From assembly GCA_963666285.1 (NCBI GenBank), contig OY762711.1: a DNA stretch of 64,000 bases; one strand, written 5' to 3'. The notes below the pieces were generated by a model that was not told the DNA's origin, did not search any database, and saw nothing but the letters and a program-made list of their open reading frames with translations. The DNA comes from Sedimentisphaerales bacterium (GTDB lineage Bacteria > Planctomycetota > Phycisphaerae > Sedimentisphaerales > SM23-30). The first letter of the stretch is position 1; the number at the start of each line of letters is the position of its first letter. Below, in pieces: positions 1 through 64,000 of this stretch. A program made the position numbers and the translations under genes.

Positions 1-3000
1 TACAGCATCAGCAAGCCATTCGTTTATGCTGAGATTATATATATTGCCAGTCAAGCGAATGATATTGTCTGTGCCCGGAGTTGGGTAATTAAGGTTCCAG
101 CTTTGGTAAGGTCCAGTTCTTCCGATAGAGCTGCCAGAGATCTGGTTACCAAATGTAATGGAGTCAAGAAGATTGCCCACTGTGTCATACAGGAATACTT
201 CTTCTCCAGAAGCACTGAGATTGAAGCCGAGACTGATTTCACCGTCTACAGGGTTATTATCAGCGTATAGCAGGAGATATTCTCCGGGGGCAATTGCAGC
301 ATTAGAGTCAAAAACATATTTTTCCGGGTCATCTGCACTGTCAGTAATACTCATACCGTTAAGGTTAACGGCAATATTACCGGCATTATACAGTTCGATC
401 CAATCAGAATCGAAAGAATTAGCGTAAATCTCATTGATCAGTATTTTGACCTGTGAACTGTCTACGGTCCAGTTCCAGACGGTAGCCTGTGCCGGAGTTT
501 GCCATAGATTAGCAGAAGTCTTGCCAATTACTTCCAGGGTGTGGTTAGTATCAGAAAGGCCCGTCAGGTTAATGTCTTGTTCCAATGGAAATTCACTGCT
601 CCATGAACCGCCATCTAGACGATACTTGTAATAGGTCATGCCAGGGGCGGCAAGCGTAAATACTGCATCAGACAGATAAGTTTGAGCAAGTGGAGTAGAA
701 GTAAAAATGATACCGCTTGGGATAAAAGCCCCCATATCCAAGCTTTGAAGTCCTGCAGCTATGCCAGGAGAGCCAGGAACAAGATTGAAATCGGCAATAT
801 CCGGATTGGTAAAGACAGGCGTGCTATCTATATTATCATTTCCAAGTACCAGTAAGGCAGTCGGGACTATAGAACGATGGATTTCTGCAGTGGAAGGTCC
901 AATAACTTCCGGCAGAACTGCATAGTTATTATAGAAAATACAGCTGTCAATATAAACGCCTCTGCCAGGTTCAGCCGGAGCTGCACCAAAATATATAGTG
1001 TCAGCTGATGTATTGGCGACGGTATTATTTATAAAGTACAAGAAGGCATCGTCTTTAACCTGAACGGCATGCTGACAATTCATAAATGTATTACGAACCA
1101 TTGTATAGGTCTGACCTCGGCCTGCAGAAACAATATTTGATTCTTGCGGATCGGTGTTGAACTCATCTTTGATATAATTCTTAAACAAGTTGCCTTCAAT
1201 GTAAGCATCGGTTTCAAGGTCAAGGGCATCGTCACCGCCACCCTGGAATATATTGTTAAGAATATGAGGTATAGGAGTTTGCGGCAAAACAGAATCAATA
1301 TCGATAGCGTCATTATGTCCAGGTGTTGTGCCGAAGATATTGTTTTCAATGATAAGATTGCCGCCTTCCGGCACGCCCTGGCCCCAGATATGTTCACTTG
1401 AATTATCTGTTGGGGTTTCACCAGAACGGCAAATGTCATCAAAAACACAGCCACGAATAGTAAGTGAAGAGTTGAGGAACTCAACATGTCGAAGCGGAGT
1501 TTGAGAATCAGTTCCGGTGTATCCGAGCCATGAATTTTCAAGAATGAGGCTGGAATTTACAAGTCCTATCATACCCTCATCAGAGCGGGATTCATCAATA
1601 ACAGTGTTGCTGATGATGTTATCCTCCATTGTGTCAACAAACTGTATACCAGCCCAGGTTCCAGAGTTGGAATAATATTTAGTAAAGAATATTTCTTCCT
1701 GTTCTGTACCTTGAGCTAGCATTTTTCCGTTGATAATCAATTGAGTTCCATCTTCAAATAAAACCGAGACGCCAGGTTCGATTACTAAAGTGAGGCCAAC
1801 CGGTACGGTAATATCATCTGTTACAAGGTAAGGTGAATTTAATGCGGTCCATGTAAGGCTGTCTTTGCGATTATCAGATATTTCCTGATAGGGGAAATAT
1901 CCCATATCCAACCTGGAACCATCCGTGTCAAATAATAATGGATCGCCAGAATCAATGCATTGTGAGGTAACCTGAAGGTTGTAAATATTGTTGTCCGGGT
2001 TGACAAAAAGCGGATCGATGTTTATATTGCCAGTACCAGACCAGTCTTCACCAAACAGACATGAATAGTTAACAGTAACATCAGATTCCAAATATGGAGC
2101 CTGAACGTCAATTGGATCGGTAGCATCTATGATAGAGTTGGTAATATTCCAAATAATAGCTCCTTCGGTTTCGCCCTGTTTATTATGAGATTGGATACCG
2201 TAATCGACAACGCCGTCTGTCTTTGTAGATACCACAGTAGTGCGGTCAACGTCAACTATTGTAGTACTGCCGCTTGTGGCTTTTGCGGCAATACTGGCTA
2301 CTGTCGGGTCTTCCGGCAAGCTGTTGTTGTTGACAACAAGGCATTGTATTATCTGGCTGTGTCCATCATAGACACTAATTCCTTTGTCTTTACAGTCTCT
2401 GACAATGAAATCCTGAATTGTTACATCAGAGCCAAGAGTATCGATTCCATCGTCGTCTATTACGGCAGCGACACCTCCAGCGAGAATGCATTGCTGACCG
2501 GTTTCCTGGGAGTGGATGTAAATGCCGTCAGCGTCATCATTGCCATGCATGTCAATAATCCATGTCCTGGCAAGGTCCAATGAAGTATCGGAAATTTCAC
2601 ACCCCATCCATGATCTTGCCCACAGGCAATCATGGAAAAGCAATTCTGATCCATCGGTGACATTACCGATTTTACCGACGTTGTCGGTGATGTTTGTATA
2701 ATCAAAAGCAACAGTTGACCCAGAGCATCTGAAAGCAGGACCAGTTCCTGAATGACCGACTCCCGGACTATTGCCGGCCTGGGTAATATTCGTGTAGAGG
2801 AATGCAGAAGGTTCAGCATTTTGGAAGTCGAATTCGCCCCAGTTGCTACCGCCGGCATAAGCAGTAAATGTAACAGGTGAGCTTTCGGAACCAAGTGACG
2901 TAATAGAGCCATATACGTCGATATCAAGCCCGCCGGTGCCTGAAGACACACCGTCAATCAGGATGAGCGAACCAGGTTCAATTGTCAAATTAAGTCCGTC

Positions 3001-6000
3001 AGGTACATAGAAATCGCTGCCGGAAATGTGGTATATACCATTCCAGGTTTCATCTGCTGTTATAGGTGAAGTTACCATATTAACAGGTTCGTTCTGGAGG
3101 TCAGTAAGAGTTTTGGTGATCTGGTTGCCAATGACATCAACTGTCAGGTTAAAATCACCGGAACCGTTAAATGTTACCAGGGCAGAACCCATTCCGTTAT
3201 ATAATTTGATATTATTGACATCAAGAGATACGTCAGGGTTGTCAACAGAAAGAGTTGCCTGCATGTCCCATATATCCCTTTTAATATTATCGTTCTGATC
3301 TCTCAATTCAACACGAACCAATACCGGAACAGAAGGCAGATAGCTGTCCCTGACGATAGCGTGGACTGTTCCAATATCATCGAGGTCACCAATTAGAGAA
3401 CCAGAAACATTAGTTGTATTTCCAGTATCATTGAAAATATCAATGTGTTTACTGTCGATTTCATTTCCAGTTCCGTTAGGCCCGTCAAAAGCCTTAACAT
3501 CAATACGATTCATGCCGGGTTTCAGGTCAGATGTATTGTCTGAAACAGCGACATAACCTACCAGTTCGAGGTCAAAACCGATATCAGAACTTGTCAGGCT
3601 GACCTGATGGACCTCTGCAGCAATTACATTGGTACCGGATAAAAGTAAGGATGGATCAACATCTTCTTCGAAGAAGGTTGTTTCATCGTCACCGCCAACA
3701 GCGGGACTTTGAGCGAATGTGGAATAAGTAAATCCTTCCGGGAGTTTGTGTAATAGAATACGAGTTCCATTGAGGAATACGGCCGCACCATCGTCACGAT
3801 TGAGCAAAACTTTAAGTTGAGCGTATTTTGAAGCATCATCAACTTCGAAAGTCTTTCGGAAATAAGTAGTAGTATATTTATTAGATGAACTTGGACCATA
3901 ACTAACAGTTGTTGTTTCGTTATTGTCGCCATAACCAAACTTTGCCTGCGATTCCGGTTTGAAGCCGGAGTCGTCAAAGTCTGGATGGCCGTACCAGTTA
4001 ATGCCATCAGAAATAGTTTTCTGGTCAGAGCCATCATCAAGATATTTCCAGTAAGAATGGCGAGGAATGATCAATTCAGTATAAGTTGCACCGCTTACGT
4101 GCGACCATGTACCGTTCACCTGGTCCCAGTTTGCGTTGAGTACAGGAGTGCCGTTAACAGTTATTGAGCGAGTGGTTGCGCAGTCAAAACCACCGGATAG
4201 GCTATATGAGCTTGTTGTGCTGTAATTATTGCCGGAAACTGTAAATGAGGTGGCTGGGACCTGCGGGTCGGTACCGTACAGCACATTATCAGCCCTGTCG
4301 TTTAGAAATGCCTTTATGCCGGAACTGCCATTTATTAGACTATCAGGTGCCCAGTCAGTTAAGATTTCGTCAATAACAGGATAGATGTTTTCAGGTGCCA
4401 ATACTGTTGTAGACAGCTCATTCAGCTGCTGATAATATAAAAACATGAAGTCCGGATGGTAGAAGAGGCGTTGCAGACCTGAGACGCCGCCAAAGCCGAA
4501 TATTGAACTGCCGACACTGGAAGAATAAGAGCTGCTTCCCTGGCCGAACAGTGTGTCAAGGTCGTGAGAGACCAGGATGAAACGAGGGTCGTTAACGCCA
4601 CGGTATAAGGCGTAATCATCACCAGTTCCAGAATATAGCCCGCCTTCCCGGTTGCCAATTAATGTATCAGTAGCCAAATACCTGGCCCATTGCTCAATAT
4701 TGACGACTTTAGCGACTTCCGAAATGAAATCATCGTCTGATAATTCCTGGTTATTCAAGGTATAAGTAAGAGCAAACAGGTCGGTCCAGTCGTCCTCTTC
4801 TTCGTTTGTTTTTTTAATGTAGTTGTCGCTGTAAGCAGCCGGGTCTTCACCATGATAGGATAAATCAGCATAAGTGCGAGGGCTGACCAGGTCATAATAA
4901 GAACAACGGTAGAAGTTTCCATCGCTATCGTCAGGAATATGTTTTTTGAGATAATCACTATTATATGATTCCAGAGCAGCATAAGAACCATATGTTCTGG
5001 CAGTGTCTGTTGCGGCCAGATTTTCTCCGTTAACTCTCAATTGAACAGCTTTGGCCTCAGATGAAGGAACACCAGCCAGTCTGAATACTGCAGAGCCAAG
5101 AACCTGGAGATGGGTATATTTGCTATTCAGATTTAATGCGACCATGTCTTTCCATGGTTTGTCATGAACGAAATTTACATGGAAATTCATAGGTGGGTTA
5201 TATCGGCTGCCGTTACCCCTGTTTCTGACACCAACATTGTATCTGAGGTTCATACCAGTGCCGTCGACAGAGATAAAGGTAGCGTTCATTTCGGCATCAG
5301 ACCTGAACTCATCATCAGTATATACATCACTACCTATATCAGTAAGATGCTCTTTTTCGCCATTTGTCATAATAATACGATAAATTGGCTGGTCGCCAGG
5401 AGTCCATATGCTTGACGAATCGAAAGTATCGTCAACCTGGTAGAGTAGATCGGCTACCTGTTGTTTTACCCCATCTACATCACAAGCGGCAGGGTAAGTG
5501 CAGCTGCCGTTAGTATTTGATGCAATAATGAAGAACTCGACAATTGTATTATTGGCTTGTGGAGGAATAGAAGCTGTGAAAATACCGTTACCGCTATCAG
5601 TCATTTGAACAAATGTGTAGCTTGATTCATTGTAAGCAGGGTAGGTATCGTCTACATAGACAGACTGGTCGATACGCCATGCCAGTTGGGCGGCAGCCTG
5701 CGAGGCGTTGTTGTTGTTTATTGTAGCAGTTACTACAACCTGTTGATCGGATTGAGGTATAGCAGGTTCATGTATTACATCAGAAACAACAGGAAGGAAA
5801 GTGCTTGAAAGTGAAGAATTTACTGTTCCCGGGGTACCGTTATTATTTAAGCTAGCAGTCCAGTTCTGACCAAATTCGTTATTTAATTCAGGGTTAGTAA
5901 GTTCGAGAGATTTTCCGTCACCATCGTGTGCCTGGCTCCATTGCCATCCGCGATGAGTATAGTCATAAGGACCGAGAATTCTTTCCGACCAAACGCCCTG

Positions 6001-7086
6001 GTCAGAGTATTCGACAGTGTCGCCAAGCAATCCCTGATTGTTAACAAGTGTTATTTTGTCAGATCTGTTGTGCAGTGAACCAGCCCAGCCGCCAATAACC
6101 TGTGAAGTTACAGATGGGTAGGTAATTCTGAATTGAGCCATATCTGCTGCAATAACAACATATCCATTCGCTCCAATAGATATATTTGGGAAGACAAAGT
6201 CTATACCTTTCGAGAAGCTCCAATCCTTAAGATTTACAGTCTGAGATGATTTATTATAAATTTCTATATATTCATCCAGATTGTTTTCAGAAGAAGGGTG
6301 GTACATAATTTCATTGATGACTATAAAATCATCTACAGTAATTCCGCCATTTGGACTGCCAGGTGTGGGCTTGCCATCAGGTTCAGTAGAAACAAGTTGG
6401 AAAGATTGCCAATTGTCAGCCCCGTCCGGCAGTCGACCTATAGACATATCGTTGCCCTGGCTTTCAGTGGGAAGTCCATCAATCATTACGGCAGTGCCGT
6501 CATTGTCCTTGTAATAAATACCTATGAACTCGCCGCCATTATTACTAAGCTTGAAGCTTGAATGCAGCGGACCTTGCGAAAGGTCATCATCGGCCCAGAT
6601 TGTAAGGTGTCCACCAGATGGTATTGTCGTTTCAGCAGGATGGCCAGTCGGCACCATCCATAATAGCGGATCAGCCTGATGGTCAGACATATATAGTCCC
6701 GCGATATCAATCGGGTTAGGACCGTAGTTGTATATTTCTATCCAGTCAGGATAAGAGCCCGGTTCATCAGGATCTTCGATGGTATTTTCATTGTCAGACA
6801 TATATTCATTTATTACCAGCGGATACCCGAATTTTTGCCATTCGTAGGAAAGAACTGCAAAGTCGGCGATGTTAACGATGTCAGTGCCGGTAATGTCGGG
6901 GCATCCTGGGCCAGAACAGTCCGGGGAATTGAGCCATTGGTTTGACAATATAATCATGTCTGCTAAATCGACAATGCAGTCGCCGTTCAGGTCGCTATCC
7001 GGGCAGTTGCCGGCAGAAGCGACAGGAACAAAGATACATAATGCTGTAATGATATGGAATTTGATAATTCGGGCAAAATATGTCAT
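1..7086 (-). CDS. Giant secreted multidomain protein (>2362 aa, 3' end outside window): N-terminal dockerin-like pair, lamin-tail domains, CotH-kinase domain, right-handed beta-helix repeats
   Basis: Absent from the ORF track, consistent with no stop inside the window. ATG at 7086-7084 with GGAG RBS (ctcc 7093-7096). Manual translation starts MTYFARIIKFHIITALCIFVPVASAGNCPDSDLNGDCIVDLADMIILSNQWL and contains VINEYMSDN..PDWIEIYN, VINEIMYHPS..EYIEIYN (lamin tail), VGVRNRGNGSR and LVSHDLD (CotH-like), DDDGID/GDDALD beta-helix repeats. The same frame is open at base 1 (..LSINEWLADAV). Confidence 0.9.
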   Translation of the reverse strand, partial: MTYFARIIKFHIITALCIFVPVASAGNCPDSDLNGDCIVDLADMIILSNQWLNSPDCSGPGCPDITGTDIVNIADFAVLSYEWQKFGYPLVINEYMSDNENTIEDPDEPGSYPDWIEIYNYGPNPIDIAGLYMSDHQADPLLWMVPTGHPAETTIPSGGHLTIWADDDLSQGPLHSSFKLSNNGGEFIGIYYKDNDGTAVMIDGLPTESQGNDMSIGRLPDGADNWQSFQLVSTEPDGKPTPGSPNGGITVDDFIVINEIMYHPSSENNLDEYIEIYNKSSQTVNLKDWSFSKGIDFVFPNISIGANGYVVIAADMAQFRITYPSVTSQVIGGWAGSLHNRSDKITLVNNQGLLGDTVEYSDQGVWSERILGPYDYTHRGWQWSQAHDGDGKSLELTNPELNNEFGQNWTASLNNNGTPGTVNSSLSSTFLPVVSDVIHEPAIPQSDQQVVVTATINNNNASQAAAQLAWRIDQSVYVDDTYPAYNESSYTFVQMTDSGNGIFTASIPPQANNTIVEFFIIASNTNGSCTYPAACDVDGVKQQVADLLYQVDDTFDSSSIWTPGDQPIYRIIMTNGEKEHLTDIGSDVYTDDEFRSDAEMNATFISVDGTGMNLRYNVGVRNRGNGSRYNPPMNFHVNFVHDKPWKDMVALNLNSKYTHLQVLGSAVFRLAGVPSSEAKAVQLRVNGENLAATDTARTYGSYAALESYNSDYLKKHIPDDSDGNFYRCSYYDLVSPRTYADLSYHGEDPAAYSDNYIKKTNEEEDDWTDLFALTYTLNNQELSDDDFISEVAKVVNIEQWARYLATDTLIGNREGGLYSGTGDDYALYRGVNDPRFILVSHDLDTLFGQGSSSYSSSVGSSIFGFGGVSGLQRLFYHPDFMFLYYQQLNELSTTVLAPENIYPVIDEILTDWAPDSLINGSSGIKAFLNDRADNVLYGTDPQVPATSFTVSGNNYSTTSSYSLSGGFDCATTRSITVNGTPVLNANWDQVNGTWSHVSGATYTELIIPRHSYWKYLDDGSDQKTISDGINWYGHPDFDDSGFKPESQAKFGYGDNNETTTVSYGPSSSNKYTTTYFRKTFEVDDASKYAQLKVLLNRDDGAAVFLNGTRILLHKLPEGFTYSTFAQSPAVGGDDETTFFEEDVDPSLLLSGTNVIAAEVHQVSLTSSDIGFDLELVGYVAVSDNTSDLKPGMNRIDVKAFDGPNGTGNEIDSKHIDIFNDTGNTTNVSGSLIGDLDDIGTVHAIVRDSYLPSVPVLVRVELRDQNDNIKRDIWDMQATLSVDNPDVSLDVNNIKLYNGMGSALVTFNGSGDFNLTVDVIGNQITKTLTDLQNEPVNMVTSPITADETWNGIYHISGSDFYVPDGLNLTIEPGSLILIDGVSSGTGGLDIDVYGSITSLGSESSPVTFTAYAGGSNWGEFDFQNAEPSAFLYTNITQAGNSPGVGHSGTGPAFRCSGSTVAFDYTNITDNVGKIGNVTDGSELLFHDCLWARSWMGCEISDTSLDLARTWIIDMHGNDDADGIYIHSQETGQQCILAGGVAAVIDDDGIDTLGSDVTIQDFIVRDCKDKGISVYDGHSQIIQCLVVNNNSLPEDPTVASIAAKATSGSTTIVDVDRTTVVSTKTDGVVDYGIQSHNKQGETEGAIIWNITNSIIDATDPIDVQAPYLESDVTVNYSCLFGEDWSGTGNINIDPLFVNPDNNIYNLQVTSQCIDSGDPLLFDTDGSRLDMGYFPYQEISDNRKDSLTWTALNSPYLVTDDITVPVGLTLVIEPGVSVLFEDGTQLIINGKMLAQGTEQEEIFFTKYYSNSGTWAGIQFVDTMEDNIISNTVIDESRSDEGMIGLVNSSLILENSWLGYTGTDSQTPLRHVEFLNSSLTIRGCVFDDICRSGETPTDNSSEHIWGQGVPEGGNLIIENNIFGTTPGHNDAIDIDSVLPQTPIPHILNNIFQGGGDDALDLETDAYIEGNLFKNYIKDEFNTDPQESNIVSAGRGQTYTMVRNTFMNCQHAVQVKDDAFLYFINNTVANTSADTIYFGAAPAEPGRGVYIDSCIFYNNYAVLPEVIGPSTAEIHRSIVPTALLVLGNDNIDSTPVFTNPDIADFNLVPGSPGIAAGLQSLDMGAFIPSGIIFTSTPLAQTYLSDAVFTLAAPGMTYYKYRLDGGSWSSEFPLEQDINLTGLSDTNHTLEVIGKTSANLWQTPAQATVWNWTVDSSQVKILINEIYANSFDSDWIELYNAGNIAVNLNGMSITDSADDPEKYVFDSNAAIAPGEYLLLYADNNPVDGEISLGFNLSASGEEVFLYDTVGNLLDSITFGNQISGSSIGRTGPYQSWNLNYPTPGTDNIIRLTGNIYNLSINEWLADAV

Positions 7087-7654
7087 AAGATTCTCCAGTG
7101 ATATACGATATAAGTTGTTGTGGTAAATGAGTTTAGTGACTAAAGGGTTATTCCTTACGGATTATGTCCTTTGCGTTCTAAAAAAATCGAAAAAAAGAAA
7201 TTAAATGTGATAAATCATTTAATGACAGAAACTTATTTTCTCAAACTCTTTCCAAGATAAAATACAAAAATAATAGTTACCTACTTTTCATTATATATTA
7301 TGCCAAAATCGGAGATCAAAACAAAGCGAAATGTTTTTTTTTGACCGGCGCAGGTGTGGCGTGTAACTCATTTGTATACAGGGCTTTATGTATGAGAGCT
7401 TTTTGCGGCTTATGTGGTTAACAGAAAATATTAGATATATATTAATTCTGTATTATAAGCGGGTTAGATTTTGGCGACTAGAGTGAAAAAAATGGCACAT
7501 CGGTTTTTTTGCGACAGTTGGCAATGTACTGTGTAATTTTTGATGATAGAAAAATTAAACACAAAATTAATAATGTGTAAATAATTATTGTCCTAATTAT
7601 CTAATGAGTGCAGATATATATGATAGAAAAATAAATCTTAAAACTTAACAACTT

Positions 7655-8176
7655 ATGAATAATGCTCCAACAAATGAATTTTTGAACCTGTTTTTGACTA
7701 ACCAGTCCCGGATCTATACATTTATCCTGGGGCAGCTGGGAAATTATCATGATGCAGATGATGTCATGCAGGAGACGACCAGTCTGTTGTGGCAGAAATT
7801 CGATGAATTTGAGCCGGGCACAGATTTTCTAGCATGGAGTCTTAAAGTTGCTAAATATAAAGTCCTCAATTTCCTTCAGAAAAAGCGGAGGTTAAATGCC
7901 AGAGTTATTTTTGATGATGATGTTCTGGAATTACTAACCCCGCGAATAGATAAGATTAATGACAATTTAGAAAAAAATATCGATATTGTCAGGGAATGTA
8001 TGGGAAAGTTAACCGATCGCGACCTTAAGTTTGCCAAGTTAAGATATTACAGTAATATAAAACCAAAAGATTTATCTCAGCGTTTTGGCATCAATATTCA
8101 GAATACCTATAAGAGATTGGCACGCATTCATGCCAGATTGCTAAAATGTGTGAGACATAATATTCAAATAAGTTAA
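7655..8176 (+). CDS. ECF RNA polymerase sigma-70 factor (planctomycete/verrucomicrobial type)
   Basis: 173 aa; DADDVMQET..LWQKFDEFEPGTDFLAWS region-2 motif and C-terminal region-4 HTH (YKRLARIHARLLKCV); followed 3 nt later by a FecR-like gene. Confidence 0.92.
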   Translation: MNNAPTNEFLNLFLTNQSRIYTFILGQLGNYHDADDVMQETTSLLWQKFDEFEPGTDFLAWSLKVAKYKVLNFLQKKRRLNARVIFDDDVLELLTPRIDKINDNLEKNIDIVRECMGKLTDRDLKFAKLRYYSNIKPKDLSQRFGINIQNTYKRLARIHARLLKCVRHNIQIS

Positions 8177-8179
8177 TTT

Positions 8180-9904
8180 ATGGATAGCAAATTACAACAA
8201 TATATAGACGAGCTTTTAGTGATAGCTTTAGAGGGGCATGCAGATGAACAGCAGCTGGATGAGCTTAATCATTTGATAAGAACAAATCCTGAAGCACAAG
8301 AATATTGCAGTTATTATTTAGCTTTGTCATCCAAGCTACACCTGTCAGATAAGCTGGCATTGCCTTTTGTCAGTCAGGACATAAATGAATATAAAGAATA
8401 TTTACAATCGTTAAAAGAATTGGAGCAATTGGAGAATTCGGCACCTGAAGTAATAATAGAGAATACACTCCAGGCAGAAAGTCAAAAAGAAATAAAGGAG
8501 CCTCGTTTTAATGTATCCAATAGATTCGCCAAGGTATTTAACAGAGTTGTTGCAGCCGCAGCATTGATATTTATCGTATTTATAATATATGCAAACGTAT
8601 TTCCACCGCAATACTCCGTTCAAGTTGCAACTGTATTGGATCAGATAGATGTTAATTGGAGTAAAGGATCAGCCAGATTAGAAAATAATGATACTCTCTT
8701 ATCTAACCAGGCTCCTTATTGTATTGAAAGGGGTACAATTAAGATAGCATATAACCAGGGTGTTGATGTTGTAATAGAAGGTCCGGCAAAGTTCGAGTTT
8801 GAGCGGGCGGGTATTTTTCTGGAGTATGGTCGTTTGTACTCTCTGGTTTCAAAAAGCGGTAGGGGTTTTACTATAAATTCACCTTATGCTCGATATGTAG
8901 ATCTGGGTACTGAATTTGGAGTTGAGGTTGATAGTTCCGGTATATCTGAGCTGCACGTACTAAAAGGAAAAGTACAGTTGTATGCCGGGTTGGATGACGA
9001 AGAAAAGGAAAGCCGAACCGTACCGGAAGGTGCAGCAATCAGATTTGATGCCAATAACGGAAGGTTAGATAATATTGTTATTAATAAAAATGCATTTGCC
9101 AGAGAATTAGATTCAAATTCAGGAGTTATCTGGCGAGGTCAAAATTATATTGATTTAGCAGATATAATTGGGGGAGGAAACGGTTATGGTAATGGTAAAA
9201 TCCAGAATGCGATAGATCCATTGACAGGGAAAATGAGAACATGGGAGCTGACATCTGAAAATACCGGGAATCATAATTACAATCTTGTTAACCAGAGTAA
9301 GTATATAGACGGCGTATTTGTGCCAGATGGAAGCGATGGCCCGGTTAAAGTAACATCTATGGATAATACCTGGGATTGCCCGGCAACATCAAATGCGTTT
9401 AAGTATCCTGTTGTTAATTCACTTCAAATACCAAATGATTTAAGTCAGTTTGAGTTTTATACAGGAGATGCTCCCAAAGAAGATATAATCCTGGAAAAAG
9501 CTTTGAAAACCAGTGCCGTTCGGTCGATGAGTATAAAAAGTCCAGATTACCGGTACAATGTCGATGATAAAAACATATTTATGCATTCAAATCTTGGTAT
9601 AACTTTCAACCTGTGGGAAATTAGAAAAACATTACCCGATGGAAACAGAGTTAAACGATTTAAGAGTGTATTTGGCTTAAGTGAAATTGCGTTAGATACC
9701 AAAAGCCTGGATGTCTGGGTGTTAATTGATGGTAATCCTGTATGTGTAAAAAAAGATCTGGATAGCAGCATGTCAATTGATATAGATATAGAATTAGCCG
9801 ACGATAGTGACTTTTTGACTTTGGCGGTTACTGAGGGCAGTGATCAGTTCAAGCATTATAATGATTGGGGAGTATTTATAAATCCAAGGCTAATTATTGA
9901 GTAG
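8180..9904 (+). CDS. FecR-domain anti-sigma factor with C-terminal NPCBM/NEW2-like sensory domain
   Basis: N-terminal helical anti-sigma region, one TM helix (VVAAAALIFIVFIIY), FecR motif VIEGPA..GF..VDLGTEFGV..LHVLKGKV, C-terminal MHSNLGITF..FLTLAVTEG..DWGVFINPRL. Confidence 0.85.
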   Translation: MDSKLQQYIDELLVIALEGHADEQQLDELNHLIRTNPEAQEYCSYYLALSSKLHLSDKLALPFVSQDINEYKEYLQSLKELEQLENSAPEVIIENTLQAESQKEIKEPRFNVSNRFAKVFNRVVAAAALIFIVFIIYANVFPPQYSVQVATVLDQIDVNWSKGSARLENNDTLLSNQAPYCIERGTIKIAYNQGVDVVIEGPAKFEFERAGIFLEYGRLYSLVSKSGRGFTINSPYARYVDLGTEFGVEVDSSGISELHVLKGKVQLYAGLDDEEKESRTVPEGAAIRFDANNGRLDNIVINKNAFARELDSNSGVIWRGQNYIDLADIIGGGNGYGNGKIQNAIDPLTGKMRTWELTSENTGNHNYNLVNQSKYIDGVFVPDGSDGPVKVTSMDNTWDCPATSNAFKYPVVNSLQIPNDLSQFEFYTGDAPKEDIILEKALKTSAVRSMSIKSPDYRYNVDDKNIFMHSNLGITFNLWEIRKTLPDGNRVKRFKSVFGLSEIALDTKSLDVWVLIDGNPVCVKKDLDSSMSIDIDIELADDSDFLTLAVTEGSDQFKHYNDWGVFINPRLIIE

Positions 9905-10184
9905 CAAAATAGCAAGAAGTGATAAGAGAATCAATTCTTCTTTTTAATTGTTTTGATAGTGGATATCTTTTCATATAAATGATCATTCATGTTTATGAGT
10001 ATCCTGTTTAGTTGTATTTAATGCTTTCCTACTTTCATAAATGAAAAGTAAGGCTGAAATGTCAGCTTTAATGTTCTATTGCTGGCATGCCAAGGATATT
10101 TTACCGAGTAAGTGTATAATTCTTATTTCTATTTTTGAAATAGGCTGTAATCTTTATAATATTTTTTTGGGAGGTAATGAAACT

Positions 10185-11564
10185 ATGAAAAAGAAATTAG
10201 TTGTATTTATGATGGCACTTGCAGTTGTGGCAGCACAAGGTATAGGGTCTACTGTTAATAACGGAACATTTGAGGACGGTTCCTATGATTATGGCGATGG
10301 AACTTTAATGGGTGTAAACTGGGAGAAAACCGGTGGGGGGAGTGATGCCTGGAAAGTGTATTGGGAAAACGATGGTACAGACAGCTATAGCGTGGTATCA
10401 GTTGCAGGATCAAGCGGAGGTGGAGGTGGATATTCTATGCTATTTCAGGATGATCCTGAGAGTCTGATATCTTTTGAAGGTTTATCAGATGGTGCTACAG
10501 TTGTTTATCTTGCTGACGTTAAGTCAATTGATGGTGCCAATGGCCCCGGTAATTTGCTAAGAGTTGACTGGTTTGATGCGAATAATAACTGGCAGGCTAA
10601 TAGCGATCTTTATTGGTTTGAATCGATAAGCGATACATGGACAACATATTCAACGGAGTTTACAGTATCATCACCTAAAGTCAGGCTTATGTTTGCTGTA
10701 AGTACAGGCTGGGGCGGAGCAAATGATACAGATACAATAACTGCCGTTGATAACATAAGGATAGCAATGCCGGCAGGCAGTAAACCTGACAATCCCAGCC
10801 CAGTAAGTGGAACAGTCAATCTTACCGCCATTACAGATGAGCTGAAATGGATAAATCCTCTACCTGTAAATATGGATGATACTATTACATGCAATGTATA
10901 TCTTGAAGCAGATGATGGAGATGAAGCATTTATTTCTGAACCTATTGCAACAGGTTTAGCTGATGACACAATCAGTTTGAGTGAATACGGTATTTCACTA
11001 CTTCCAGGGACTAAATACTACTGGAAGGTTGATTGTGTTGATCCTAATTCAGGCAGCCCGGCTACAACTGAAGGTTTGACCTGGGATTTTACGACAGCAT
11101 CAGATGTAGCACCTGTTGTAGATGCAGGTGCCGACTTGTGGCGTTGGCTTGACCCTGAAGATACAAGTCATGCTACTATCGATCTGGATGGAACAGTTGA
11201 AGATGACGGCAAGTCAGAACTAACTACAAAATGGACATTATTGTCAAAAGATCCGTCAGATGCTGTAGTTATTATTGATGATCCAAATGCTGTAGATACA
11301 TTTGTTACAGTTGACAGTACTGGGTATTACACATTTCAGTTAGAGGCAAAAGACGAAATATGGACAGTTAGTGATTCTTTGGCTGTAATAGTGCACGAAA
11401 CTGCTTGCGAAGCTGCTTATAGTGACCCTGACGATATACCTGCTACATATTCCGGTCTGCATGGTGATATAGATGGAGACTGTGATATAGATTTGGTTGA
11501 TTTTGCTTATATGGCTAGTCATTGGTTAGACTGTATGAGCGTAAAGCTTGGATGTGTTCAGTAA
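10185..11564 (+). CDS. Secreted protein: carbohydrate-binding-like N-domain, Ig/PKD-like domains, C-terminal dockerin-like motif
   Basis: Start moved from 10041 to ATG 10185 (GGAGGT upstream, signal peptide MKKKLVVFMMALAVVAAQG); NGTFE CBM-like start, YYWKVD, PVVDAGAD, GDIDGDCDIDLVDFAYMASHWL. Confidence 0.75.
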   Translation: MKKKLVVFMMALAVVAAQGIGSTVNNGTFEDGSYDYGDGTLMGVNWEKTGGGSDAWKVYWENDGTDSYSVVSVAGSSGGGGGYSMLFQDDPESLISFEGLSDGATVVYLADVKSIDGANGPGNLLRVDWFDANNNWQANSDLYWFESISDTWTTYSTEFTVSSPKVRLMFAVSTGWGGANDTDTITAVDNIRIAMPAGSKPDNPSPVSGTVNLTAITDELKWINPLPVNMDDTITCNVYLEADDGDEAFISEPIATGLADDTISLSEYGISLLPGTKYYWKVDCVDPNSGSPATTEGLTWDFTTASDVAPVVDAGADLWRWLDPEDTSHATIDLDGTVEDDGKSELTTKWTLLSKDPSDAVVIIDDPNAVDTFVTVDSTGYYTFQLEAKDEIWTVSDSLAVIVHETACEAAYSDPDDIPATYSGLHGDIDGDCDIDLVDFAYMASHWLDCMSVKLGCVQ

Positions 11565-11605
11565 TTATTAGTTTTTGGATATTTTAAGTAAGAAGTATAA
11601 TTTAT

Positions 11606-11640
11606 AGGCGGGAGTTGTATATACGCTTCCGCCTTTTATT
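11606..11640 (+). terminator. Rho-independent terminator
   Basis: AGGCGGGAG..CTTCCGCCT stem followed by T-rich tail, ~40 nt after the 11564 stop. Confidence 0.7.
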
Positions 11641-11652
11641 AAACTTTCTAAT

Positions 11653-11755
11653 AGTGCTGTTTATGCTACGCATGCATATGCATGGCACACTTTTGGCAGC
11701 CAATTGTTAAGTGTTTAGTATTGAAGTGTAAAGCATAGAGAGTCGATATACATAA
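11653..11755 (+). repeat. Dispersed intergenic repeat (AGTGCnGTTTATGCTwCGCAT family), diverged copy of 31658-31781
   Basis: AGTGCTGTTTATGCTACGCATGCATATGCA matches 31658 AGTGCGGTTTATGCTACGCATCATATGCA and 16621; weaker similarity continues to ..TATACATAA. Confidence 0.65.
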
Positions 11756-11964
11756 TATTAATTTAAGGCAGCCTCTGGAAATTCATTTTGAGCGACTAGT
11801 TTTTCTTTTGCCGGCTGACATGCGTCACATAAAACAGTGAATATAGCCCAATATGCACGACTTTATATTCCTTGTCAGCAACCAAAATCTTAAATTATCG
11901 CATCAAAAGCAATATCCAGTGGTCACCTTAAGACTGAATTAGTGTTATAAAAGGTAGGATAGAT

Positions 11965-14364
11965 ATGAAGCAAAAAGTAGTGTTGTTCAAAATGAGTAAA
12001 TATTATCTAATTACATGCTCGGTATTACTTTTGTTTTTTAATACAGCTTGGGCCGATAACCTTTTGGAGGATGGAGGCTTTGAGAATACCGGCAGCTGGG
12101 CTCAGTGGTGGGGAGGTAATACAGTATTATCTCATACCGACCCTGTTGAAGGAGATAAATGTGCAGCTGTCTGGTTTCAGAATGATGGTATCTGGCAAAA
12201 TGTTGGTTGGGTTTCAGCAGGCACATATGAATATGGGGGCAAACTGCTGGCAGGAGCAAATCTTGTCGGAAAGCGAGTAGTTATTCAGGTAGAGATGGGA
12301 GATGGTGCCGGTACAACCTCATGGACACAACAACTTAATGTTACTCCGGGTATAGCTGAAGATGTCTGGCATTCGGTAAGCGGTAAATTGTTTTTAACAG
12401 AGAGTTATTTTGTCAATATTAATTTAATGCTCGTTGACGAAAACGGCTCCAGCGGCGTCGGGCTATTTGATGATATATATTTCAGAAAGGTCAACGGAGA
12501 TATAGAGACAGGCCGGTATAATTATGGTGCCAGACTTGAGCCTGAGAACCATGTTATGCATTCAGGAGGTCAAAATATACCTGACTTTTGGGAATACTGG
12601 TGGGCTATGAATTCGGATGAGCGTCGCCCGGCATGCTATATGTCATATTGTAATTTAACTTCACCCTTTCTGCCGGCATTGCAGGCTGACCTTGAGCGAT
12701 ATCGAACTGAATTGTCTGATGGAGTTTACATGCCGGTGCAGATGGGGCTCTGGCTGCCAACAAATGACAATAGCGAACTAAATAAGGTAGCTAACGGTGA
12801 GTATGATGGAGATATTCAACGGTTTTGTAACGATCTAAACAAGCTTGGATATCCTGTTTATCTACGCATTGGTTATGAATGCAATGGCAGTCATAACGGC
12901 TATGATCCAGCTATATTCAAGGCGGCATTTATACGTATTACAAATGCACTTCGGGCGAATAAGGTTGAAGCGGCAACGGTTTTCAATGTTATCCAGGGCC
13001 CGTATCTGGCATATTATCCGGGTGATCAATATGTCGATTGGATGAGTATTAATATGTTTGGCAGCGGCAATATTAAAAGTCCGTATACACCGGCATTTCT
13101 TTCTGATGCTGAAACACGTGGTAAACCGGTACTTATTGGTGAATGTGGTCCGGTATATGTGCAGACAAGTAATGGTCAGGCCAGTTGGGACGGCTGGTTT
13201 GTGCCGTATTTTAACTTGATAAAAAGCTGGCGCGGTATAAAGAATTTCTGTTATATTAATGCTGACTGGGGAAATAACGAGCTTGGTTGGGGCGATTGCA
13301 GGCTTCAGCCATATCCTGACGTACTGGGTTTGTATCTGAATGAGTTGGATTCGTCGCTAATTCTAAACGGGGTGAATGAACGGGCATTCCGTAAAGAAAT
13401 ATCAAAGGTTAACGATACAACTGCACCCGGCAAGGTTACAGGTATTGCAGTTGATACAGTAAATTCTCCGGTAATGATAACATGGCAAGAGCCTGAAGAT
13501 GATACAGGAATCAATCGATATGAAATACAGCGAGATGATCAGCTACTTGGTTATTGTACTGCAAATAGTTATGCAGACCAGGATGTTGCCGCCGGTAAAA
13601 CATATATATATCGTATTACCGCTATAGACAGTTGCGGGAACCGCGGAATTGTTTCTGGTCCAATCAAAGTGGTTACTTCGCCGACTGTAGAGATGATTAT
13701 TAACGGCGAATTTGATCTTGGACATTATCCGTGGTCAACAACAGGTAACGGAAACTTGCAAACCGGAATTGATACAAACTCTTTACTGTCCGGTAAAAAT
13801 TCATCGAAAATATTTATCAATTCTGCAACAGGCAATTTCTGGGAGCTGTTGTATAAACAGAATCTTGATACAAAAGCCGGTTTTGTTTATCAGTTAAGTT
13901 TTCAGGCAGTTGCGGACGCAGATACTACTATTTGGGTAGCATTGCAGGAAACGCACAGTCCATGGAGTTCATTTATTAATAAACAGATCAATATAACTAC
14001 TACCCCACAGACGTTTACCTTTAGTGCAGCAGCACCTGATAATGACAATGTTGATTTAAACTTTATGTTGGGAAGCAGTGCTTCCCGTACTATATGGCTG
14101 GATGCAGTAAGCGTGAAAGAGACTTCAAATGATCCAGACCCTCAAACATGCCAGGACGTTCTTAATGAAGGTGTACGTCTGGATTCAGATTTTACCTGTG
14201 ACTGTTATGTTAATATTGATGATATAAACCTTCTTATTCAATATTGGTTGAGCGACACATTCGGCAAGCATGGTTTTATTGATTTGACTGAAATTGCATT
14301 AATTGCAAAAAGTTGGCTTGAATGTAATCATCCACAGGATTATAATTGTATTTCTACTTGGTAA
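11965..14364 (+). CDS. Glycoside hydrolase family 26 with CBM-like domains, FN3 and dockerin-like tail
   Basis: Signal peptide; GH26 motifs YLRIGYECNG, YYPGDQYVDW, KPVLIGECG; FN3 (DTTAPGKVTG..YIYRITAID); CBM4/9-like INGEFD domain; DFTCDCYVNIDDI..YWL tail. Confidence 0.85.
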   Translation: MKQKVVLFKMSKYYLITCSVLLLFFNTAWADNLLEDGGFENTGSWAQWWGGNTVLSHTDPVEGDKCAAVWFQNDGIWQNVGWVSAGTYEYGGKLLAGANLVGKRVVIQVEMGDGAGTTSWTQQLNVTPGIAEDVWHSVSGKLFLTESYFVNINLMLVDENGSSGVGLFDDIYFRKVNGDIETGRYNYGARLEPENHVMHSGGQNIPDFWEYWWAMNSDERRPACYMSYCNLTSPFLPALQADLERYRTELSDGVYMPVQMGLWLPTNDNSELNKVANGEYDGDIQRFCNDLNKLGYPVYLRIGYECNGSHNGYDPAIFKAAFIRITNALRANKVEAATVFNVIQGPYLAYYPGDQYVDWMSINMFGSGNIKSPYTPAFLSDAETRGKPVLIGECGPVYVQTSNGQASWDGWFVPYFNLIKSWRGIKNFCYINADWGNNELGWGDCRLQPYPDVLGLYLNELDSSLILNGVNERAFRKEISKVNDTTAPGKVTGIAVDTVNSPVMITWQEPEDDTGINRYEIQRDDQLLGYCTANSYADQDVAAGKTYIYRITAIDSCGNRGIVSGPIKVVTSPTVEMIINGEFDLGHYPWSTTGNGNLQTGIDTNSLLSGKNSSKIFINSATGNFWELLYKQNLDTKAGFVYQLSFQAVADADTTIWVALQETHSPWSSFINKQINITTTPQTFTFSAAAPDNDNVDLNFMLGSSASRTIWLDAVSVKETSNDPDPQTCQDVLNEGVRLDSDFTCDCYVNIDDINLLIQYWLSDTFGKHGFIDLTEIALIAKSWLECNHPQDYNCISTW

Positions 14365-14407
14365 AAGATAATACATACAAAGATATACTAAGCTAATGGA
14401 GAGGCAT

Positions 14408-16609
14408 ATGAAATTAAAATGTTATATACTAATATTCACTTTATTAATAATTATTTATCCTGCTCATGCTTTTGATCTTGACCAGGAAACTGAATTGAAG
14501 ATAGATAAGCTTATCCAAAGTATGACACTGGAAGAAAAAACCGGGCAAATGAATCAGATAAGTCATGAATGGCAACCTGGTACAGTTGATGTCGAAGCTG
14601 AGCTAAAGAAAGGTAATATAGGCTCATTTCTATTTGTAAAGGATGTTAATCTTAGAAATCATTACCAGAAATTAGCTGTTGAACAAAGTCGTCTCGGAAT
14701 TCCCGTTATATTTGGCTATGATGTTATCCATGGTTATAGAACAATATTTCCGATACCTTTAGGAGAAGCAGCGAGCTGGGATCTTGATTTAATGGAAAAA
14801 ACGGCTTCGATTGCTGCCAAGGAAGCAAAATCTGTCGGTATTGACTGGACTTTTTCTCCAATGGTTGATATTGCCAGGGACCCACGCTGGGGACGAATCG
14901 CAGAAGGAGCAGGAGAGGATACGTATTTGGGGGCACTTATAGTTAAAGCAAAAGTTCATGGATATCAGGGTGATGACCTGTCTGCGTCAGATACTATTGC
15001 AGCATGTCTGAAACATTTTGCTGCTTATGGTGCAGCTCAAGCCGGCAGGGAATATCATACCACAGATGTGCCAGAAAGAATACTCAGGAATATTTATCTG
15101 CCACCATTTAAGGCAGGAGTTAATGCCGGGGCAGCTACTTTGATGAGTGGATTCAACGATCTTAACGGCGTTCCTGCAACCGGAAATAGATTTATTCTTA
15201 CTGATATTCTGAGAGATGAATGGAACTTTAATGGTTTTGTAGTTAGTGACTGGGAATCAGTAAGGGAACTTATACCTCATGGTTTTGCCAAAGATAAAGC
15301 TCATGCCGCCATACTGGCATCAACTGCAGGTGTTGACATGGATATGGCCAGTCAAAGTTATTATGAAAACATACCAGGTTTGGTTAAGGAAGGGAAATTA
15401 TCCGAAGATGTGGTAGACGAAGCCGTACGAAGGATTCTCAGAGTTAAGTACGCTTTGGGTTTGTTTGATAATCCATATATCGATACAAATTTGCACAAAA
15501 AAGTAATTTTGGCTCATGAACATAGATTGATAGCCAGGCAGGCGGTTCGAGAATCAATTGTATTAGTGAAAAATGATGATAGTCTTCTGCCTTTAGATGG
15601 GACTGCGAAATCAATAGCAATAATAGGTCCTTTGGCTGATAATAAGCCGGATTTACTTGGAACATGGTCAGTTGCGGCAAATGCTGACGATGTTGTTTCG
15701 GTAATTGACGGATTAAGGCAAAAGTTTGATAAAGAATGCGAAATCAATTACGCTAAAGGTTGTGACATAGAAGGTGGATCTACAGATGGTTTTTCTCAAG
15801 CAGTAGAGACTGCAAATAAATCAGAAATTGTTATTATGGCATTAGGTGAAGGAGCGATGCATAGTGGCGAGGCACATAGTAGAGCAGAACTCAATTTACC
15901 TGGTTTACAGCTGCAGTTGTTGAAAGAAATACAAAAAACAGGTAAACGAGTGATATTGCTGTTATTTACCGGCAGACCTCTAACAATAAACTGGGAAATG
16001 GATAATATTTCAACTATATTGATTGCATGGCATCCCGGGATTGAAGGTGGAAATGGAATTGCTGATGTATTGGCAGGAGATTACAATCCATCAGGTAAAA
16101 TAACAGCAACATTTCCTCGTCATGTTGGTCAGATACCATTATATTATAATATGAAAAATACAGGGCGGCCGTTTAATCAGGATGTCAGGTATACGTCTCG
16201 TTATATTGATATGCCAAATGCACCGCTGCTGCCGTTTGGTTTTGGCTTAAGCTATACTAAGTTTAGTTATGCCAATTTAAGTATAAAGAATAATAAAGTT
16301 AAGATACCTGGATCAGTTGCAGTATCTGTTGACATTACAAATACAGGCAATTATGACGGCCATGAAGTAGTGCAAATGTACATTCGAGACCATGTTGGTT
16401 CTGTTACGAGGCCGGTTAAAGAATTAAAAGGTTTTCAGAGAATATTCCTTAAAAAAGGTGAAACAAAAAAAGTAGAGTTTGAGCTAAATACCAGCGACCT
16501 TAAGTTTTTTGGTCTGGATATGGAATATACAGTAGAGCCAGGTGAGTTTACAGTTTGGATAGGAACGAGTTCTAATGAAGGTTTAGAAGGTCGATTTGAC
16601 TTATACTAA
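14408..16609 (+). CDS. bglX: GH3 beta-glucosidase (BglX-like), periplasmic
   Basis: DVIHG, DPRWGRIAEGAGED, KHFAAYG, GFVVSDW nucleophile motif, PFGFGLSYT, C-terminal FN3-like RPVKELKGF. Start 14408 preferred (GGAGAG upstream); ORF track start 14396. Confidence 0.93.
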   Translation: MKLKCYILIFTLLIIIYPAHAFDLDQETELKIDKLIQSMTLEEKTGQMNQISHEWQPGTVDVEAELKKGNIGSFLFVKDVNLRNHYQKLAVEQSRLGIPVIFGYDVIHGYRTIFPIPLGEAASWDLDLMEKTASIAAKEAKSVGIDWTFSPMVDIARDPRWGRIAEGAGEDTYLGALIVKAKVHGYQGDDLSASDTIAACLKHFAAYGAAQAGREYHTTDVPERILRNIYLPPFKAGVNAGAATLMSGFNDLNGVPATGNRFILTDILRDEWNFNGFVVSDWESVRELIPHGFAKDKAHAAILASTAGVDMDMASQSYYENIPGLVKEGKLSEDVVDEAVRRILRVKYALGLFDNPYIDTNLHKKVILAHEHRLIARQAVRESIVLVKNDDSLLPLDGTAKSIAIIGPLADNKPDLLGTWSVAANADDVVSVIDGLRQKFDKECEINYAKGCDIEGGSTDGFSQAVETANKSEIVIMALGEGAMHSGEAHSRAELNLPGLQLQLLKEIQKTGKRVILLLFTGRPLTINWEMDNISTILIAWHPGIEGGNGIADVLAGDYNPSGKITATFPRHVGQIPLYYNMKNTGRPFNQDVRYTSRYIDMPNAPLLPFGFGLSYTKFSYANLSIKNNKVKIPGSVAVSVDITNTGNYDGHEVVQMYIRDHVGSVTRPVKELKGFQRIFLKKGETKKVEFELNTSDLKFFGLDMEYTVEPGEFTVWIGTSSNEGLEGRFDLY

Positions 16610-16620
16610 ACTTTTGTATA

Positions 16621-16647
16621 AGTGCGGTTTATGCTTCGCATCAAATG
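16621..16647 (+). repeat. Short copy of the AGTGCGGTTTATGCTwCGCAT intergenic repeat
   Basis: AGTGCGGTTTATGCTTCGCATCAAATG, 11 nt after the GH3 stop; near-identical to the start of the 31658 copy. Confidence 0.65.
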
Positions 16648-16729
16648 TTTTACAGCATTATGAGGCTGTCGATTGGTTCTGTAAATAATTGATTTTACAG
16701 CAATGTCAAATTTATAAAATGGAATTGTC

Positions 16730-18412
16730 ATGATTAAAAAACAAAACAGTATTAAGCTTGTTGTATATATTATATGTATTCTTAATGTGTCATGTCTTGT
16801 AGCAAGTAATTCAATCAAAAATGCGTATGAGCTTGATGATATATTTTCTGCGCAAATGGAGCTTATAGATCAAAGACGTGTTTCATGGCTTGAAAAAGCA
16901 GAACAAGCAATGCCAGAGTTAAATCATAAGATTATTAAACCTGTTTCGATTGTTTCTGTTGAGAAAGATACCGGCAAAAGCTTTCAAGGGTGGAAAACAG
17001 TTAAGGCCGGTGAAGTCTCATCTGTCTGTAATAAGCCATTTGCTCCAGGTGACAGTTTTATTCTTGATTTTGGTGACCATTATACAGGGAACTTTTGTTT
17101 TTCTTTATGTAGCATTGACAATCCAGTTGATGCTCCTGTAAGATTAGAGTTCATTTTTGGTGAAGTACCTGCAGAGGTTGGCGATTCATTTGACACTTAT
17201 TGCGGTTCGTTGTCTCGTTCCTGGCTACAGGATGAAATTGTCAATATTGATGTTGTGCCACAAACAGTTAAATTGCCTCGCAGGTATGCGTTCAGGTACG
17301 TTAAGGTTCGGGTTGTCGCCTCAAGTGTTAGCCGTAAATTTGGCTTTACCGATTTTGAAGTAGAAACTCTTACCTCAGCAAACGAAGATAAATTATTACC
17401 TTTTACTCCAAAAAATGAACGGCAGGCTGAACTTGATCGTGTTTCATTAACAACACTTCGAGATTGTATGCAGACTGTATTTGAAGATGGTCCCAAAAGG
17501 GATCGAAGGCTGTGGCTCGGTGATCTCAGGCTCCAGGCACAGGCAAATTATGTGACATATCAAAATTATGATCTGGTTAAACGGTCGTTATATATACTTG
17601 CAGGTACTTCTGATAAGAAAGGTATGGTTTCAACTTGTGCATTTGAGTACCCCAAGCCAGTTCGCGGCGGTGATAGCATTTTAGACTATACGGCATTGTT
17701 TGCACCTACTTTGCTCGATTATCTGGAAGCAAGTAATGACAAAGAAACAGCTAATGACCTTTGGCCTCTGGCTGTCAAGCAATTGGAGTTTGTTCTTGAA
17801 CATGTAAATTCAGATGGTTTATTTATTGATCCAGGAAACTGGTGGCTGTTTATTGACTGGAATAATGACCTGGATAAACAGGCGTCAGAACACGCTATTA
17901 TCATTTACAGTCTCAAGGCTGTTTGCCGTTTAGCTGAGCTGCTTGATAAAAAAGAGCAGGTTTCATTTATTCCGGCTATGGTATCAAGTATGAAATCCGC
18001 TGCAATAAGTAATTTGTGGGATAGTAATCTGGGACTCTTTGTTAGTGGAGCAAATCGTCAGATTTCCTGGGCCTCTCAGTCATGGATGGTATTGGCGGGA
18101 GTAACTTCATCTGAGCAGGCCAGGATGTGTATGGCAAATATTGAAAAATACACAGATGCTCAGAAACCTGTTACGCCATATTTACATCACCATGTTGTTG
18201 CGGCATTAATGGAAGCAGGCTATCATGAAAAAGCTATGGCATATATGAATAATTATTGGGGAAAAATGATAGACCTCGGTGCAGATACTTTCTGGGAAGT
18301 GTTTGTTCCCGGGCAGGATTTCTTGTCTCCTTATAATGGATATCTGATTAATAGCTACTGTCACGCCTGGAGTTGTACGCCAACATATTTTCTGCGTACT
18401 TATAAAAATTGA
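16730..18412 (+). CDS. Alpha-L-rhamnosidase-like protein (GH78, six-hairpin)
   Basis: LDFG, RYAFRY, FEDGPKRDRRLWLGDLRLQA, FIDW, GADTFWE and SYCHAWS motifs typical of GH78. Confidence 0.88.
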   Translation: MIKKQNSIKLVVYIICILNVSCLVASNSIKNAYELDDIFSAQMELIDQRRVSWLEKAEQAMPELNHKIIKPVSIVSVEKDTGKSFQGWKTVKAGEVSSVCNKPFAPGDSFILDFGDHYTGNFCFSLCSIDNPVDAPVRLEFIFGEVPAEVGDSFDTYCGSLSRSWLQDEIVNIDVVPQTVKLPRRYAFRYVKVRVVASSVSRKFGFTDFEVETLTSANEDKLLPFTPKNERQAELDRVSLTTLRDCMQTVFEDGPKRDRRLWLGDLRLQAQANYVTYQNYDLVKRSLYILAGTSDKKGMVSTCAFEYPKPVRGGDSILDYTALFAPTLLDYLEASNDKETANDLWPLAVKQLEFVLEHVNSDGLFIDPGNWWLFIDWNNDLDKQASEHAIIIYSLKAVCRLAELLDKKEQVSFIPAMVSSMKSAAISNLWDSNLGLFVSGANRQISWASQSWMVLAGVTSSEQARMCMANIEKYTDAQKPVTPYLHHHVVAALMEAGYHEKAMAYMNNYWGKMIDLGADTFWEVFVPGQDFLSPYNGYLINSYCHAWSCTPTYFLRTYKN

Positions 18413-18618
18413 TTAGTCAAATTGAATTTATGAAGTATCTTAATGAATAACTTTCATTTGGTGACTTTGGCTATTCATTTTCTCAAGGTCGGTTTATTGA
18501 ATTTTAAAAACCAGTTGTTTTATATATAATACTAAGTTAATATCATACAAGATTTAATTGCAATTGTTTCTGATTGAAGAAAATGATGGTTTATCTGTAT
18601 TTATGGAGTTAAGTATGA

Positions 18619-20045
18619 GTAAACTTTCGCACTTTTTGAGGGTTAAAATTTGAAAATATAAACAAAAAAATATCGGCGATCCGATGTCTTTAATGATTGA
18701 TAACAATAGGACACGGAGGCCGATATGTACTATCAATATTATTCGACATGGACGCAATTTATTCAACAATTTTTTCCAATTTTTACAGAGCCGGGGGCAC
18801 AAATCTTCTGCCGGGTGGTAATTGGTTGGATATTGTGCACTACTCGCCGCACGATAACAGGCATAATACCCTACGCAGACCCGCTGGGCGAACGAGCTCA
18901 CGATGCATATCATCGTTTCTTTCCAGATTGCCGCTGGTCTCTGAGCCGGATGTGGAAGATGCTCACCCTGATTATGGTTCAAAGATTCTGTCCCAAAGGA
19001 ACAATCACTCTGTCCATGGACGACACCCTGTTTCATCGAAGCGGTCCAAAAGTCCATGGAGCCGGATTCTGGAGAGATGCCGTTCGTTCTACCAAGAAAA
19101 GAATAGTATATGCCTGGGGTTTGAATTTGGTAGTAACGTGTCTGCAAATTCAACCATCTTGGGGTGGCGAACCTCTGGCACTGCCGGTCAATATGCGGTT
19201 GCATCGCAAAGGAGAAGAATCCTTGATTGAACTGGCGGTACAAATCATTAATGAAATATGCCAATGGCTTCCAAACAGGCGTATAAGGCTTGTAGCAGAC
19301 GGGTTTTATGCTACTCTGGCTGGAAAGAATCTTGAGAATGTTACCATTATCTCTCGAATCAGGCGTAATGCCGATCTGTTTGAGCTGCCGCCTAAAGTTA
19401 AAGAGAAAACCCGTGGCAGACCTCGCTGTAGAGGGCAAAAACTGGCTAAGTTGGAAAAAATGGCTGCCCATATCAGAAATTGGAGAACAGTTGAGTTTAG
19501 TCAGAGAGGTACGATTATTGAAAGGCTGGTTTATACTCGTATTGCTCTCTGGTATAAGGTAACTCGCAAACCAATCCTTGTTGTTATATGTAGAGACCCT
19601 GAAGGTAAGGAAAAAGATGACTTTTTCTTTACGACAGATATTACTATGGCGCCTGAGGAAGTTTTGACCTGTTATGCCGATCGCTGGGCTATTGAAGATA
19701 CGTTCAAGAACACTAAACAGCTGCTCGGTGTTCAACAGCTGCAGACATATAAGGGCAAAGGACCAGAAAGAGCCGCTGGTCTTGGACTCTGGCTGTACTC
19801 GATGGTCTGGTTGAGGTATCTGACCAAGAAACCCAATGAACAATACTTCTTTGTTCAGCCATGGTATCAACACAAAGAGACTCCGAGCTTCGCCGATGCT
19901 ATCGCTGACCTCCGAAGGGAACTTTGGAGTGAAAGAATTAAATATATGTTCGGTAATTCGGCCGTTCATGATAAAAAATATACGTTTCTGCTGGATGCTC
20001 TGGCTCCAGCGGCTTAAATACACTATAAAAAATGCGAAAGTTTAC
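18619..20045 (+). mobile_element. Complete IS701-family-like insertion sequence (1427 bp)
   Basis: Terminal inverted repeats GTAAACTTTCGCACTTTTT (from 18619) and AAAAAATGCGAAAGTTTAC (to 20045), 18/19 match; flanking 5-bp direct repeat TATGA at 18614-18618 and 20046-20050. Confidence 0.92.
18725..20017 (+). CDS. DDE transposase (IS701/DDE_5-like)
   Basis: 430 aa; LSMDDT, LVADGFYA, YADRWAIEDTFKNTKQ (Y-R-E-K signature); GGAGG RBS; enclosed by the IRs. Confidence 0.92.
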   Translation: MYYQYYSTWTQFIQQFFPIFTEPGAQIFCRVVIGWILCTTRRTITGIIPYADPLGERAHDAYHRFFPDCRWSLSRMWKMLTLIMVQRFCPKGTITLSMDDTLFHRSGPKVHGAGFWRDAVRSTKKRIVYAWGLNLVVTCLQIQPSWGGEPLALPVNMRLHRKGEESLIELAVQIINEICQWLPNRRIRLVADGFYATLAGKNLENVTIISRIRRNADLFELPPKVKEKTRGRPRCRGQKLAKLEKMAAHIRNWRTVEFSQRGTIIERLVYTRIALWYKVTRKPILVVICRDPEGKEKDDFFFTTDITMAPEEVLTCYADRWAIEDTFKNTKQLLGVQQLQTYKGKGPERAAGLGLWLYSMVWLRYLTKKPNEQYFFVQPWYQHKETPSFADAIADLRRELWSERIKYMFGNSAVHDKKYTFLLDALAPAA

Positions 20046-20046
20046 T

Positions 20047-20910
20047 ATGAGATCAATTTATTGTATTATAATATCAATATTCACCTTACCCTTTTATTGT
20101 CTTGCTGAAAACGCTGCCAATGGTGAAAGCCAGATTATTGCAGATCCTAATGTCAATATTGTCAAATTGGCAATGTGTCAGATATTTTGCCTGGATGGTG
20201 ACCGTGAAGGGAATTATGTAAGAATCGAAAACGCATTGAAAAGAGCTTGTGCGCAAAAAGCAGATATAGCCTGTTTTCCTGAAACGGCATTGTTAGGATG
20301 GGTAAATCCTGCCGCTCATGAATCTGCATTTCCGATTCCTGGAGAAGATTCTAACAGGTTAAGTCAGCTAGCGAAAAAGTATAAAATATATATTTGTATA
20401 GGTTTGGCAGAGAAGTCTGATGGTAAGCTTTATGATTCTGCGATACTTATTGATGACAATGGTCAGATTATCTTGAAGCATAGAAAGATTAATGTGCTTA
20501 CCCATTTAATGGAACCGCCGTATGCAAAAGGGGATACAACTGCAGTAATAGATACAAAATTTGGAAGAGTAGGTATATTGATTTGTGCTGATACTTTTGA
20601 TAACAATGCGTTATCCTTAATGAAAGAGCAGGCTCCAGATCTGCTGCTTGTGCCTTATGGATGGGCTGCTGATGTAAAAGAATGGCCTGAGCATGGCAAG
20701 TCTCTAGAAGCGTTTGTAAGAAATGCGGCACAGTTGATAGGTTGCACCTTAGTTGGGACGGATTTAGTTGGTTCGGTCAGTAATGGCCCTTATAAAGGCA
20801 AGGTCTATGGCGGCCAAAGCGTGACTTCTGACAAATATGGAAATATTATCTCTTGTTGTTGTGACAGGGATAGCGATCTTGAAATTGTAACACATAGAAT
20901 TTCTGATTGA
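20047..20910 (+). CDS. Carbon-nitrogen hydrolase (nitrilase superfamily) with signal peptide
   Basis: Catalytic E-K-C motifs FPE, HRK, ICAD. The native ATG (20047) lies in the IS target duplication; ORF-track start 20032 is inside the IS right end. Confidence 0.88.
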   Translation: MRSIYCIIISIFTLPFYCLAENAANGESQIIADPNVNIVKLAMCQIFCLDGDREGNYVRIENALKRACAQKADIACFPETALLGWVNPAAHESAFPIPGEDSNRLSQLAKKYKIYICIGLAEKSDGKLYDSAILIDDNGQIILKHRKINVLTHLMEPPYAKGDTTAVIDTKFGRVGILICADTFDNNALSLMKEQAPDLLLVPYGWAADVKEWPEHGKSLEAFVRNAAQLIGCTLVGTDLVGSVSNGPYKGKVYGGQSVTSDKYGNIISCCCDRDSDLEIVTHRISD

Positions 20911-20957
20911 TTGCCAAAGTATTTGAAGTATTGCAGTCGTATTAGTAAATGATTATT

Positions 20958-21761
20958 CTATGATATTCTGTATTTAGACGGGCTTATACCTGTATGCTTC
21001 TTAAAAGTTGCAGAAAAATAATATTCATCATTATAGTTAAGCCGCTGAGCAATTTTTTTGATCGGCATATTAGTATTAACGAGAAGCAGTTTGGCTAAAT
21101 CGATCTTTTTCTCTAACATATAGGCATAGGGAGTCTTTTTTACTTCCTGTTTGAATACTCTGATAATGTGTTCAGCAGATTTACCTACATGATCAGCAAT
21201 TTCGGTCATAGTAACGTTAGATTCGATATTCTGAGTGATAAAAACAATTGTATTTCTAACAGTTGAGCTGTAGTTAACCATACTTTCGTGGCTGGAATTT
21301 TTGAGTTTGGTCAGGATTTTATGAAACAGAATAAAAGCAGTATCATGAATGCCGGGCAGGTTTTGGTCAGCGATTTTCAGCATTTTGCGAAAATGGGCTT
21401 CCAGTCGACAGTTAGGTATGTAATAACAGTCTGACAGGTTATAAGCTCGCAGCATTTCTTCTATCATCCATCCGCTTACATCAAAATATAATTTATGCCA
21501 TGGATTATCAGGTTTTGTTTTGCCTTCATGTTTCATCCCTTTTGGCATAATGAATACATCTTTGGATTTAGGATGAAATTTTTCATTTCCCACAGTAACA
21601 GTACCGCTACCGCTTATAACGTAGTTGAATGTGAAATATTTATGATCATTTCTTTTGAAATGTTCGGTTGGTTTATTACTGAATTCAGAAGCCAGCAGCA
21701 GGTTAAAACATGCACGATCATCCAGGTTTAATACGGGATTATAAATTTCAAAAAAACTCAT
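20958..21761 (-). CDS. AraC-family transcriptional regulator
   Basis: N-terminal cupin-like domain; C-terminal double HTH (IKKIAQRLNYNDEYYFSATFKKHTGISPSKYR); divergent from the GH65 operon. Confidence 0.93.
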   Translation of the reverse strand: MSFFEIYNPVLNLDDRACFNLLLASEFSNKPTEHFKRNDHKYFTFNYVISGSGTVTVGNEKFHPKSKDVFIMPKGMKHEGKTKPDNPWHKLYFDVSGWMIEEMLRAYNLSDCYYIPNCRLEAHFRKMLKIADQNLPGIHDTAFILFHKILTKLKNSSHESMVNYSSTVRNTIVFITQNIESNVTMTEIADHVGKSAEHIIRVFKQEVKKTPYAYMLEKKIDLAKLLLVNTNMPIKKIAQRLNYNDEYYFSATFKKHTGISPSKYRIS

Positions 21762-22048
21762 TGTTACTTGAATCTCATCAACGGCATTAAAATTTTATAT
21801 AGAAATATAGTTTATTAATATATTTCCATTATATTGATGGCTAACAACTAAGTCAATATATAATAAGATTGCTTTTGTGTTAGATAAAGCATTAAGCTGT
21901 TATGGATATAATATAAGTGATATAAATTACCTAGTTTAGAAAATGGTAAATATCTTGTAAATAATATATTTACCTCAAAACACTATAATAACTGTACTTA
22001 AAAGCGTAATGAGATATTTACGATGCGAGATGGGGTGGCAAGATGTGA

Positions 22049-22116
22049 TTTGATATATTGATATTACTCTGAATGATATAAATACAGCAAAAAACACAAA
22101 ATATGTCAATATATCA
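22049..22116. promoter_or_regulatory. Candidate operator: inverted pair of TCAATATATCA boxes between araC-like and GH65 genes
   Basis: TTTGATATATTGATAT (22049-22064) and TGTCAATATATCA (22104-22116); related copies at 21829, 21852 and 36699. Confidence 0.4.
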
Positions 22117-22216
22117 TAAGTATATATTGCTATCTCCTATTTTTTTTGGAGATTTTATATGTTAATATTTTATTATCACAGTTAAGAGAAAATTCTTTAG
22201 ATGGAGATCTACTCAT

Positions 22217-24520
22217 TTGCTTAAGTTTTCGGAAGATAATTGGAATATTATAGAAAATGACTTTTCTTTAGATTTAGTTATGGCTTATGAAGCACTTATG
22301 TCTCAAGGCAATGGCTTTATGCATATCAGGGGTTCACATGAGGAACAACTTGGCAATTATGATCCATCAAGAGAGTATTGGAGAATGCCTGCAAATGTTA
22401 CTGCTGAAGATTTTTCGGAATCTGAATGTAAGTATGGCTTTTATATCCCTGGAATCTATGGAGAGCATCCAATTTTAGGGCAGGAATTGGTAAATCTACC
22501 ACATTTCCTGAGAGTTTCTTTTTGTGCTGATAACGAAGAGTTATCTCTGGATAATTCGAAAATATCAAATTATTCACGGGTTTTTGACTTAAAAACGGCG
22601 ACATTAACAAGAAGTTTTATATGGCATACAGTTTCTGGTGCAAATATATCCTTAAAATTCTGTCGTTATATTAGTGCAAGCCATCTAAATATCTGTATGC
22701 AGAAGATTACGATAATTAGCGATATTGATATAGATATATCAGTTACATCAGAGATTAATGCCAATGTTCGCACAAATGGATTTAATCACTTCAAACAAAT
22801 AGATTTAGAAGAAATAGAGCCCAATATAGCAGGCTGTACTGTTAAAACAGACAATGATACGGTAAGTATTGTCTCCCGAGTTATTGCTCATTCAGATAAA
22901 TATTTTAATCAAAATTCAGGGAATAAAAATCAGATAAGATTTGTTCTTAATATTAAGGCAAACGAAGAAAGTATTGTTGAAAAACATACTCATGTTGAAG
23001 CATCGAATAATATAAATGCGGCTGGTATTTTTCTGGAGAGCGAAGAGGTAACATTTGACAGCTTATATGATTTACATGTCGCGATATGGCAAAGCTGGTG
23101 GGATAAAGCTAATATTATAATTGAAGGAGATTCGAACTCTCAGTTTGCAATCAGGCTATCAATATATCATTTATTAAGATGCAGGGTATTGAAACAGGTA
23201 TCTATCGACGCAAAAGGCTACTCTGGCGATGCATATTTCGGGAGGTTTTTCTGGGATACAGAAATATTTATGCTTCCGTTTTACCTATACACTTTTCCGG
23301 AAACAGCAAAGAATCTTCTTCAATTCAGGGTGAACACACTCAGTGGCGCCATGGAAAATGCGCAAAAATATGGGTATTCAGGTGCAAAATATGCCTGGGA
23401 ATCATCAATGACCGGCGTTGAGCAATGTGCTTGCTGGCAATATGCAGACCATGAGATACATATAGGTGCCGATATTGCATATGCCCTTGATAATTATCGC
23501 AGAGTTGTGGATGAAAACTTTATTGATGATAAAATTGCAAAAGTTATTGTTGAAATAGCCAGGTTTTATCTATCCAGGATAGATTATGATGAAATAAATG
23601 GTAAGGCAAATCTTTTCGGAGTTATGGGGCCGGATGAGTATACCCCAATTTCAGATAACAATGCTTATACCAACTGGCTGGTTCGGTTTACTTTAAAATT
23701 AGCAGCCAACATAGGAAAACTGGCCGGTATAAGCGATATTGAAAAGGCTAATTTTATAGATAATGCATTGAATTTATGCATACCACGTAAAAATGATGAT
23801 TTAGTTCTGCAGTGTGATAATTTTGACGAGTTAGCGGAATTTGATTTTGATAAATTCTGGCCTGAACGCAAAGGTGTAATTGCATCAAAGGTGTCACAAG
23901 AGCGTATCTACAGGTCAAAATGTCTAAAACAGGCAGATGTTATTATGCTTATGATGTTATTCAACAAGCATTTTTCTCAGAATGAGATTCTTGCAGCCTG
24001 GAATTACTATTTGCCCTTTACCACACATGATTCATCTCTGTCAGTTGCAGTTCACGCAAAAGTTGCGTTGCTGCTGGGTAAAATTGGGCATGCTATTGAC
24101 TTTTGGAAGAAAAGTATAGCGATTGATTTTGACCTGGCAGCAAAGGGTAGTGAACAAGGTGTTCATATAGCCTCATATGGGATGAACTGGCAATTAATGG
24201 TATTTGGTTTTGGTGGTGTAGATAAAGATTCAGAAGATGGAATTTTGAGAATCGCGCCAATATTGCCAGACGAATGGAGCAGGCTGGCATTTCCATTGAT
24301 CTGGCAGGGCAATAATGTATTTATTGACATTTCCCAAACTGAAATAATTGTCGCTAATTACGGGCCAAAAGCATTTGATTTGCAGTATAGAGGAAGATTA
24401 GAACATATTTCCTCGAATAGTTATATAATAATCAAGTATAATAATGGAAGTAACGATAATGATGTTATTTCTGAAATAAAGAGAGTAGAATATGATAAAA
24501 GGGGTAATTTTCGACCTTGA
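22217..24520 (+). CDS. Glycoside hydrolase family 65 (disaccharide phosphorylase, kojibiose/maltose/trehalose type)
   Basis: TTG start with GGAG RBS; GNGFMHIRG, AKGYSGDAYFG..FWDTE, GAKYAWES, GPDEY, KQADV, TTHDSSLS; coupled to a beta-PGM gene. Confidence 0.93.
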   Translation: MLKFSEDNWNIIENDFSLDLVMAYEALMSQGNGFMHIRGSHEEQLGNYDPSREYWRMPANVTAEDFSESECKYGFYIPGIYGEHPILGQELVNLPHFLRVSFCADNEELSLDNSKISNYSRVFDLKTATLTRSFIWHTVSGANISLKFCRYISASHLNICMQKITIISDIDIDISVTSEINANVRTNGFNHFKQIDLEEIEPNIAGCTVKTDNDTVSIVSRVIAHSDKYFNQNSGNKNQIRFVLNIKANEESIVEKHTHVEASNNINAAGIFLESEEVTFDSLYDLHVAIWQSWWDKANIIIEGDSNSQFAIRLSIYHLLRCRVLKQVSIDAKGYSGDAYFGRFFWDTEIFMLPFYLYTFPETAKNLLQFRVNTLSGAMENAQKYGYSGAKYAWESSMTGVEQCACWQYADHEIHIGADIAYALDNYRRVVDENFIDDKIAKVIVEIARFYLSRIDYDEINGKANLFGVMGPDEYTPISDNNAYTNWLVRFTLKLAANIGKLAGISDIEKANFIDNALNLCIPRKNDDLVLQCDNFDELAEFDFDKFWPERKGVIASKVSQERIYRSKCLKQADVIMLMMLFNKHFSQNEILAAWNYYLPFTTHDSSLSVAVHAKVALLLGKIGHAIDFWKKSIAIDFDLAAKGSEQGVHIASYGMNWQLMVFGFGGVDKDSEDGILRIAPILPDEWSRLAFPLIWQGNNVFIDISQTEIIVANYGPKAFDLQYRGRLEHISSNSYIIIKYNNGSNDNDVISEIKRVEYDKRGNFRP

Positions 24521-25136
24521 TGGTGTGATTGTTAAAACTGATGATATGCACTATAAAGCCTGGAGCAAGATTGCCAGTGAAGAAAACATATATTTTGATA
24601 TGAATATAAATCATAAGTTAAGAGGTGTAAGCAGGCTGGAAAGCTTAAATATTATTTTAGAAAAATCAAATAAAGACTATAATTCTCAGCAAAAAATGGA
24701 ACTGGCAGATAGGAAAAATAATTTTTATAAAGAATATATTAGCCTATTGAATAGTTCTGACCTGCTGTCCGGCGTAAATGAGGTATTGTCAGAATTAAAA
24801 AATAGAGGATTTAAAATAGCAATAGGATCGTCAAGTAAAAATGCCGATTTTATTATAAATAAAATTGGTCTTGAGAATATTTTTGATATTATAATTAGCG
24901 GCAAGGACATAAAAAAGACAAAACCCGATCCGGAAATATTTAGCCTTGCTGCCCAAAAGATGATGCTTGAACCAGAGCATTGCGTTGTAGTAGAAGATGC
25001 AGAGGCTGGAATTGAAGCTGCAAAAGCAGCTGGAATGAAAGCTGTAGGAATAGGAAACCGAAGTATGTTAAAGAATGCAGATATTGTAATTTCAGGATTA
25101 GATGAGCCTGGTGTCCTAGATTTAATATTATGTTGA
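24492..25136 (+). CDS. pgmB: Beta-phosphoglucomutase (HAD family)
   Basis: FDLDGV, LRGVSR, SSSKNA, KPDPEIF, VEDAEAG; overlaps the GH65 stop. Confidence 0.92.
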   Translation: MIKGVIFDLDGVIVKTDDMHYKAWSKIASEENIYFDMNINHKLRGVSRLESLNIILEKSNKDYNSQQKMELADRKNNFYKEYISLLNSSDLLSGVNEVLSELKNRGFKIAIGSSSKNADFIINKIGLENIFDIIISGKDIKKTKPDPEIFSLAAQKMMLEPEHCVVVEDAEAGIEAAKAAGMKAVGIGNRSMLKNADIVISGLDEPGVLDLILC

Positions 25137-26893
25137 AGGGTTTTATGTGTATGCTAGCTGAAATGAAATTAAGTACAATTGACCTGAGTATCCTGGTTGG
25201 ATATTTTATCCTAATTACTGTAGTTGGGCTATTAGTATCCAAGAAGGCTTCAGGTTCTATAAAAGAATATTTTCTTGGTGGAAGAAGTATTCCATGGTAC
25301 ATACTTGGATTATCGGGTATGGCTACTTTTGTAGACATTTCCGGAACAGCATTTCAAGTCAAATATTTTTATCTTTTAGGGGTTAAAGGTTACTGGGTCT
25401 GTTATATGGGAGCAACCGCTCTGGCTCTGGCATTTTTAATGATATTTACCGGTAAATGGTTGAATCGCTCGGGTGCTATGACAAATGCTGAATGGATGGC
25501 CTTCAGGTTTGGTAATGGTATCCAGGGACGTTTGGCACGTTTATTATCTGCGATATCCATAACAGTTATAGTAATTGCATTCCTGGCATACTTTTTTGTA
25601 GGTGCGGCAAAAACATTACACCGTTATGTGCCATTTTTTGACAACCCCAATTATACAGCCCTTGCATTTTTTATTATAGTCATGTTGTATACTGTGGCAG
25701 CAGGTTTTTATGGCGTAGTATATACTGATATGATTCAGGCATTTCTAATTATTTTTATTGTTGGTTATATTACCTATAAAGCAATGGTAATTGGTACTCC
25801 TGAATATTACGGACAATATGCCGATACCGGGTGGAGGGAGTATGTTTCAAATGACATGAATAGTATAAAAACAGACTTTGGCCCGCTAGGAACAATGATA
25901 ATTATCTGGTTTTTCTTCAATAATTTCTTCCAGGGATTTGCGACTCCTTTTGATGCGTGGACTTCCCAGCGTTATTATGCAGCTAAAGATGAAAGGGAAA
26001 GCTCTCTGGTAGCCTGCCAATGGATCAGTCTGTTCAGCTTGAGGTTTTTACTGATGATGGGTTTTGGTGTTTTAGCCATAGGAATAAAAGATAAAATATC
26101 TGACCCGGAGATGGCTTTATCTGCTGTGATAGATAATCTTATACCCATAGGACTGAAAGGTCTACTGTTAGCAGCTCTTCTCGCTGCTGCAATGAGTACT
26201 CTTGATTCTTTTGTCAATTCTTCTGCGGCATATTTCGTAAAAGACATTTACCAGGAATTTATAAATCCTACCGCCTCAGAAAAAGAATTGATGAAAGCCA
26301 GTTATATTGTAACTTTTACAGTTATGGTATTAGGGATAATCATCGGCTGGAATGTAGAGAGCATAGGCAATATCTGGGGTTGGATATGTATGGGGCTATT
26401 TACCGGTATGCTGGTGCCAAATATTCTTAAATGGTTCTGGTGGAGATTTAATGGTATGGGGTTTGTTTTTGGAATGGCAACCGGTCTAATAATTGCACTA
26501 GCGCATGATTATGTTTTTGGCAAATGTTCGGATCATATGAAAGCCATTAATATTACATGGGTTTCTGCTGTTGGAACAATAATTGGTGTTTATGTTGGTA
26601 AACCGACAGGTATGGATGTTTTAATCAATTTTTATGAGAAATCAAGGCCATTTGGATTTTGGGGCAATGTTCGGAGACATTGTAACCAAGAGCTGGTTTG
26701 CGAAGCTGTAAAAGAGAATAAAAGAGATTTACTGTTGTTGATACCTGCTTGTTTATGGCAATTAACATTATTTTGTATGATGACTTCAATTGTAGTTAAA
26801 AGATGGGATGTATTCTTTGTTTCTGCATTTATTGTGGCTGTATTAAGTGTCGTGTTATATAAATACTGGTATAAAAATTTGAAAACTATCTAA
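25130..26893 (+). CDS. Sodium:solute symporter family protein
   Basis: ~14 hydrophobic helices; EYFLGGRSIPW, QRYYAAKDE, LAAAMSTLDS motifs. True start may be 25145 or 25151. Confidence 0.92.
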   Translation: MLKGFMCMLAEMKLSTIDLSILVGYFILITVVGLLVSKKASGSIKEYFLGGRSIPWYILGLSGMATFVDISGTAFQVKYFYLLGVKGYWVCYMGATALALAFLMIFTGKWLNRSGAMTNAEWMAFRFGNGIQGRLARLLSAISITVIVIAFLAYFFVGAAKTLHRYVPFFDNPNYTALAFFIIVMLYTVAAGFYGVVYTDMIQAFLIIFIVGYITYKAMVIGTPEYYGQYADTGWREYVSNDMNSIKTDFGPLGTMIIIWFFFNNFFQGFATPFDAWTSQRYYAAKDERESSLVACQWISLFSLRFLLMMGFGVLAIGIKDKISDPEMALSAVIDNLIPIGLKGLLLAALLAAAMSTLDSFVNSSAAYFVKDIYQEFINPTASEKELMKASYIVTFTVMVLGIIIGWNVESIGNIWGWICMGLFTGMLVPNILKWFWWRFNGMGFVFGMATGLIIALAHDYVFGKCSDHMKAINITWVSAVGTIIGVYVGKPTGMDVLINFYEKSRPFGFWGNVRRHCNQELVCEAVKENKRDLLLLIPACLWQLTLFCMMTSIVVKRWDVFFVSAFIVAVLSVVLYKYWYKNLKTI

Positions 26894-26915
26894 ATTAAAA
26901 AGGGCCTTAGTTATT

Positions 26916-29288
26916 ATGATAAGTATGAAAAAGATAATTCAAATACTATTATTGCTGTCAATAAACTTAACTCTGTCGGCATCAGAACTTGTTCTGAAAC
27001 CTGATAATGCTGAGTTGAATGGCGATGTTGGATTAAGCCAGGGCCTGATACAGTTCTGGCATGGCCTGGATAGCAGTGTTTCATGGAATGTGATATTTAA
27101 TGATCCAGGAGAAGTTAATGTTTCAATCTTCGTGGCATGCCCATCTGATTTCAGCGGCAGTGTAGTTGAAGTAAGCCTGGCCGGTCAATCTATCAGGTGT
27201 GAAATTACAAGCACAGATAGTTGGGCTGATTATCAGGAAAAAACAATTGGTAAATTTACAATTTCAGCTGCAGGTAAGTATAAAATATCTGTTAACCCGG
27301 TTTCAAAACCTAAAAGAGCAGTTGCCAATTTATCAAAAGCAATTTTATCCGGTGATGCTGTTAGAAGTGCAAGTGTAGGTAAAGTGCGAAGAAGAGATAT
27401 TGTTAGTACATTCGGGTGGGATGGTGATAAAGATGCAGCGATTGCTTATCCCGGCAGCTTTCTAATTCGTGATGGCAGACAATTTGAGGTTGGTTTCGAT
27501 GTTTTTGAAAAGCATACTACATATAAGTGGTACAATCACAGTGGTTATCTTCCCTGTTTAGTTACTGATTTTGATTATGATAATTGTAATATTAAAATAA
27601 TGAATTTTGGTGATAAAGTATGTATAGATGGAAATGATTTTGTTATTGCTTATAGCAGGGTATCAATTACTAATAATTCAGTTGAAACAAAAAATATAAA
27701 TCCAGGCGCATCAGGTCGTTTTATCAAACTTAATTCAGCAGGTAATACGATTCTTGCCGGCAATACAGTTAATCATGATTATGCTATTGTGCTTGACAGA
27801 TTTGGCAATTCATTTTCTTTGCCAGGAGATGATGATATTTGTGCTGCCGGTTCATGGGATGAACATTTTTTGCATATGAAAGCGTATTGGAATCAGAAAC
27901 TGTCTGAAATTGCAATTGTTGAAACGCCTGATCAGGAATTAAATGATGCATACAAAGCCGGTTATATTTATACATATATAGTAAAAGACGGATTAAATAC
28001 CCATGTAGGTGAAAATGGGTATGACCAGATGTGGGATCATGATGCTGTTGGTATTCTGGCAACGCTATTAACAATGGGTGATTTTAGAGAAGCCAAGCAA
28101 TTGTTAGACGTATTACCTATAAGTCTTCAATATGACGATGGAACCTGGAAATATTCATGGCCATTTGCATTATATTTGCTAAAAACAGGTGATAAGGGGC
28201 CGGCATTAAAACATTGGAAAGATATTAAAATGTCTGCACATAAGATATCAGCAGACAGAACCGGTCCTGGTGGTATCATGAAGGTTACAAATGATATCGA
28301 TACCCATGGACTTTGGACTATTGATAACTGGTCCGGTATGTTTGGACTGGCTTGTTATAATTGGCTATGTAAGGAGTTAGGTGAAACGGAAGAAGCATTA
28401 TGGGCTTCAAAGGAATATGCTGAATTCCATGATGTTGTGAATAAAACATTAGAAAATACACTAGAAGAATACAATATCAATTATATTCCTGCGTCTATCG
28501 TTGGGCCAAACAGCAAAAACAGGTGTAATACACCAAATGACGCAAATTGGGCAGCCCACTTCTTTTTTGGCCGATGGGCCTGGGACGGCTGGCTGGCAGG
28601 TGCCAAACAGGCAGGTGCCAATCTTGATTTAATTGATGCAACGTATGATTATGGATTTGGCAGATTAAAAGAGGCTGGATATCCACCTCATACCTATGGC
28701 GGTTATGCCGGATATTGTACAGCATATAATGCCGGTTATGCCGGTGCGGCTTTGCGAGGCGAGCGATATCGAACAGAAGGTGTTCGGAACTACCAATTTA
28801 TGATATCAAATGCCCAGAGCGGGCCATACTCATGGTGGGAAGGTATTTTGAATCCATCAGATACTGAATGGGAGGGAATACATCCTTCCGGCGGTACAGG
28901 TTCATGTCCGCATATGTGGGGGCAATCATGTATTTCAAAAGTTCTACTGGAGTCGATTGCAGCCGAGTTTTATGATGGCACATTATTAGTTGGTAGAGGT
29001 GTGCCAAGTGAATGGCTAAGTAAAGGTGAAATCATTAAAGTGAATAATTTTCCGGTAAACGGCAACAATAGAGTTGATATTATGATTAAATCTTTGTCGC
29101 CAAATACCATACTGATGTCAGTTGACGGAGAAATGAACAATAGCAATAATATTATTTTCAATCTTCCTTTGATGAAGGATAATATCAAGTCAGTATCGGT
29201 CGGCACTTTTGATCAGAATGATGGAAAAGTGATATTAAGTCCTGGTAATGATAATGTTATTGTAACGCTTAAAAAGAATTTGTATTGA
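26916..29288 (+). CDS. Secreted putative glycosidase: CBM6/35-like N-domain plus six-hairpin-like catalytic region, family unassigned
   Basis: Signal peptide; jelly-roll-like TDSWADY..AGKYKISV; helical Trp/Asp-rich region (GENGYDQMWDHD, QYDDGTWKYSW, WTIDNW, SWWEG, CPHMWG); in operon with GH65. Confidence 0.6.
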   Translation: MISMKKIIQILLLLSINLTLSASELVLKPDNAELNGDVGLSQGLIQFWHGLDSSVSWNVIFNDPGEVNVSIFVACPSDFSGSVVEVSLAGQSIRCEITSTDSWADYQEKTIGKFTISAAGKYKISVNPVSKPKRAVANLSKAILSGDAVRSASVGKVRRRDIVSTFGWDGDKDAAIAYPGSFLIRDGRQFEVGFDVFEKHTTYKWYNHSGYLPCLVTDFDYDNCNIKIMNFGDKVCIDGNDFVIAYSRVSITNNSVETKNINPGASGRFIKLNSAGNTILAGNTVNHDYAIVLDRFGNSFSLPGDDDICAAGSWDEHFLHMKAYWNQKLSEIAIVETPDQELNDAYKAGYIYTYIVKDGLNTHVGENGYDQMWDHDAVGILATLLTMGDFREAKQLLDVLPISLQYDDGTWKYSWPFALYLLKTGDKGPALKHWKDIKMSAHKISADRTGPGGIMKVTNDIDTHGLWTIDNWSGMFGLACYNWLCKELGETEEALWASKEYAEFHDVVNKTLENTLEEYNINYIPASIVGPNSKNRCNTPNDANWAAHFFFGRWAWDGWLAGAKQAGANLDLIDATYDYGFGRLKEAGYPPHTYGGYAGYCTAYNAGYAGAALRGERYRTEGVRNYQFMISNAQSGPYSWWEGILNPSDTEWEGIHPSGGTGSCPHMWGQSCISKVLLESIAAEFYDGTLLVGRGVPSEWLSKGEIIKVNNFPVNGNNRVDIMIKSLSPNTILMSVDGEMNNSNNIIFNLPLMKDNIKSVSVGTFDQNDGKVILSPGNDNVIVTLKKNLY

Positions 29289-29424
29289 AAGTCATATGTT
29301 TGACTTTCTTAATGTTTTGAAAATATATCTTTTAACACTGATTGAAAGGAGGAGTAAATTGTATTTTAAAGGTGAATTGTTTTATTTAGTTTTAAGAATT
29401 CCTAATTTGTCGATGGAGGTAACC

Positions 29425-31566
29425 ATGTTTAAGAAAGTTTGTATTTGTTTGTTGTCTTGCTTATTATTTGTTTCATCTTCATATGCCGTTGAATCATCAT
29501 ATGAAGGATTTGAAGGCTATTCAGAGGGTAATTTAGTGGGGCTGGAAGTTCTTGGATCCGGGTATGCTGCTGATGCTGTATGGAAGTCATTTGGCAGCGA
29601 AGTTACTTATCAAGCGGAAGGCCTGACTTATCCGGGCTTGCCCACAACTGGTGGATCAATTATTACTATTGATAGCAGCAGTGCATTGTATGCCAATCTG
29701 GATTTATCGGAATCTGGTCCTTTTGCTGACCTTATCGGTATATCTGGCGAAACCACATTAGTTGGTGGTGGTGATTTTGAAGGTCAGGTTTATATTAGTT
29801 TCCTGGTACAGGGTGAATATAATAACAACTGGGGTGGAATGACACTTTACAATCCGGGAGAAGTTATATTATTTGGTCGCACATACCAGAATACCTATTT
29901 TTCTACAACGCTTAGTGGAGATCCTGCAATTGGTGATCCCGGAACTGTATTTGACACTACCAAGACTCATTTAATTATTGCAAAAATAGATTTTAATGCT
30001 AATAAAGATGACGTTGTAAGTGTTTGGATTGATCCAGACTTGAGAGTAAATGAAGCCAGTCAGGCTCCTACAATAAAAACTGTCGGTCAAAAATCTGATG
30101 TAGGATTTAATTTTGCGGTATTTCGTGGTGATGGAGAATGGCATTATGATGAGTTGAGGATTGGAAAAGCATGGCGAGATGTTATTGGTGACAGAAAATC
30201 AGCAATAGTATCGTACCCTCCAGATGGAGGTAAAGATGTATTAGTTAGTTCAACTCTTGCCTGGACTGCCGGTGAAGAAGCTGTACCATCGGAATATAAA
30301 GTATATATATCAGATACAACAGATCAGCTAACAGAAAGTGACTTTGTAGCAACTACTTCAGATGCCTGGTATACACCGTCTGTAGAGTTTGGCAAGGATA
30401 AAACATATTATTGGCGAGTTGATTCAATAATAATGGAAAATAACGAGCCAAATACAATTACTGGTGCTGTTTGGAATTTTGACACAGAAATGACTGTACC
30501 AGTTATTAATTCCATATCCGGTTCACTGTTTGGTGCAGTAGGTGAAACAGTTTCAATTGAAGTTAATGCGACTGATCCGCTTGGTGGAGAGCTGAATTAC
30601 TCCTGGTTTATTGGTGAAGCGGGGGATACGAGTACTCCAACAGGAACAAACAGTTCTATATTAGATGTTGAAATTACCGATTCCAGCATATTTTCTAACA
30701 AGTACTGGTGCCAGGTATCAAATGCAGGAGCTTCAGCTAATACAGAATCTGTCATGATACTGGAAAAAATCATGCTGGCTCATTTGCCTTTAGAAAGCAC
30801 GACTGACCCTAATAATATAGTTAATGGTGCGCCAAAAGTATCTGTTTATATAAATCCAAGCAACAGCTCTGGTAATGTCAGCCAAGTTGATGGTGTTGTA
30901 GGTAAAGCAGTTCAGTTTTATCAGTCAGCAATCGTTTTTGATCCTCAAAAAGCGAGTTACTTTGACACTATGAATAAATATTGTACTGTAAGCTGCTGGG
31001 TTAAGACCGATAGAATTGACGACTGGAGAGCTATTATTTCACGTCATGGCGAATCTAATGGCTGGCAGTTACGTGAAGTATGGTATTCAAAGACCTTAGG
31101 ATTTACCACTCGTGGAGTGGAATCTAGTACTGATGGCAGCGAATCTGGATTCATAATCAGTGATGGTCAATGGCATTTCGTTGCGGCAACATTTAATAGT
31201 GGTACTGGTTATAAATCTGTATATATTGATGGCCTTAAAAGGGTGACAGATTTTACTGGATTACTGCCTATTTCTGATTCACCTGCCCCGGTAGTGGTTG
31301 CTGCCAGGTCGAGTAATGACGGACCGACAAGTTATACGATTAACGACTATTGTGACAATTTAATGATTGATGAAGTTAAATTGTATAATTATCCAATGAC
31401 TGATGCTGAAGTTGCCGATCAATATTCTGCAGTTGTTGGTACTTTCTGTGTTAACGATTTGCAGGCAGACATTAATAATGACTGTAATGTAGATATAGTT
31501 GATTTCTCATTATTGGCTTCAGAATGGCTGGATTGTTCGGCATATCCAGGCTGTTATGAATTCTAA
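29425..31566 (+). CDS. Secreted LamG-like jellyroll / Ig-domain protein with dockerin-like tail
   Basis: Start moved to 29425 (GGAGGT RBS, MFKKVCICLL signal); YDELRIG, YYWRVD, TVSCWVK..WHFVAATF..IDEVKLYNY, ADINNDCNVDIVDFSLLASEWL. Confidence 0.82.
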   Translation: MFKKVCICLLSCLLFVSSSYAVESSYEGFEGYSEGNLVGLEVLGSGYAADAVWKSFGSEVTYQAEGLTYPGLPTTGGSIITIDSSSALYANLDLSESGPFADLIGISGETTLVGGGDFEGQVYISFLVQGEYNNNWGGMTLYNPGEVILFGRTYQNTYFSTTLSGDPAIGDPGTVFDTTKTHLIIAKIDFNANKDDVVSVWIDPDLRVNEASQAPTIKTVGQKSDVGFNFAVFRGDGEWHYDELRIGKAWRDVIGDRKSAIVSYPPDGGKDVLVSSTLAWTAGEEAVPSEYKVYISDTTDQLTESDFVATTSDAWYTPSVEFGKDKTYYWRVDSIIMENNEPNTITGAVWNFDTEMTVPVINSISGSLFGAVGETVSIEVNATDPLGGELNYSWFIGEAGDTSTPTGTNSSILDVEITDSSIFSNKYWCQVSNAGASANTESVMILEKIMLAHLPLESTTDPNNIVNGAPKVSVYINPSNSSGNVSQVDGVVGKAVQFYQSAIVFDPQKASYFDTMNKYCTVSCWVKTDRIDDWRAIISRHGESNGWQLREVWYSKTLGFTTRGVESSTDGSESGFIISDGQWHFVAATFNSGTGYKSVYIDGLKRVTDFTGLLPISDSPAPVVVAARSSNDGPTSYTINDYCDNLMIDEVKLYNYPMTDAEVADQYSAVVGTFCVNDLQADINNDCNVDIVDFSLLASEWLDCSAYPGCYEF

Positions 31567-31602
31567 TAATATTCAAGTCAACATATAGATTATTTAGAGC
31601 CT

Positions 31603-31641
31603 GGGGCTGGGTATATACAATGTATCCAGCCCTGTTTTTTT
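31603..31641 (+). terminator. Rho-independent terminator
   Basis: GGGGCTGGGTATA-TACAA-TGTATCCAGCCCT followed by a T run. Confidence 0.8.
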
Positions 31642-31657
31642 ATTGCAACAGGTTTAG

Positions 31658-31772
31658 AGTGCGGTTTATGCTACGCATCATATGCAAAGGCCAGAACAGG
31701 GCCAACTAAGTGAAAAATGATTATTGAAAAGTGAAAAATTATGGTGTTCGACTATCGTCTCACGCTTTGTTT
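31658..31772 (+). repeat. Composite intergenic repeat: ATGCTACGCAT hairpin unit plus 67-bp 'left' element (31706-31772)
   Basis: 31658-31691 matches 11653 and 16621; 31706-31772 matches 58267-58333 at 56/67 nt without gaps. Confidence 0.8.
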
Positions 31773-32022
31773 TATACATAAGCGTTGCAGGAAGGCCCTT
31801 ATAGACGATTTACCAAAGGCACTTCGTTATTGCAACTTAAAAACTGTGAAAGTAAACAATACACTACAATAGCAAAATTAGTGCCGAACAGGATTGGGTC
31901 TTTCATATTAATTCTAGTACTGTACTAATAAAGCCGATATAATGATTGATATCGATAAATATTATATTTAAGATATGCCGATTAGTAGTTCTGAAATTTG
32001 AGATAAAGTTGAAGGAGTAGTC

Positions 32023-34380
32023 ATGAAGAGCCTGGCGATATTTTTTACGTTACTTATGTTGTTGTCAACACTTGCTTTAGCCGATATTGAAAGCGGGCTG
32101 GTTGGCCATTGGGGTTTTGACAATGGCAGTGGTTTGGTTGTTACTGACTCTGCCGGCTCCAATGATGGAACTATCGTTGGTGAATCGAACTGGAATAGCG
32201 ACGGATACCTGAACTTTGATGGAGATCAATATGTAACTCTTGATGGCATTAGCGGCCAGCAGCCAGGCGATGAAATGACTATCTCTGCCTGGGTGCGTCT
32301 TGATAATCTATCTGGTGTTAAAGTTATTTATAACTGTAACAGCTGGTGGGCCGATGGTTTATTTCATTTTCAGATCTATAATGACCATATAGAGTTTGCC
32401 GTATGGGGATATGAAGCATTAAGTGTCCAAAGTTTTAATGATGTTGGTTCCTGGTATCATGTAACGGCAGTATATTCAAATTCAAATAGCGATAGTGCTA
32501 TCAAACTATATGTTAACGGCGAAGAAGCCGCTGCTATGGCTGCTGATCAGACATTACAGGTTGATCTGAGTAATGCGGCCTGTATCGGTGCCTGGGATAA
32601 CGGTACTGCTGTCGAACGTATATTCAGTGGCGGGATTGATGAGTTGCGAGTATATGATCGTATGTTGTCTGCTGCAGATATTGCAGAGTTATACGACAGT
32701 GATGGCGATGGTATAATCAATATAGATGATCCATTCCCTTATGACCCTGACAATGATATTGATGGTGATGGTATCAGCGGTGATACAGACAACTGTCCAA
32801 CTACTACGAACAGCGACCAGCTCGATACAGACGGTGATGGCATTGGTGATGTTTGTGATATGTATCCGAACGATCCTGATAATGACATAGATGGCGATGG
32901 TATAAGTGGCGATATAGACAACTGTCCAGTTACGTATAATCCAGGTCAGGAAGATGCTGACGATGATGGTGTCGGCGATACTTGCGATGATGACAGCGAT
33001 AACGATGGAGTGATTGATATTACTGACAACTGTCCTGATACAGCCAACAGCGATCAGCTTGATGCTGATGGTGATGGAATTGGCGATGTTTGTGATGTGT
33101 ACCCGAACGATCCGGATAATGATATAGATGGTGATGGCATAAGTGGCGATATCGACAACTGCCCATATACGTATAACCCAGAGCAGGAAGATTCAGACGG
33201 TGATGGGATCGGTGATGTTTGTGAAGGTATAGAGTTTATTGTTGACCATAATGCAGATAATCCTGATAGAGATTTTGACTGTATTCAAACGGCGATAGAT
33301 TTTGCTCGTGACGGCCAGATAATTACCGTTATGCCTGGAAGGTATTATGAAAACATTAATATGAATGGTAAAGCGATAATATTGCAAAGCAGCAATCCGA
33401 ACAATACTGAAATCATCTTGGCTACGATTATTAATGGCGACCGGGCAGGTAGTGTAATAACCTGTAATAGCGGAGAAAGCAGCGATACAGTAATAAGCGG
33501 ATTTGTGATTACTAATGGCAAAGCTGAAAAAGGTGGCGGTATTTATAATTCATATAGTTCCCCAACAATAACTAACTGCGTGATCAGCAAAAATTTTGCA
33601 ATGGGAATCAGTGTGGGTTCTGTGACCAATACGAATACATCTCTTAATGGCGGTAGTGCCTATGGTGGTGGAATATACAACCAGGTCAGTTCCTCCCATA
33701 TTGTCAATTGCACAATCAGTAATAATGAAGCAACAGGTGGCGATGGTGGTGAAAGAGATGATGATAATGGCGGCAATGGAGGCAATGGCTATGGCGGTGG
33801 TATATATAATTACTCAGGTTCGTCTATACTGACTAACTGCACAATCAGATATAATGAAGTAACAGGTGGCGATGGCGGCGATGCTAAAGGTGATTACCTA
33901 AGTTATGGCGGCGATGGCGGGAATGGCTATGGTGGAGGATTGTATAATGCAATTTCCTCTCTCCAATTGAACAAATGTGAAATTGAAGAAAATTATACAA
34001 GTGGCGGAGAAGGAGGTAGTAGAAACAATGCTCCGTATGAATACGACGGCGAAGATGGCTATAGTAGAGGTGGTGGAATATGCAATGCATCCAGCTCAAC
34101 CTGGTCAATTAGTAACAGTATAATTTGTAATAATACAGCCGATAGCGGCGGTGGTGTATATAGTACAAGCAATTCTTTAGAATTAACAGCTTGCAACTTT
34201 TGTGCAAATTCACCTGAGGCAATTTATAGAACATACACTGACGGCGGCGATAATGTATTCACATTATACGATATTCCGCCAATACCAGGTGTTGTCACAG
34301 ATTATTTTGGTGATAGTGATGGCGATGGCGATGTTGACCTGACAGACTTTGCGGCATTTGCAGCAAACTGGCTAAAGTAG
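32023..34380 (+). CDS. Secreted LamG + thrombospondin type-3 repeat + right-handed beta-helix protein with dockerin-like tail
   Basis: AAGGAG RBS; GLVGHWGFD..IDELRVYDR (LamG); repeated DxDGDGIxxDxDNCP Ca-binding units; IQTAID..PGRYYENI..GGGIYN repeats; GDSDGDGDVDLTDFAAFAANWL. Confidence 0.85.
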   Translation: MKSLAIFFTLLMLLSTLALADIESGLVGHWGFDNGSGLVVTDSAGSNDGTIVGESNWNSDGYLNFDGDQYVTLDGISGQQPGDEMTISAWVRLDNLSGVKVIYNCNSWWADGLFHFQIYNDHIEFAVWGYEALSVQSFNDVGSWYHVTAVYSNSNSDSAIKLYVNGEEAAAMAADQTLQVDLSNAACIGAWDNGTAVERIFSGGIDELRVYDRMLSAADIAELYDSDGDGIINIDDPFPYDPDNDIDGDGISGDTDNCPTTTNSDQLDTDGDGIGDVCDMYPNDPDNDIDGDGISGDIDNCPVTYNPGQEDADDDGVGDTCDDDSDNDGVIDITDNCPDTANSDQLDADGDGIGDVCDVYPNDPDNDIDGDGISGDIDNCPYTYNPEQEDSDGDGIGDVCEGIEFIVDHNADNPDRDFDCIQTAIDFARDGQIITVMPGRYYENINMNGKAIILQSSNPNNTEIILATIINGDRAGSVITCNSGESSDTVISGFVITNGKAEKGGGIYNSYSSPTITNCVISKNFAMGISVGSVTNTNTSLNGGSAYGGGIYNQVSSSHIVNCTISNNEATGGDGGERDDDNGGNGGNGYGGGIYNYSGSSILTNCTIRYNEVTGGDGGDAKGDYLSYGGDGGNGYGGGLYNAISSLQLNKCEIEENYTSGGEGGSRNNAPYEYDGEDGYSRGGGICNASSSTWSISNSIICNNTADSGGGVYSTSNSLELTACNFCANSPEAIYRTYTDGGDNVFTLYDIPPIPGVVTDYFGDSDGDGDVDLTDFAAFAANWLK

Positions 34381-34438
34381 AATAGCGATGTTGTGTGTTT
34401 GTACCATAAGAATCAATTCACGACATTGCACCCAATAT
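34381..34438 (+). repeat. 58-bp hairpin-forming dispersed repeat ('right' element), copy 1
   Basis: 47/58 identical, ungapped, to 59404-59461; stem GCGATGTTGTG/CACGACATTGC. Confidence 0.8.
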
Positions 34439-34440
34439 GA

Positions 34441-36285
34441 TTAATTTTGTAATATACCAAAATATACCGCAGCCAAGAAGTCAGCATTCCAGCCCTGGAT
34501 ACAATGGCCGCCGGTGCTGCCGTTAATTGAGTTAATGTATTCGTATGGCAGGTATTTGTTGTTATTTTCTAATGTTGCCTTTGCACATTTCTTCATTAGA
34601 TTAATTCCATCATCAGTTCTCCCGGATTTAAGCAATGCCCAACTATGAATGTAATTGAGGTAGGGCCACATTCCGCCGTTATGGTAACATCCCTGGGGAT
34701 AGCCGAAGCTGTCAGGGTAGAATGGCATTGTTTCAGCAGTTCCATATTCGGTAATTGAGGCATCTAATGCATTTAATACCAGGGTTGCGCGTTCTTTAGG
34801 CATTACATCGAATACAATGCCAACAACCTGATCCTGTAAAAGTTTTTTATTTGTCTGGTTTTTGGCGGTATCATTCCATGTTTGCTGGTAAAATTTACCG
34901 TTCCACAGTCCGCCGGATTCAACAGGTAGATTTATGAGTTTATCAGCTTTCGTATACATAGCCTGATATACTTCGGCGTCATCAGAGTATTCTAGTATTT
35001 TTGCTGCATTTATCATTTCTTTCAGGGCGGCAAGGTATGTGAATGCCATATGGGGAGCGTATTTCCTTCCTTCTATGCCGTTAACATCTTTCCAGTCGGC
35101 CCAAAATGAGTGCTGCTGCGGCATTCCCTGGTTATTTATGTCAAGTGATTTAAGGAAACCGATTGCGTTTTTCATTGCCGGGTAGCAATACTTTAAGAAT
35201 TGTGAATCTTTATGATGGTTATAATATCGAGCTGCCCTGAGTATAAAATAGCAAGTAATATCGATATCGTCATTGCGTTCTATCGTTGGGAGTATTGTGG
35301 TAGGAATTTTCCCATCATTTCTTTGATGTTCAATCGATTCAAATATCATTTTCTTCTCCAGTTCAGGCCAGAGCAGCAAATGAGCGAAACTTGTCCAATA
35401 TGAATCTCTTTGGTTTAACTCGGAATACCCCATGGTTAAAACATTGCCGTCTTTCATTGTTTTAGTGAGTATTACTGCAGGAATCATATGCCAGCGGAGA
35501 TAGCGATTGATTTCACGGTCGTTTACAACGGGTAATTTTTTAGTGAAGTCATTTGTCTTATTTTCAAGTAATTCCAGGTTATCTGAGGCGTAGGCCAATA
35601 TTTCCTGCGGTGAATTAAAAGCCTGGGCGGATTTACTCATATCATCGTAAATGCCTGTAATAATATGTATTGTTTTTGCTTCTCCTGGTTTTAAGATTAC
35701 CGGAGTTGAAAGCCGGTCAATAATATAATTAACATTTTTCTGATGCAAGACCGCGACAAACTTGTTGCCGGAACACAGCATAGTAAAGTCTTTGTTCGAT
35801 CGATCTATATAATAAGGGGTGTCAATATATTGGCTTGTTTGAAGATTTAGTTCCAGCTGTTTTGTGTCTCCAGAGTTAATAAAGTCAATTTTACTTATTA
35901 TAAAAGGGAGCGAAGATGTGAAATCGTCATTATACGCTATTGGTGCATAGGTCAAGGTGTTAACCTGGATATCATTTATTTTGGGGTCCGATTGCTCTGT
36001 CTTGACAAAAGGCCAGTTCCGGTTAATTGTTTTATTCTGGAAGTCATCAAATTCAATAGAATTTGTGTTGTATGTGATACTTGCAGTTATGTTTCCTAAA
36101 CTGCTGAGCCACTGTCCGTACCCTGAAGGGTTGTGGATTATATTGCCAAATATTTTGCCTTCTGCCGAAATATTGGCCCCAATTTTAAAATTACAACACG
36201 GGTAACCATCTACACTGTCTATTTCATAAGCTATTAAATGATTACATACAATTAAAAAGCAAAATGCGTACATCGTAAATTTCAT
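34441..36285 (-). CDS. Secreted six-hairpin glycosidase-like protein (GH116/amylo-alpha-1,6-glucosidase-like)
   Basis: GGAG RBS, signal peptide; NQRDSYW, QRNDGKIP, WADWKD, LWNGKFY, YHNGGMWPY, PYEY motifs of (alpha/alpha)6 glycosidases. Confidence 0.7.
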   Translation of the reverse strand: MKFTMYAFCFLIVCNHLIAYEIDSVDGYPCCNFKIGANISAEGKIFGNIIHNPSGYGQWLSSLGNITASITYNTNSIEFDDFQNKTINRNWPFVKTEQSDPKINDIQVNTLTYAPIAYNDDFTSSLPFIISKIDFINSGDTKQLELNLQTSQYIDTPYYIDRSNKDFTMLCSGNKFVAVLHQKNVNYIIDRLSTPVILKPGEAKTIHIITGIYDDMSKSAQAFNSPQEILAYASDNLELLENKTNDFTKKLPVVNDREINRYLRWHMIPAVILTKTMKDGNVLTMGYSELNQRDSYWTSFAHLLLWPELEKKMIFESIEHQRNDGKIPTTILPTIERNDDIDITCYFILRAARYYNHHKDSQFLKYCYPAMKNAIGFLKSLDINNQGMPQQHSFWADWKDVNGIEGRKYAPHMAFTYLAALKEMINAAKILEYSDDAEVYQAMYTKADKLINLPVESGGLWNGKFYQQTWNDTAKNQTNKKLLQDQVVGIVFDVMPKERATLVLNALDASITEYGTAETMPFYPDSFGYPQGCYHNGGMWPYLNYIHSWALLKSGRTDDGINLMKKCAKATLENNNKYLPYEYINSINGSTGGHCIQGWNADFLAAVYFGILQN

Positions 36286-36985
36286 ATATGGACTCCTGTT
36301 TGTGCTTTATTATTACTGCTGCTTAATTATAAATGATCAGCGATTTCAAATAAATGAGATATTATGAGTTGTATTTGTTTTATATCAGAATTACTAACAC
36401 AAACTGCCAGACAGTCAGTTTGAAAGGTATTAAGCGAGGGTTTCCTGAAAGCGGTAGGCTATATATTTTTTATCCGACATATTGTCTTAGGGTTTGTGAC
36501 AGGAAAACAAATATAAAATCGGTAACTTCGATTTACTAATTGGATTTCAAGTATATGAAAATTATTATTTATCAAAAGTATCAAGATATAATAAGCTATG
36601 TTTGGCGATCAAATTATCCTTTGTGAAGAGTATTCGCATGTAATGCCGCATATAATGAAGTATATGGGTGTTTTTGCGATATTTCGACAATATCTTACAT
36701 ATCAATATATCAAAGGCAGAGGTCACTATTTTCTATTCATTCAATAATGAAATATGTTATAGTTGATAATGTGAAATATGTGATATCTTTTATTAATTTC
36801 TGTTAAATATAGCTCTAAAATATAAATCTTTTTACGAGAATTGTATGAAGAGGCATATTCGCATGTTTTAGACGAAGGTGTGGTTAAGCACTTTTGGCTG
36901 TTCAACATTATTATAACATCAATAACGATATTTAATTAATGCTAATACGTAAACAATTATGGCGATCTAATTTGAAACGAGGTAA

Positions 36986-37858
36986 ATGATGAAAAGTAAA
37001 CAAGCTTTTACATTGATAGAGCTTTTGGTAGTAATTTCTATAATTGCATTATTGGTGAGTATTTTAATGCCTGCCCTAAACAGAGCCAAAGAACAGGCGA
37101 AAGCTTCAGTGTGCCTTGGTAATCAGAAAGCACTAATAAGTGCCTGGATTATGTACCAGGTTGATAATGATGACAAGCTTGTTGGCGGAATCGTAAGTTC
37201 ATATGACTCCACAGCGAATGCAAGTTACTGGGGAGGAGCATTGGACTATCCTGCAAAAATATCGTGGGCACATGCCCCGCTTCGCAGTGATTTGAGAAAT
37301 GCAACAAAAGATGATCTTATATCGACTGATGGGCTGAATTGCAGGAAACGAGGGGTCGAATATGGCAAATTATGGAAGTATACAAAAACACATGATGTTT
37401 ATAACTGCCCAGGTGATAGAAAATTCAAAAATAACCCACCATATGATACTTTTGTATCATATGCCATTTCAGCTACGATGAATGGAGAAGAACATACCTG
37501 GAATGGTAATATCAAACCATATATCAATAATAGCCAGATTAAGATACCAACCGAAAAAATGGTATTCATAGAGGAAAATCCAATCGAACAAGAATGGCTG
37601 GCAGGTTCATTTGTGCTTGATTCAACAGGAAGCACTACAATGCCAAAATTAATCTGGCGAGATTATCCGGCACCATGGCACATTAAAAAAGCAACTGTTA
37701 GCTTTGCAGATGGTCACGCTCAGACAACAGACTGGAAATCTAAAACAACTCGTGAGCTGGTTATGCATGAGACGAGAATGACATTTAGTATTGGTGATGA
37801 ATTCTGTGCCGATAATCTTGATCTCTTCGATATGAATCAGTGGTATGGAGGAAGATAA
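36986..37858 (+). CDS. Prepilin-type N-terminal cleavage/methylation protein with H-X9-DG motif (DUF1559-type)
   Basis: AFTLIELLVVISIIALLVSILMPALNRAKEQAK, YNCPGD, WHIKKATVSFADGH (H-X9-DG). Confidence 0.92.
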   Translation: MMKSKQAFTLIELLVVISIIALLVSILMPALNRAKEQAKASVCLGNQKALISAWIMYQVDNDDKLVGGIVSSYDSTANASYWGGALDYPAKISWAHAPLRSDLRNATKDDLISTDGLNCRKRGVEYGKLWKYTKTHDVYNCPGDRKFKNNPPYDTFVSYAISATMNGEEHTWNGNIKPYINNSQIKIPTEKMVFIEENPIEQEWLAGSFVLDSTGSTTMPKLIWRDYPAPWHIKKATVSFADGHAQTTDWKSKTTRELVMHETRMTFSIGDEFCADNLDLFDMNQWYGGR

Positions 37859-37912
37859 GCCTTTTATTGGCATAATAGTGATATCTTTGACACTTTGAAA
37901 TATATTAAGTTA

Positions 37913-37939
37913 CTCAAACTGACCGGCGGTCAGTTTGAG
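37913..37939. repeat. Perfect 12-bp inverted repeat (possible terminator or REP-like hairpin)
   Basis: CTCAAACTGACC-GGC-GGTCAGTTTGAG; followed by a purine run, not a T tract. Confidence 0.55.
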
Positions 37940-38443
37940 AGGGAGGGGAGGTGTTGGTTTTGATATCAGGTCCAAAAGTCGAGTACGACAAATAAGATTA
38001 GATTTTAACGCAATAGTGTATATACGGGCATTGCAGCAATATACGGCCTCAGGCTGTTGTTATGCGTATATTTTAGCAATAAATCCGAAATGCAATTAAC
38101 GAGTATGTTTCATAAACCATGATATATATAGTGCTTATGAATGATATTGGGGAGCTGTGACTTATATGTTTGCATGATTATTTTATTGTTTAATGGCGCA
38201 ATTCCGGGGTTTAATAAATCTATTATCAAATCTTTTACTTACATAAAGTATTTCTAATTCTATTAATCTATAGTCTTATCTTGTATTGAGTTACATTCGT
38301 TTGCATTCATGTAAATATGATATTATTCATATTTGTTAATGAATGATTTAATATTATCTATATAAATGTAAAAAAGGTGTAACTTTATCTACATATGAGT
38401 GTAAAATTAATAAAATGATTAATAATAATGACTTGTATTTCTC

Positions 38444-38472
38444 TTGACACTTGTATGGTCGAGAGATAATAT
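38444..38472 (+). promoter_or_regulatory. Candidate sigma-70 promoter of the PspA/flotillin operon
   Basis: TTGACA (38444-38449), 17-nt spacer, TAATAT (38467-38472). Confidence 0.5.
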
Positions 38473-38656
38473 CAGTAGAGTTATTGAGATTGTTTTAAGA
38501 GATTTAGTATTCCAAACATGGTTTGCGCCATCCGTGTGTGATGGGTAACTGCAAAGCATTTTGACGATCAGGCGGTATCGAGAATACCCGATATTCAGCC
38601 GTCGTCGGTTATTCCAGTGTGTGTTTCTGGAAGCCTAATATAAGGAGTATTACATT

Positions 38657-39337
38657 ATGGGACTGTTCAAACGTTTACACAGAATCACCGTAGGCAGGAT
38701 CGAAGCATTTTTAGATCGCGTAGAAGATCCGGAAGTTGTATTTCCAATTCTAGTAAAAGAGATGGAAGCTCAGCTTGAAGAAACGGCCAAAGCAGAGTCG
38801 CGTGCGAGCGCGAATTTGAAGCAGGCTCGTCGTGAGTTGGAGCGACATCAGCAGCGATTGGAAAAATACAATCAAGGTGCAGTGCTGGCGATCAAGAAAA
38901 ATGACGAGCAGACGGCACATTTGGCGGTAGAGGCTCAGATTGACCTTGAACGTGTTATCGAACTGTCGCAGCAGAACTATGACAGGGCCGTTGATGCACT
39001 GGAACATGCAACAGCAAGTCGTCAGCGTATAGCCAGGCAGCTGGAAGAGCTGCGATCAAAGAAACAGGAGTTGCTGGCGCGTGTCAAGATAGTAAAGGCA
39101 CAAAAGAAAGTGCAGCGTAGTGTCTCGGGCGGGATTGGTTGTTCAGATAGTATTTTAGATTCGGTTGCCAGATTGGAAGCTAATATCGAAGAAGCAGAGT
39201 CAAAACTCGAGATACAGGCTTCATTAAATGGCGATGATTTACTTTATAGTCCGTTGGACAGGCAGTTGCGAGAGCTGGACCATGAAGCAGAAGTTCAGCG
39301 CAGGCTGGATGAGGTCCGAAAGCTGGCAATGAGCTAA
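38657..39337 (+). CDS. PspA/IM30 family protein, paralogue 1
   Basis: Amphipathic N-terminus MGLFKRLHRI..LDRVEDPE, long coiled coil, A..A...DE..A..A hairpin tip, EVQRRLDEV C-terminus; AAGGAG RBS. Confidence 0.88.
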   Translation: MGLFKRLHRITVGRIEAFLDRVEDPEVVFPILVKEMEAQLEETAKAESRASANLKQARRELERHQQRLEKYNQGAVLAIKKNDEQTAHLAVEAQIDLERVIELSQQNYDRAVDALEHATASRQRIARQLEELRSKKQELLARVKIVKAQKKVQRSVSGGIGCSDSILDSVARLEANIEEAESKLEIQASLNGDDLLYSPLDRQLRELDHEAEVQRRLDEVRKLAMS

Positions 39338-39464
39338 AAAAACGGATAGTATTGGAAGCTACTTAGAAAAATAATTTATGCCGGGCTGCGGCATGATTTG
39401 CAGCCTGGCAGTAAATATATTTCATGAATAACAAATGATGGTTAAATACCATCGGGAGGCAGCT

Positions 39465-40130
39465 ATGGCTATTTTTGAACGAATAAGCAGGATTATCAAA
39501 GCAAATATTAATTGGATGCTGGATATTGTTGAGCCTGCTGAAAATGAGTTAGAATCTAAAATAAAAGAACTAGAGGAAATTATCCATGAGGGCCGTGAAA
39601 GTGCGGCAATGTATGGTGCAACATACAGGCGTCTGGAGAACGATCTTGCCGAACAGGTCAAAAGTCGGGATAAATTGGCGGTTGAGGCAGAAAACGCGAT
39701 TATGGCCGGTGATGAAAACCACGCCCGAAAGCTATTGGGTGAGAAAGTCAGAATTGATGAAAAAATCGCACAGCTTGAACCGAGTGTTGCGAAAGGTAAG
39801 AAGTCTTTTGAGATGCTAAATGCAAATATTCAGAAACTACAAGGTCAGCTGCGAGAATCGAAGATGAAGCTTCGAAATTTGCAGGCCCGTAAGGATATTG
39901 CTGATGCCCAGAATGAGTTTGATAAGAAGTTGGGTGCTGCCGGTATTGTAGATGGTGACAGCGGCTTTGAGCGTTTAGAGGATGAGGTTTTGACCAGTGA
40001 GGCAGAAGTAGAAATACGACAGCAGATGCGGGGTGAGACTTTAAGTGATTTTGACCTTGAAGAGCGTTCGCGTGAATTGCAAATTGAGGCTGAATTGCAG
40101 GAATTAAAGGAAAAAATTGAAAAGAATTGA
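39465..40130 (+). CDS. PspA/IM30 family protein, paralogue 2
   Basis: Start moved to 39465 (GGAGG RBS); MAIFERISRIIKANIN, AGDENHAR, FERLEDEV..EAE, IEAELQELK are classic PspA features. Confidence 0.9.
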   Translation: MAIFERISRIIKANINWMLDIVEPAENELESKIKELEEIIHEGRESAAMYGATYRRLENDLAEQVKSRDKLAVEAENAIMAGDENHARKLLGEKVRIDEKIAQLEPSVAKGKKSFEMLNANIQKLQGQLRESKMKLRNLQARKDIADAQNEFDKKLGAAGIVDGDSGFERLEDEVLTSEAEVEIRQQMRGETLSDFDLEERSRELQIEAELQELKEKIEKN

Positions 40131-40211
40131 CTTTAATAATTACAGTGTTACTACTGTGACCTGATTTACTAATCTTCGGCCAAACATACCGTATTGTAAA
40201 AGGTGATTGAT

Positions 40212-40862
40212 ATGCCAGAATTATTACAAGAATCATTTTTGTCGGTGAACCTGATATCTACCACATTGCTGATATTGGTTATTATATATTGGCTGATGGT
40301 GATACTTGGAGCTTTGGATGTCGAATTATTTGATTTTGACTTGGATGCCGACGCAGACGCAGATATAGATATGGATGCTGATATAGACAGCCCCGGCTTT
40401 TTGCGGGCAGTATTGGAGTTTTTCTATATTGGCGAAGTGCCGATTATGGTGCTGGCAAGCATATTTATTCTTACATCATGGGTGATTTCTGTTATGGGTA
40501 ACTATTATCTTAATCCGGAAAGAGGAGTTTTGGTCGGAAGTGGTATTGCAGTTGGTAATTTATTTGTAAGTATAATATTAACAAAGATATTTTCTATGCC
40601 GGCCAGGAAGGTATTTAAGATGTTTGATAATGACCCTAATGCACCGAAGAAAGTAATTGGAAGAATAGGTGTTGTTCTGACCAGCCAGGTTTCAGATAAA
40701 ATGGGGCAGGTTGAGATAAAAACCAAAGGCGCCCCGATTGTGCTGAATGCCAAGACTGAGGATGGTACAGTATTAAAAAAAGGTGAAGAAGCGATCGTTG
40801 TAAGGCAAAATGAAGAAAAAACGTTGTATTATGTCATGCCTGTAGAAGTAGAAAAAGTATGA
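40212..40862 (+). CDS. NfeD-like/YqiJ-like membrane protein with C-terminal OB fold (flotillin partner)
   Basis: TM helix, acidic DxDxD linker, IGEVPIMV plus TM helices, IGRIGVV..GQVEI..GEEAIVV OB-fold; directly upstream of SPFH genes. ORF-track start is GTG 40203. Confidence 0.8.
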   Translation: MPELLQESFLSVNLISTTLLILVIIYWLMVILGALDVELFDFDLDADADADIDMDADIDSPGFLRAVLEFFYIGEVPIMVLASIFILTSWVISVMGNYYLNPERGVLVGSGIAVGNLFVSIILTKIFSMPARKVFKMFDNDPNAPKKVIGRIGVVLTSQVSDKMGQVEIKTKGAPIVLNAKTEDGTVLKKGEEAIVVRQNEEKTLYYVMPVEVEKV

Positions 40863-40939
40863 ATATAAGATATATATAGGCATAAGTCGAGTAACTTACC
40901 TTTTTCTTAACATACTGAAAAGAACAAATTTAGATAGTT

Positions 40940-41512
40940 ATGTTAGCAGAACTTTCAAAACCTATTATAATAACAATGGCAGTTTTCGTCGGCTTGAATA
41001 TTTCTACTTTCATTATGCTATTGTTATGCTATCGAAAGGTACCGCAAGGTAAAGCTTTGGTCAGGAATGGATTCAGCGGCTTGAAAGTTACTTTTAATGG
41101 TAAAATCGTTATACCACTATTGCATAAAGCTGAGTTTGTAGATGTTACATATAAGCGAATATTGGTGGATTGTATAAGTGATAACGCCTTTATTACTAAG
41201 GATAATGTACAAATAAATGTTCTGGCAGCTTTTTTTGTACGAATTAATAATACAGAAGAAGATGTAATAAGAGTTGTACAGGATTTGGGGTGTGAGAATG
41301 CATCTAAAATTGAGGTTATTGCAGATTTATTTAGCAGCAAGTTTAGAGAGAAATTACGAGATGCAGCGAGACAGTTTAATTATATTGATTTGGATGAAAA
41401 CCGTATGGCGTTTGGTAAAAGGGTTATGGGTTTCATAGATAAAAATCTTAACGGATATATTTTGGAAAATGTTATTATTGAAAATGTTGTAAAGATGGGT
41501 AATGATGTATAA
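40940..41512 (+). CDS. Stand-alone SPFH (Band-7) domain protein; paralogue of the N-terminal part of the downstream flotillin
   Basis: TM helix then CYRKVPQGKALVRNG..FFVRINN..LNGYILE, colinear with residues ~1-185 of 41609..43597. Confidence 0.85.
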   Translation: MLAELSKPIIITMAVFVGLNISTFIMLLLCYRKVPQGKALVRNGFSGLKVTFNGKIVIPLLHKAEFVDVTYKRILVDCISDNAFITKDNVQINVLAAFFVRINNTEEDVIRVVQDLGCENASKIEVIADLFSSKFREKLRDAARQFNYIDLDENRMAFGKRVMGFIDKNLNGYILENVIIENVVKMGNDV

Positions 41513-41608
41513 CATCTGGCAAAGCCAGAGTGAGTATTAAAAGAATATGATCAGGTACAGGACAAATACTTTGGTCGGTAAGGAAAACTAGAGACAAGGA
41601 GTTAAATT

Positions 41609-43597
41609 ATGTTAGCAGCAATTGGATCAGAAATTATAATAACAAGTATTGCTATTATAATATTATTTATAATAGGGTGTCTGGCATTATTGATGAAATG
41701 CTATAGGAAAGTCTCGCAAGGTGAGGCTTTGATTAGAAATGGTTTCGGCGGAACCAAAGTTATTTTTTCAGGTAAAATTGTTATTCCGATTTTGCATAAA
41801 GCGGAATATATGGATATATCTGTTAAGCGTATTGAAATTGACAGACGCGGCGAACAGGGATTGATCTGCAAGGACAATCTGCGTGCTGATATTGTAGTTG
41901 CTTTCTTTGTGCGGGTTAATAATACGGTTGAAGATGTTAAACAGGTAGCACAGGCATTAGGGTGTAAACGAGCTAGCAGCCAGGAGGCCCTGGTAGAGCT
42001 GTTTGATGCAAAATTCAGTGAAGCCTTGAAGACTGTAGGTAAGCAATTTGATTTTGCCGAGCTTTATACGAATCGTATGGCATTTCGCGAGCAGATTCTG
42101 GATATCATTGGTACTGACCTTAGTGGATATGTCTTGGAAGACGCGGCGATTGATTATTTGGAACAGACAGATAAATCCATGCTGAAGCCTGATAATATAC
42201 TGGATGCCGAAGGTATTAAGAAGATTACCGTGCTGACGGCTGAGCAATATGAGCTGGCTAATGCTCGTGAACGTGAAAAAGATAAGACGATAACACAGCA
42301 GAATGTTGAAGCGCAGGAAGCTATTCTGGAGTTGAATAAGCAGCTGGCGGAAGCTGAAGCCAAGCAGAAACGAGAAGTGGCGTCTATCCAGGCACATGAG
42401 GAAGCCGAGACCAAACGTGTGCAGGAAACAGAGCGTGAGCGTGCCGAACGAGCGCGTATCACAGCTGATGAAGAAATTGCAGTTGCGGAAGAGAATAAAA
42501 ATCGCCAGATAATTGTTGCGGCGAAAAACCGTGAGAAAACAGATGCGGTTGAAACCGAGCGGGTAGAACGCGATCGTGGTCTGGAAGCAACAGAACGTGA
42601 ACGCCTGGTAACGATTGCCCAGGTTGAAAAAGATAAAGTGGTGGAAGGTCAGAAGAAAGAATTACAGGCTGCTATTCGCGAGCGTGTGACAATTGAGAAG
42701 ACTGTTGTTGCCGAACAGGAACGGATTAAGGATACCCAGGAATTTGCCGGTGCCGATCGTAGCAAGCAGGTTCAGGTTACCAAGGCAGAAGAAGTTGCAG
42801 AAGCAGCATTGGTTAAAGATATCAAGGCAGCGGAAGCATCTAAACGAGCCGCTGAGTTATATGCCGAACAGCAGTTGATCGAAGCGGATGCCAACCAGAA
42901 AGCCGCAGATAAGAATGCAATTGCCAAGAAGACCCTTGCCGAAGCGTCAGTTAAGGAAGAGGCTGTTAACGGTGTAGCGGAAGCAGAGGTAATGGAAGCC
43001 AAGGCTGCGGCAATAGAAAAACAGGGAACGGCAGAAGCCAAGGTCATGGAGCTTAAATATCATTCTGAAGCAGATGGTATTCGTGATAAGGCTGAAGCGA
43101 TGAAGATATTCGACAGTGTCGGTAAAGACCATGAAGAATTCAAACTGCGTCTTAACAAGGACCTGGAAGTTGATCTTGCAGCTATTCATATCCAGAAGGA
43201 TATTGCCGAACAGCAGGCGATTTTGATTGCAGAAGCATTGAAATCAGCACGAATCGATATTATCGGTGGTGATAATACCTTCTTTGATAAGCTGGTCAGC
43301 TCAATAACCGCCGGTAAGAGTGTTGACAGGATGATTTCCAATAGTGAAGTATTGAGCGAAGTCAAGGACACATTTATTACAGGTGACGCGGAAGAGACAT
43401 CAGGTAAGATTCGAGAATTTGTCAGTCAGTTTGGTTTAAGCAGTGAAGATATCAAGAATTTGACAGTGTCAGCTTTAGTGGCCAAGATGGCAGGTCTGGC
43501 TGATAATGAACAGAAGCCTGTTTTGGAAAACCTGCTTAGTACTGTTAAATCTTTGGGTATTGGAGATAAAACTGCCAAGCAGTTCTTGAAGAAATGA
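41609..43597 (+). CDS. Flotillin-family (SPFH + AE-rich coiled coil) protein, YqiK-like
   Basis: AAGGAG RBS, TM helix, SPFH domain, NILDAEG, long Ala/Glu coiled coil. Confidence 0.92.
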   Translation: MLAAIGSEIIITSIAIIILFIIGCLALLMKCYRKVSQGEALIRNGFGGTKVIFSGKIVIPILHKAEYMDISVKRIEIDRRGEQGLICKDNLRADIVVAFFVRVNNTVEDVKQVAQALGCKRASSQEALVELFDAKFSEALKTVGKQFDFAELYTNRMAFREQILDIIGTDLSGYVLEDAAIDYLEQTDKSMLKPDNILDAEGIKKITVLTAEQYELANAREREKDKTITQQNVEAQEAILELNKQLAEAEAKQKREVASIQAHEEAETKRVQETERERAERARITADEEIAVAEENKNRQIIVAAKNREKTDAVETERVERDRGLEATERERLVTIAQVEKDKVVEGQKKELQAAIRERVTIEKTVVAEQERIKDTQEFAGADRSKQVQVTKAEEVAEAALVKDIKAAEASKRAAELYAEQQLIEADANQKAADKNAIAKKTLAEASVKEEAVNGVAEAEVMEAKAAAIEKQGTAEAKVMELKYHSEADGIRDKAEAMKIFDSVGKDHEEFKLRLNKDLEVDLAAIHIQKDIAEQQAILIAEALKSARIDIIGGDNTFFDKLVSSITAGKSVDRMISNSEVLSEVKDTFITGDAEETSGKIREFVSQFGLSSEDIKNLTVSALVAKMAGLADNEQKPVLENLLSTVKSLGIGDKTAKQFLKK

Positions 43598-43711
43598 TAA
43601 GGCATAAAGGGCGGTTAACGCCTTTGGCAAGCCTAAAATAATTGGTGTGGGCAGTATTTCTTCGGGAATTTTGTCCGCACTACTGAATGAATATGCGTAA
43701 GGATTGAGATC

Positions 43712-46700
43712 ATGGTTGATAATGATTCTACTGCTGATGTACAAAAGCCGGTTCAGGCTGATAGTACTGAACAGCTGCAGGGTGGTACATATGAGATATT
43801 GCGTGACAGATTGCTGAGTCACGGCAAGGAGCTTCAGGATCGTCTTGGGAAACTGAATGATGACCGCAAGAGCGTCTTTGGCTCTATTGAAACTAAATTG
43901 CTAAGCAGTCAGCGAATAAGTACCGATAACAATTGTGTGCCGCGTGATATGGTGCCGGTTGGCAATAAGTTTATCTTCGGCTATAATGTTTTTGTCGGGC
44001 TGCGTTCTGAGATGCAGATATCAGATGTTTTTGCTGTTTACAGCTGGCAGGACGGGCATTTTGCGGCGGAATCATTATCGCTGTTGGAAGACGAGGAATT
44101 CGCGACAGACTTTTTCAATCTGTACAAATATTATCGTAATGCTCGTTTTGTAAAATTTGCAGTTATCGGCGCTTATCTGTATATGGTTTTTCGTGTAGGT
44201 AAGTCGGTAAATGATATCAAGACATTCAAGTGGCTGATGAAGGGCGATAGCCTTAAATATTGTGATAACCGCAGCGACCATGAATATGTTTTTCCGGCTC
44301 AACATGGTTTTGAATGGAAAAAAGCTACCCAGGATATGCACCGTTCCGGTTTGAGCCCGCATATATCAATAGAGGACATTGTTTTTGTCGAGACTATCGG
44401 CGGTGATTTAACTATCAAGATCGAAGATAATACCGAGTCCGGCGAGGGCATATATTCTGAACCGGTTGAAAATCCTGACCAAACGCTTGCAGATGCAGAA
44501 ATATACTATTCCATAATCGATCATATGGTAGTTATGAAGATACGTCCATACCAGGAGCAGAAATTCAGGTATTTGATATATAACTCCAAAGTTGAGCAGG
44601 TAACTAAGGTTGATTCGATTAAAGATGCCTGTGTTTTATTGCCGGAAAATCACGGCTTGATATTTCCCAAAGGATATTATCTTCAGACTGGTGAATGCAA
44701 GAAATTTAATATAGATATCAATGATATGGTTTTTGAAAAGCAGATAAGCTCGCCAAATGGTGAAGATTATTTATTTGTTTTTTATAACAGAGAAGACGGT
44801 GTTTATGTTTTATTGTCTTATAATACAATTAACCAGTTGATCGAGAACCCGTTTATTTGTAACGGCTATTCCTGTTTCGATGATGGTACAATGCTGTTTT
44901 TTAAGGCTGATCAGGACCCGCAGAAACATCATGTTGTGCAGGTGTGGCAAACGCCGTATTACGGCCCTGATTACAGTATGGATATTCGGCATGATTCCGA
45001 GCTGTACAAGATAGGTAATAAAGATATCGTCCGGTGTATGGCTGAATGTTCGGCACTGCTTAATCTGATAGATAAAAAAGAAGGTTATGTAAACCTATAC
45101 ATGGATATTAATAAGCAGTCGCAGGATATACGTGATGCTTTTTTCTGGCTTGATTCTGAAGTCGCATATAACCTTGTTGAGCCATTGGCTGAGATATCTA
45201 TTGCGGCGGCAGCAGCGGTAGATGAATATGAAAAAGTTGTCCGAACACGGGAGAACACACGCAAGCAAATAAAAGATGTTCATAAACGGGTGACGGAGCA
45301 TCTTGAATCGATTGATTATGGAGCGTTGAATGATGTAGATGTGTTTGTGGAACATCTTGCTACATTGCGAGGTTTGCGAGGTGAGATAATCTCGCTCAAG
45401 GATTTACGTTATGCAGATTTGGAGCTGATCGAGAAGCTGGAAGAAGATGTAACCGTAGAGACAGACAAACTTAGTGACCTTTGTGTTGAATATCTGCTGC
45501 AGCCAGACGCACTTAAACCTTATAAGATTCGTGTTGATAAGTTGGGTAAGGTAGTGCCGGAACTGAAAAAGGTAACCGATGTAAGAGATAAAACCGAAGA
45601 GGTTAATCAAATATCAACAGAACTGGAGATGTTGACAGAGATTGTAAGTAATCTTAATATCTCCGATGCTACTCATACGACCGCAATTATTGACGCAATA
45701 TCACTGGTTTTTGCGGTGGTGAACCAGGTTAAGGCGGCATTAAAGAATAAACTTAACGAATTAGCGGTACTTGAAGGTAAGAGCGAGTTCAGTGCCCAGA
45801 TAAAGCTGCTGGATCAGTCTGTTATTAATTATCTGGATCTATGTGATACGCCGGAGAAATGTGATGAATATTTGTCTAAGGCATCAGTACAGCTGGAAAC
45901 TCTGGAAAGCAAATTTACTGATTTCCAGGAGTTCATTTTAGAGCTAAGCGAGAAGCGAGAGGAATTATTTAATACGTTTGAATCTCGCAAGGTTCAATTA
46001 GTTGCGAAGCGTAATCAGCTGGCAGACGCTATGATGACATCCGGCAAGCGGATATTAAATGGTATAAAAAAACGTATTGCTTCACTGGGTGATGTAAACG
46101 CTATCAACGGTTTCTTTGCATCTGATATGATGGTTCAGAAACTGCGTGAGACCGTTGAGAAATTATTGGAACTGGGTGATTCAGTTAAAGCTGATGATAT
46201 TAACAGCCGGTTGAAGAGTATACAGCAGGATGCGGTACGACAGTTAAAAGACAGGCAGGCCCTGTTTGAAGACGGTGATAATGTAATTAAGCTGGGCGAA
46301 CATCGCTTCAGGGTGAATAAGCAAAACCTGGAAGCAACGATGGTGGTTCGTGATGACCAGATGTATTATCATCTGACTGGCACAGGTTTTTTTGAAAAGG
46401 TCGCAGATGAGCAGTTGAACGGGACGAGAGAAGTCTGGCAGCTTGATAGTATTTCCGAATCCGTCGATTTATATCGGGGTGAATATTTAGCTTATAAGAT
46501 GCTGGAACATTTGAATAATGATGATGTTAAGCTGAAAATGCAGCTTTGCCGGGCAGAGTCAAACAAGGTTCTTGATTTTACTCGTGAGTTTATGGCACCA
46601 AGGTTTGCGGAAGGATATGTGAAAGGAGTTCACGATCATGACGGCAGTATGATTCTGCATAATTTGCTGCAATTAGAAAATGAGATAGGGCTACTGAGAT

Positions 46701-49039
46701 TTTCAACTCAGGCTAGAGCTATGGCTCTATTATTCTGGCAGCAGTGGCCTAACTTAGTTCAGAAAGAGATCCTTGCCGCGAAGATAGAAAGTGTCGGGCA
46801 GTTACGGCAAACGTTCAGTGCCGAACAGGCTAAGTGTAACTATATCTGCCTGCTGCGAGATTGTATGGAAGAGTATTTCGAAGGAACAGGTTTATTTGAT
46901 ATGAATCTTTTGGATTCAGCTTCTGAGTACCTTTTTGAAGAATTGGCAGATAATGACAAATGTTGTGTCAGTAAAGCTGCCAATGATATTGTTAGTGATT
47001 TTGAGAGACGTTTGAGTAAAGATCAGCATGCAAAACTGACCGAAACCATTAAAAAGTTAAAAGATGATACCTTAGGTGGTTTTATGTTGGTGCGAGACTG
47101 GGTAAGGAGTTTTGTTGAGCAGGAGAAAGGCAACCTGGTTTATGCCGATGAGGCTGCTGTATTGATCCTGGATGCCGACCGAGGCAAACGTTATATTATC
47201 AGCCAGGATATTGAACGCAAGCTGGAAGGACTAGTTGGTTCGCATAGATTAATTGATAACGGCAATTATGTTTTGAACTATTGCGACTTTTCGGACAGAT
47301 TGAGTTATCATGAGAAGGTTGTTGTTCCTAAATTTAACATGTATCGCGACCGCAAGAGAGAGCTGATCGACCAGTTTGCTGTTGATATGAAGCTTTCAGA
47401 GTTTAAGCCCAGAATATTGACTTCATTTGTACGAAATCAGTTGATAGACAAAGTTTACTTGCCGCTGATTGGTGATAATCTGGCTAAGCAAATAGGTGAT
47501 GCAGGTGAGAATAAACGTACTGATTTGCAGGGTCTGCTGTTGTTGATATCACCTCCGGGCTATGGCAAAACAACATTGATGGAGTATATCTCCAACCGGC
47601 TTGGCTTGATATTTGTAAAGATTAACGGTCCGGCAATAGGTAATAAAGTTACCAGTTTTGACCCCGGTGAAGCGCCCAATGCTGCCGCGAGAGAAGAATT
47701 GAACAAGCTCAACCTGTCATTTGAGATGGGTGATAATGTGATGATCTACCTGGATGATATACAGCATTGCAATCCGGAACTGCTGCAGAAATTTATTTCT
47801 CTTTGTGACGGTCAGCGTCGCGTAGAAGGTGTTTATAAGGGTAAGAGCCGTACTTATGACCTGCGCGGCAAGCGGGTTTGTGTTGTGATGGCTGGAAATC
47901 CTTATACTGAGAGTGGTGAGAAGTTCCGGATTCCTGATATGCTGACCAACCGTGCAGATACTTACAATATAGGTGATATTGTCGGCAATAATTATGATTC
48001 TTTTGTTTTGAGTTATATTGAAAATAGTATAACTTCCAATCCGGTACTGGGTAAGCTTGCCAATCGCAGCCAGAAGGATATTGCCGCTGTTATAAGGCTG
48101 GCTCAAACGGGTCAGCGAGAAGGGCTTGACTTTGAGGGAAGTTATACCAGTGATGAGTTAAACGAATATGTATCGATCATGAAGAAATTATTCAAGGTTC
48201 GTGATGTGGTACTGAAGGTAAATCGACAGTATATCGATTCTGCGGCACAGGCTGATGAATATCGTACTGAACCGCCGTTTCTGCTCCAGGGCAGTTATCG
48301 AAACATGAATCGTATTACAGAACGGGTATTACCTGTAATGAATGATGATGAGCTTTGGACACTGATAGAATCGAATTATCAGCAGGATGCCCAGACACTG
48401 ACCTCCGGGGCGGAATCCAACCTGCTTAAGTTTGCCGAACTTGTCGGCAGGCAAACAGAGCAGCAGGCTGCTCGCTGGCATGAGATCAAGCAAACCTTTG
48501 GCAGAAATCTGCTTCTGGGCGATGAAACACAGGATAAGGTGGCAATGGTTGTAAGGCAGTTGAATGCTTTTGGTGCCGGGCTGGATTCGATCAAGGATGT
48601 GTTGGCAAAAGGGGTTGATTCTATGGTGAATATTCCTCAACCTGATCTAAATATGAAAGAGGACGAGGACCAAAGTAAAGCGTTTGCCGAGGCATCGGCA
48701 GCAATGATTGATAAACTTGATTCTGTTGTGGGTGAATTACATCAGAGTAGAAAACAATTTACCGAGCAGGCTGAGCAGTATAGGGCGGTTGATGTTGAAA
48801 AGAATGCGGACATGTTGCTTTCTGTGCTGCAGGAGCAATATAATACAATGGAGACCTGGCTGATGAGGGTTACCAGGAATCGTAAAGGTCAGCTTAAGTA
48901 TGTAAATGAACTTGTGACACGATTTGAGAATATGATTGAGGGGTATAGCAATATGATAGAGTATTTGCGGGGCAGGTATCTGACAGATAGCAAAACAAAG
49001 TCGGCTGATGAGAATGATAAAAAACAGTCAGATGAATAA
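43712..49039 (+). CDS. 1775-aa AAA+ ATPase with DUF3686-like N-terminus (usually annotated 'DNA repair ATPase')
   Basis: GGTYEILRDRL N-terminus, HISIEDIVFVETIGGDLTIKIEDNT, coiled-coil middle, Walker A SPPGYGKTT (~47549-47575), Walker B IYLDDIQH, VMAGNP, LTNRAD. Confidence 0.85.
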   Translation: MVDNDSTADVQKPVQADSTEQLQGGTYEILRDRLLSHGKELQDRLGKLNDDRKSVFGSIETKLLSSQRISTDNNCVPRDMVPVGNKFIFGYNVFVGLRSEMQISDVFAVYSWQDGHFAAESLSLLEDEEFATDFFNLYKYYRNARFVKFAVIGAYLYMVFRVGKSVNDIKTFKWLMKGDSLKYCDNRSDHEYVFPAQHGFEWKKATQDMHRSGLSPHISIEDIVFVETIGGDLTIKIEDNTESGEGIYSEPVENPDQTLADAEIYYSIIDHMVVMKIRPYQEQKFRYLIYNSKVEQVTKVDSIKDACVLLPENHGLIFPKGYYLQTGECKKFNIDINDMVFEKQISSPNGEDYLFVFYNREDGVYVLLSYNTINQLIENPFICNGYSCFDDGTMLFFKADQDPQKHHVVQVWQTPYYGPDYSMDIRHDSELYKIGNKDIVRCMAECSALLNLIDKKEGYVNLYMDINKQSQDIRDAFFWLDSEVAYNLVEPLAEISIAAAAAVDEYEKVVRTRENTRKQIKDVHKRVTEHLESIDYGALNDVDVFVEHLATLRGLRGEIISLKDLRYADLELIEKLEEDVTVETDKLSDLCVEYLLQPDALKPYKIRVDKLGKVVPELKKVTDVRDKTEEVNQISTELEMLTEIVSNLNISDATHTTAIIDAISLVFAVVNQVKAALKNKLNELAVLEGKSEFSAQIKLLDQSVINYLDLCDTPEKCDEYLSKASVQLETLESKFTDFQEFILELSEKREELFNTFESRKVQLVAKRNQLADAMMTSGKRILNGIKKRIASLGDVNAINGFFASDMMVQKLRETVEKLLELGDSVKADDINSRLKSIQQDAVRQLKDRQALFEDGDNVIKLGEHRFRVNKQNLEATMVVRDDQMYYHLTGTGFFEKVADEQLNGTREVWQLDSISESVDLYRGEYLAYKMLEHLNNDDVKLKMQLCRAESNKVLDFTREFMAPRFAEGYVKGVHDHDGSMILHNLLQLENEIGLLRFSTQARAMALLFWQQWPNLVQKEILAAKIESVGQLRQTFSAEQAKCNYICLLRDCMEEYFEGTGLFDMNLLDSASEYLFEELADNDKCCVSKAANDIVSDFERRLSKDQHAKLTETIKKLKDDTLGGFMLVRDWVRSFVEQEKGNLVYADEAAVLILDADRGKRYIISQDIERKLEGLVGSHRLIDNGNYVLNYCDFSDRLSYHEKVVVPKFNMYRDRKRELIDQFAVDMKLSEFKPRILTSFVRNQLIDKVYLPLIGDNLAKQIGDAGENKRTDLQGLLLLISPPGYGKTTLMEYISNRLGLIFVKINGPAIGNKVTSFDPGEAPNAAAREELNKLNLSFEMGDNVMIYLDDIQHCNPELLQKFISLCDGQRRVEGVYKGKSRTYDLRGKRVCVVMAGNPYTESGEKFRIPDMLTNRADTYNIGDIVGNNYDSFVLSYIENSITSNPVLGKLANRSQKDIAAVIRLAQTGQREGLDFEGSYTSDELNEYVSIMKKLFKVRDVVLKVNRQYIDSAAQADEYRTEPPFLLQGSYRNMNRITERVLPVMNDDELWTLIESNYQQDAQTLTSGAESNLLKFAELVGRQTEQQAARWHEIKQTFGRNLLLGDETQDKVAMVVRQLNAFGAGLDSIKDVLAKGVDSMVNIPQPDLNMKEDEDQSKAFAEASAAMIDKLDSVVGELHQSRKQFTEQAEQYRAVDVEKNADMLLSVLQEQYNTMETWLMRVTRNRKGQLKYVNELVTRFENMIEGYSNMIEYLRGRYLTDSKTKSADENDKKQSDE

Positions 49040-49091
49040 AACTATGTTTTGATAAATAAGCAAGAGAAAGCAGTTTATAGAAAAACAGCAT

Positions 49092-49766
49092 ATGTCATTA
49101 ATAAAAAAATTAAAACGAATAACACTTAGCCGTATCGAGGCTTTTCTTGACACACTGGAAAATCCGGAATATATTCTGCCGCAATTGCAGAAAGAACTTG
49201 CCGGTAAGTTGGATCAGGCGATAAACGCGCAGGCAAAGTCTTTGACTGCGGTTAAATCGGCAAGGCGAAAACTGGATGAGCTTGAGGGGAAGCTGTTGAG
49301 ATATGATAAACTGGTTACCGCGGCTGTTGCGGAAAAGGATGAGCAGTTGGCGCGTAAGATATTGTCGGCTCAGATACAGGTTGAGGAAGAGAAAGGCAGG
49401 CAGCAGTCTCAATTGCAGGGTACTGAGCAGGCATATTTACAGGCGAAACAGGTATGTGAGCAACTTAAGAAAAGCCTGGATAGCTTAAAGCAGAAAGTCA
49501 GGGATTTGAAATATCGGGATACGATGACTAAACAAATGCAGGCAATGCAGAGAAAAGCCGGCTGGACCGACGATTGCAAGGCGGATTCTATCCTGGAAGC
49601 AGTCGCAAGAATGGAAGAGAAGGTAATTGAGAGGGAATCAGAGGTAGAGGTTCGGCAGGAGATGACACATCTGCTTCTGGATGATGATTCAATTGAAGAA
49701 TTGGAGAAAAAGGCAGAAGTTGATCGGCGACTTGCTGAGCTACTAAATAATAACAAGAATAACTAA
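49092..49766 (+). CDS. PspA/IM30 family protein, paralogue 3
   Basis: MSLIKKLKRITLSRIEAFLDTLENPE aligns with paralogue 1; EKDEQLAR, DSILEAVARMEEKV, EVDRRLAEL. Confidence 0.85.
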   Translation: MSLIKKLKRITLSRIEAFLDTLENPEYILPQLQKELAGKLDQAINAQAKSLTAVKSARRKLDELEGKLLRYDKLVTAAVAEKDEQLARKILSAQIQVEEEKGRQQSQLQGTEQAYLQAKQVCEQLKKSLDSLKQKVRDLKYRDTMTKQMQAMQRKAGWTDDCKADSILEAVARMEEKVIERESEVEVRQEMTHLLLDDDSIEELEKKAEVDRRLAELLNNNKNN

Positions 49767-50233
49767 ATATTAGTATCTGTCTGGTGACTTACCTAACTCC
49801 TTTACCTTTGATAATTTATAGTTAATATCCCTGAAATGCAGAAATGAATTGTCTAAGTTATTGTAAAACAATGCTTTAGGGGGGGGGTTCACTAAGCGAT
49901 CTGTACGTTAGGCAGTATCGTTTATTCAATTCTGGCAATATCATATAAATCAGCCTCAATTTGTACCAGGCGAATCATGCTATAACACTTTATCTAACAA
50001 TGCTTTATATTAATCTTTTCAGTCGAATAGGAAGTGTTGATTATTTATTGGGTTGATAATTATGTGGTTGGACTGATTATATATATGTGTGATATTAATT
50101 TAGGAGATTATCTGTAGAAAGAGGATATTCAATTCTTGTCAGTTTCACATGATTTGGTGGCAAAAGGCGAAAATTCTTTTTGAACTATATTTACAGTATT
50201 ATCTATGATTTATCTTTGGAGCAAGGTGGAAAT

Positions 50234-53200
50234 ATGACCTGTAACATGAATTTGCCTGTATTAATTTGTATATTTATGGTACTTTTCTCAGGGTTAAGTT
50301 CGGATATTTATGCTGACAGTGTTGTTACTTTTAATGAGATTATGTATCACCCGGAAGATAGCCAGGCTGATAGTGAATGGATAGAACTGTATAACCAGAT
50401 GGCTGTGGATATAGATTTATCTGGCTGGGCTATTAAAGGAGCCGTTAAATATACATTTCCAGAAGGTACATTTATATCAGGCGGGAGCTATATAGTTGTC
50501 GCAAAGCTACCGGATGAGTTAATTTCACTAGCCGGAACAGAAAATGTTTTCGGTCCGTTTGATGGCCAATTATCTAATAGTGGTGAATCGCTCAGGCTGG
50601 AAACAGGCAGTGGTCGAGTGATGGATTCTATTACATATAACGATAAAGGCAGCTGGCCGATTGGTCCGGATGGCTCCGGGGTATCACTTTCAAAGAAAAA
50701 TAAGAATCAGGCCAGTCTATATTCTCAAAACTGGACTCATAGTCATCAGGTTGGTGGTACTCCAGGCGCTGAGAATTTTCCGGTAAAGGATCTGAGACAA
50801 AATCGTGTTGAGTTAGTAGGAAAAAATGATGTTTGGAAATACTGGGACTGGGGAATAGATTTGGGTACTGAATGGAAAGTTTCAGGTTATGATACTACAT
50901 ACTGGAGGCAAGGTGCAGCTGGATTTGTCTTTGGATATAATGTTGAAACGGGTGAGATGGAACCCGTTACGACTTTATTTAGTACAGGTTTGGATGATGA
51001 TGGCTTTCCGCTTACTACTGGAAGTTATGATTTGCATTATGAATTTACAGCTACCGGCGAACCTGTTTATGCTATGATTAACCATTCGGCATGGCTTGCT
51101 AATGACAGCAGTTCACAATGGATTGGATTCAGTAGTTCAGGAACTGATTCGCAACCTGTTGGACTTTTTCCAATTTCGACAACATTTGATCTCGATGGAT
51201 GGGACCATGAAACTGTTGGTATAACGATGTACATCGCAGTTGACAATGCTGTTGGCGATGTGCTGATCAATGGAATTAGTACAGGCATAACTTGCAATGT
51301 TTATGATAGCTGGTGCGGTCCTTTTGTGATAGATTCCGGTTTTGTTGCAGGCCGGAATGAATTGACTTTTAACTTTATAAATGAAGGTGACAGTATTAAT
51401 CCGGCAGGTTTGCGGGTTTGGATGGAAGCCGAAGCAATGACCAGCCTTGGTAATACTGAACTGACGTCCTGTCCTCAAACGTGTTATTTTCGAAAAAACT
51501 TTCTATATGATCCGACTGATGAGACAACAGTGGGGTTAAGTCTGGATTTTACTGTTGATGATGGTGCGGTATTTTACCTGAATGGTCAGGAAATATATCG
51601 CTATAATATGCCTGACGGAGCAGTTGAATACAGTACGTATGCCGAGACAGATATTGTAGAGATTTTATCAAATGGAGAGATTCAAGTACCGGCGGAAGCA
51701 TTGGTTGCAGGAGAAAATATTTTTGCTATAGAGGTGCATAATGTCGCAGCAGGAGAGAGTGATTTTTATTTTCAGGCTGAACTAACAGCAATTGAAACTC
51801 CAATAGATACAGCAGAAACAGTAAATCTGGTATTTAATGAATTATCTGCTTCTGAAGCTGGTCCTTTTTGGGTTGAAATGGTGAATTATGGAAATGAAAC
51901 GCTTGATTTGACAGGTGTGGTAATTCACCTCGATGGTCAAGTAGACCAGGAATATGTGTTACCATCAGGGGTATTAGGTGCTGGAGACTATATAGTTCTG
52001 GATGAAACAGTGCTTGGTTTTTCTCCTGAAGTAGATGATAAAATGTATCTTTACTGGGCAGGTAAACAGTTATTGATGGATGCCGCAATTGTTAAGGATG
52101 TCCTGCAAGGTAGAGAAACGCCTGATTCGGACTATTTTTCTTATCCGCAAATATGTACACCGGGTGAAGATAATATTATTGGAACTAATAATGATATTGT
52201 CATTAATGAGATAATGTATCACAAGGGAGATATCTTTGCCAGTCCTGGTGTCTACGAAACAGTTGTACTTGTCTCGAAAGGTCATCAGGCCAAGGTTTTG
52301 GTACCTTCTGCCAGTCAGGTCGATACCTGGACTGGTGCAGATGAGCCGTTTGATGATTCTTTATGGCAAGATGGATATTTAGGAGTCGGCTACGATAACG
52401 AAGGTGACTATAATTCTGATATTGGAATAGATATTCATGATGATATTTATAACCAATGTCAAACTTTTTATGTTCGGACCGAGTTTGAACTGACAAATAC
52501 TACAACTGTGGGTTCAATGACATTGAGGATGAAATACGATGATGGATTCATCGTTTATCTAAACGGAATTAAAATTGCTGAGGTGAACGCACCTGATGAT
52601 CCTGATTGGACTAGCAGTTCAACTGGTTCGCATGAAGCAAGTGAATATGAAACGTTTGATGTTTCTGATTACGTAGAGGCATTAAAAAACGGAAGTAATA
52701 TTCTGGCCATACAGGGTTTTAATTATGGTGTGACAAGCTCTGACTTGCTGGTTCTGCCTGAATTAAGCATTGTAGATGAAATTGTAGCTCCAATTGAAGC
52801 CGATGAATCCTCTGAAGAATGGGTAGAATTATATAATCGGGGTGCAGATACAGTTAATCTTGAGGGATGGGAATTAGATGGAGATATATCATATGTATTT
52901 GAAGCTGCTACTCTGCTTAATGCCGGTGATTATTTGGTTGTAGCGCGTGATCGCGAGGCATTATTGACGGATTGGCCAGAAATTAATATCGTAGGTGATT
53001 TTGATGGGCGGTTGAGCAATTCTATTGGTTCAGTTATTTTACGTGACCCGCATGATAATATTGCAGATGAAGTAAAATATTATGATGGAGCACCATGGCC
53101 TGAGGATGCTGACGGTTATAATGCCAGTCTTGAATTATGTAATCCTTTTGCAGATAATAATTCGGCTCTCTCATGGTCGGCAAGTAACGAGCAGGATAAG

Positions 53201-56200
53201 TCATCATGGCAAACTTACACTTACCGAGGTATAGCAAGCCCGAGTATAATATCACAACCAGACAGTCAGTGGCGAGAATTTGTATTGGGCATGCTGGATG
53301 CCGGAGTGCTGCTGATTGATGATATTAGTGTTGTAGAAGATCCCGATGGTACTGCGATTCAGCTTTTGCAGAACGGTACTTTCGAAGATACTCCGGGTGA
53401 AAATTCCTGGCGATTATTGGGCACCCACCGCCATAGTTCTGTTGTTATTGATCCGTATGACTCGGCAAATCACGTCTTGAAGCTGGTTTCGACGGGTACA
53501 ACTGATCATATGCATAACCATATTGAAATCACTCTGGCAAATGGTAAAAGTGTTACAAATGGACAGACATATGAAATTTCGTTTCGAGCCAGGTGGGTTT
53601 CTGGTTCAAACCAGCTAAATACACGCTTATATTTTAACAGATTAGCAAACACTACACTGGTAGAAAAGCCGCGTTTGAATGGCACTCCGGGCACATTAAA
53701 TTCTCAATATGTCGTAAATCCCGGCCCTGTATTTTCTAATTTTAGTCACTTTCCAGCAGTGCCTCGCTTTGATGAAGACATAACAATTTCTGCAAAAATA
53801 AGTGATCCGTCCGGCATAGCAGGCGCAATAATGGAATGGCGTATCGATGGAAATACATGGAATTCAATCTCGATGACCACAAATGGTGATAGTTTGTATT
53901 CGGCTGTAATTCCTAAACAGGCCAGTGGTTCAATCGTTCAGTTTTATATCAGAGCAAGTGACCTGCAAGGGGCAATATCTGAATATCCGGTAGGCGGTCC
54001 TGATTCGCGGGCATTGTTCCGAGTCGATGATGGTTTAGCATCTGAAAATGGACTCCACAACATGCGTATTCTCACTACCAGTGATGATAATTCATGGCTG
54101 CATACAGACATTAATGTTATGAGTAATGACAGGATAGCTGCTACTGTAATTTATGATGAGGAAGAGATATTCTACAATGTTGGTATTCGGCTGAAAGGCA
54201 GCCAGCATCATCGTACACCATCTAACGAGGTTGGTTTTAATGTACAATTTCATGCTGACCAGCTATTTCGAGGTGTGCATAAAACTGTTGCTATAGACCG
54301 GTCACAGGGAGTAGGCTTCGGTCAGCGTGAGTTATTAATAAATCAGGCAATGAACCATTCTAATGCCGTAGCAAGCAAATATACCGACCTGATCAAATTG
54401 ATGCCAAATCTGGCTGTACATACCAGTACGGCAGAGCTGCAGCTTGCCAGGTTCAATGATGAGTTTCTTGATGGTCAGTTTGAAAATGGCAGCGATGGTA
54501 ACTTATATGAATATGAACTGGTTTACTATCCTCTCGCGACCAATAATGGTGACGAAGAAGGGTATAAAATACCACTTCCGGACAATCCCGTTGGGGTTGG
54601 AATTTATGATTTAGGTGTGGATAAAGAAGCATACCGTTGGCTATATCTGGGCAAAAATAACAGGGCCTGGGATTCGTATGATACTCTAATGGATTTTTGT
54701 AAGTTTTTCGGTGATTCATCCAATGTATACTACGAACAACTTGATTCGGTAATCGATATTGACATCTGGCTTGAGTCGTTTGCTATTGCAGTTGCAAGTG
54801 GTTCAGGTGATAATTATGGTGGTGACAATGCCGCACATAATGCGATGATTTATGTTCGGCCAGAAGATGGACGTGTATTATACTTCCCTCATGATCTGGA
54901 CTATGCATATGAAACAACTCGTTCTATTGTGCCAAACAGTGATTTAAACAAAATGATTGCTAATCCAAATTTGGAACGCCTGTATTATGGTTACTTGTAT
55001 CATATCCTCAACAGTTCTTATAATGTGACATATATGTCACATTGGACTGACCATTTTGGCGAACTACTGGTGGGGCAGAACTTTGATTCTTATCTGACTT
55101 TTATCGGTGAAAGATATAATTACTTGTCAGGAGAGTTGAATGCCAGGATCGCGGCTGATTATGGCTTCGTAATAACTGATTTAGATAAAGTTGTTGATAG
55201 TGATTCGACTACTATTGAAGGAAAAGCATGGATCAATGTTAAATCAATTCGATTGGTCGGGATGGATGGTGACCTTGATATCTCATGGAGTAAAACAGGC
55301 AGTGGAAGCAGTTCTGAATTCCATTGGCAGGCCAATGTGCCTTTAGAGCCGGGCGTTAATAATCTTGTTTTTGAAGCTACCGGGTTTAATGATGAACTGA
55401 TTGGCCAGGCATCAATTATAGTAACCAGCACGCTTGAGGACAGACCGCTACGAGAATTCTTCAAAATCAGTGAAATTATGTACGATCCACAAGGTGGAAC
55501 AGATTATGAATTTATCGAGGTTACAAACACTGGACCTGAATCTTTGGACTTGACCTATGTTTCATTTAATGATGGGATTGATTTTGCCTTTCTAAACAGT
55601 AATGTTAATAGTATAGATCCCGGTGAGTATGTTGTAATAGTTAAGGATATATCGGCATTTACATCACGGTACGGCTCGTCCGGTATTGTTGTTGCAGGTG
55701 AATATAGCGGCAAGCTGAGTAATGATGGTGAGAAACTTTCTATTATTGGCCAGTGGAATGCAGAGCTTGGCACAGTTACATATAATAATGGCCGTGGCTG
55801 GCCACTGGCAGCTTCTGGTGCCGGGCATTCGATAGTACGGGATAATAGTTTTGACGGCTCCGATGATTATGGTATGAATTGGAGGGCCAGTACTTATATG
55901 AATGGCTCTCCGGGGCAGGCTGATGTACAGTTGTGCCAATCTGTCGTAATTAACGAGATAATGGCACATACTGATTATTCTGATAATGATTATCCGGAAT
56001 ATGATTCTAATGACTGGATCGAACTTTTTAACCCTGGTTCATCTAACATTGTCCTCGACGCTGGAGAATGGTATTTAAGTGACGATGAAGATGATCTGAA
56101 AAAGTGGGAATTGCCACAAACAAATATATCAGCATTTGGTTATGTAAGTTTCGATGAAGTCACCGGTTTTAACAATCCGATTGGAACCGGTTTTGGATTA

Positions 56201-57079
56201 AATAAATCAGGTGAGAAACTTTACCTATCTTATCTGCCGGGTAATAATATGGACCGAATAGTGGATTGTGTTAGTTTTAAAGGTCAGGAAAATGATATTT
56301 CACTGGCACGATTACCTGATGCCGGAGTCTTTTGGCAGGCAGCAGTACCAACCAGGGACTACCAGAACCAGGTTGGCTTACCTCATGCTGTTATTAGCGA
56401 GCTAATGTACGATCCAATTGTTGACAATTATGAGTTTGTTGAGCTTTATAATCCAACAAATGATACAATATCGCTCTGGGATGACGAAACTAATAGTGGG
56501 TGGAGATTAGACGGAGGTATTTCCTATGACTTTAGTACAAACTCAGAAATTCCCCCATATGGTTATCTTCTTATTCTTCCATTCGATCCGACCGGCCTTG
56601 AGTATGAAGATTTTCTTGTACAGTATGGTATTTCACCGGCCGTATTGGAAGGTCCATATTCAGGTAAGCTTTCAAATGATGGAGAACGAGTAGCTCTGGA
56701 AAAGCCTGAAGCTGCCGATGACGGTACTGACGATAATTCTTGGGTTATCGTAGATGAGGTAATATATTCGGATATGGTACCGTGGCCAGGGGGAATCGCC
56801 GAGACCGGGTTAAGCTTGTGGCGTTTTGATAACTCAACCTCTGGTAACAATCCTGACAGCTGGAATATTGCATTAGCAAGTCCCGGGGCAGCAGTATGCG
56901 ACTTTAATGCCGATGGAGTTGTTAATATTGTCGACTGGTCCCTTATGGCCGACAATTGGTTCGTTTCTTCTACTGAACAGAATACACCATTTACTGGTGA
57001 TGTAATAAATACAGATTCAGGTATTGTTGATTTTGCTGACCTGGCTGTCCTGGTAGATATGTGGTTAAAGGGAAATTAA
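50234..57079 (+). CDS. Giant secreted lamin-tail-domain/CotH-kinase protein with dockerin-like tail
   Basis: Start moved from TTG 50180 to ATG 50234; repeated NEIMY..EWIELYN lamin-tail units; VGIRLKGS and GDNY..HN..YFPHDLD CotH motifs; CDFNADGVVNIVDWSLMADNW and IVDFADLAVLVDMWL. Confidence 0.9.
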   Translation: MTCNMNLPVLICIFMVLFSGLSSDIYADSVVTFNEIMYHPEDSQADSEWIELYNQMAVDIDLSGWAIKGAVKYTFPEGTFISGGSYIVVAKLPDELISLAGTENVFGPFDGQLSNSGESLRLETGSGRVMDSITYNDKGSWPIGPDGSGVSLSKKNKNQASLYSQNWTHSHQVGGTPGAENFPVKDLRQNRVELVGKNDVWKYWDWGIDLGTEWKVSGYDTTYWRQGAAGFVFGYNVETGEMEPVTTLFSTGLDDDGFPLTTGSYDLHYEFTATGEPVYAMINHSAWLANDSSSQWIGFSSSGTDSQPVGLFPISTTFDLDGWDHETVGITMYIAVDNAVGDVLINGISTGITCNVYDSWCGPFVIDSGFVAGRNELTFNFINEGDSINPAGLRVWMEAEAMTSLGNTELTSCPQTCYFRKNFLYDPTDETTVGLSLDFTVDDGAVFYLNGQEIYRYNMPDGAVEYSTYAETDIVEILSNGEIQVPAEALVAGENIFAIEVHNVAAGESDFYFQAELTAIETPIDTAETVNLVFNELSASEAGPFWVEMVNYGNETLDLTGVVIHLDGQVDQEYVLPSGVLGAGDYIVLDETVLGFSPEVDDKMYLYWAGKQLLMDAAIVKDVLQGRETPDSDYFSYPQICTPGEDNIIGTNNDIVINEIMYHKGDIFASPGVYETVVLVSKGHQAKVLVPSASQVDTWTGADEPFDDSLWQDGYLGVGYDNEGDYNSDIGIDIHDDIYNQCQTFYVRTEFELTNTTTVGSMTLRMKYDDGFIVYLNGIKIAEVNAPDDPDWTSSSTGSHEASEYETFDVSDYVEALKNGSNILAIQGFNYGVTSSDLLVLPELSIVDEIVAPIEADESSEEWVELYNRGADTVNLEGWELDGDISYVFEAATLLNAGDYLVVARDREALLTDWPEINIVGDFDGRLSNSIGSVILRDPHDNIADEVKYYDGAPWPEDADGYNASLELCNPFADNNSALSWSASNEQDKSSWQTYTYRGIASPSIISQPDSQWREFVLGMLDAGVLLIDDISVVEDPDGTAIQLLQNGTFEDTPGENSWRLLGTHRHSSVVIDPYDSANHVLKLVSTGTTDHMHNHIEITLANGKSVTNGQTYEISFRARWVSGSNQLNTRLYFNRLANTTLVEKPRLNGTPGTLNSQYVVNPGPVFSNFSHFPAVPRFDEDITISAKISDPSGIAGAIMEWRIDGNTWNSISMTTNGDSLYSAVIPKQASGSIVQFYIRASDLQGAISEYPVGGPDSRALFRVDDGLASENGLHNMRILTTSDDNSWLHTDINVMSNDRIAATVIYDEEEIFYNVGIRLKGSQHHRTPSNEVGFNVQFHADQLFRGVHKTVAIDRSQGVGFGQRELLINQAMNHSNAVASKYTDLIKLMPNLAVHTSTAELQLARFNDEFLDGQFENGSDGNLYEYELVYYPLATNNGDEEGYKIPLPDNPVGVGIYDLGVDKEAYRWLYLGKNNRAWDSYDTLMDFCKFFGDSSNVYYEQLDSVIDIDIWLESFAIAVASGSGDNYGGDNAAHNAMIYVRPEDGRVLYFPHDLDYAYETTRSIVPNSDLNKMIANPNLERLYYGYLYHILNSSYNVTYMSHWTDHFGELLVGQNFDSYLTFIGERYNYLSGELNARIAADYGFVITDLDKVVDSDSTTIEGKAWINVKSIRLVGMDGDLDISWSKTGSGSSSEFHWQANVPLEPGVNNLVFEATGFNDELIGQASIIVTSTLEDRPLREFFKISEIMYDPQGGTDYEFIEVTNTGPESLDLTYVSFNDGIDFAFLNSNVNSIDPGEYVVIVKDISAFTSRYGSSGIVVAGEYSGKLSNDGEKLSIIGQWNAELGTVTYNNGRGWPLAASGAGHSIVRDNSFDGSDDYGMNWRASTYMNGSPGQADVQLCQSVVINEIMAHTDYSDNDYPEYDSNDWIELFNPGSSNIVLDAGEWYLSDDEDDLKKWELPQTNISAFGYVSFDEVTGFNNPIGTGFGLNKSGEKLYLSYLPGNNMDRIVDCVSFKGQENDISLARLPDAGVFWQAAVPTRDYQNQVGLPHAVISELMYDPIVDNYEFVELYNPTNDTISLWDDETNSGWRLDGGISYDFSTNSEIPPYGYLLILPFDPTGLEYEDFLVQYGISPAVLEGPYSGKLSNDGERVALEKPEAADDGTDDNSWVIVDEVIYSDMVPWPGGIAETGLSLWRFDNSTSGNNPDSWNIALASPGAAVCDFNADGVVNIVDWSLMADNWFVSSTEQNTPFTGDVINTDSGIVDFADLAVLVDMWLKGN

Positions 57080-57479
57080 CTTTATAAGTATATTATTTAA
57101 GGTAGGAATATTTATGTGCCCAAAACTGTAAATTGTGTTTTATTTATCTTTAACCGTTAATGCGGCACAGAAAATGCATTTTTGCTTAAAAGCAGTTATT
57201 TAAAATAAATTGACATATTCAGTTTTTAAAGAGCATTTATATGTTCAAGACGAAGTTTTCGTCGTTGTTAAGTTTTATCGAGAGCTGATTTATGTTGGTA
57301 CTTATTTTTTGTCGGCTCTCTACTATTGGACGGTATGTCGAAAGTGCGCTGATTTTTTTGGTGTGATGGTTGGCCCGAAAGTTTGTAAAGTGTTGGGGAT
57401 AATCGGGATAAAATTTTTGAAGACTTTAAATTTTCGCGTTTTGGTGGTTGTAAAAACGCAGTGATTTTTTCTTTGAAAA

Positions 57480-58500
57480 AATCAAGTGAAGAATTGCGGT
57501 GTCGCTTCGCGACGGTTAATTGATGGGTGACGAGAGGTGTGCGGGATATATACGGGGCAGCGCGGCGGGTGTGCGGAGGTGAAAAGGCAAATGGATTTGA
57601 ACGGGGCCGAATTGCGGGCTGCGGGCAGTATGCGGAGGAACGTTGAATGGGTGCGGCGGTATACGGACGGGAACGGAGCGGAAGCAGGGAAGTAGGTAAA
57701 AAGTAAGAGGTAAGAGGTAAGAGTTGAGGTGTCGCTACGCGACCAATTTTAAACGGCTACGCCGAAAAGCAGAACCACAGATTCACACCGATGCACACTG
57801 ATAAAGAAAAGAAATGGAAAGCGTTTCTAAAGTATCAAGTATAAAGGATAAAGTATAAAAAATCAAGAGAGCTGTCAGCAACAAGCTGTCAGCAACAAGC
57901 TATCAGCGGCCAGCGGCTAGTGAAGAGGAAATACGTGCTTCGCACTCTGGCACATCATTGGACAAGTCCAATGATGTGAAGGTGTCGCTTACGCGACCTG
58001 TTTTTATTATCGTGCCGAGTTTGTGCTAAGCGTTCACAGGTGTGAAAAGGTGTTGCCTTCGGTGAGGCAAATTGACTTATAAATGACAATAGCGGGGTGA
58101 AAGAAGGGTTAAAAAACGGAATGAAATTGAAGGTTTCGGGGATATAAGAATGAGTTCATGGCGGGTTTTGGAAAGTGTGCGGCGGGAAGGGGATTTTGCA
58201 GACATTATCGTAAGTTGTTATTGTTGGATTTTGGGCGGACCAGATGTCGCAGGGCGGCGAGCTACGCTAAATGAAAAATGAATAATTAAAAGTGAAAAAT
58301 TAAGGTGTTCGCCTGGCGGCTCACGGCTTGTTTAAAATTAGAACAGATGAGCAGCGAAATAGCAACCAGCTACCATTAAGCCAGCGAAGATAAAAACGTG
58401 CTGCGCACTGGGGCACATCATTAGACAAGTCCAATGATGTGAAGGTGTCGCTAGTGCGACGGTTGTTTTATGCTCAGCGTCTTCGACGAGCTCAAGATTT
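57480..58500. repeat. Non-coding patchwork of REP-like palindromes and short tandem repeats
   Basis: GGTGTCGCT-n-GCGAC hairpins at 57498, 57728, 57981, 58444; 65-bp direct repeat 57933-57997 / 58396-58460 (58/65) containing CACATCATTGGAC-AA-GTCCAATGATGTG; 7-mer runs (GTAAGAG)x3 and TATAAAG-like; 14-mer AGCTGTCAGCAACA x2. Confidence 0.85.
58267..58333 (+). repeat. 67-bp 'left' element, copy 2
   Basis: 56/67 identical to 31706-31772. Confidence 0.8.
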
Positions 58501-58575
58501 TAAACGGGGACGAGGTTATTGCGTAAATGAGAGATATTTTATATCAAACTATTCTTCCTTTATTTTTGTTATTGG

Positions 58576-59328
58576 ATGTGTATTATATTATACTATCACA
58601 TGATGGTGGTTCATTTAGATAACAAAGGTTACATGATGGCTAAAATCTTTATAAACAATAAATTTCAAAAAATTAAAAAGCTAGTTTACTTGCACCTGGG
58701 CTTACTTCTGAGTATTATATTATATTTTGGCTTCCTTAATTTCTGCTTTTTTCAAGCAGGTTATGCAGCTGCCATAAATGACAGTCCATATTTCAATATA
58801 ATAATCTATACAGCATTTGCTTTGCCACTGTTTTTCTTAATACTCTTAGTCATTTACGGAGTTGTGCTTGTAAAGATCGGCATTCGATATATTTTTTATT
58901 CATTAGCTTTATGGATATTGTCTTTTCTAATTTATTGCTTAATAGGTTATTCTCTTAGTTTCTTTTTGAATTTTCCTATCGCAAAAGGTTATTATTGCTA
59001 TGTTAGGAATAATGTTGATATCTCTGAATTACAGACATGGCTAGCAGAATATGAGCATACAATTACAACTCAGGATAAATATAGCTCAGATAGAATATTC
59101 AAAGATAATTGGCCTGCTTGTATCAAAAAACTCAATCCAGTAGATGTGAGAATTTCAGGAGAAGAGCCCCAAAAATATATTCGAATCCAATATGGGAGTT
59201 TTGTTATTCCAAGCTTTGGTTTGTGTGTTATGGAAAAGCCCGTTGATATACCCTTAGATTCATATTATGATTCTGAGTATCGTATAAAACTATCTGATAA
59301 TGCATTTATATGGCAACAGATAAAATGA
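58576..59328 (+). CDS. Hypothetical membrane protein (about 3 TM helices plus soluble C-terminal domain)
   Basis: 250-aa AT-rich ORF with three hydrophobic segments; probable start 58633/58636; no motif recognised. Confidence 0.7.
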   Translation: MCIILYYHMMVVHLDNKGYMMAKIFINNKFQKIKKLVYLHLGLLLSIILYFGFLNFCFFQAGYAAAINDSPYFNIIIYTAFALPLFFLILLVIYGVVLVKIGIRYIFYSLALWILSFLIYCLIGYSLSFFLNFPIAKGYYCYVRNNVDISELQTWLAEYEHTITTQDKYSSDRIFKDNWPACIKKLNPVDVRISGEEPQKYIRIQYGSFVIPSFGLCVMEKPVDIPLDSYYDSEYRIKLSDNAFIWQQIK

Positions 59329-59403
59329 TTTTTATGGGTAAGAATTAAAGGATATTTAAGGTCGTCAGACATGCTCTGTAGAAAAGCTCTTTAACAAATG
59401 AAC

Positions 59404-59461
59404 AACAACGATGTTGTGTGTTAGAACCATCAACATCAATTCACGGCATTGTGCCCAGTAT
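59404..59461 (+). repeat. 58-bp 'right' element, copy 2
   Basis: 47/58 identical to 34381-34438. Confidence 0.8.
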
Positions 59462-59592
59462 TTGCACGCATAGATTGTATCGCCAAAGTTACGTTTGATC
59501 ATGCTGATTATTGTATTCAAATTGACATCGATATTTCAGGTTTAACAGATTTTAGTGATCTTCAGATATTTGTTTCATTCTGGCTTGAATGA
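59461..59592 (+). pseudogene. Orphan 3' fragment encoding a dockerin-like C-terminal motif
   Basis: Frame reads FARIDCIAKVTFDHADYCIQIDIDISGLTDFSDLQIFVSFWLE*; in-frame stop upstream at 59422-59424, no ATG. Confidence 0.55.
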
Positions 59593-59644
59593 TTATCGAA
59601 AGGGTTGTGAAACTGGTAATTATTTTGAGGCGATCGCAGTCAGT

Positions 59645-60385
59645 TTAGAACCAGATGCCGGAGGTTTCCCGCCTGATTCTGATTTCATCAATAACACCTC
59701 GACCAGATTTGGAGGCGGCTAAAAACAATATCGCATCAGCAATTTCACCAGCTTGTATGAGCTGATCTTTATTTATATCAGGGCGTACCTGCCCAACCAT
59801 GTCAGTATCAACACCACCAGGGCAAACAACATGAACTCGAAAGCCTTCCGGCTTTAATTCCTCAGCCAAGGCGATTGAGAAGCCACGAACGGCATGTTTT
59901 GATGCTGTGTATGCCGACTGTAAAGCATAACCTTTAACACCAACAACACTGGAAATATTGATAATAAGGCGTAATTCACCATTTCTCAATAAATCGAGGC
60001 ATTCGCGACACATAAGGAAAGTGCCACGTGCATTTATTGCCATGACCTTATCCCAATCTTCTGTTGAAGTATCAGCGATTGAACCGGAATGTGTTATGCC
60101 TGCATTATTTATCAGGCCATCAAGCTGTCCGAAGTCATTGTGTATCTTTTCGGACAAGCTGATAATATCCTGTTCAACGGCCATGTCAGCAACATAGTAT
60201 TCAGTTTGGGATTTCGAAATAGTAGAAAGCTGTTTTGCAGCATGTACAAGAGAAACTTCGTTTCTGCCACTAATGATAACTCTGGCACCAACTTCAGCAA
60301 AACATCTGGCTATCTCAAAACCGATGCCACGGCTGCCGCCTGTTATCAAAAAAACTTTATCTTGTAAAATTGAGTAATTAATCAT
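59645..60385 (-). CDS. SDR family NAD(P)-dependent oxidoreductase
   Basis: TGGSRGIG, NNAG, YTASK, CPGGVDT. Confidence 0.95.
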   Translation of the reverse strand: MINYSILQDKVFLITGGSRGIGFEIARCFAEVGARVIISGRNEVSLVHAAKQLSTISKSQTEYYVADMAVEQDIISLSEKIHNDFGQLDGLINNAGITHSGSIADTSTEDWDKVMAINARGTFLMCRECLDLLRNGELRLIINISSVVGVKGYALQSAYTASKHAVRGFSIALAEELKPEGFRVHVVCPGGVDTDMVGQVRPDINKDQLIQAGEIADAILFLAASKSGRGVIDEIRIRRETSGIWF

Positions 60386-60404
60386 AATAGAATTTTAGCT
60401 GAAA

Positions 60405-61865
60405 TTAATCAGCAGAACAGTATTTTTTTACAGTCCGCCAATTTAACCCTGTAATTTTTGAGACTTCCTGGTAGCTTTGATATTTATCATAGAGCTGACG
60501 GCAATATTGAGCGGTCAGGTCGGAAACTGTTAGCTCTTCAGAAAAAATATTATTTGAAACAGGGGGGGCAGAGGTATGAATCTCTGGCAATTTGCATGTT
60601 TTCTTAATAATTATCCGGCGGATTAATTGGGCCAGTTCTCTTACATTGCCAGGCCAGGAATAATTAAATGGGATTTCGCGTTGTAAAGTATCAAGAATTA
60701 GATTTATTAAAGAACTATCCTTATGTCCAAGCATTCGTTCGAATAGATGCTCAACAAGGTCAGTTAAATCATCAGGACGTTCGTCCAGACGCTGTCTCAA
60801 TGAAGGTACATTGATAACATCACTGCAAAGTCTATAATACAAATCGTCTCTGAATTTTCCTTCGCGACAAAACTCGTCAATGGGCTGGTGGGTTGCACCT
60901 ATAACACGGCCTTGAAAACGATTAACCGTATGGCTACCTAATGGTGTGTATGTACGTTCTTCCAGTACTTGTAATAATTTAACTTGAGTATGTAATTGTA
61001 TTTCAGCAATTTCATCCAAGAAAATTGAACCATATTGATTGCAACGTGAAAACATGCCATTATAACTGTCAACAGCACCGGTAAATGCACCTCGAGAGTG
61101 GCCAAATAGCTCAGATTCTACAAGTGTTTCAGGAAACTGAGAAAGATTGACAGAAACAAAGTTTTGCAAATAGCTGACATCAAACCGTTTCTTGTCATAA
61201 TTAAAAGGGATAAAACTACTATAACCTATAGCCTGAGCGGCAGCACCTTTGCCGCTGCCTGTCGGCCCGAGAAATAAAGTAGAGAAATCTTCCATTCGGT
61301 ACCAAAGTGTTTTAGTATAAATTTCAACGCTGCTGGTAAATATATTATTCCATAATGCTGCTCTAAAATTCTGCATGCATGAAGAATTACCTGAAAGACG
61401 TGTAGTAATAAACAACCAAGATCTTCTTAACTGATAAAAATAACTAAAAACCATACAAGTATGCTCTAAGTCAAAACCGCGATTACATAACTGCCCAATA
61501 ATATTATCAGCAAATGGAACAGTTAACGATTTGTTTTCCTGAGATAATTGTTTGAGTGCCAGCTCATCAAAATCAAAAATGCAATCATGATATAGCCGAA
61601 AACAAACGCAATAATAGAATAATTCACGATCCTTCCCAGAAAAATTATCCAATACGGCAGGGCGGCCCAATCTGGTGTCAATGTCGGAAATAAATTTATC
61701 AATTACGATATTGAACCCATCAGCTAAATCCTTACCGTCAAGCGGACCTTTATTTCCGGTAATGGCAATTTCCAATTCTAATGAATAGTCAGTGAATGGA
61801 TTAACTAAAACCTTGGAATATATAAGATTAAAAAAATTACGTTCTTTTGCTTTTAACTCGATCAT
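60405..61865 (-). CDS. Sigma-54-dependent transcriptional activator (bEBP) without receiver domain
   Basis: GPTGSGK, ESELFGH..GAFTGA, FLDEI, FRDDLYYRL, WPGNVREL, C-terminal HTH. Confidence 0.92.
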   Translation of the reverse strand: MIELKAKERNFFNLIYSKVLVNPFTDYSLELEIAITGNKGPLDGKDLADGFNIVIDKFISDIDTRLGRPAVLDNFSGKDRELFYYCVCFRLYHDCIFDFDELALKQLSQENKSLTVPFADNIIGQLCNRGFDLEHTCMVFSYFYQLRRSWLFITTRLSGNSSCMQNFRAALWNNIFTSSVEIYTKTLWYRMEDFSTLFLGPTGSGKGAAAQAIGYSSFIPFNYDKKRFDVSYLQNFVSVNLSQFPETLVESELFGHSRGAFTGAVDSYNGMFSRCNQYGSIFLDEIAEIQLHTQVKLLQVLEERTYTPLGSHTVNRFQGRVIGATHQPIDEFCREGKFRDDLYYRLCSDVINVPSLRQRLDERPDDLTDLVEHLFERMLGHKDSSLINLILDTLQREIPFNYSWPGNVRELAQLIRRIIIKKTCKLPEIHTSAPPVSNNIFSEELTVSDLTAQYCRQLYDKYQSYQEVSKITGLNWRTVKKYCSAD

Positions 61866-62254
61866 ACAGTCATTTAACCTCTAAATCATAATATGTACAA
61901 ATAATGTACATAGGATTATGCTGTATTACAAGATTAAAATATATACCATATCGAACAATATGGACAGGCAGTATATTCAAGGTATATAATTCGGCTTCAA
62001 TGTAATTAATGAATATTTTTAACAGAACAGTGACTTGATAAGGTGGTTTTAATGTAAAAGGGGCATTTTCTCCATATACCTCCAAGGTCCCATAATATAT
62101 ATTATGTTTCATTAGGGGTGGTAAGCTCAATGAAATCTATCTTATTGAAAATTCAGTAGTTATGAAAAGATAAAGTGACAGATTTTTAGTAATTAATGTG
62201 ACTTCTCGAATATGTTACATTACAAAATGATTTTGCGTATATTTGACCCTGGGC

Positions 62255-63775
62255 CTATTTTTGTATTTCAGCCAATCTATAACAACGCATTTCAGTGAAA
62301 TCTCTAACTACCAGTAAGCCATCGGCAATTGCCATTAATCCCCAGGATTCTCTGCCAAATAATATTTGCTGCCTGGTTAGTAAATTATATTTATCTGATG
62401 TTAATTCAACCAGACTTAAAGTACCATGATCATCGAGTGCAATAAGTTGGTTATTAACTATCATGAACGGGCTGTCACCATATTTGTCATTAACAGGCGA
62501 TTCCCACATTATGTTTGCATCGAAATCAAGACATACAAGTCTTTTGTCTTGCCTGATGCCATATATATGGTCATCGTAAATAACCGGAGTGTGTTGAACG
62601 GCACCAAAAACGGTTGCAGGCTTGGTATATACCATTTGAGCCGAGTAATTAATGTTTTCATAAGTGCTTAATGTTTCGAGATTTGTGTTTTCTGGTAAAT
62701 TATCTGATTTATCAGAATCGACGTTTTTGGTCCGATAAACTTTAAGTAGGGCGCATCCCTTATTATACCCTGCACAGAGAAACAGACGGCCTTCGCCGAT
62801 ATATATGGGTGTTGGGACATTTGTTCTCATTGACCAATCATAATTAACCCATAATTTCTTTCCAGTCTGTGCGTCGATACCGCATATGCCGCCGTCACCG
62901 CAATATACATACATTTGATGACCGTCAAGCTCTATTGGCATAATACTTGAATGAGTCATTGCCCATTTATCATCATTTGGTGTTTCCCATATAATATCTC
63001 CTGTTGCACAATCAACAGCGATCATTAGTTTAGAACCGGCTGGTGCTAATATTGCTTTATTGTCTATGATAATTGGGCATTGTGAAGCGTGCCAGAGCGG
63101 AACTTTTGTGCCGTATTCAGCGACCATATCTATATGCCAGAGTTTTTTGCCAGTTTTTCTTTCCGCACAAACCACATGGCATCTGGGGCCAATTGTTACA
63201 ATGAACTCATCAGTTACTGCCGGAATTGAACGGCTCATGCCATGATCACGTTTAACTTTGATCGGGTATGATAAATTCCAGATATCAGTTCCGGTTTTTA
63301 ATGAAATTGCCCGGATAACATCTTTTTCCTTTTCGGTGTCATAATCAAGCATGTAAACAATTCCATTGTATATTGTAGCTCCAGCATAACCTTCGCCAAC
63401 CGGGATAGCCCAAATTGATTTCAAAGGATCAGTTTCCCAATTCTGGATTACCTGGTATTTATCATTTTCCCAATTTGCATTACGATTTGGTCCGCGAAAA
63501 TGCGGCCAGTTTTCGCTGGGAATAATTTCAATATGCGGTAACTGCGTTGGTGCAGGAGTCGGATCCGGCTGATAAGCTCCGGTAGGGGTCGCCAATATAT
63601 TAAGAGCAAATTCGAGCTCTCCCCCCTGCTTGTTTGCCCCCCCTTCCGGTCTATTATCCAGACCTGGGACCCTCACAGGTAATGTTACAGGGTCCGGAAT
63701 GACAACTTGCCAAGCAGCAATAGTTATCAATAAGGTTGAAACTATTACAACTATGATTGTTTGATATTCTTTCAT
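62255..63775 (-). CDS. PQQ-binding-like beta-propeller protein (BamB-like, planctomycete type)
   Basis: N-terminal TM helix; WPHFRGPNR, repeated TGKKLW/TGDIIW propeller motifs. Confidence 0.85.
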   Translation of the reverse strand: MKEYQTIIVVIVSTLLITIAAWQVVIPDPVTLPVRVPGLDNRPEGGANKQGGELEFALNILATPTGAYQPDPTPAPTQLPHIEIIPSENWPHFRGPNRNANWENDKYQVIQNWETDPLKSIWAIPVGEGYAGATIYNGIVYMLDYDTEKEKDVIRAISLKTGTDIWNLSYPIKVKRDHGMSRSIPAVTDEFIVTIGPRCHVVCAERKTGKKLWHIDMVAEYGTKVPLWHASQCPIIIDNKAILAPAGSKLMIAVDCATGDIIWETPNDDKWAMTHSSIMPIELDGHQMYVYCGDGGICGIDAQTGKKLWVNYDWSMRTNVPTPIYIGEGRLFLCAGYNKGCALLKVYRTKNVDSDKSDNLPENTNLETLSTYENINYSAQMVYTKPATVFGAVQHTPVIYDDHIYGIRQDKRLVCLDFDANIMWESPVNDKYGDSPFMIVNNQLIALDDHGTLSLVELTSDKYNLLTRQQILFGRESWGLMAIADGLLVVRDFTEMRCYRLAEIQK

Positions 63776-63790
63776 TCAGTTGCGTTATAC

Positions 63791-64000
63791 TTAAAAATCT
63801 ATATTTTTTATCATCCCTTTAGAATCGAATTCCATTCTATCAACACAGATTTGCCTGGTAAGCTCTTCGGGGTTATAAGGCAATGCGTGACGATGGTAAA
63901 ATATGTACCATTTATTGTTATATTTCAAGACTGAATGATGCCCGGGGCCATAAACGTCGTTTTTGGGGTCAGATTTGAGGATTGGGCTGTTTTCTGCCTG
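63791..64000 (-). CDS. 3' end of a glycoside hydrolase family 43 gene (partial)
   Basis: Manual translation QAENSPILKSDPKNDVYGPGHHSVLKYNNKWYIFYHRHALPYNPEELTRQICVDRMEFDSKGMIKNIDF*; GPGHHS..WYIFYHRH..RQ.C.D is a GH43 last-blade signature. Confidence 0.8.
   Translation of the reverse strand, partial: QAENSPILKSDPKNDVYGPGHHSVLKYNNKWYIFYHRHALPYNPEELTRQICVDRMEFDSKGMIKNIDF

Follow-up and report, generated by a model that had tools for sequence, protein, structure and literature searches.

The window, a stretch of 64,000 nucleotides from a Sedimentisphaerales bacterium (contig OY762711.1), carries at positions 38657-49766 seven intact open reading frames (ORFs), all on the plus strand and separated by gaps of 52-127 bp, which agrees with the co-oriented, closely spaced set described in the first-pass annotation. 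These genes and the two elements upstream of them are as follows.

38444..38472, plus strand: sigma70-like promoter (TTGACA-17-TAATAT), a 10/12 match of a kind for which chance sites are common
38493..38659, plus strand: structured 5' leader RNA, candidate cis-regulator, with covariation and no Rfam match
38657..39337, plus strand: pspA1, 226 aa, PspA_IM30 protein, best-conserved paralogue
39465..40130, plus strand: pspA2, 221 aa, canonical paralogue; ORF open from 39435 (231 aa)
40203..40862, plus strand: yqiJ, YqiJ/YuaF-type membrane protein of the short NfeD-like class, three predicted transmembrane helices
40940..41512, plus strand: SPFH-only gene, 190 aa, transmembrane segment and SPFH domain, sporadic partial paralogue of the flotillin
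41609..43597, plus strand: flotillin-type gene, 662 aa, transmembrane segment, SPFH domain and long coiled coil
43712..49039, plus strand: DUF3686 AAA+ ATPase gene, 1775 aa
49092..49766, plus strand: pspA3, 224 aa, basic and fastest-evolving paralogue, grouping as sister to pspA1; lacking in some relatives and tracking with the RNA leader

The pspA2 start at 39465 is likelier than that at 39435, because it is preceded by a Shine-Dalgarno (SD)-like site and orthologues start there. No further ORF of at least 90 aa lies on this strand from the promoter to pspA1 or between the seven genes. The ORF list and profile searches revealed no pspB/pspC-like gene in the operon, as had been noted earlier, and no CesT/YjfI-like gene, nor are there pspB, pspC or pspF neighbours at the locus. 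A TTGAC-type box is similarly placed in many relatives (upstream regions of 51 loci), among which upstream genes vary and no conserved upstream regulator gene was found in Sedimentisphaerales. A terminator scan returned 14 sites versus 8.3 +/- 3.3 expected, none of them convincing 3' of pspA3.

Two of the original gene labels stand in part. The gene called NfeD-like does belong to the short NfeD-like class, but its product matches YqiJ_N and has no NfeD match in Pfam. Similarly, two SPFH proteins are indeed encoded here, but the SPFH-only gene is sporadic among relatives and the 662-aa flotillin has no direct Band_7 or Flot match at E<=0.1 and no PDB sequence match, its SPFH assignment stemming from 49% identity over 158 aa to its Band_7-positive 190-aa neighbour.

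Three PspA clades

All three PspA-like proteins score well above the PspA_IM30 (Pfam) cut-off of 33.9 bits (90.6 for PspA1, 91.5 for PspA2 and 69.9 for PspA3) and their family profiles align with solved Vipp1/PspA chains over ~220 residues (100, 141 and 68 bits), which bears out the ESCRT-III-like nature originally proposed for them. In profile alignments, each keeps the full helix 0-5 architecture, terminates no more than some 10 residues from Vipp1 position 217 (helix 5/6) and shows no C-terminal MIM-type tail. They are the only PspA matches genome-wide, an ESM Atlas search returned PspA_IM30 clusters only, and scores against the TIGR02977 equivalog (81.6, 78.8 and 44 bits versus a cut-off of 242.95) place none of them with canonical E. 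coli-type PspA. PspA2 is the most canonical paralogue by profile score, while PspA1 and PspA3 are sister clades in quick trees and share 33% identity, versus 27% for PspA1/PspA2 (window alignment), the grouping that had been read from the sequence at first sight.

Both PspA trees are quick trees, one of which recovers clades with supports of 97 (PspA1), 96 (PspA2) and 90 (PspA3) that span split and contiguous layouts. dN/dS is 0.04-0.35 for the three proteins (10 locus pairs, with 5/30 values undefined owing to dS saturation), and paralogue pairwise identities correlate across 18 loci (Spearman 0.66-0.84); the ORF set left aside 24 partial, over-long or start-unresolved ORFs. The three paralogues are three old clades under purifying selection, and this conservation, together with recurrence across genomes, rules out a strain-specific decaying duplication. 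One of the two quick trees places four unlabelled representatives in the PspA3 group and a fifth in PspA2.

The conserved polymer contacts of PspA are R44, W71, K74, R88, L91, L125, R142, F168 and E179 (PMC11746142), in a numbering carried over here from Synechocystis PspA via E. coli PspA. PspA2 mostly retains them (R/K44 in 45/46, F168 in 41/46) and has N14. PspA1 shows alternatives (G74 and V168, each in 55/55, and R14), as does PspA3 (G74 in 18/20, V168 in 16/20); in both, R44, W71, K74 and F168 are replaced and R88, L125, R142 and E179 largely retained. At the level of sequence, the changes of PspA2 and of PspA1/3 are complementary, and a PspA heteropolymer would be a plausible outcome. 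E126, which is among the three residues that PspA needs for its own ATPase activity (PMC11746142), has mostly been substituted in each of the three proteins.

The operon is patchy, being present in 15/301 genomes of the order Sedimentisphaerales, and the three clades also occur outside Planctomycetota, in Verrucomicrobiota as well as Phycisphaerae (one protein cluster includes a member labelled Acidobacteriota), which makes the suggested link to elaborate membranes in this lineage a weak one. In all such locus and genome counts, kin are not independent. pspA2 directly follows pspA1 in 52/52 loci that have 500 bp or more of downstream sequence; string matching accounts for 51 of them, and the last is L075, whose pspA1 is split by a frameshift. 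This count sets aside 16 duplicate loci, 10 single-copy loci and 12 pspA1 loci with less than 500 bp downstream. pspA3 is optional, since pspA1-pspA2 occur without a detected pspA3 in G1015, G1054 and G1099 (completeness not given), and in G533 it is intact at an unlinked locus. G684 (96% complete) has kept the leader, pspA2 and pspA3, with an unrelated 80-codon ORF replacing pspA1, and its PspA2 and PspA3 sit on long branches in a quick tree. Finally, G299 (99% complete) is devoid of any PspA, and its ATPase branches from within the trio-linked ones; both flanks have therefore been lost.

The giant ATPase

This DUF3686 protein, a family to which we presume bacE of P. aeruginosa also belongs, consists of a beta-rich N-terminal domain whose best fold matches are WD40 propellers, a long helical arm of ~700 residues, a single MoxR/dynein-type motor (about residues 1225-1580, with an AAA_5 match in Pfam) and a helical C-terminus. 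Foldseek with residues 22-1190, the arm forming part of this one query, found propeller and solenoid proteins only, and a PDB sequence search matched only the P-loop region. Walker B is DD in 28/28 and a pre-sensor-1 hairpin is present. The motor fold is closest to CbbQ (Z 16.4, rmsd 3.7 over 252) and NorQ (Z 15.7, rmsd 3.6 over 241), followed by dynein (Z 13.8), Rea1 (Z 13.7) and Vps4 (Z 11.6 and 11.2). The motor is nearest MoxR/dynein-type AAA+ and falls outside the Vps4 clade.

These features bear directly on the model of the first-pass annotation, that is, a three-subunit ESCRT-III-like heteropolymer remodelled directly by the giant ATPase as a convergent equivalent of Vps4, which we now consider unlikely. 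It gains from the presence of the ATPase in every adequately assembled pspA1 genome examined (two pspA1 genomes with a contig broken inside the flotillin gene have no ATPase match), from the trio-linked ATPases grouping as one clade, in which only one loss is nested (FastTree), and from the loss of E126 in most members of all three PspA families and of R44 in PspA1/3, for which an external motor could be useful. Moreover, 4/4 genomes with pspA1 in the Verrucomicrobiota sample have the ATPase (10/251 overall); in one of the four, the pspA pair and the yqiJ-flotillin-ATPase block lie at unlinked sites. This co-occurrence points to a closer link between PspA and the ATPase than a motor step centred on flotillin assumes. 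Against the model stand the lower Z of Vps4, an ATPase with no MIT match in Pfam at E<=0.1 and PspAs without a MIM-type tail, while E126 also varies among generic PspAs (20/49). No trio-specific domain was found in the ATPase, the C-terminal helices being also present in ATPases without PspA. Among 39 further genomes of the phylum that encode the ATPase, many of them fragmented assemblies, just one has a PspA match within 10 kb of it, which leaves 38/39 ATPases with no PspA nearby, and 11/39 of these genomes have no PspA match anywhere. In addition, some trios have no ATPase directly downstream, and L106 and L104 couple the trio to a different flotillin, L106 having no ATPase downstream. The constant neighbours of the ATPase are instead yqiJ and flotillin, which it directly follows in 28/28 full-length loci aligned. 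A dedicated ATPase working by Vps4 logic is thus not what the locus suggests, and the Vps4 analogy is weak.

The structured leader

The first-pass annotation made no mention of the covarying leader (38493-38659). In its P1 helix, an anti-SD at 38506-38513 pairs with 38644-38651, followed by P2 (about 38517-38559), P3 (38564-38605) and P4 (38607-38635), the last two each with a U.G pair and then a bulged N-A. Compensatory changes are seen in 15/20 pairs and 96.1% of cells are paired (0/500 shuffles). Predicted SD pairing exceeds 0.5 in 23/39 leaders versus 0/39 shuffled controls, P1 being weak or absent in 16/39. Rfam gave 0 matches in 36000-51000, and a permissive search of 38400-38700 reached E 0.75 at best. 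The leader accompanies known pspA3 in 30/30 loci or genomes (weakly in L149), including G684, which lacks pspA1, and no significant match was obtained in three pspA3-less genomes. The genome-wide leader search covered 150 of 350-1727 candidates in each genome. In two of these genomes and in L116, a CII-like HTH gene lies upstream in the leader's place. An unfiltered search of pspA3-less or leader-less loci produced matches directly 5' of pspA1 at E 0.26 (L116) and E 0.94 (L151), which we take to be SD/ATG matches rather than the leader. As a separate candidate cis-regulatory motif, the leader may explain control without PspF or PspB/C.

It also invites a model in which PspA2 would be the sole polymer-forming effector, PspA1 a chaperone or inhibitor replacing BacA, which is a CesT protein, and unbound PspA3 a leader-binding translational repressor, released on membrane damage. 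pspA1 does stand where the CesT gene is otherwise found, immediately ahead of the effector, and the bac operon is described as being under negative control by BacA in the available text of PMC10948618. The joint presence and absence of leader and pspA3, the HTH gene taking the leader's place and the basic character of PspA3 (most basic paralogue in 15/18 loci, K/R60 in 20/20) would fit, and the two similar bulged stems may be of the type common in protein-binding operators. However, the joint absence comes from some two independent lineages, represented by assemblies of unknown completeness; the basic residues of helix 1 would suit lipid binding just as well; PspA3 is the fastest-evolving paralogue although the leader core is highly conserved; and single-copy relatives share P4 but are without K/R60. 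No PspA protein is known to bind RNA, and this model appears improbable to us. More doubtful still is a bolder combination, in which an obligate PspA1/PspA2 copolymer would be remodelled via a flotillin-anchored MoxR/dynein-type motor, while basic PspA3 would double as a feedback repressor that binds the leader RNA, so that membrane damage would register through the titration of an ESCRT-III-fold protein away from the mRNA that encodes it.

A proposed membrane-maintenance operon and its relatives

The explanation that we favour, with moderate confidence, is a PSP-type membrane-maintenance operon of the bac or YqiJ-flotillin-AAA+ kind, in which a specialised PspA set replaces a single PspA and its CesT chaperone. 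From what is observed directly, namely the genes and their order, the folds, the clades and the selection on them, and the structure of the leader, we infer a mechanism in which (i) the PspA1 and PspA2 pair would co-assemble into a composite ESCRT-III-like polymer on the damaged inner membrane, (ii) PspA3 may join as an accessory subunit, acting as a cap, as a modifier of curvature or as a feedback regulator, (iii) YqiJ and flotillin would form a membrane platform recruiting the polymer, (iv) the MoxR/dynein-type ATPase would act mainly on this platform and only indirectly on PspA, and (v) the folded leader could gate translation of the first gene via SD sequestration. This is supported by pspA1-pspA2 adjacency, the clades with their correlated identities and selection, the complementary residues, the concerted loss in G299, the unlinked pspA3 in G533, the ATPase-yqiJ-flotillin order, leader covariation and the predicted SD pairing. 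Against it count the trio not being strictly obligate (G1015, G1054, G1099 and G684), the Verrucomicrobiota PspA-ATPase co-occurrence and the weak or absent P1. That the paralogues are co-regulated but each work alone, as homopolymers for different lipids, curvatures or stresses, is very unlikely. Their complete architecture and the single losses speak for it, as does the occurrence of PspA in several copies in over 10% of genomes with only PspA or PspC and in dyads/triads in cyanobacteria; the fixed adjacency, the concerted loss in G299, the faster evolution of PspA2/3 where pspA1 has been lost and the conserved contacts replaced in PspA1/3 speak against it.

The PspA-YqiJ-flotillin-propeller-AAA+ core is a published bac-type operon (Ravi et al., 2024; P. 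aeruginosa bacA-F), a parallel to P. aeruginosa that the first-pass annotation had drawn and that PMC10948618 and PMC11237479 corroborate in their available text, whereas three specialised PspA paralogues in such an operon are new as far as we have searched. The literature covered contained no three-PspA operon of this type in planctomycetes and no pspA leader RNA, although either could already be listed in supplementary datasets (PMC5737381, PMC11109978, the Ravi web app, the Popp data); the term PspA occurs neither in the main text of PMC5737381 nor in one supplement of PMC8632094.

As far as its available text goes, Ravi et al. (2024; PMC11237479) describe an operon of CesT/Tir-PspA, YqiJ/YuaF, Band-7/flotillin and beta-propeller-coiled-coil-AAA+ genes (example ANH61663.1), as well as abbreviated operons without the CesT/Tir-PspA pair, and mention PspA dyads/triads for cyanobacteria only, along with two PspA genes in the Paenibacillus lia locus. 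Our locus has the gene content of this type, with YqiJ, flotillin and propeller-AAA+ in the same order and PspA upstream. Unlike it, our locus lacks the CesT/YjfI chaperone, has three dedicated-clade PspA genes rather than one YjfJ-type PspA, and adds the RNA leader and the sporadic SPFH-only gene. In the sections available on P. aeruginosa bacA-F (PMC10948618; PMC2587700), PspA (BacB) likewise occurs with a short-NfeD gene and flotillin (PMC13086221), and the six genes are reported to be co-transcribed by RT-PCR and negatively controlled by the first gene product; that operon is described with a single PspA, a CesT-fold BacA and a proposed sigma54 promoter, in contrast to the three PspAs, sigma70-like promoter and structured leader found here.

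B. subtilis pspA-ydjGHI (samGHI) and yuaF-floT, as portrayed in the accessible portions of PMC8581546, PMC13713150 and PMC9239133, also have an SPFH protein linking PspA to the membrane, which supports the scaffold step, but these systems have another SPFH subfamily, a single PspA and no giant ATPase. MoxR-type CbbQ/NorQ, dynein and midasin (Rea1) are the closest structures to the motor and have a pre-sensor-1 hairpin in common with it; it differs from them by the fused propeller and ~700-residue arm, the DD Walker B and the lack of a VWA partner gene in the operon.

Archaeal and eukaryotic ESCRT-III with Vps4, as presented in the available text of PMC7619361 and PMC8281802, resemble the locus in keeping superfamily paralogues together, with divergent interface residues and an adjoining AAA+ ATPase; here, this ATPase is MoxR/dynein-like with no MIT detected, and the PspAs are without a MIM tail. 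According to the part available of a 2025 review (PMC7619361), bacteria usually have one PspA, Vps4-like ATPases are apparently absent from them, the control of PspA assembly without Vps4 is open and composite PspA polymers are only a possibility. Against this background, the locus offers three small soluble proteins that form a defined and conserved set and differ by complementary residue changes. With its natural variants (PspA1+2 only, PspA2+3 only, none, single-copy relative), heteropolymer formation is directly testable in vitro, and the operon could serve to test whether bacteria build multi-subunit ESCRT-III-type polymers.

Composition and spread of the operon

The first-pass annotation had proposed a seven-gene operon, and in an ORF scan of the window all seven genes are intact and in the same orientation, with intergenic gaps of 52-127 bp. 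The features are as follows.

38493-38659, structured RNA leader (helices P1-P4) ahead of pspA1
38657-49766 (+), operon: pspA1, pspA2, yqiJ-type gene, SPFH-only gene, flotillin gene, DUF3686 ATPase gene, pspA3
47309-48586, ATPase motor, with Walker B DD instead of DE
36986-37858, N-methyl pilin-like protein
8180-34380 and 50180-57079 (+), long run of co-oriented large ORFs

ORFs flanking the operon look secreted or carbohydrate-active; one (785 aa) has laminin-G-like and Asp-rich repeats, and another (2299 aa) is presumably CotH-like, judging by a motif. The PspA identity of the three paralogues also held, each scoring above the Pfam cut-off (and all far below the E. coli-type PspA equivalog cut-off). 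They are the only PspA matches in a profile search of the host genome, and in profile alignments each family covers the full length of solved Vipp1 and PspA chains (PspA2 141 bits, PspA1 100, PspA3 68). The third gene is YqiJ-type (three predicted TM helices), the fourth encodes a TM segment and Band_7 only, the fifth is flotillin-type with an SPFH region 49% identical to the fourth-gene product, and the sixth encodes the DUF3686 AAA+ protein. Besides the window, four distinct loci carry an SPFH-only gene (three distinct proteins), with mutual identity of 37-58%.

Homologues with taxon names put the host in the order Sedimentisphaerales (class Phycisphaerae). Within this order, pspA1 is found in 15 of 301 genomes, all of which have pspA2 (13 in the genome search, two at locus inspection), and 14 of which have pspA3 (one cut by a contig end; the genome missing it is 70% complete). 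The operon is patchy, because three same-genus genomes have none. Of 64 distinct loci with pspA1, 52 have enough downstream sequence to judge, and in 52/52 the next gene is pspA2.

Layouts of the pspA trio (L, loci of relatives; G, their genomes)
Split, with the window's arrangement: 13 further loci
Contiguous pspA1-2-3: six loci (L100, L102, L104, L106, L108, L112)
Contiguous trio, then yqiJ-flotillin-ATPase: L149
pspA1-2 only: G1015, G1054, G1099

Three contiguous loci (L100, L102, L112) have no flotillin gene downstream within available sequence, which in L112, as in L108, stops shortly after pspA3; L104 and L106 have a different flotillin type there. In these two (L104:2234-3655, L106:5675-7829) the trio is joined to a small membrane-type gene and this shorter flotillin (484 aa in L106), downstream of which the giant ATPase is absent in L106. 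Carriers outside Planctomycetota include Verrucomicrobiota, judging by titles and names (4/251 genomes in a sample), and one protein cluster includes a member named Acidobacteriota. Unrelated genes lie between the flotillin and ATPase genes at L071:5289-5912 (207 aa, no Pfam match) and L151:8886-9329 (147 aa), and another planctomycete (G020, L135:6179-8079) has two divergent generic pspA genes ~530 bp apart, unrelated to the trio.

That the three copies might be a decaying, strain-specific duplication is countered by clades, dN/dS and conservation across layouts, which make the trio old and under selection. In quick trees, PspA1, PspA2 and PspA3 form separate clades across all layouts, and PspA1 and PspA3 join, at 99, a single-copy planctomycete PspA group whose context is pspA-yqiJ-other flotillin (L118, L120, L123, L127-L132, in other planctomycetes) and in which DUF3686 was absent from 4/4 genomes checked. 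Values of dN/dS are 0.04-0.35 (10 locus pairs; 5/30 undefined, with dS saturated), and median identity among orthologues is 55, 51 and 42% (PspA1, 2, 3) vs 26-37% between paralogues. G299 has lost all three pspA genes, from both ends of the operon, and G533 retains pspA3 at an unlinked site. Strict obligacy has exceptions: G684 is without pspA1, three genomes are without detected pspA3, and pspA1 is truncated or chimeric in L124 and frameshifted in L075. In G684 (L039:129-530), an intact leader and start codon precede an unrelated 80-codon ORF in the pspA1 position, and its PspA2 and PspA3 are long branches; in G1156 (L149:6196-6885), PspA1 and PspA3 are ordinary, but PspA2 shows extreme divergence (a branch of length 3.5, N-terminal helix altered).

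The ATPase, its partners and the PspA paralogues

AlphaFold2 models of the ATPase (pLDDT 84 and 82) predict that a beta-rich N-terminal domain, similar in fold to WD40 propellers, is joined with a long helical arm and a single motor, whose best structural matches are CbbQ (Z 16.4), NorQ (15.7), dynein (13.8) and Rea1 (13.7), with Vps4 at 11.6 and 11.2. The Walker A motif is intact, and 28/28 aligned ATPases have DD at Walker B, a sequence feature that may make hydrolysis slow or partner-dependent. The idea of an ATPase dedicated to PspA is not supported: the family occurs in 40/301 phylum genomes, and of the 39 other carriers just one shows a PspA gene less than 10 kb away, with PspA matches absent genome-wide from 11. 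In the class sample, trio genes accompany 9/15 ATPase carriers, with none nearby in 6/15. The constant partners of the ATPase are therefore yqiJ and flotillin. The reverse dependence is strong, all four Verrucomicrobiota pspA1 genomes having the ATPase (10/251 overall; hypergeometric 1.3e-6, a value that linkage, kinship and choice of centre inflate), and the ATPases linked to the trio form one clade, so that direct, Vps4-like action on PspA is retained as an unlikely reading.

At the fixed polymer contact residues, as named in a study of Synechocystis PspA (PMC11746142), PspA2 retains R/K44 (45/46), F168 (41/46) and N14 (45/46). PspA1 and PspA3 share G74 (55/55 and 18/20), V168 (55/55 and 16/20) and R14, and have R44 and W71 replaced; W71, present in 41/49 generic PspA, is mostly replaced in PspA2 too (W in 10/46). 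PspA3 is the most basic paralogue in 15/18 loci (median pI 8.8 vs 5.5 and 5.1 for the other two). We infer that redundancy would explain these complementary conserved changes less well than hetero-assembly or a regulatory role would. Chaperone and RNA-repressor roles for PspA1 and PspA3 would be one such regulatory arrangement, which we rate as doubtful next to co-assembly; three independent homopolymers are improbable given the changes in PspA1 and PspA3.

The leader RNA

Some 160-odd bases ahead of pspA1 are conserved, and the flanking DNA is not. In 39 distinct sequences, 96.1% of cells in hairpins P3 and P4 are paired, with compensatory changes at 15/20 pairs; none of 500 shuffles attains any of five measures and slid controls drop to 33-52% paired, for a structure derived from the same, motif-anchored alignment as was tested. 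P3 and P4 each have a U.G pair, then a bulged N-A. Hairpin P2, further upstream, exceeds shuffled sequences in stability (mean z -2.2; 21/39 below -2). A separate 5' strand (helix P1) is predicted to pair with the Shine-Dalgarno site (probability >0.5) in 23/39 leaders vs 0/39 controls.

Rfam has no match to the leader. Our model matches once each in G000 and G429 (150 scored of 350-1727 candidates per genome), and has no match in ATPase loci lacking PspA, at E. coli pspA or yjfJ, or ahead of generic pspA genes, where the best hit (E 0.94) lies away from the gene. Single-copy relatives give a weaker, P4-centred match upstream; their clade has the P4 hairpin, seemingly plus a conserved upstream structure of its own. 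The leader is present in 30/30 loci or genomes with known pspA3, including pspA1-less G684, and undetected in 3/3 genomes lacking pspA3, two of which carry, in its place upstream, a gene for a CII-like HTH protein; control at the RNA level may there have given way to control by a protein. This phage CII-like (CP76) gene lies immediately upstream of pspA1 in leader-less operons at L116:1295-1834, L150:4201-4734 and L151:13493-13972 (Pfam match on L116, the sole one scanned). L078, outside the set with known pspA3 status, has no leader.

A candidate membrane-repair operon and its known relatives

The reading that we favour, at about even chances, is a membrane-repair operon in which (i) PspA1 and PspA2 would co-assemble on a YqiJ-flotillin platform, (ii) PspA3 would be accessory, (iii) the ATPase motor would service the platform and (iv) the leader would gate translation.

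Related systems are known. In a published operon, genes for YqiJ/YuaF, a Band-7 flotillin and an AAA+ ATPase with propeller and coiled coil come after a CesT-PspA pair, and versions without PspA are more widespread (Ravi et al. 2024, PMC11237479), and the six genes of the P. aeruginosa bac operon are co-transcribed, CesT-fold BacA exerting negative control (PMC10948618). Genomes with several PspA copies are known in general (PMC9239133), with dyads and triads in cyanobacteria (PMC11237479) and multiple copies in magnetotactic bacteria (bioRxiv 2022.11.08.515611), and composite PspA polymers are so far a proposal (PMC7619361). Neither the trio nor the leader was found in the literature searched, and supplementary data of published surveys may bear on both. 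The operon described here is a bac-type PSP operon without CesT. It does not belong to the ESCRT-III/Vps4 systems, whose logic the first-pass annotation had seen as a parallel, its motor being nearer CbbQ, NorQ, dynein and Rea1 than Vps4, and it resembles a multi-paralogue ESCRT-III system by analogy only.
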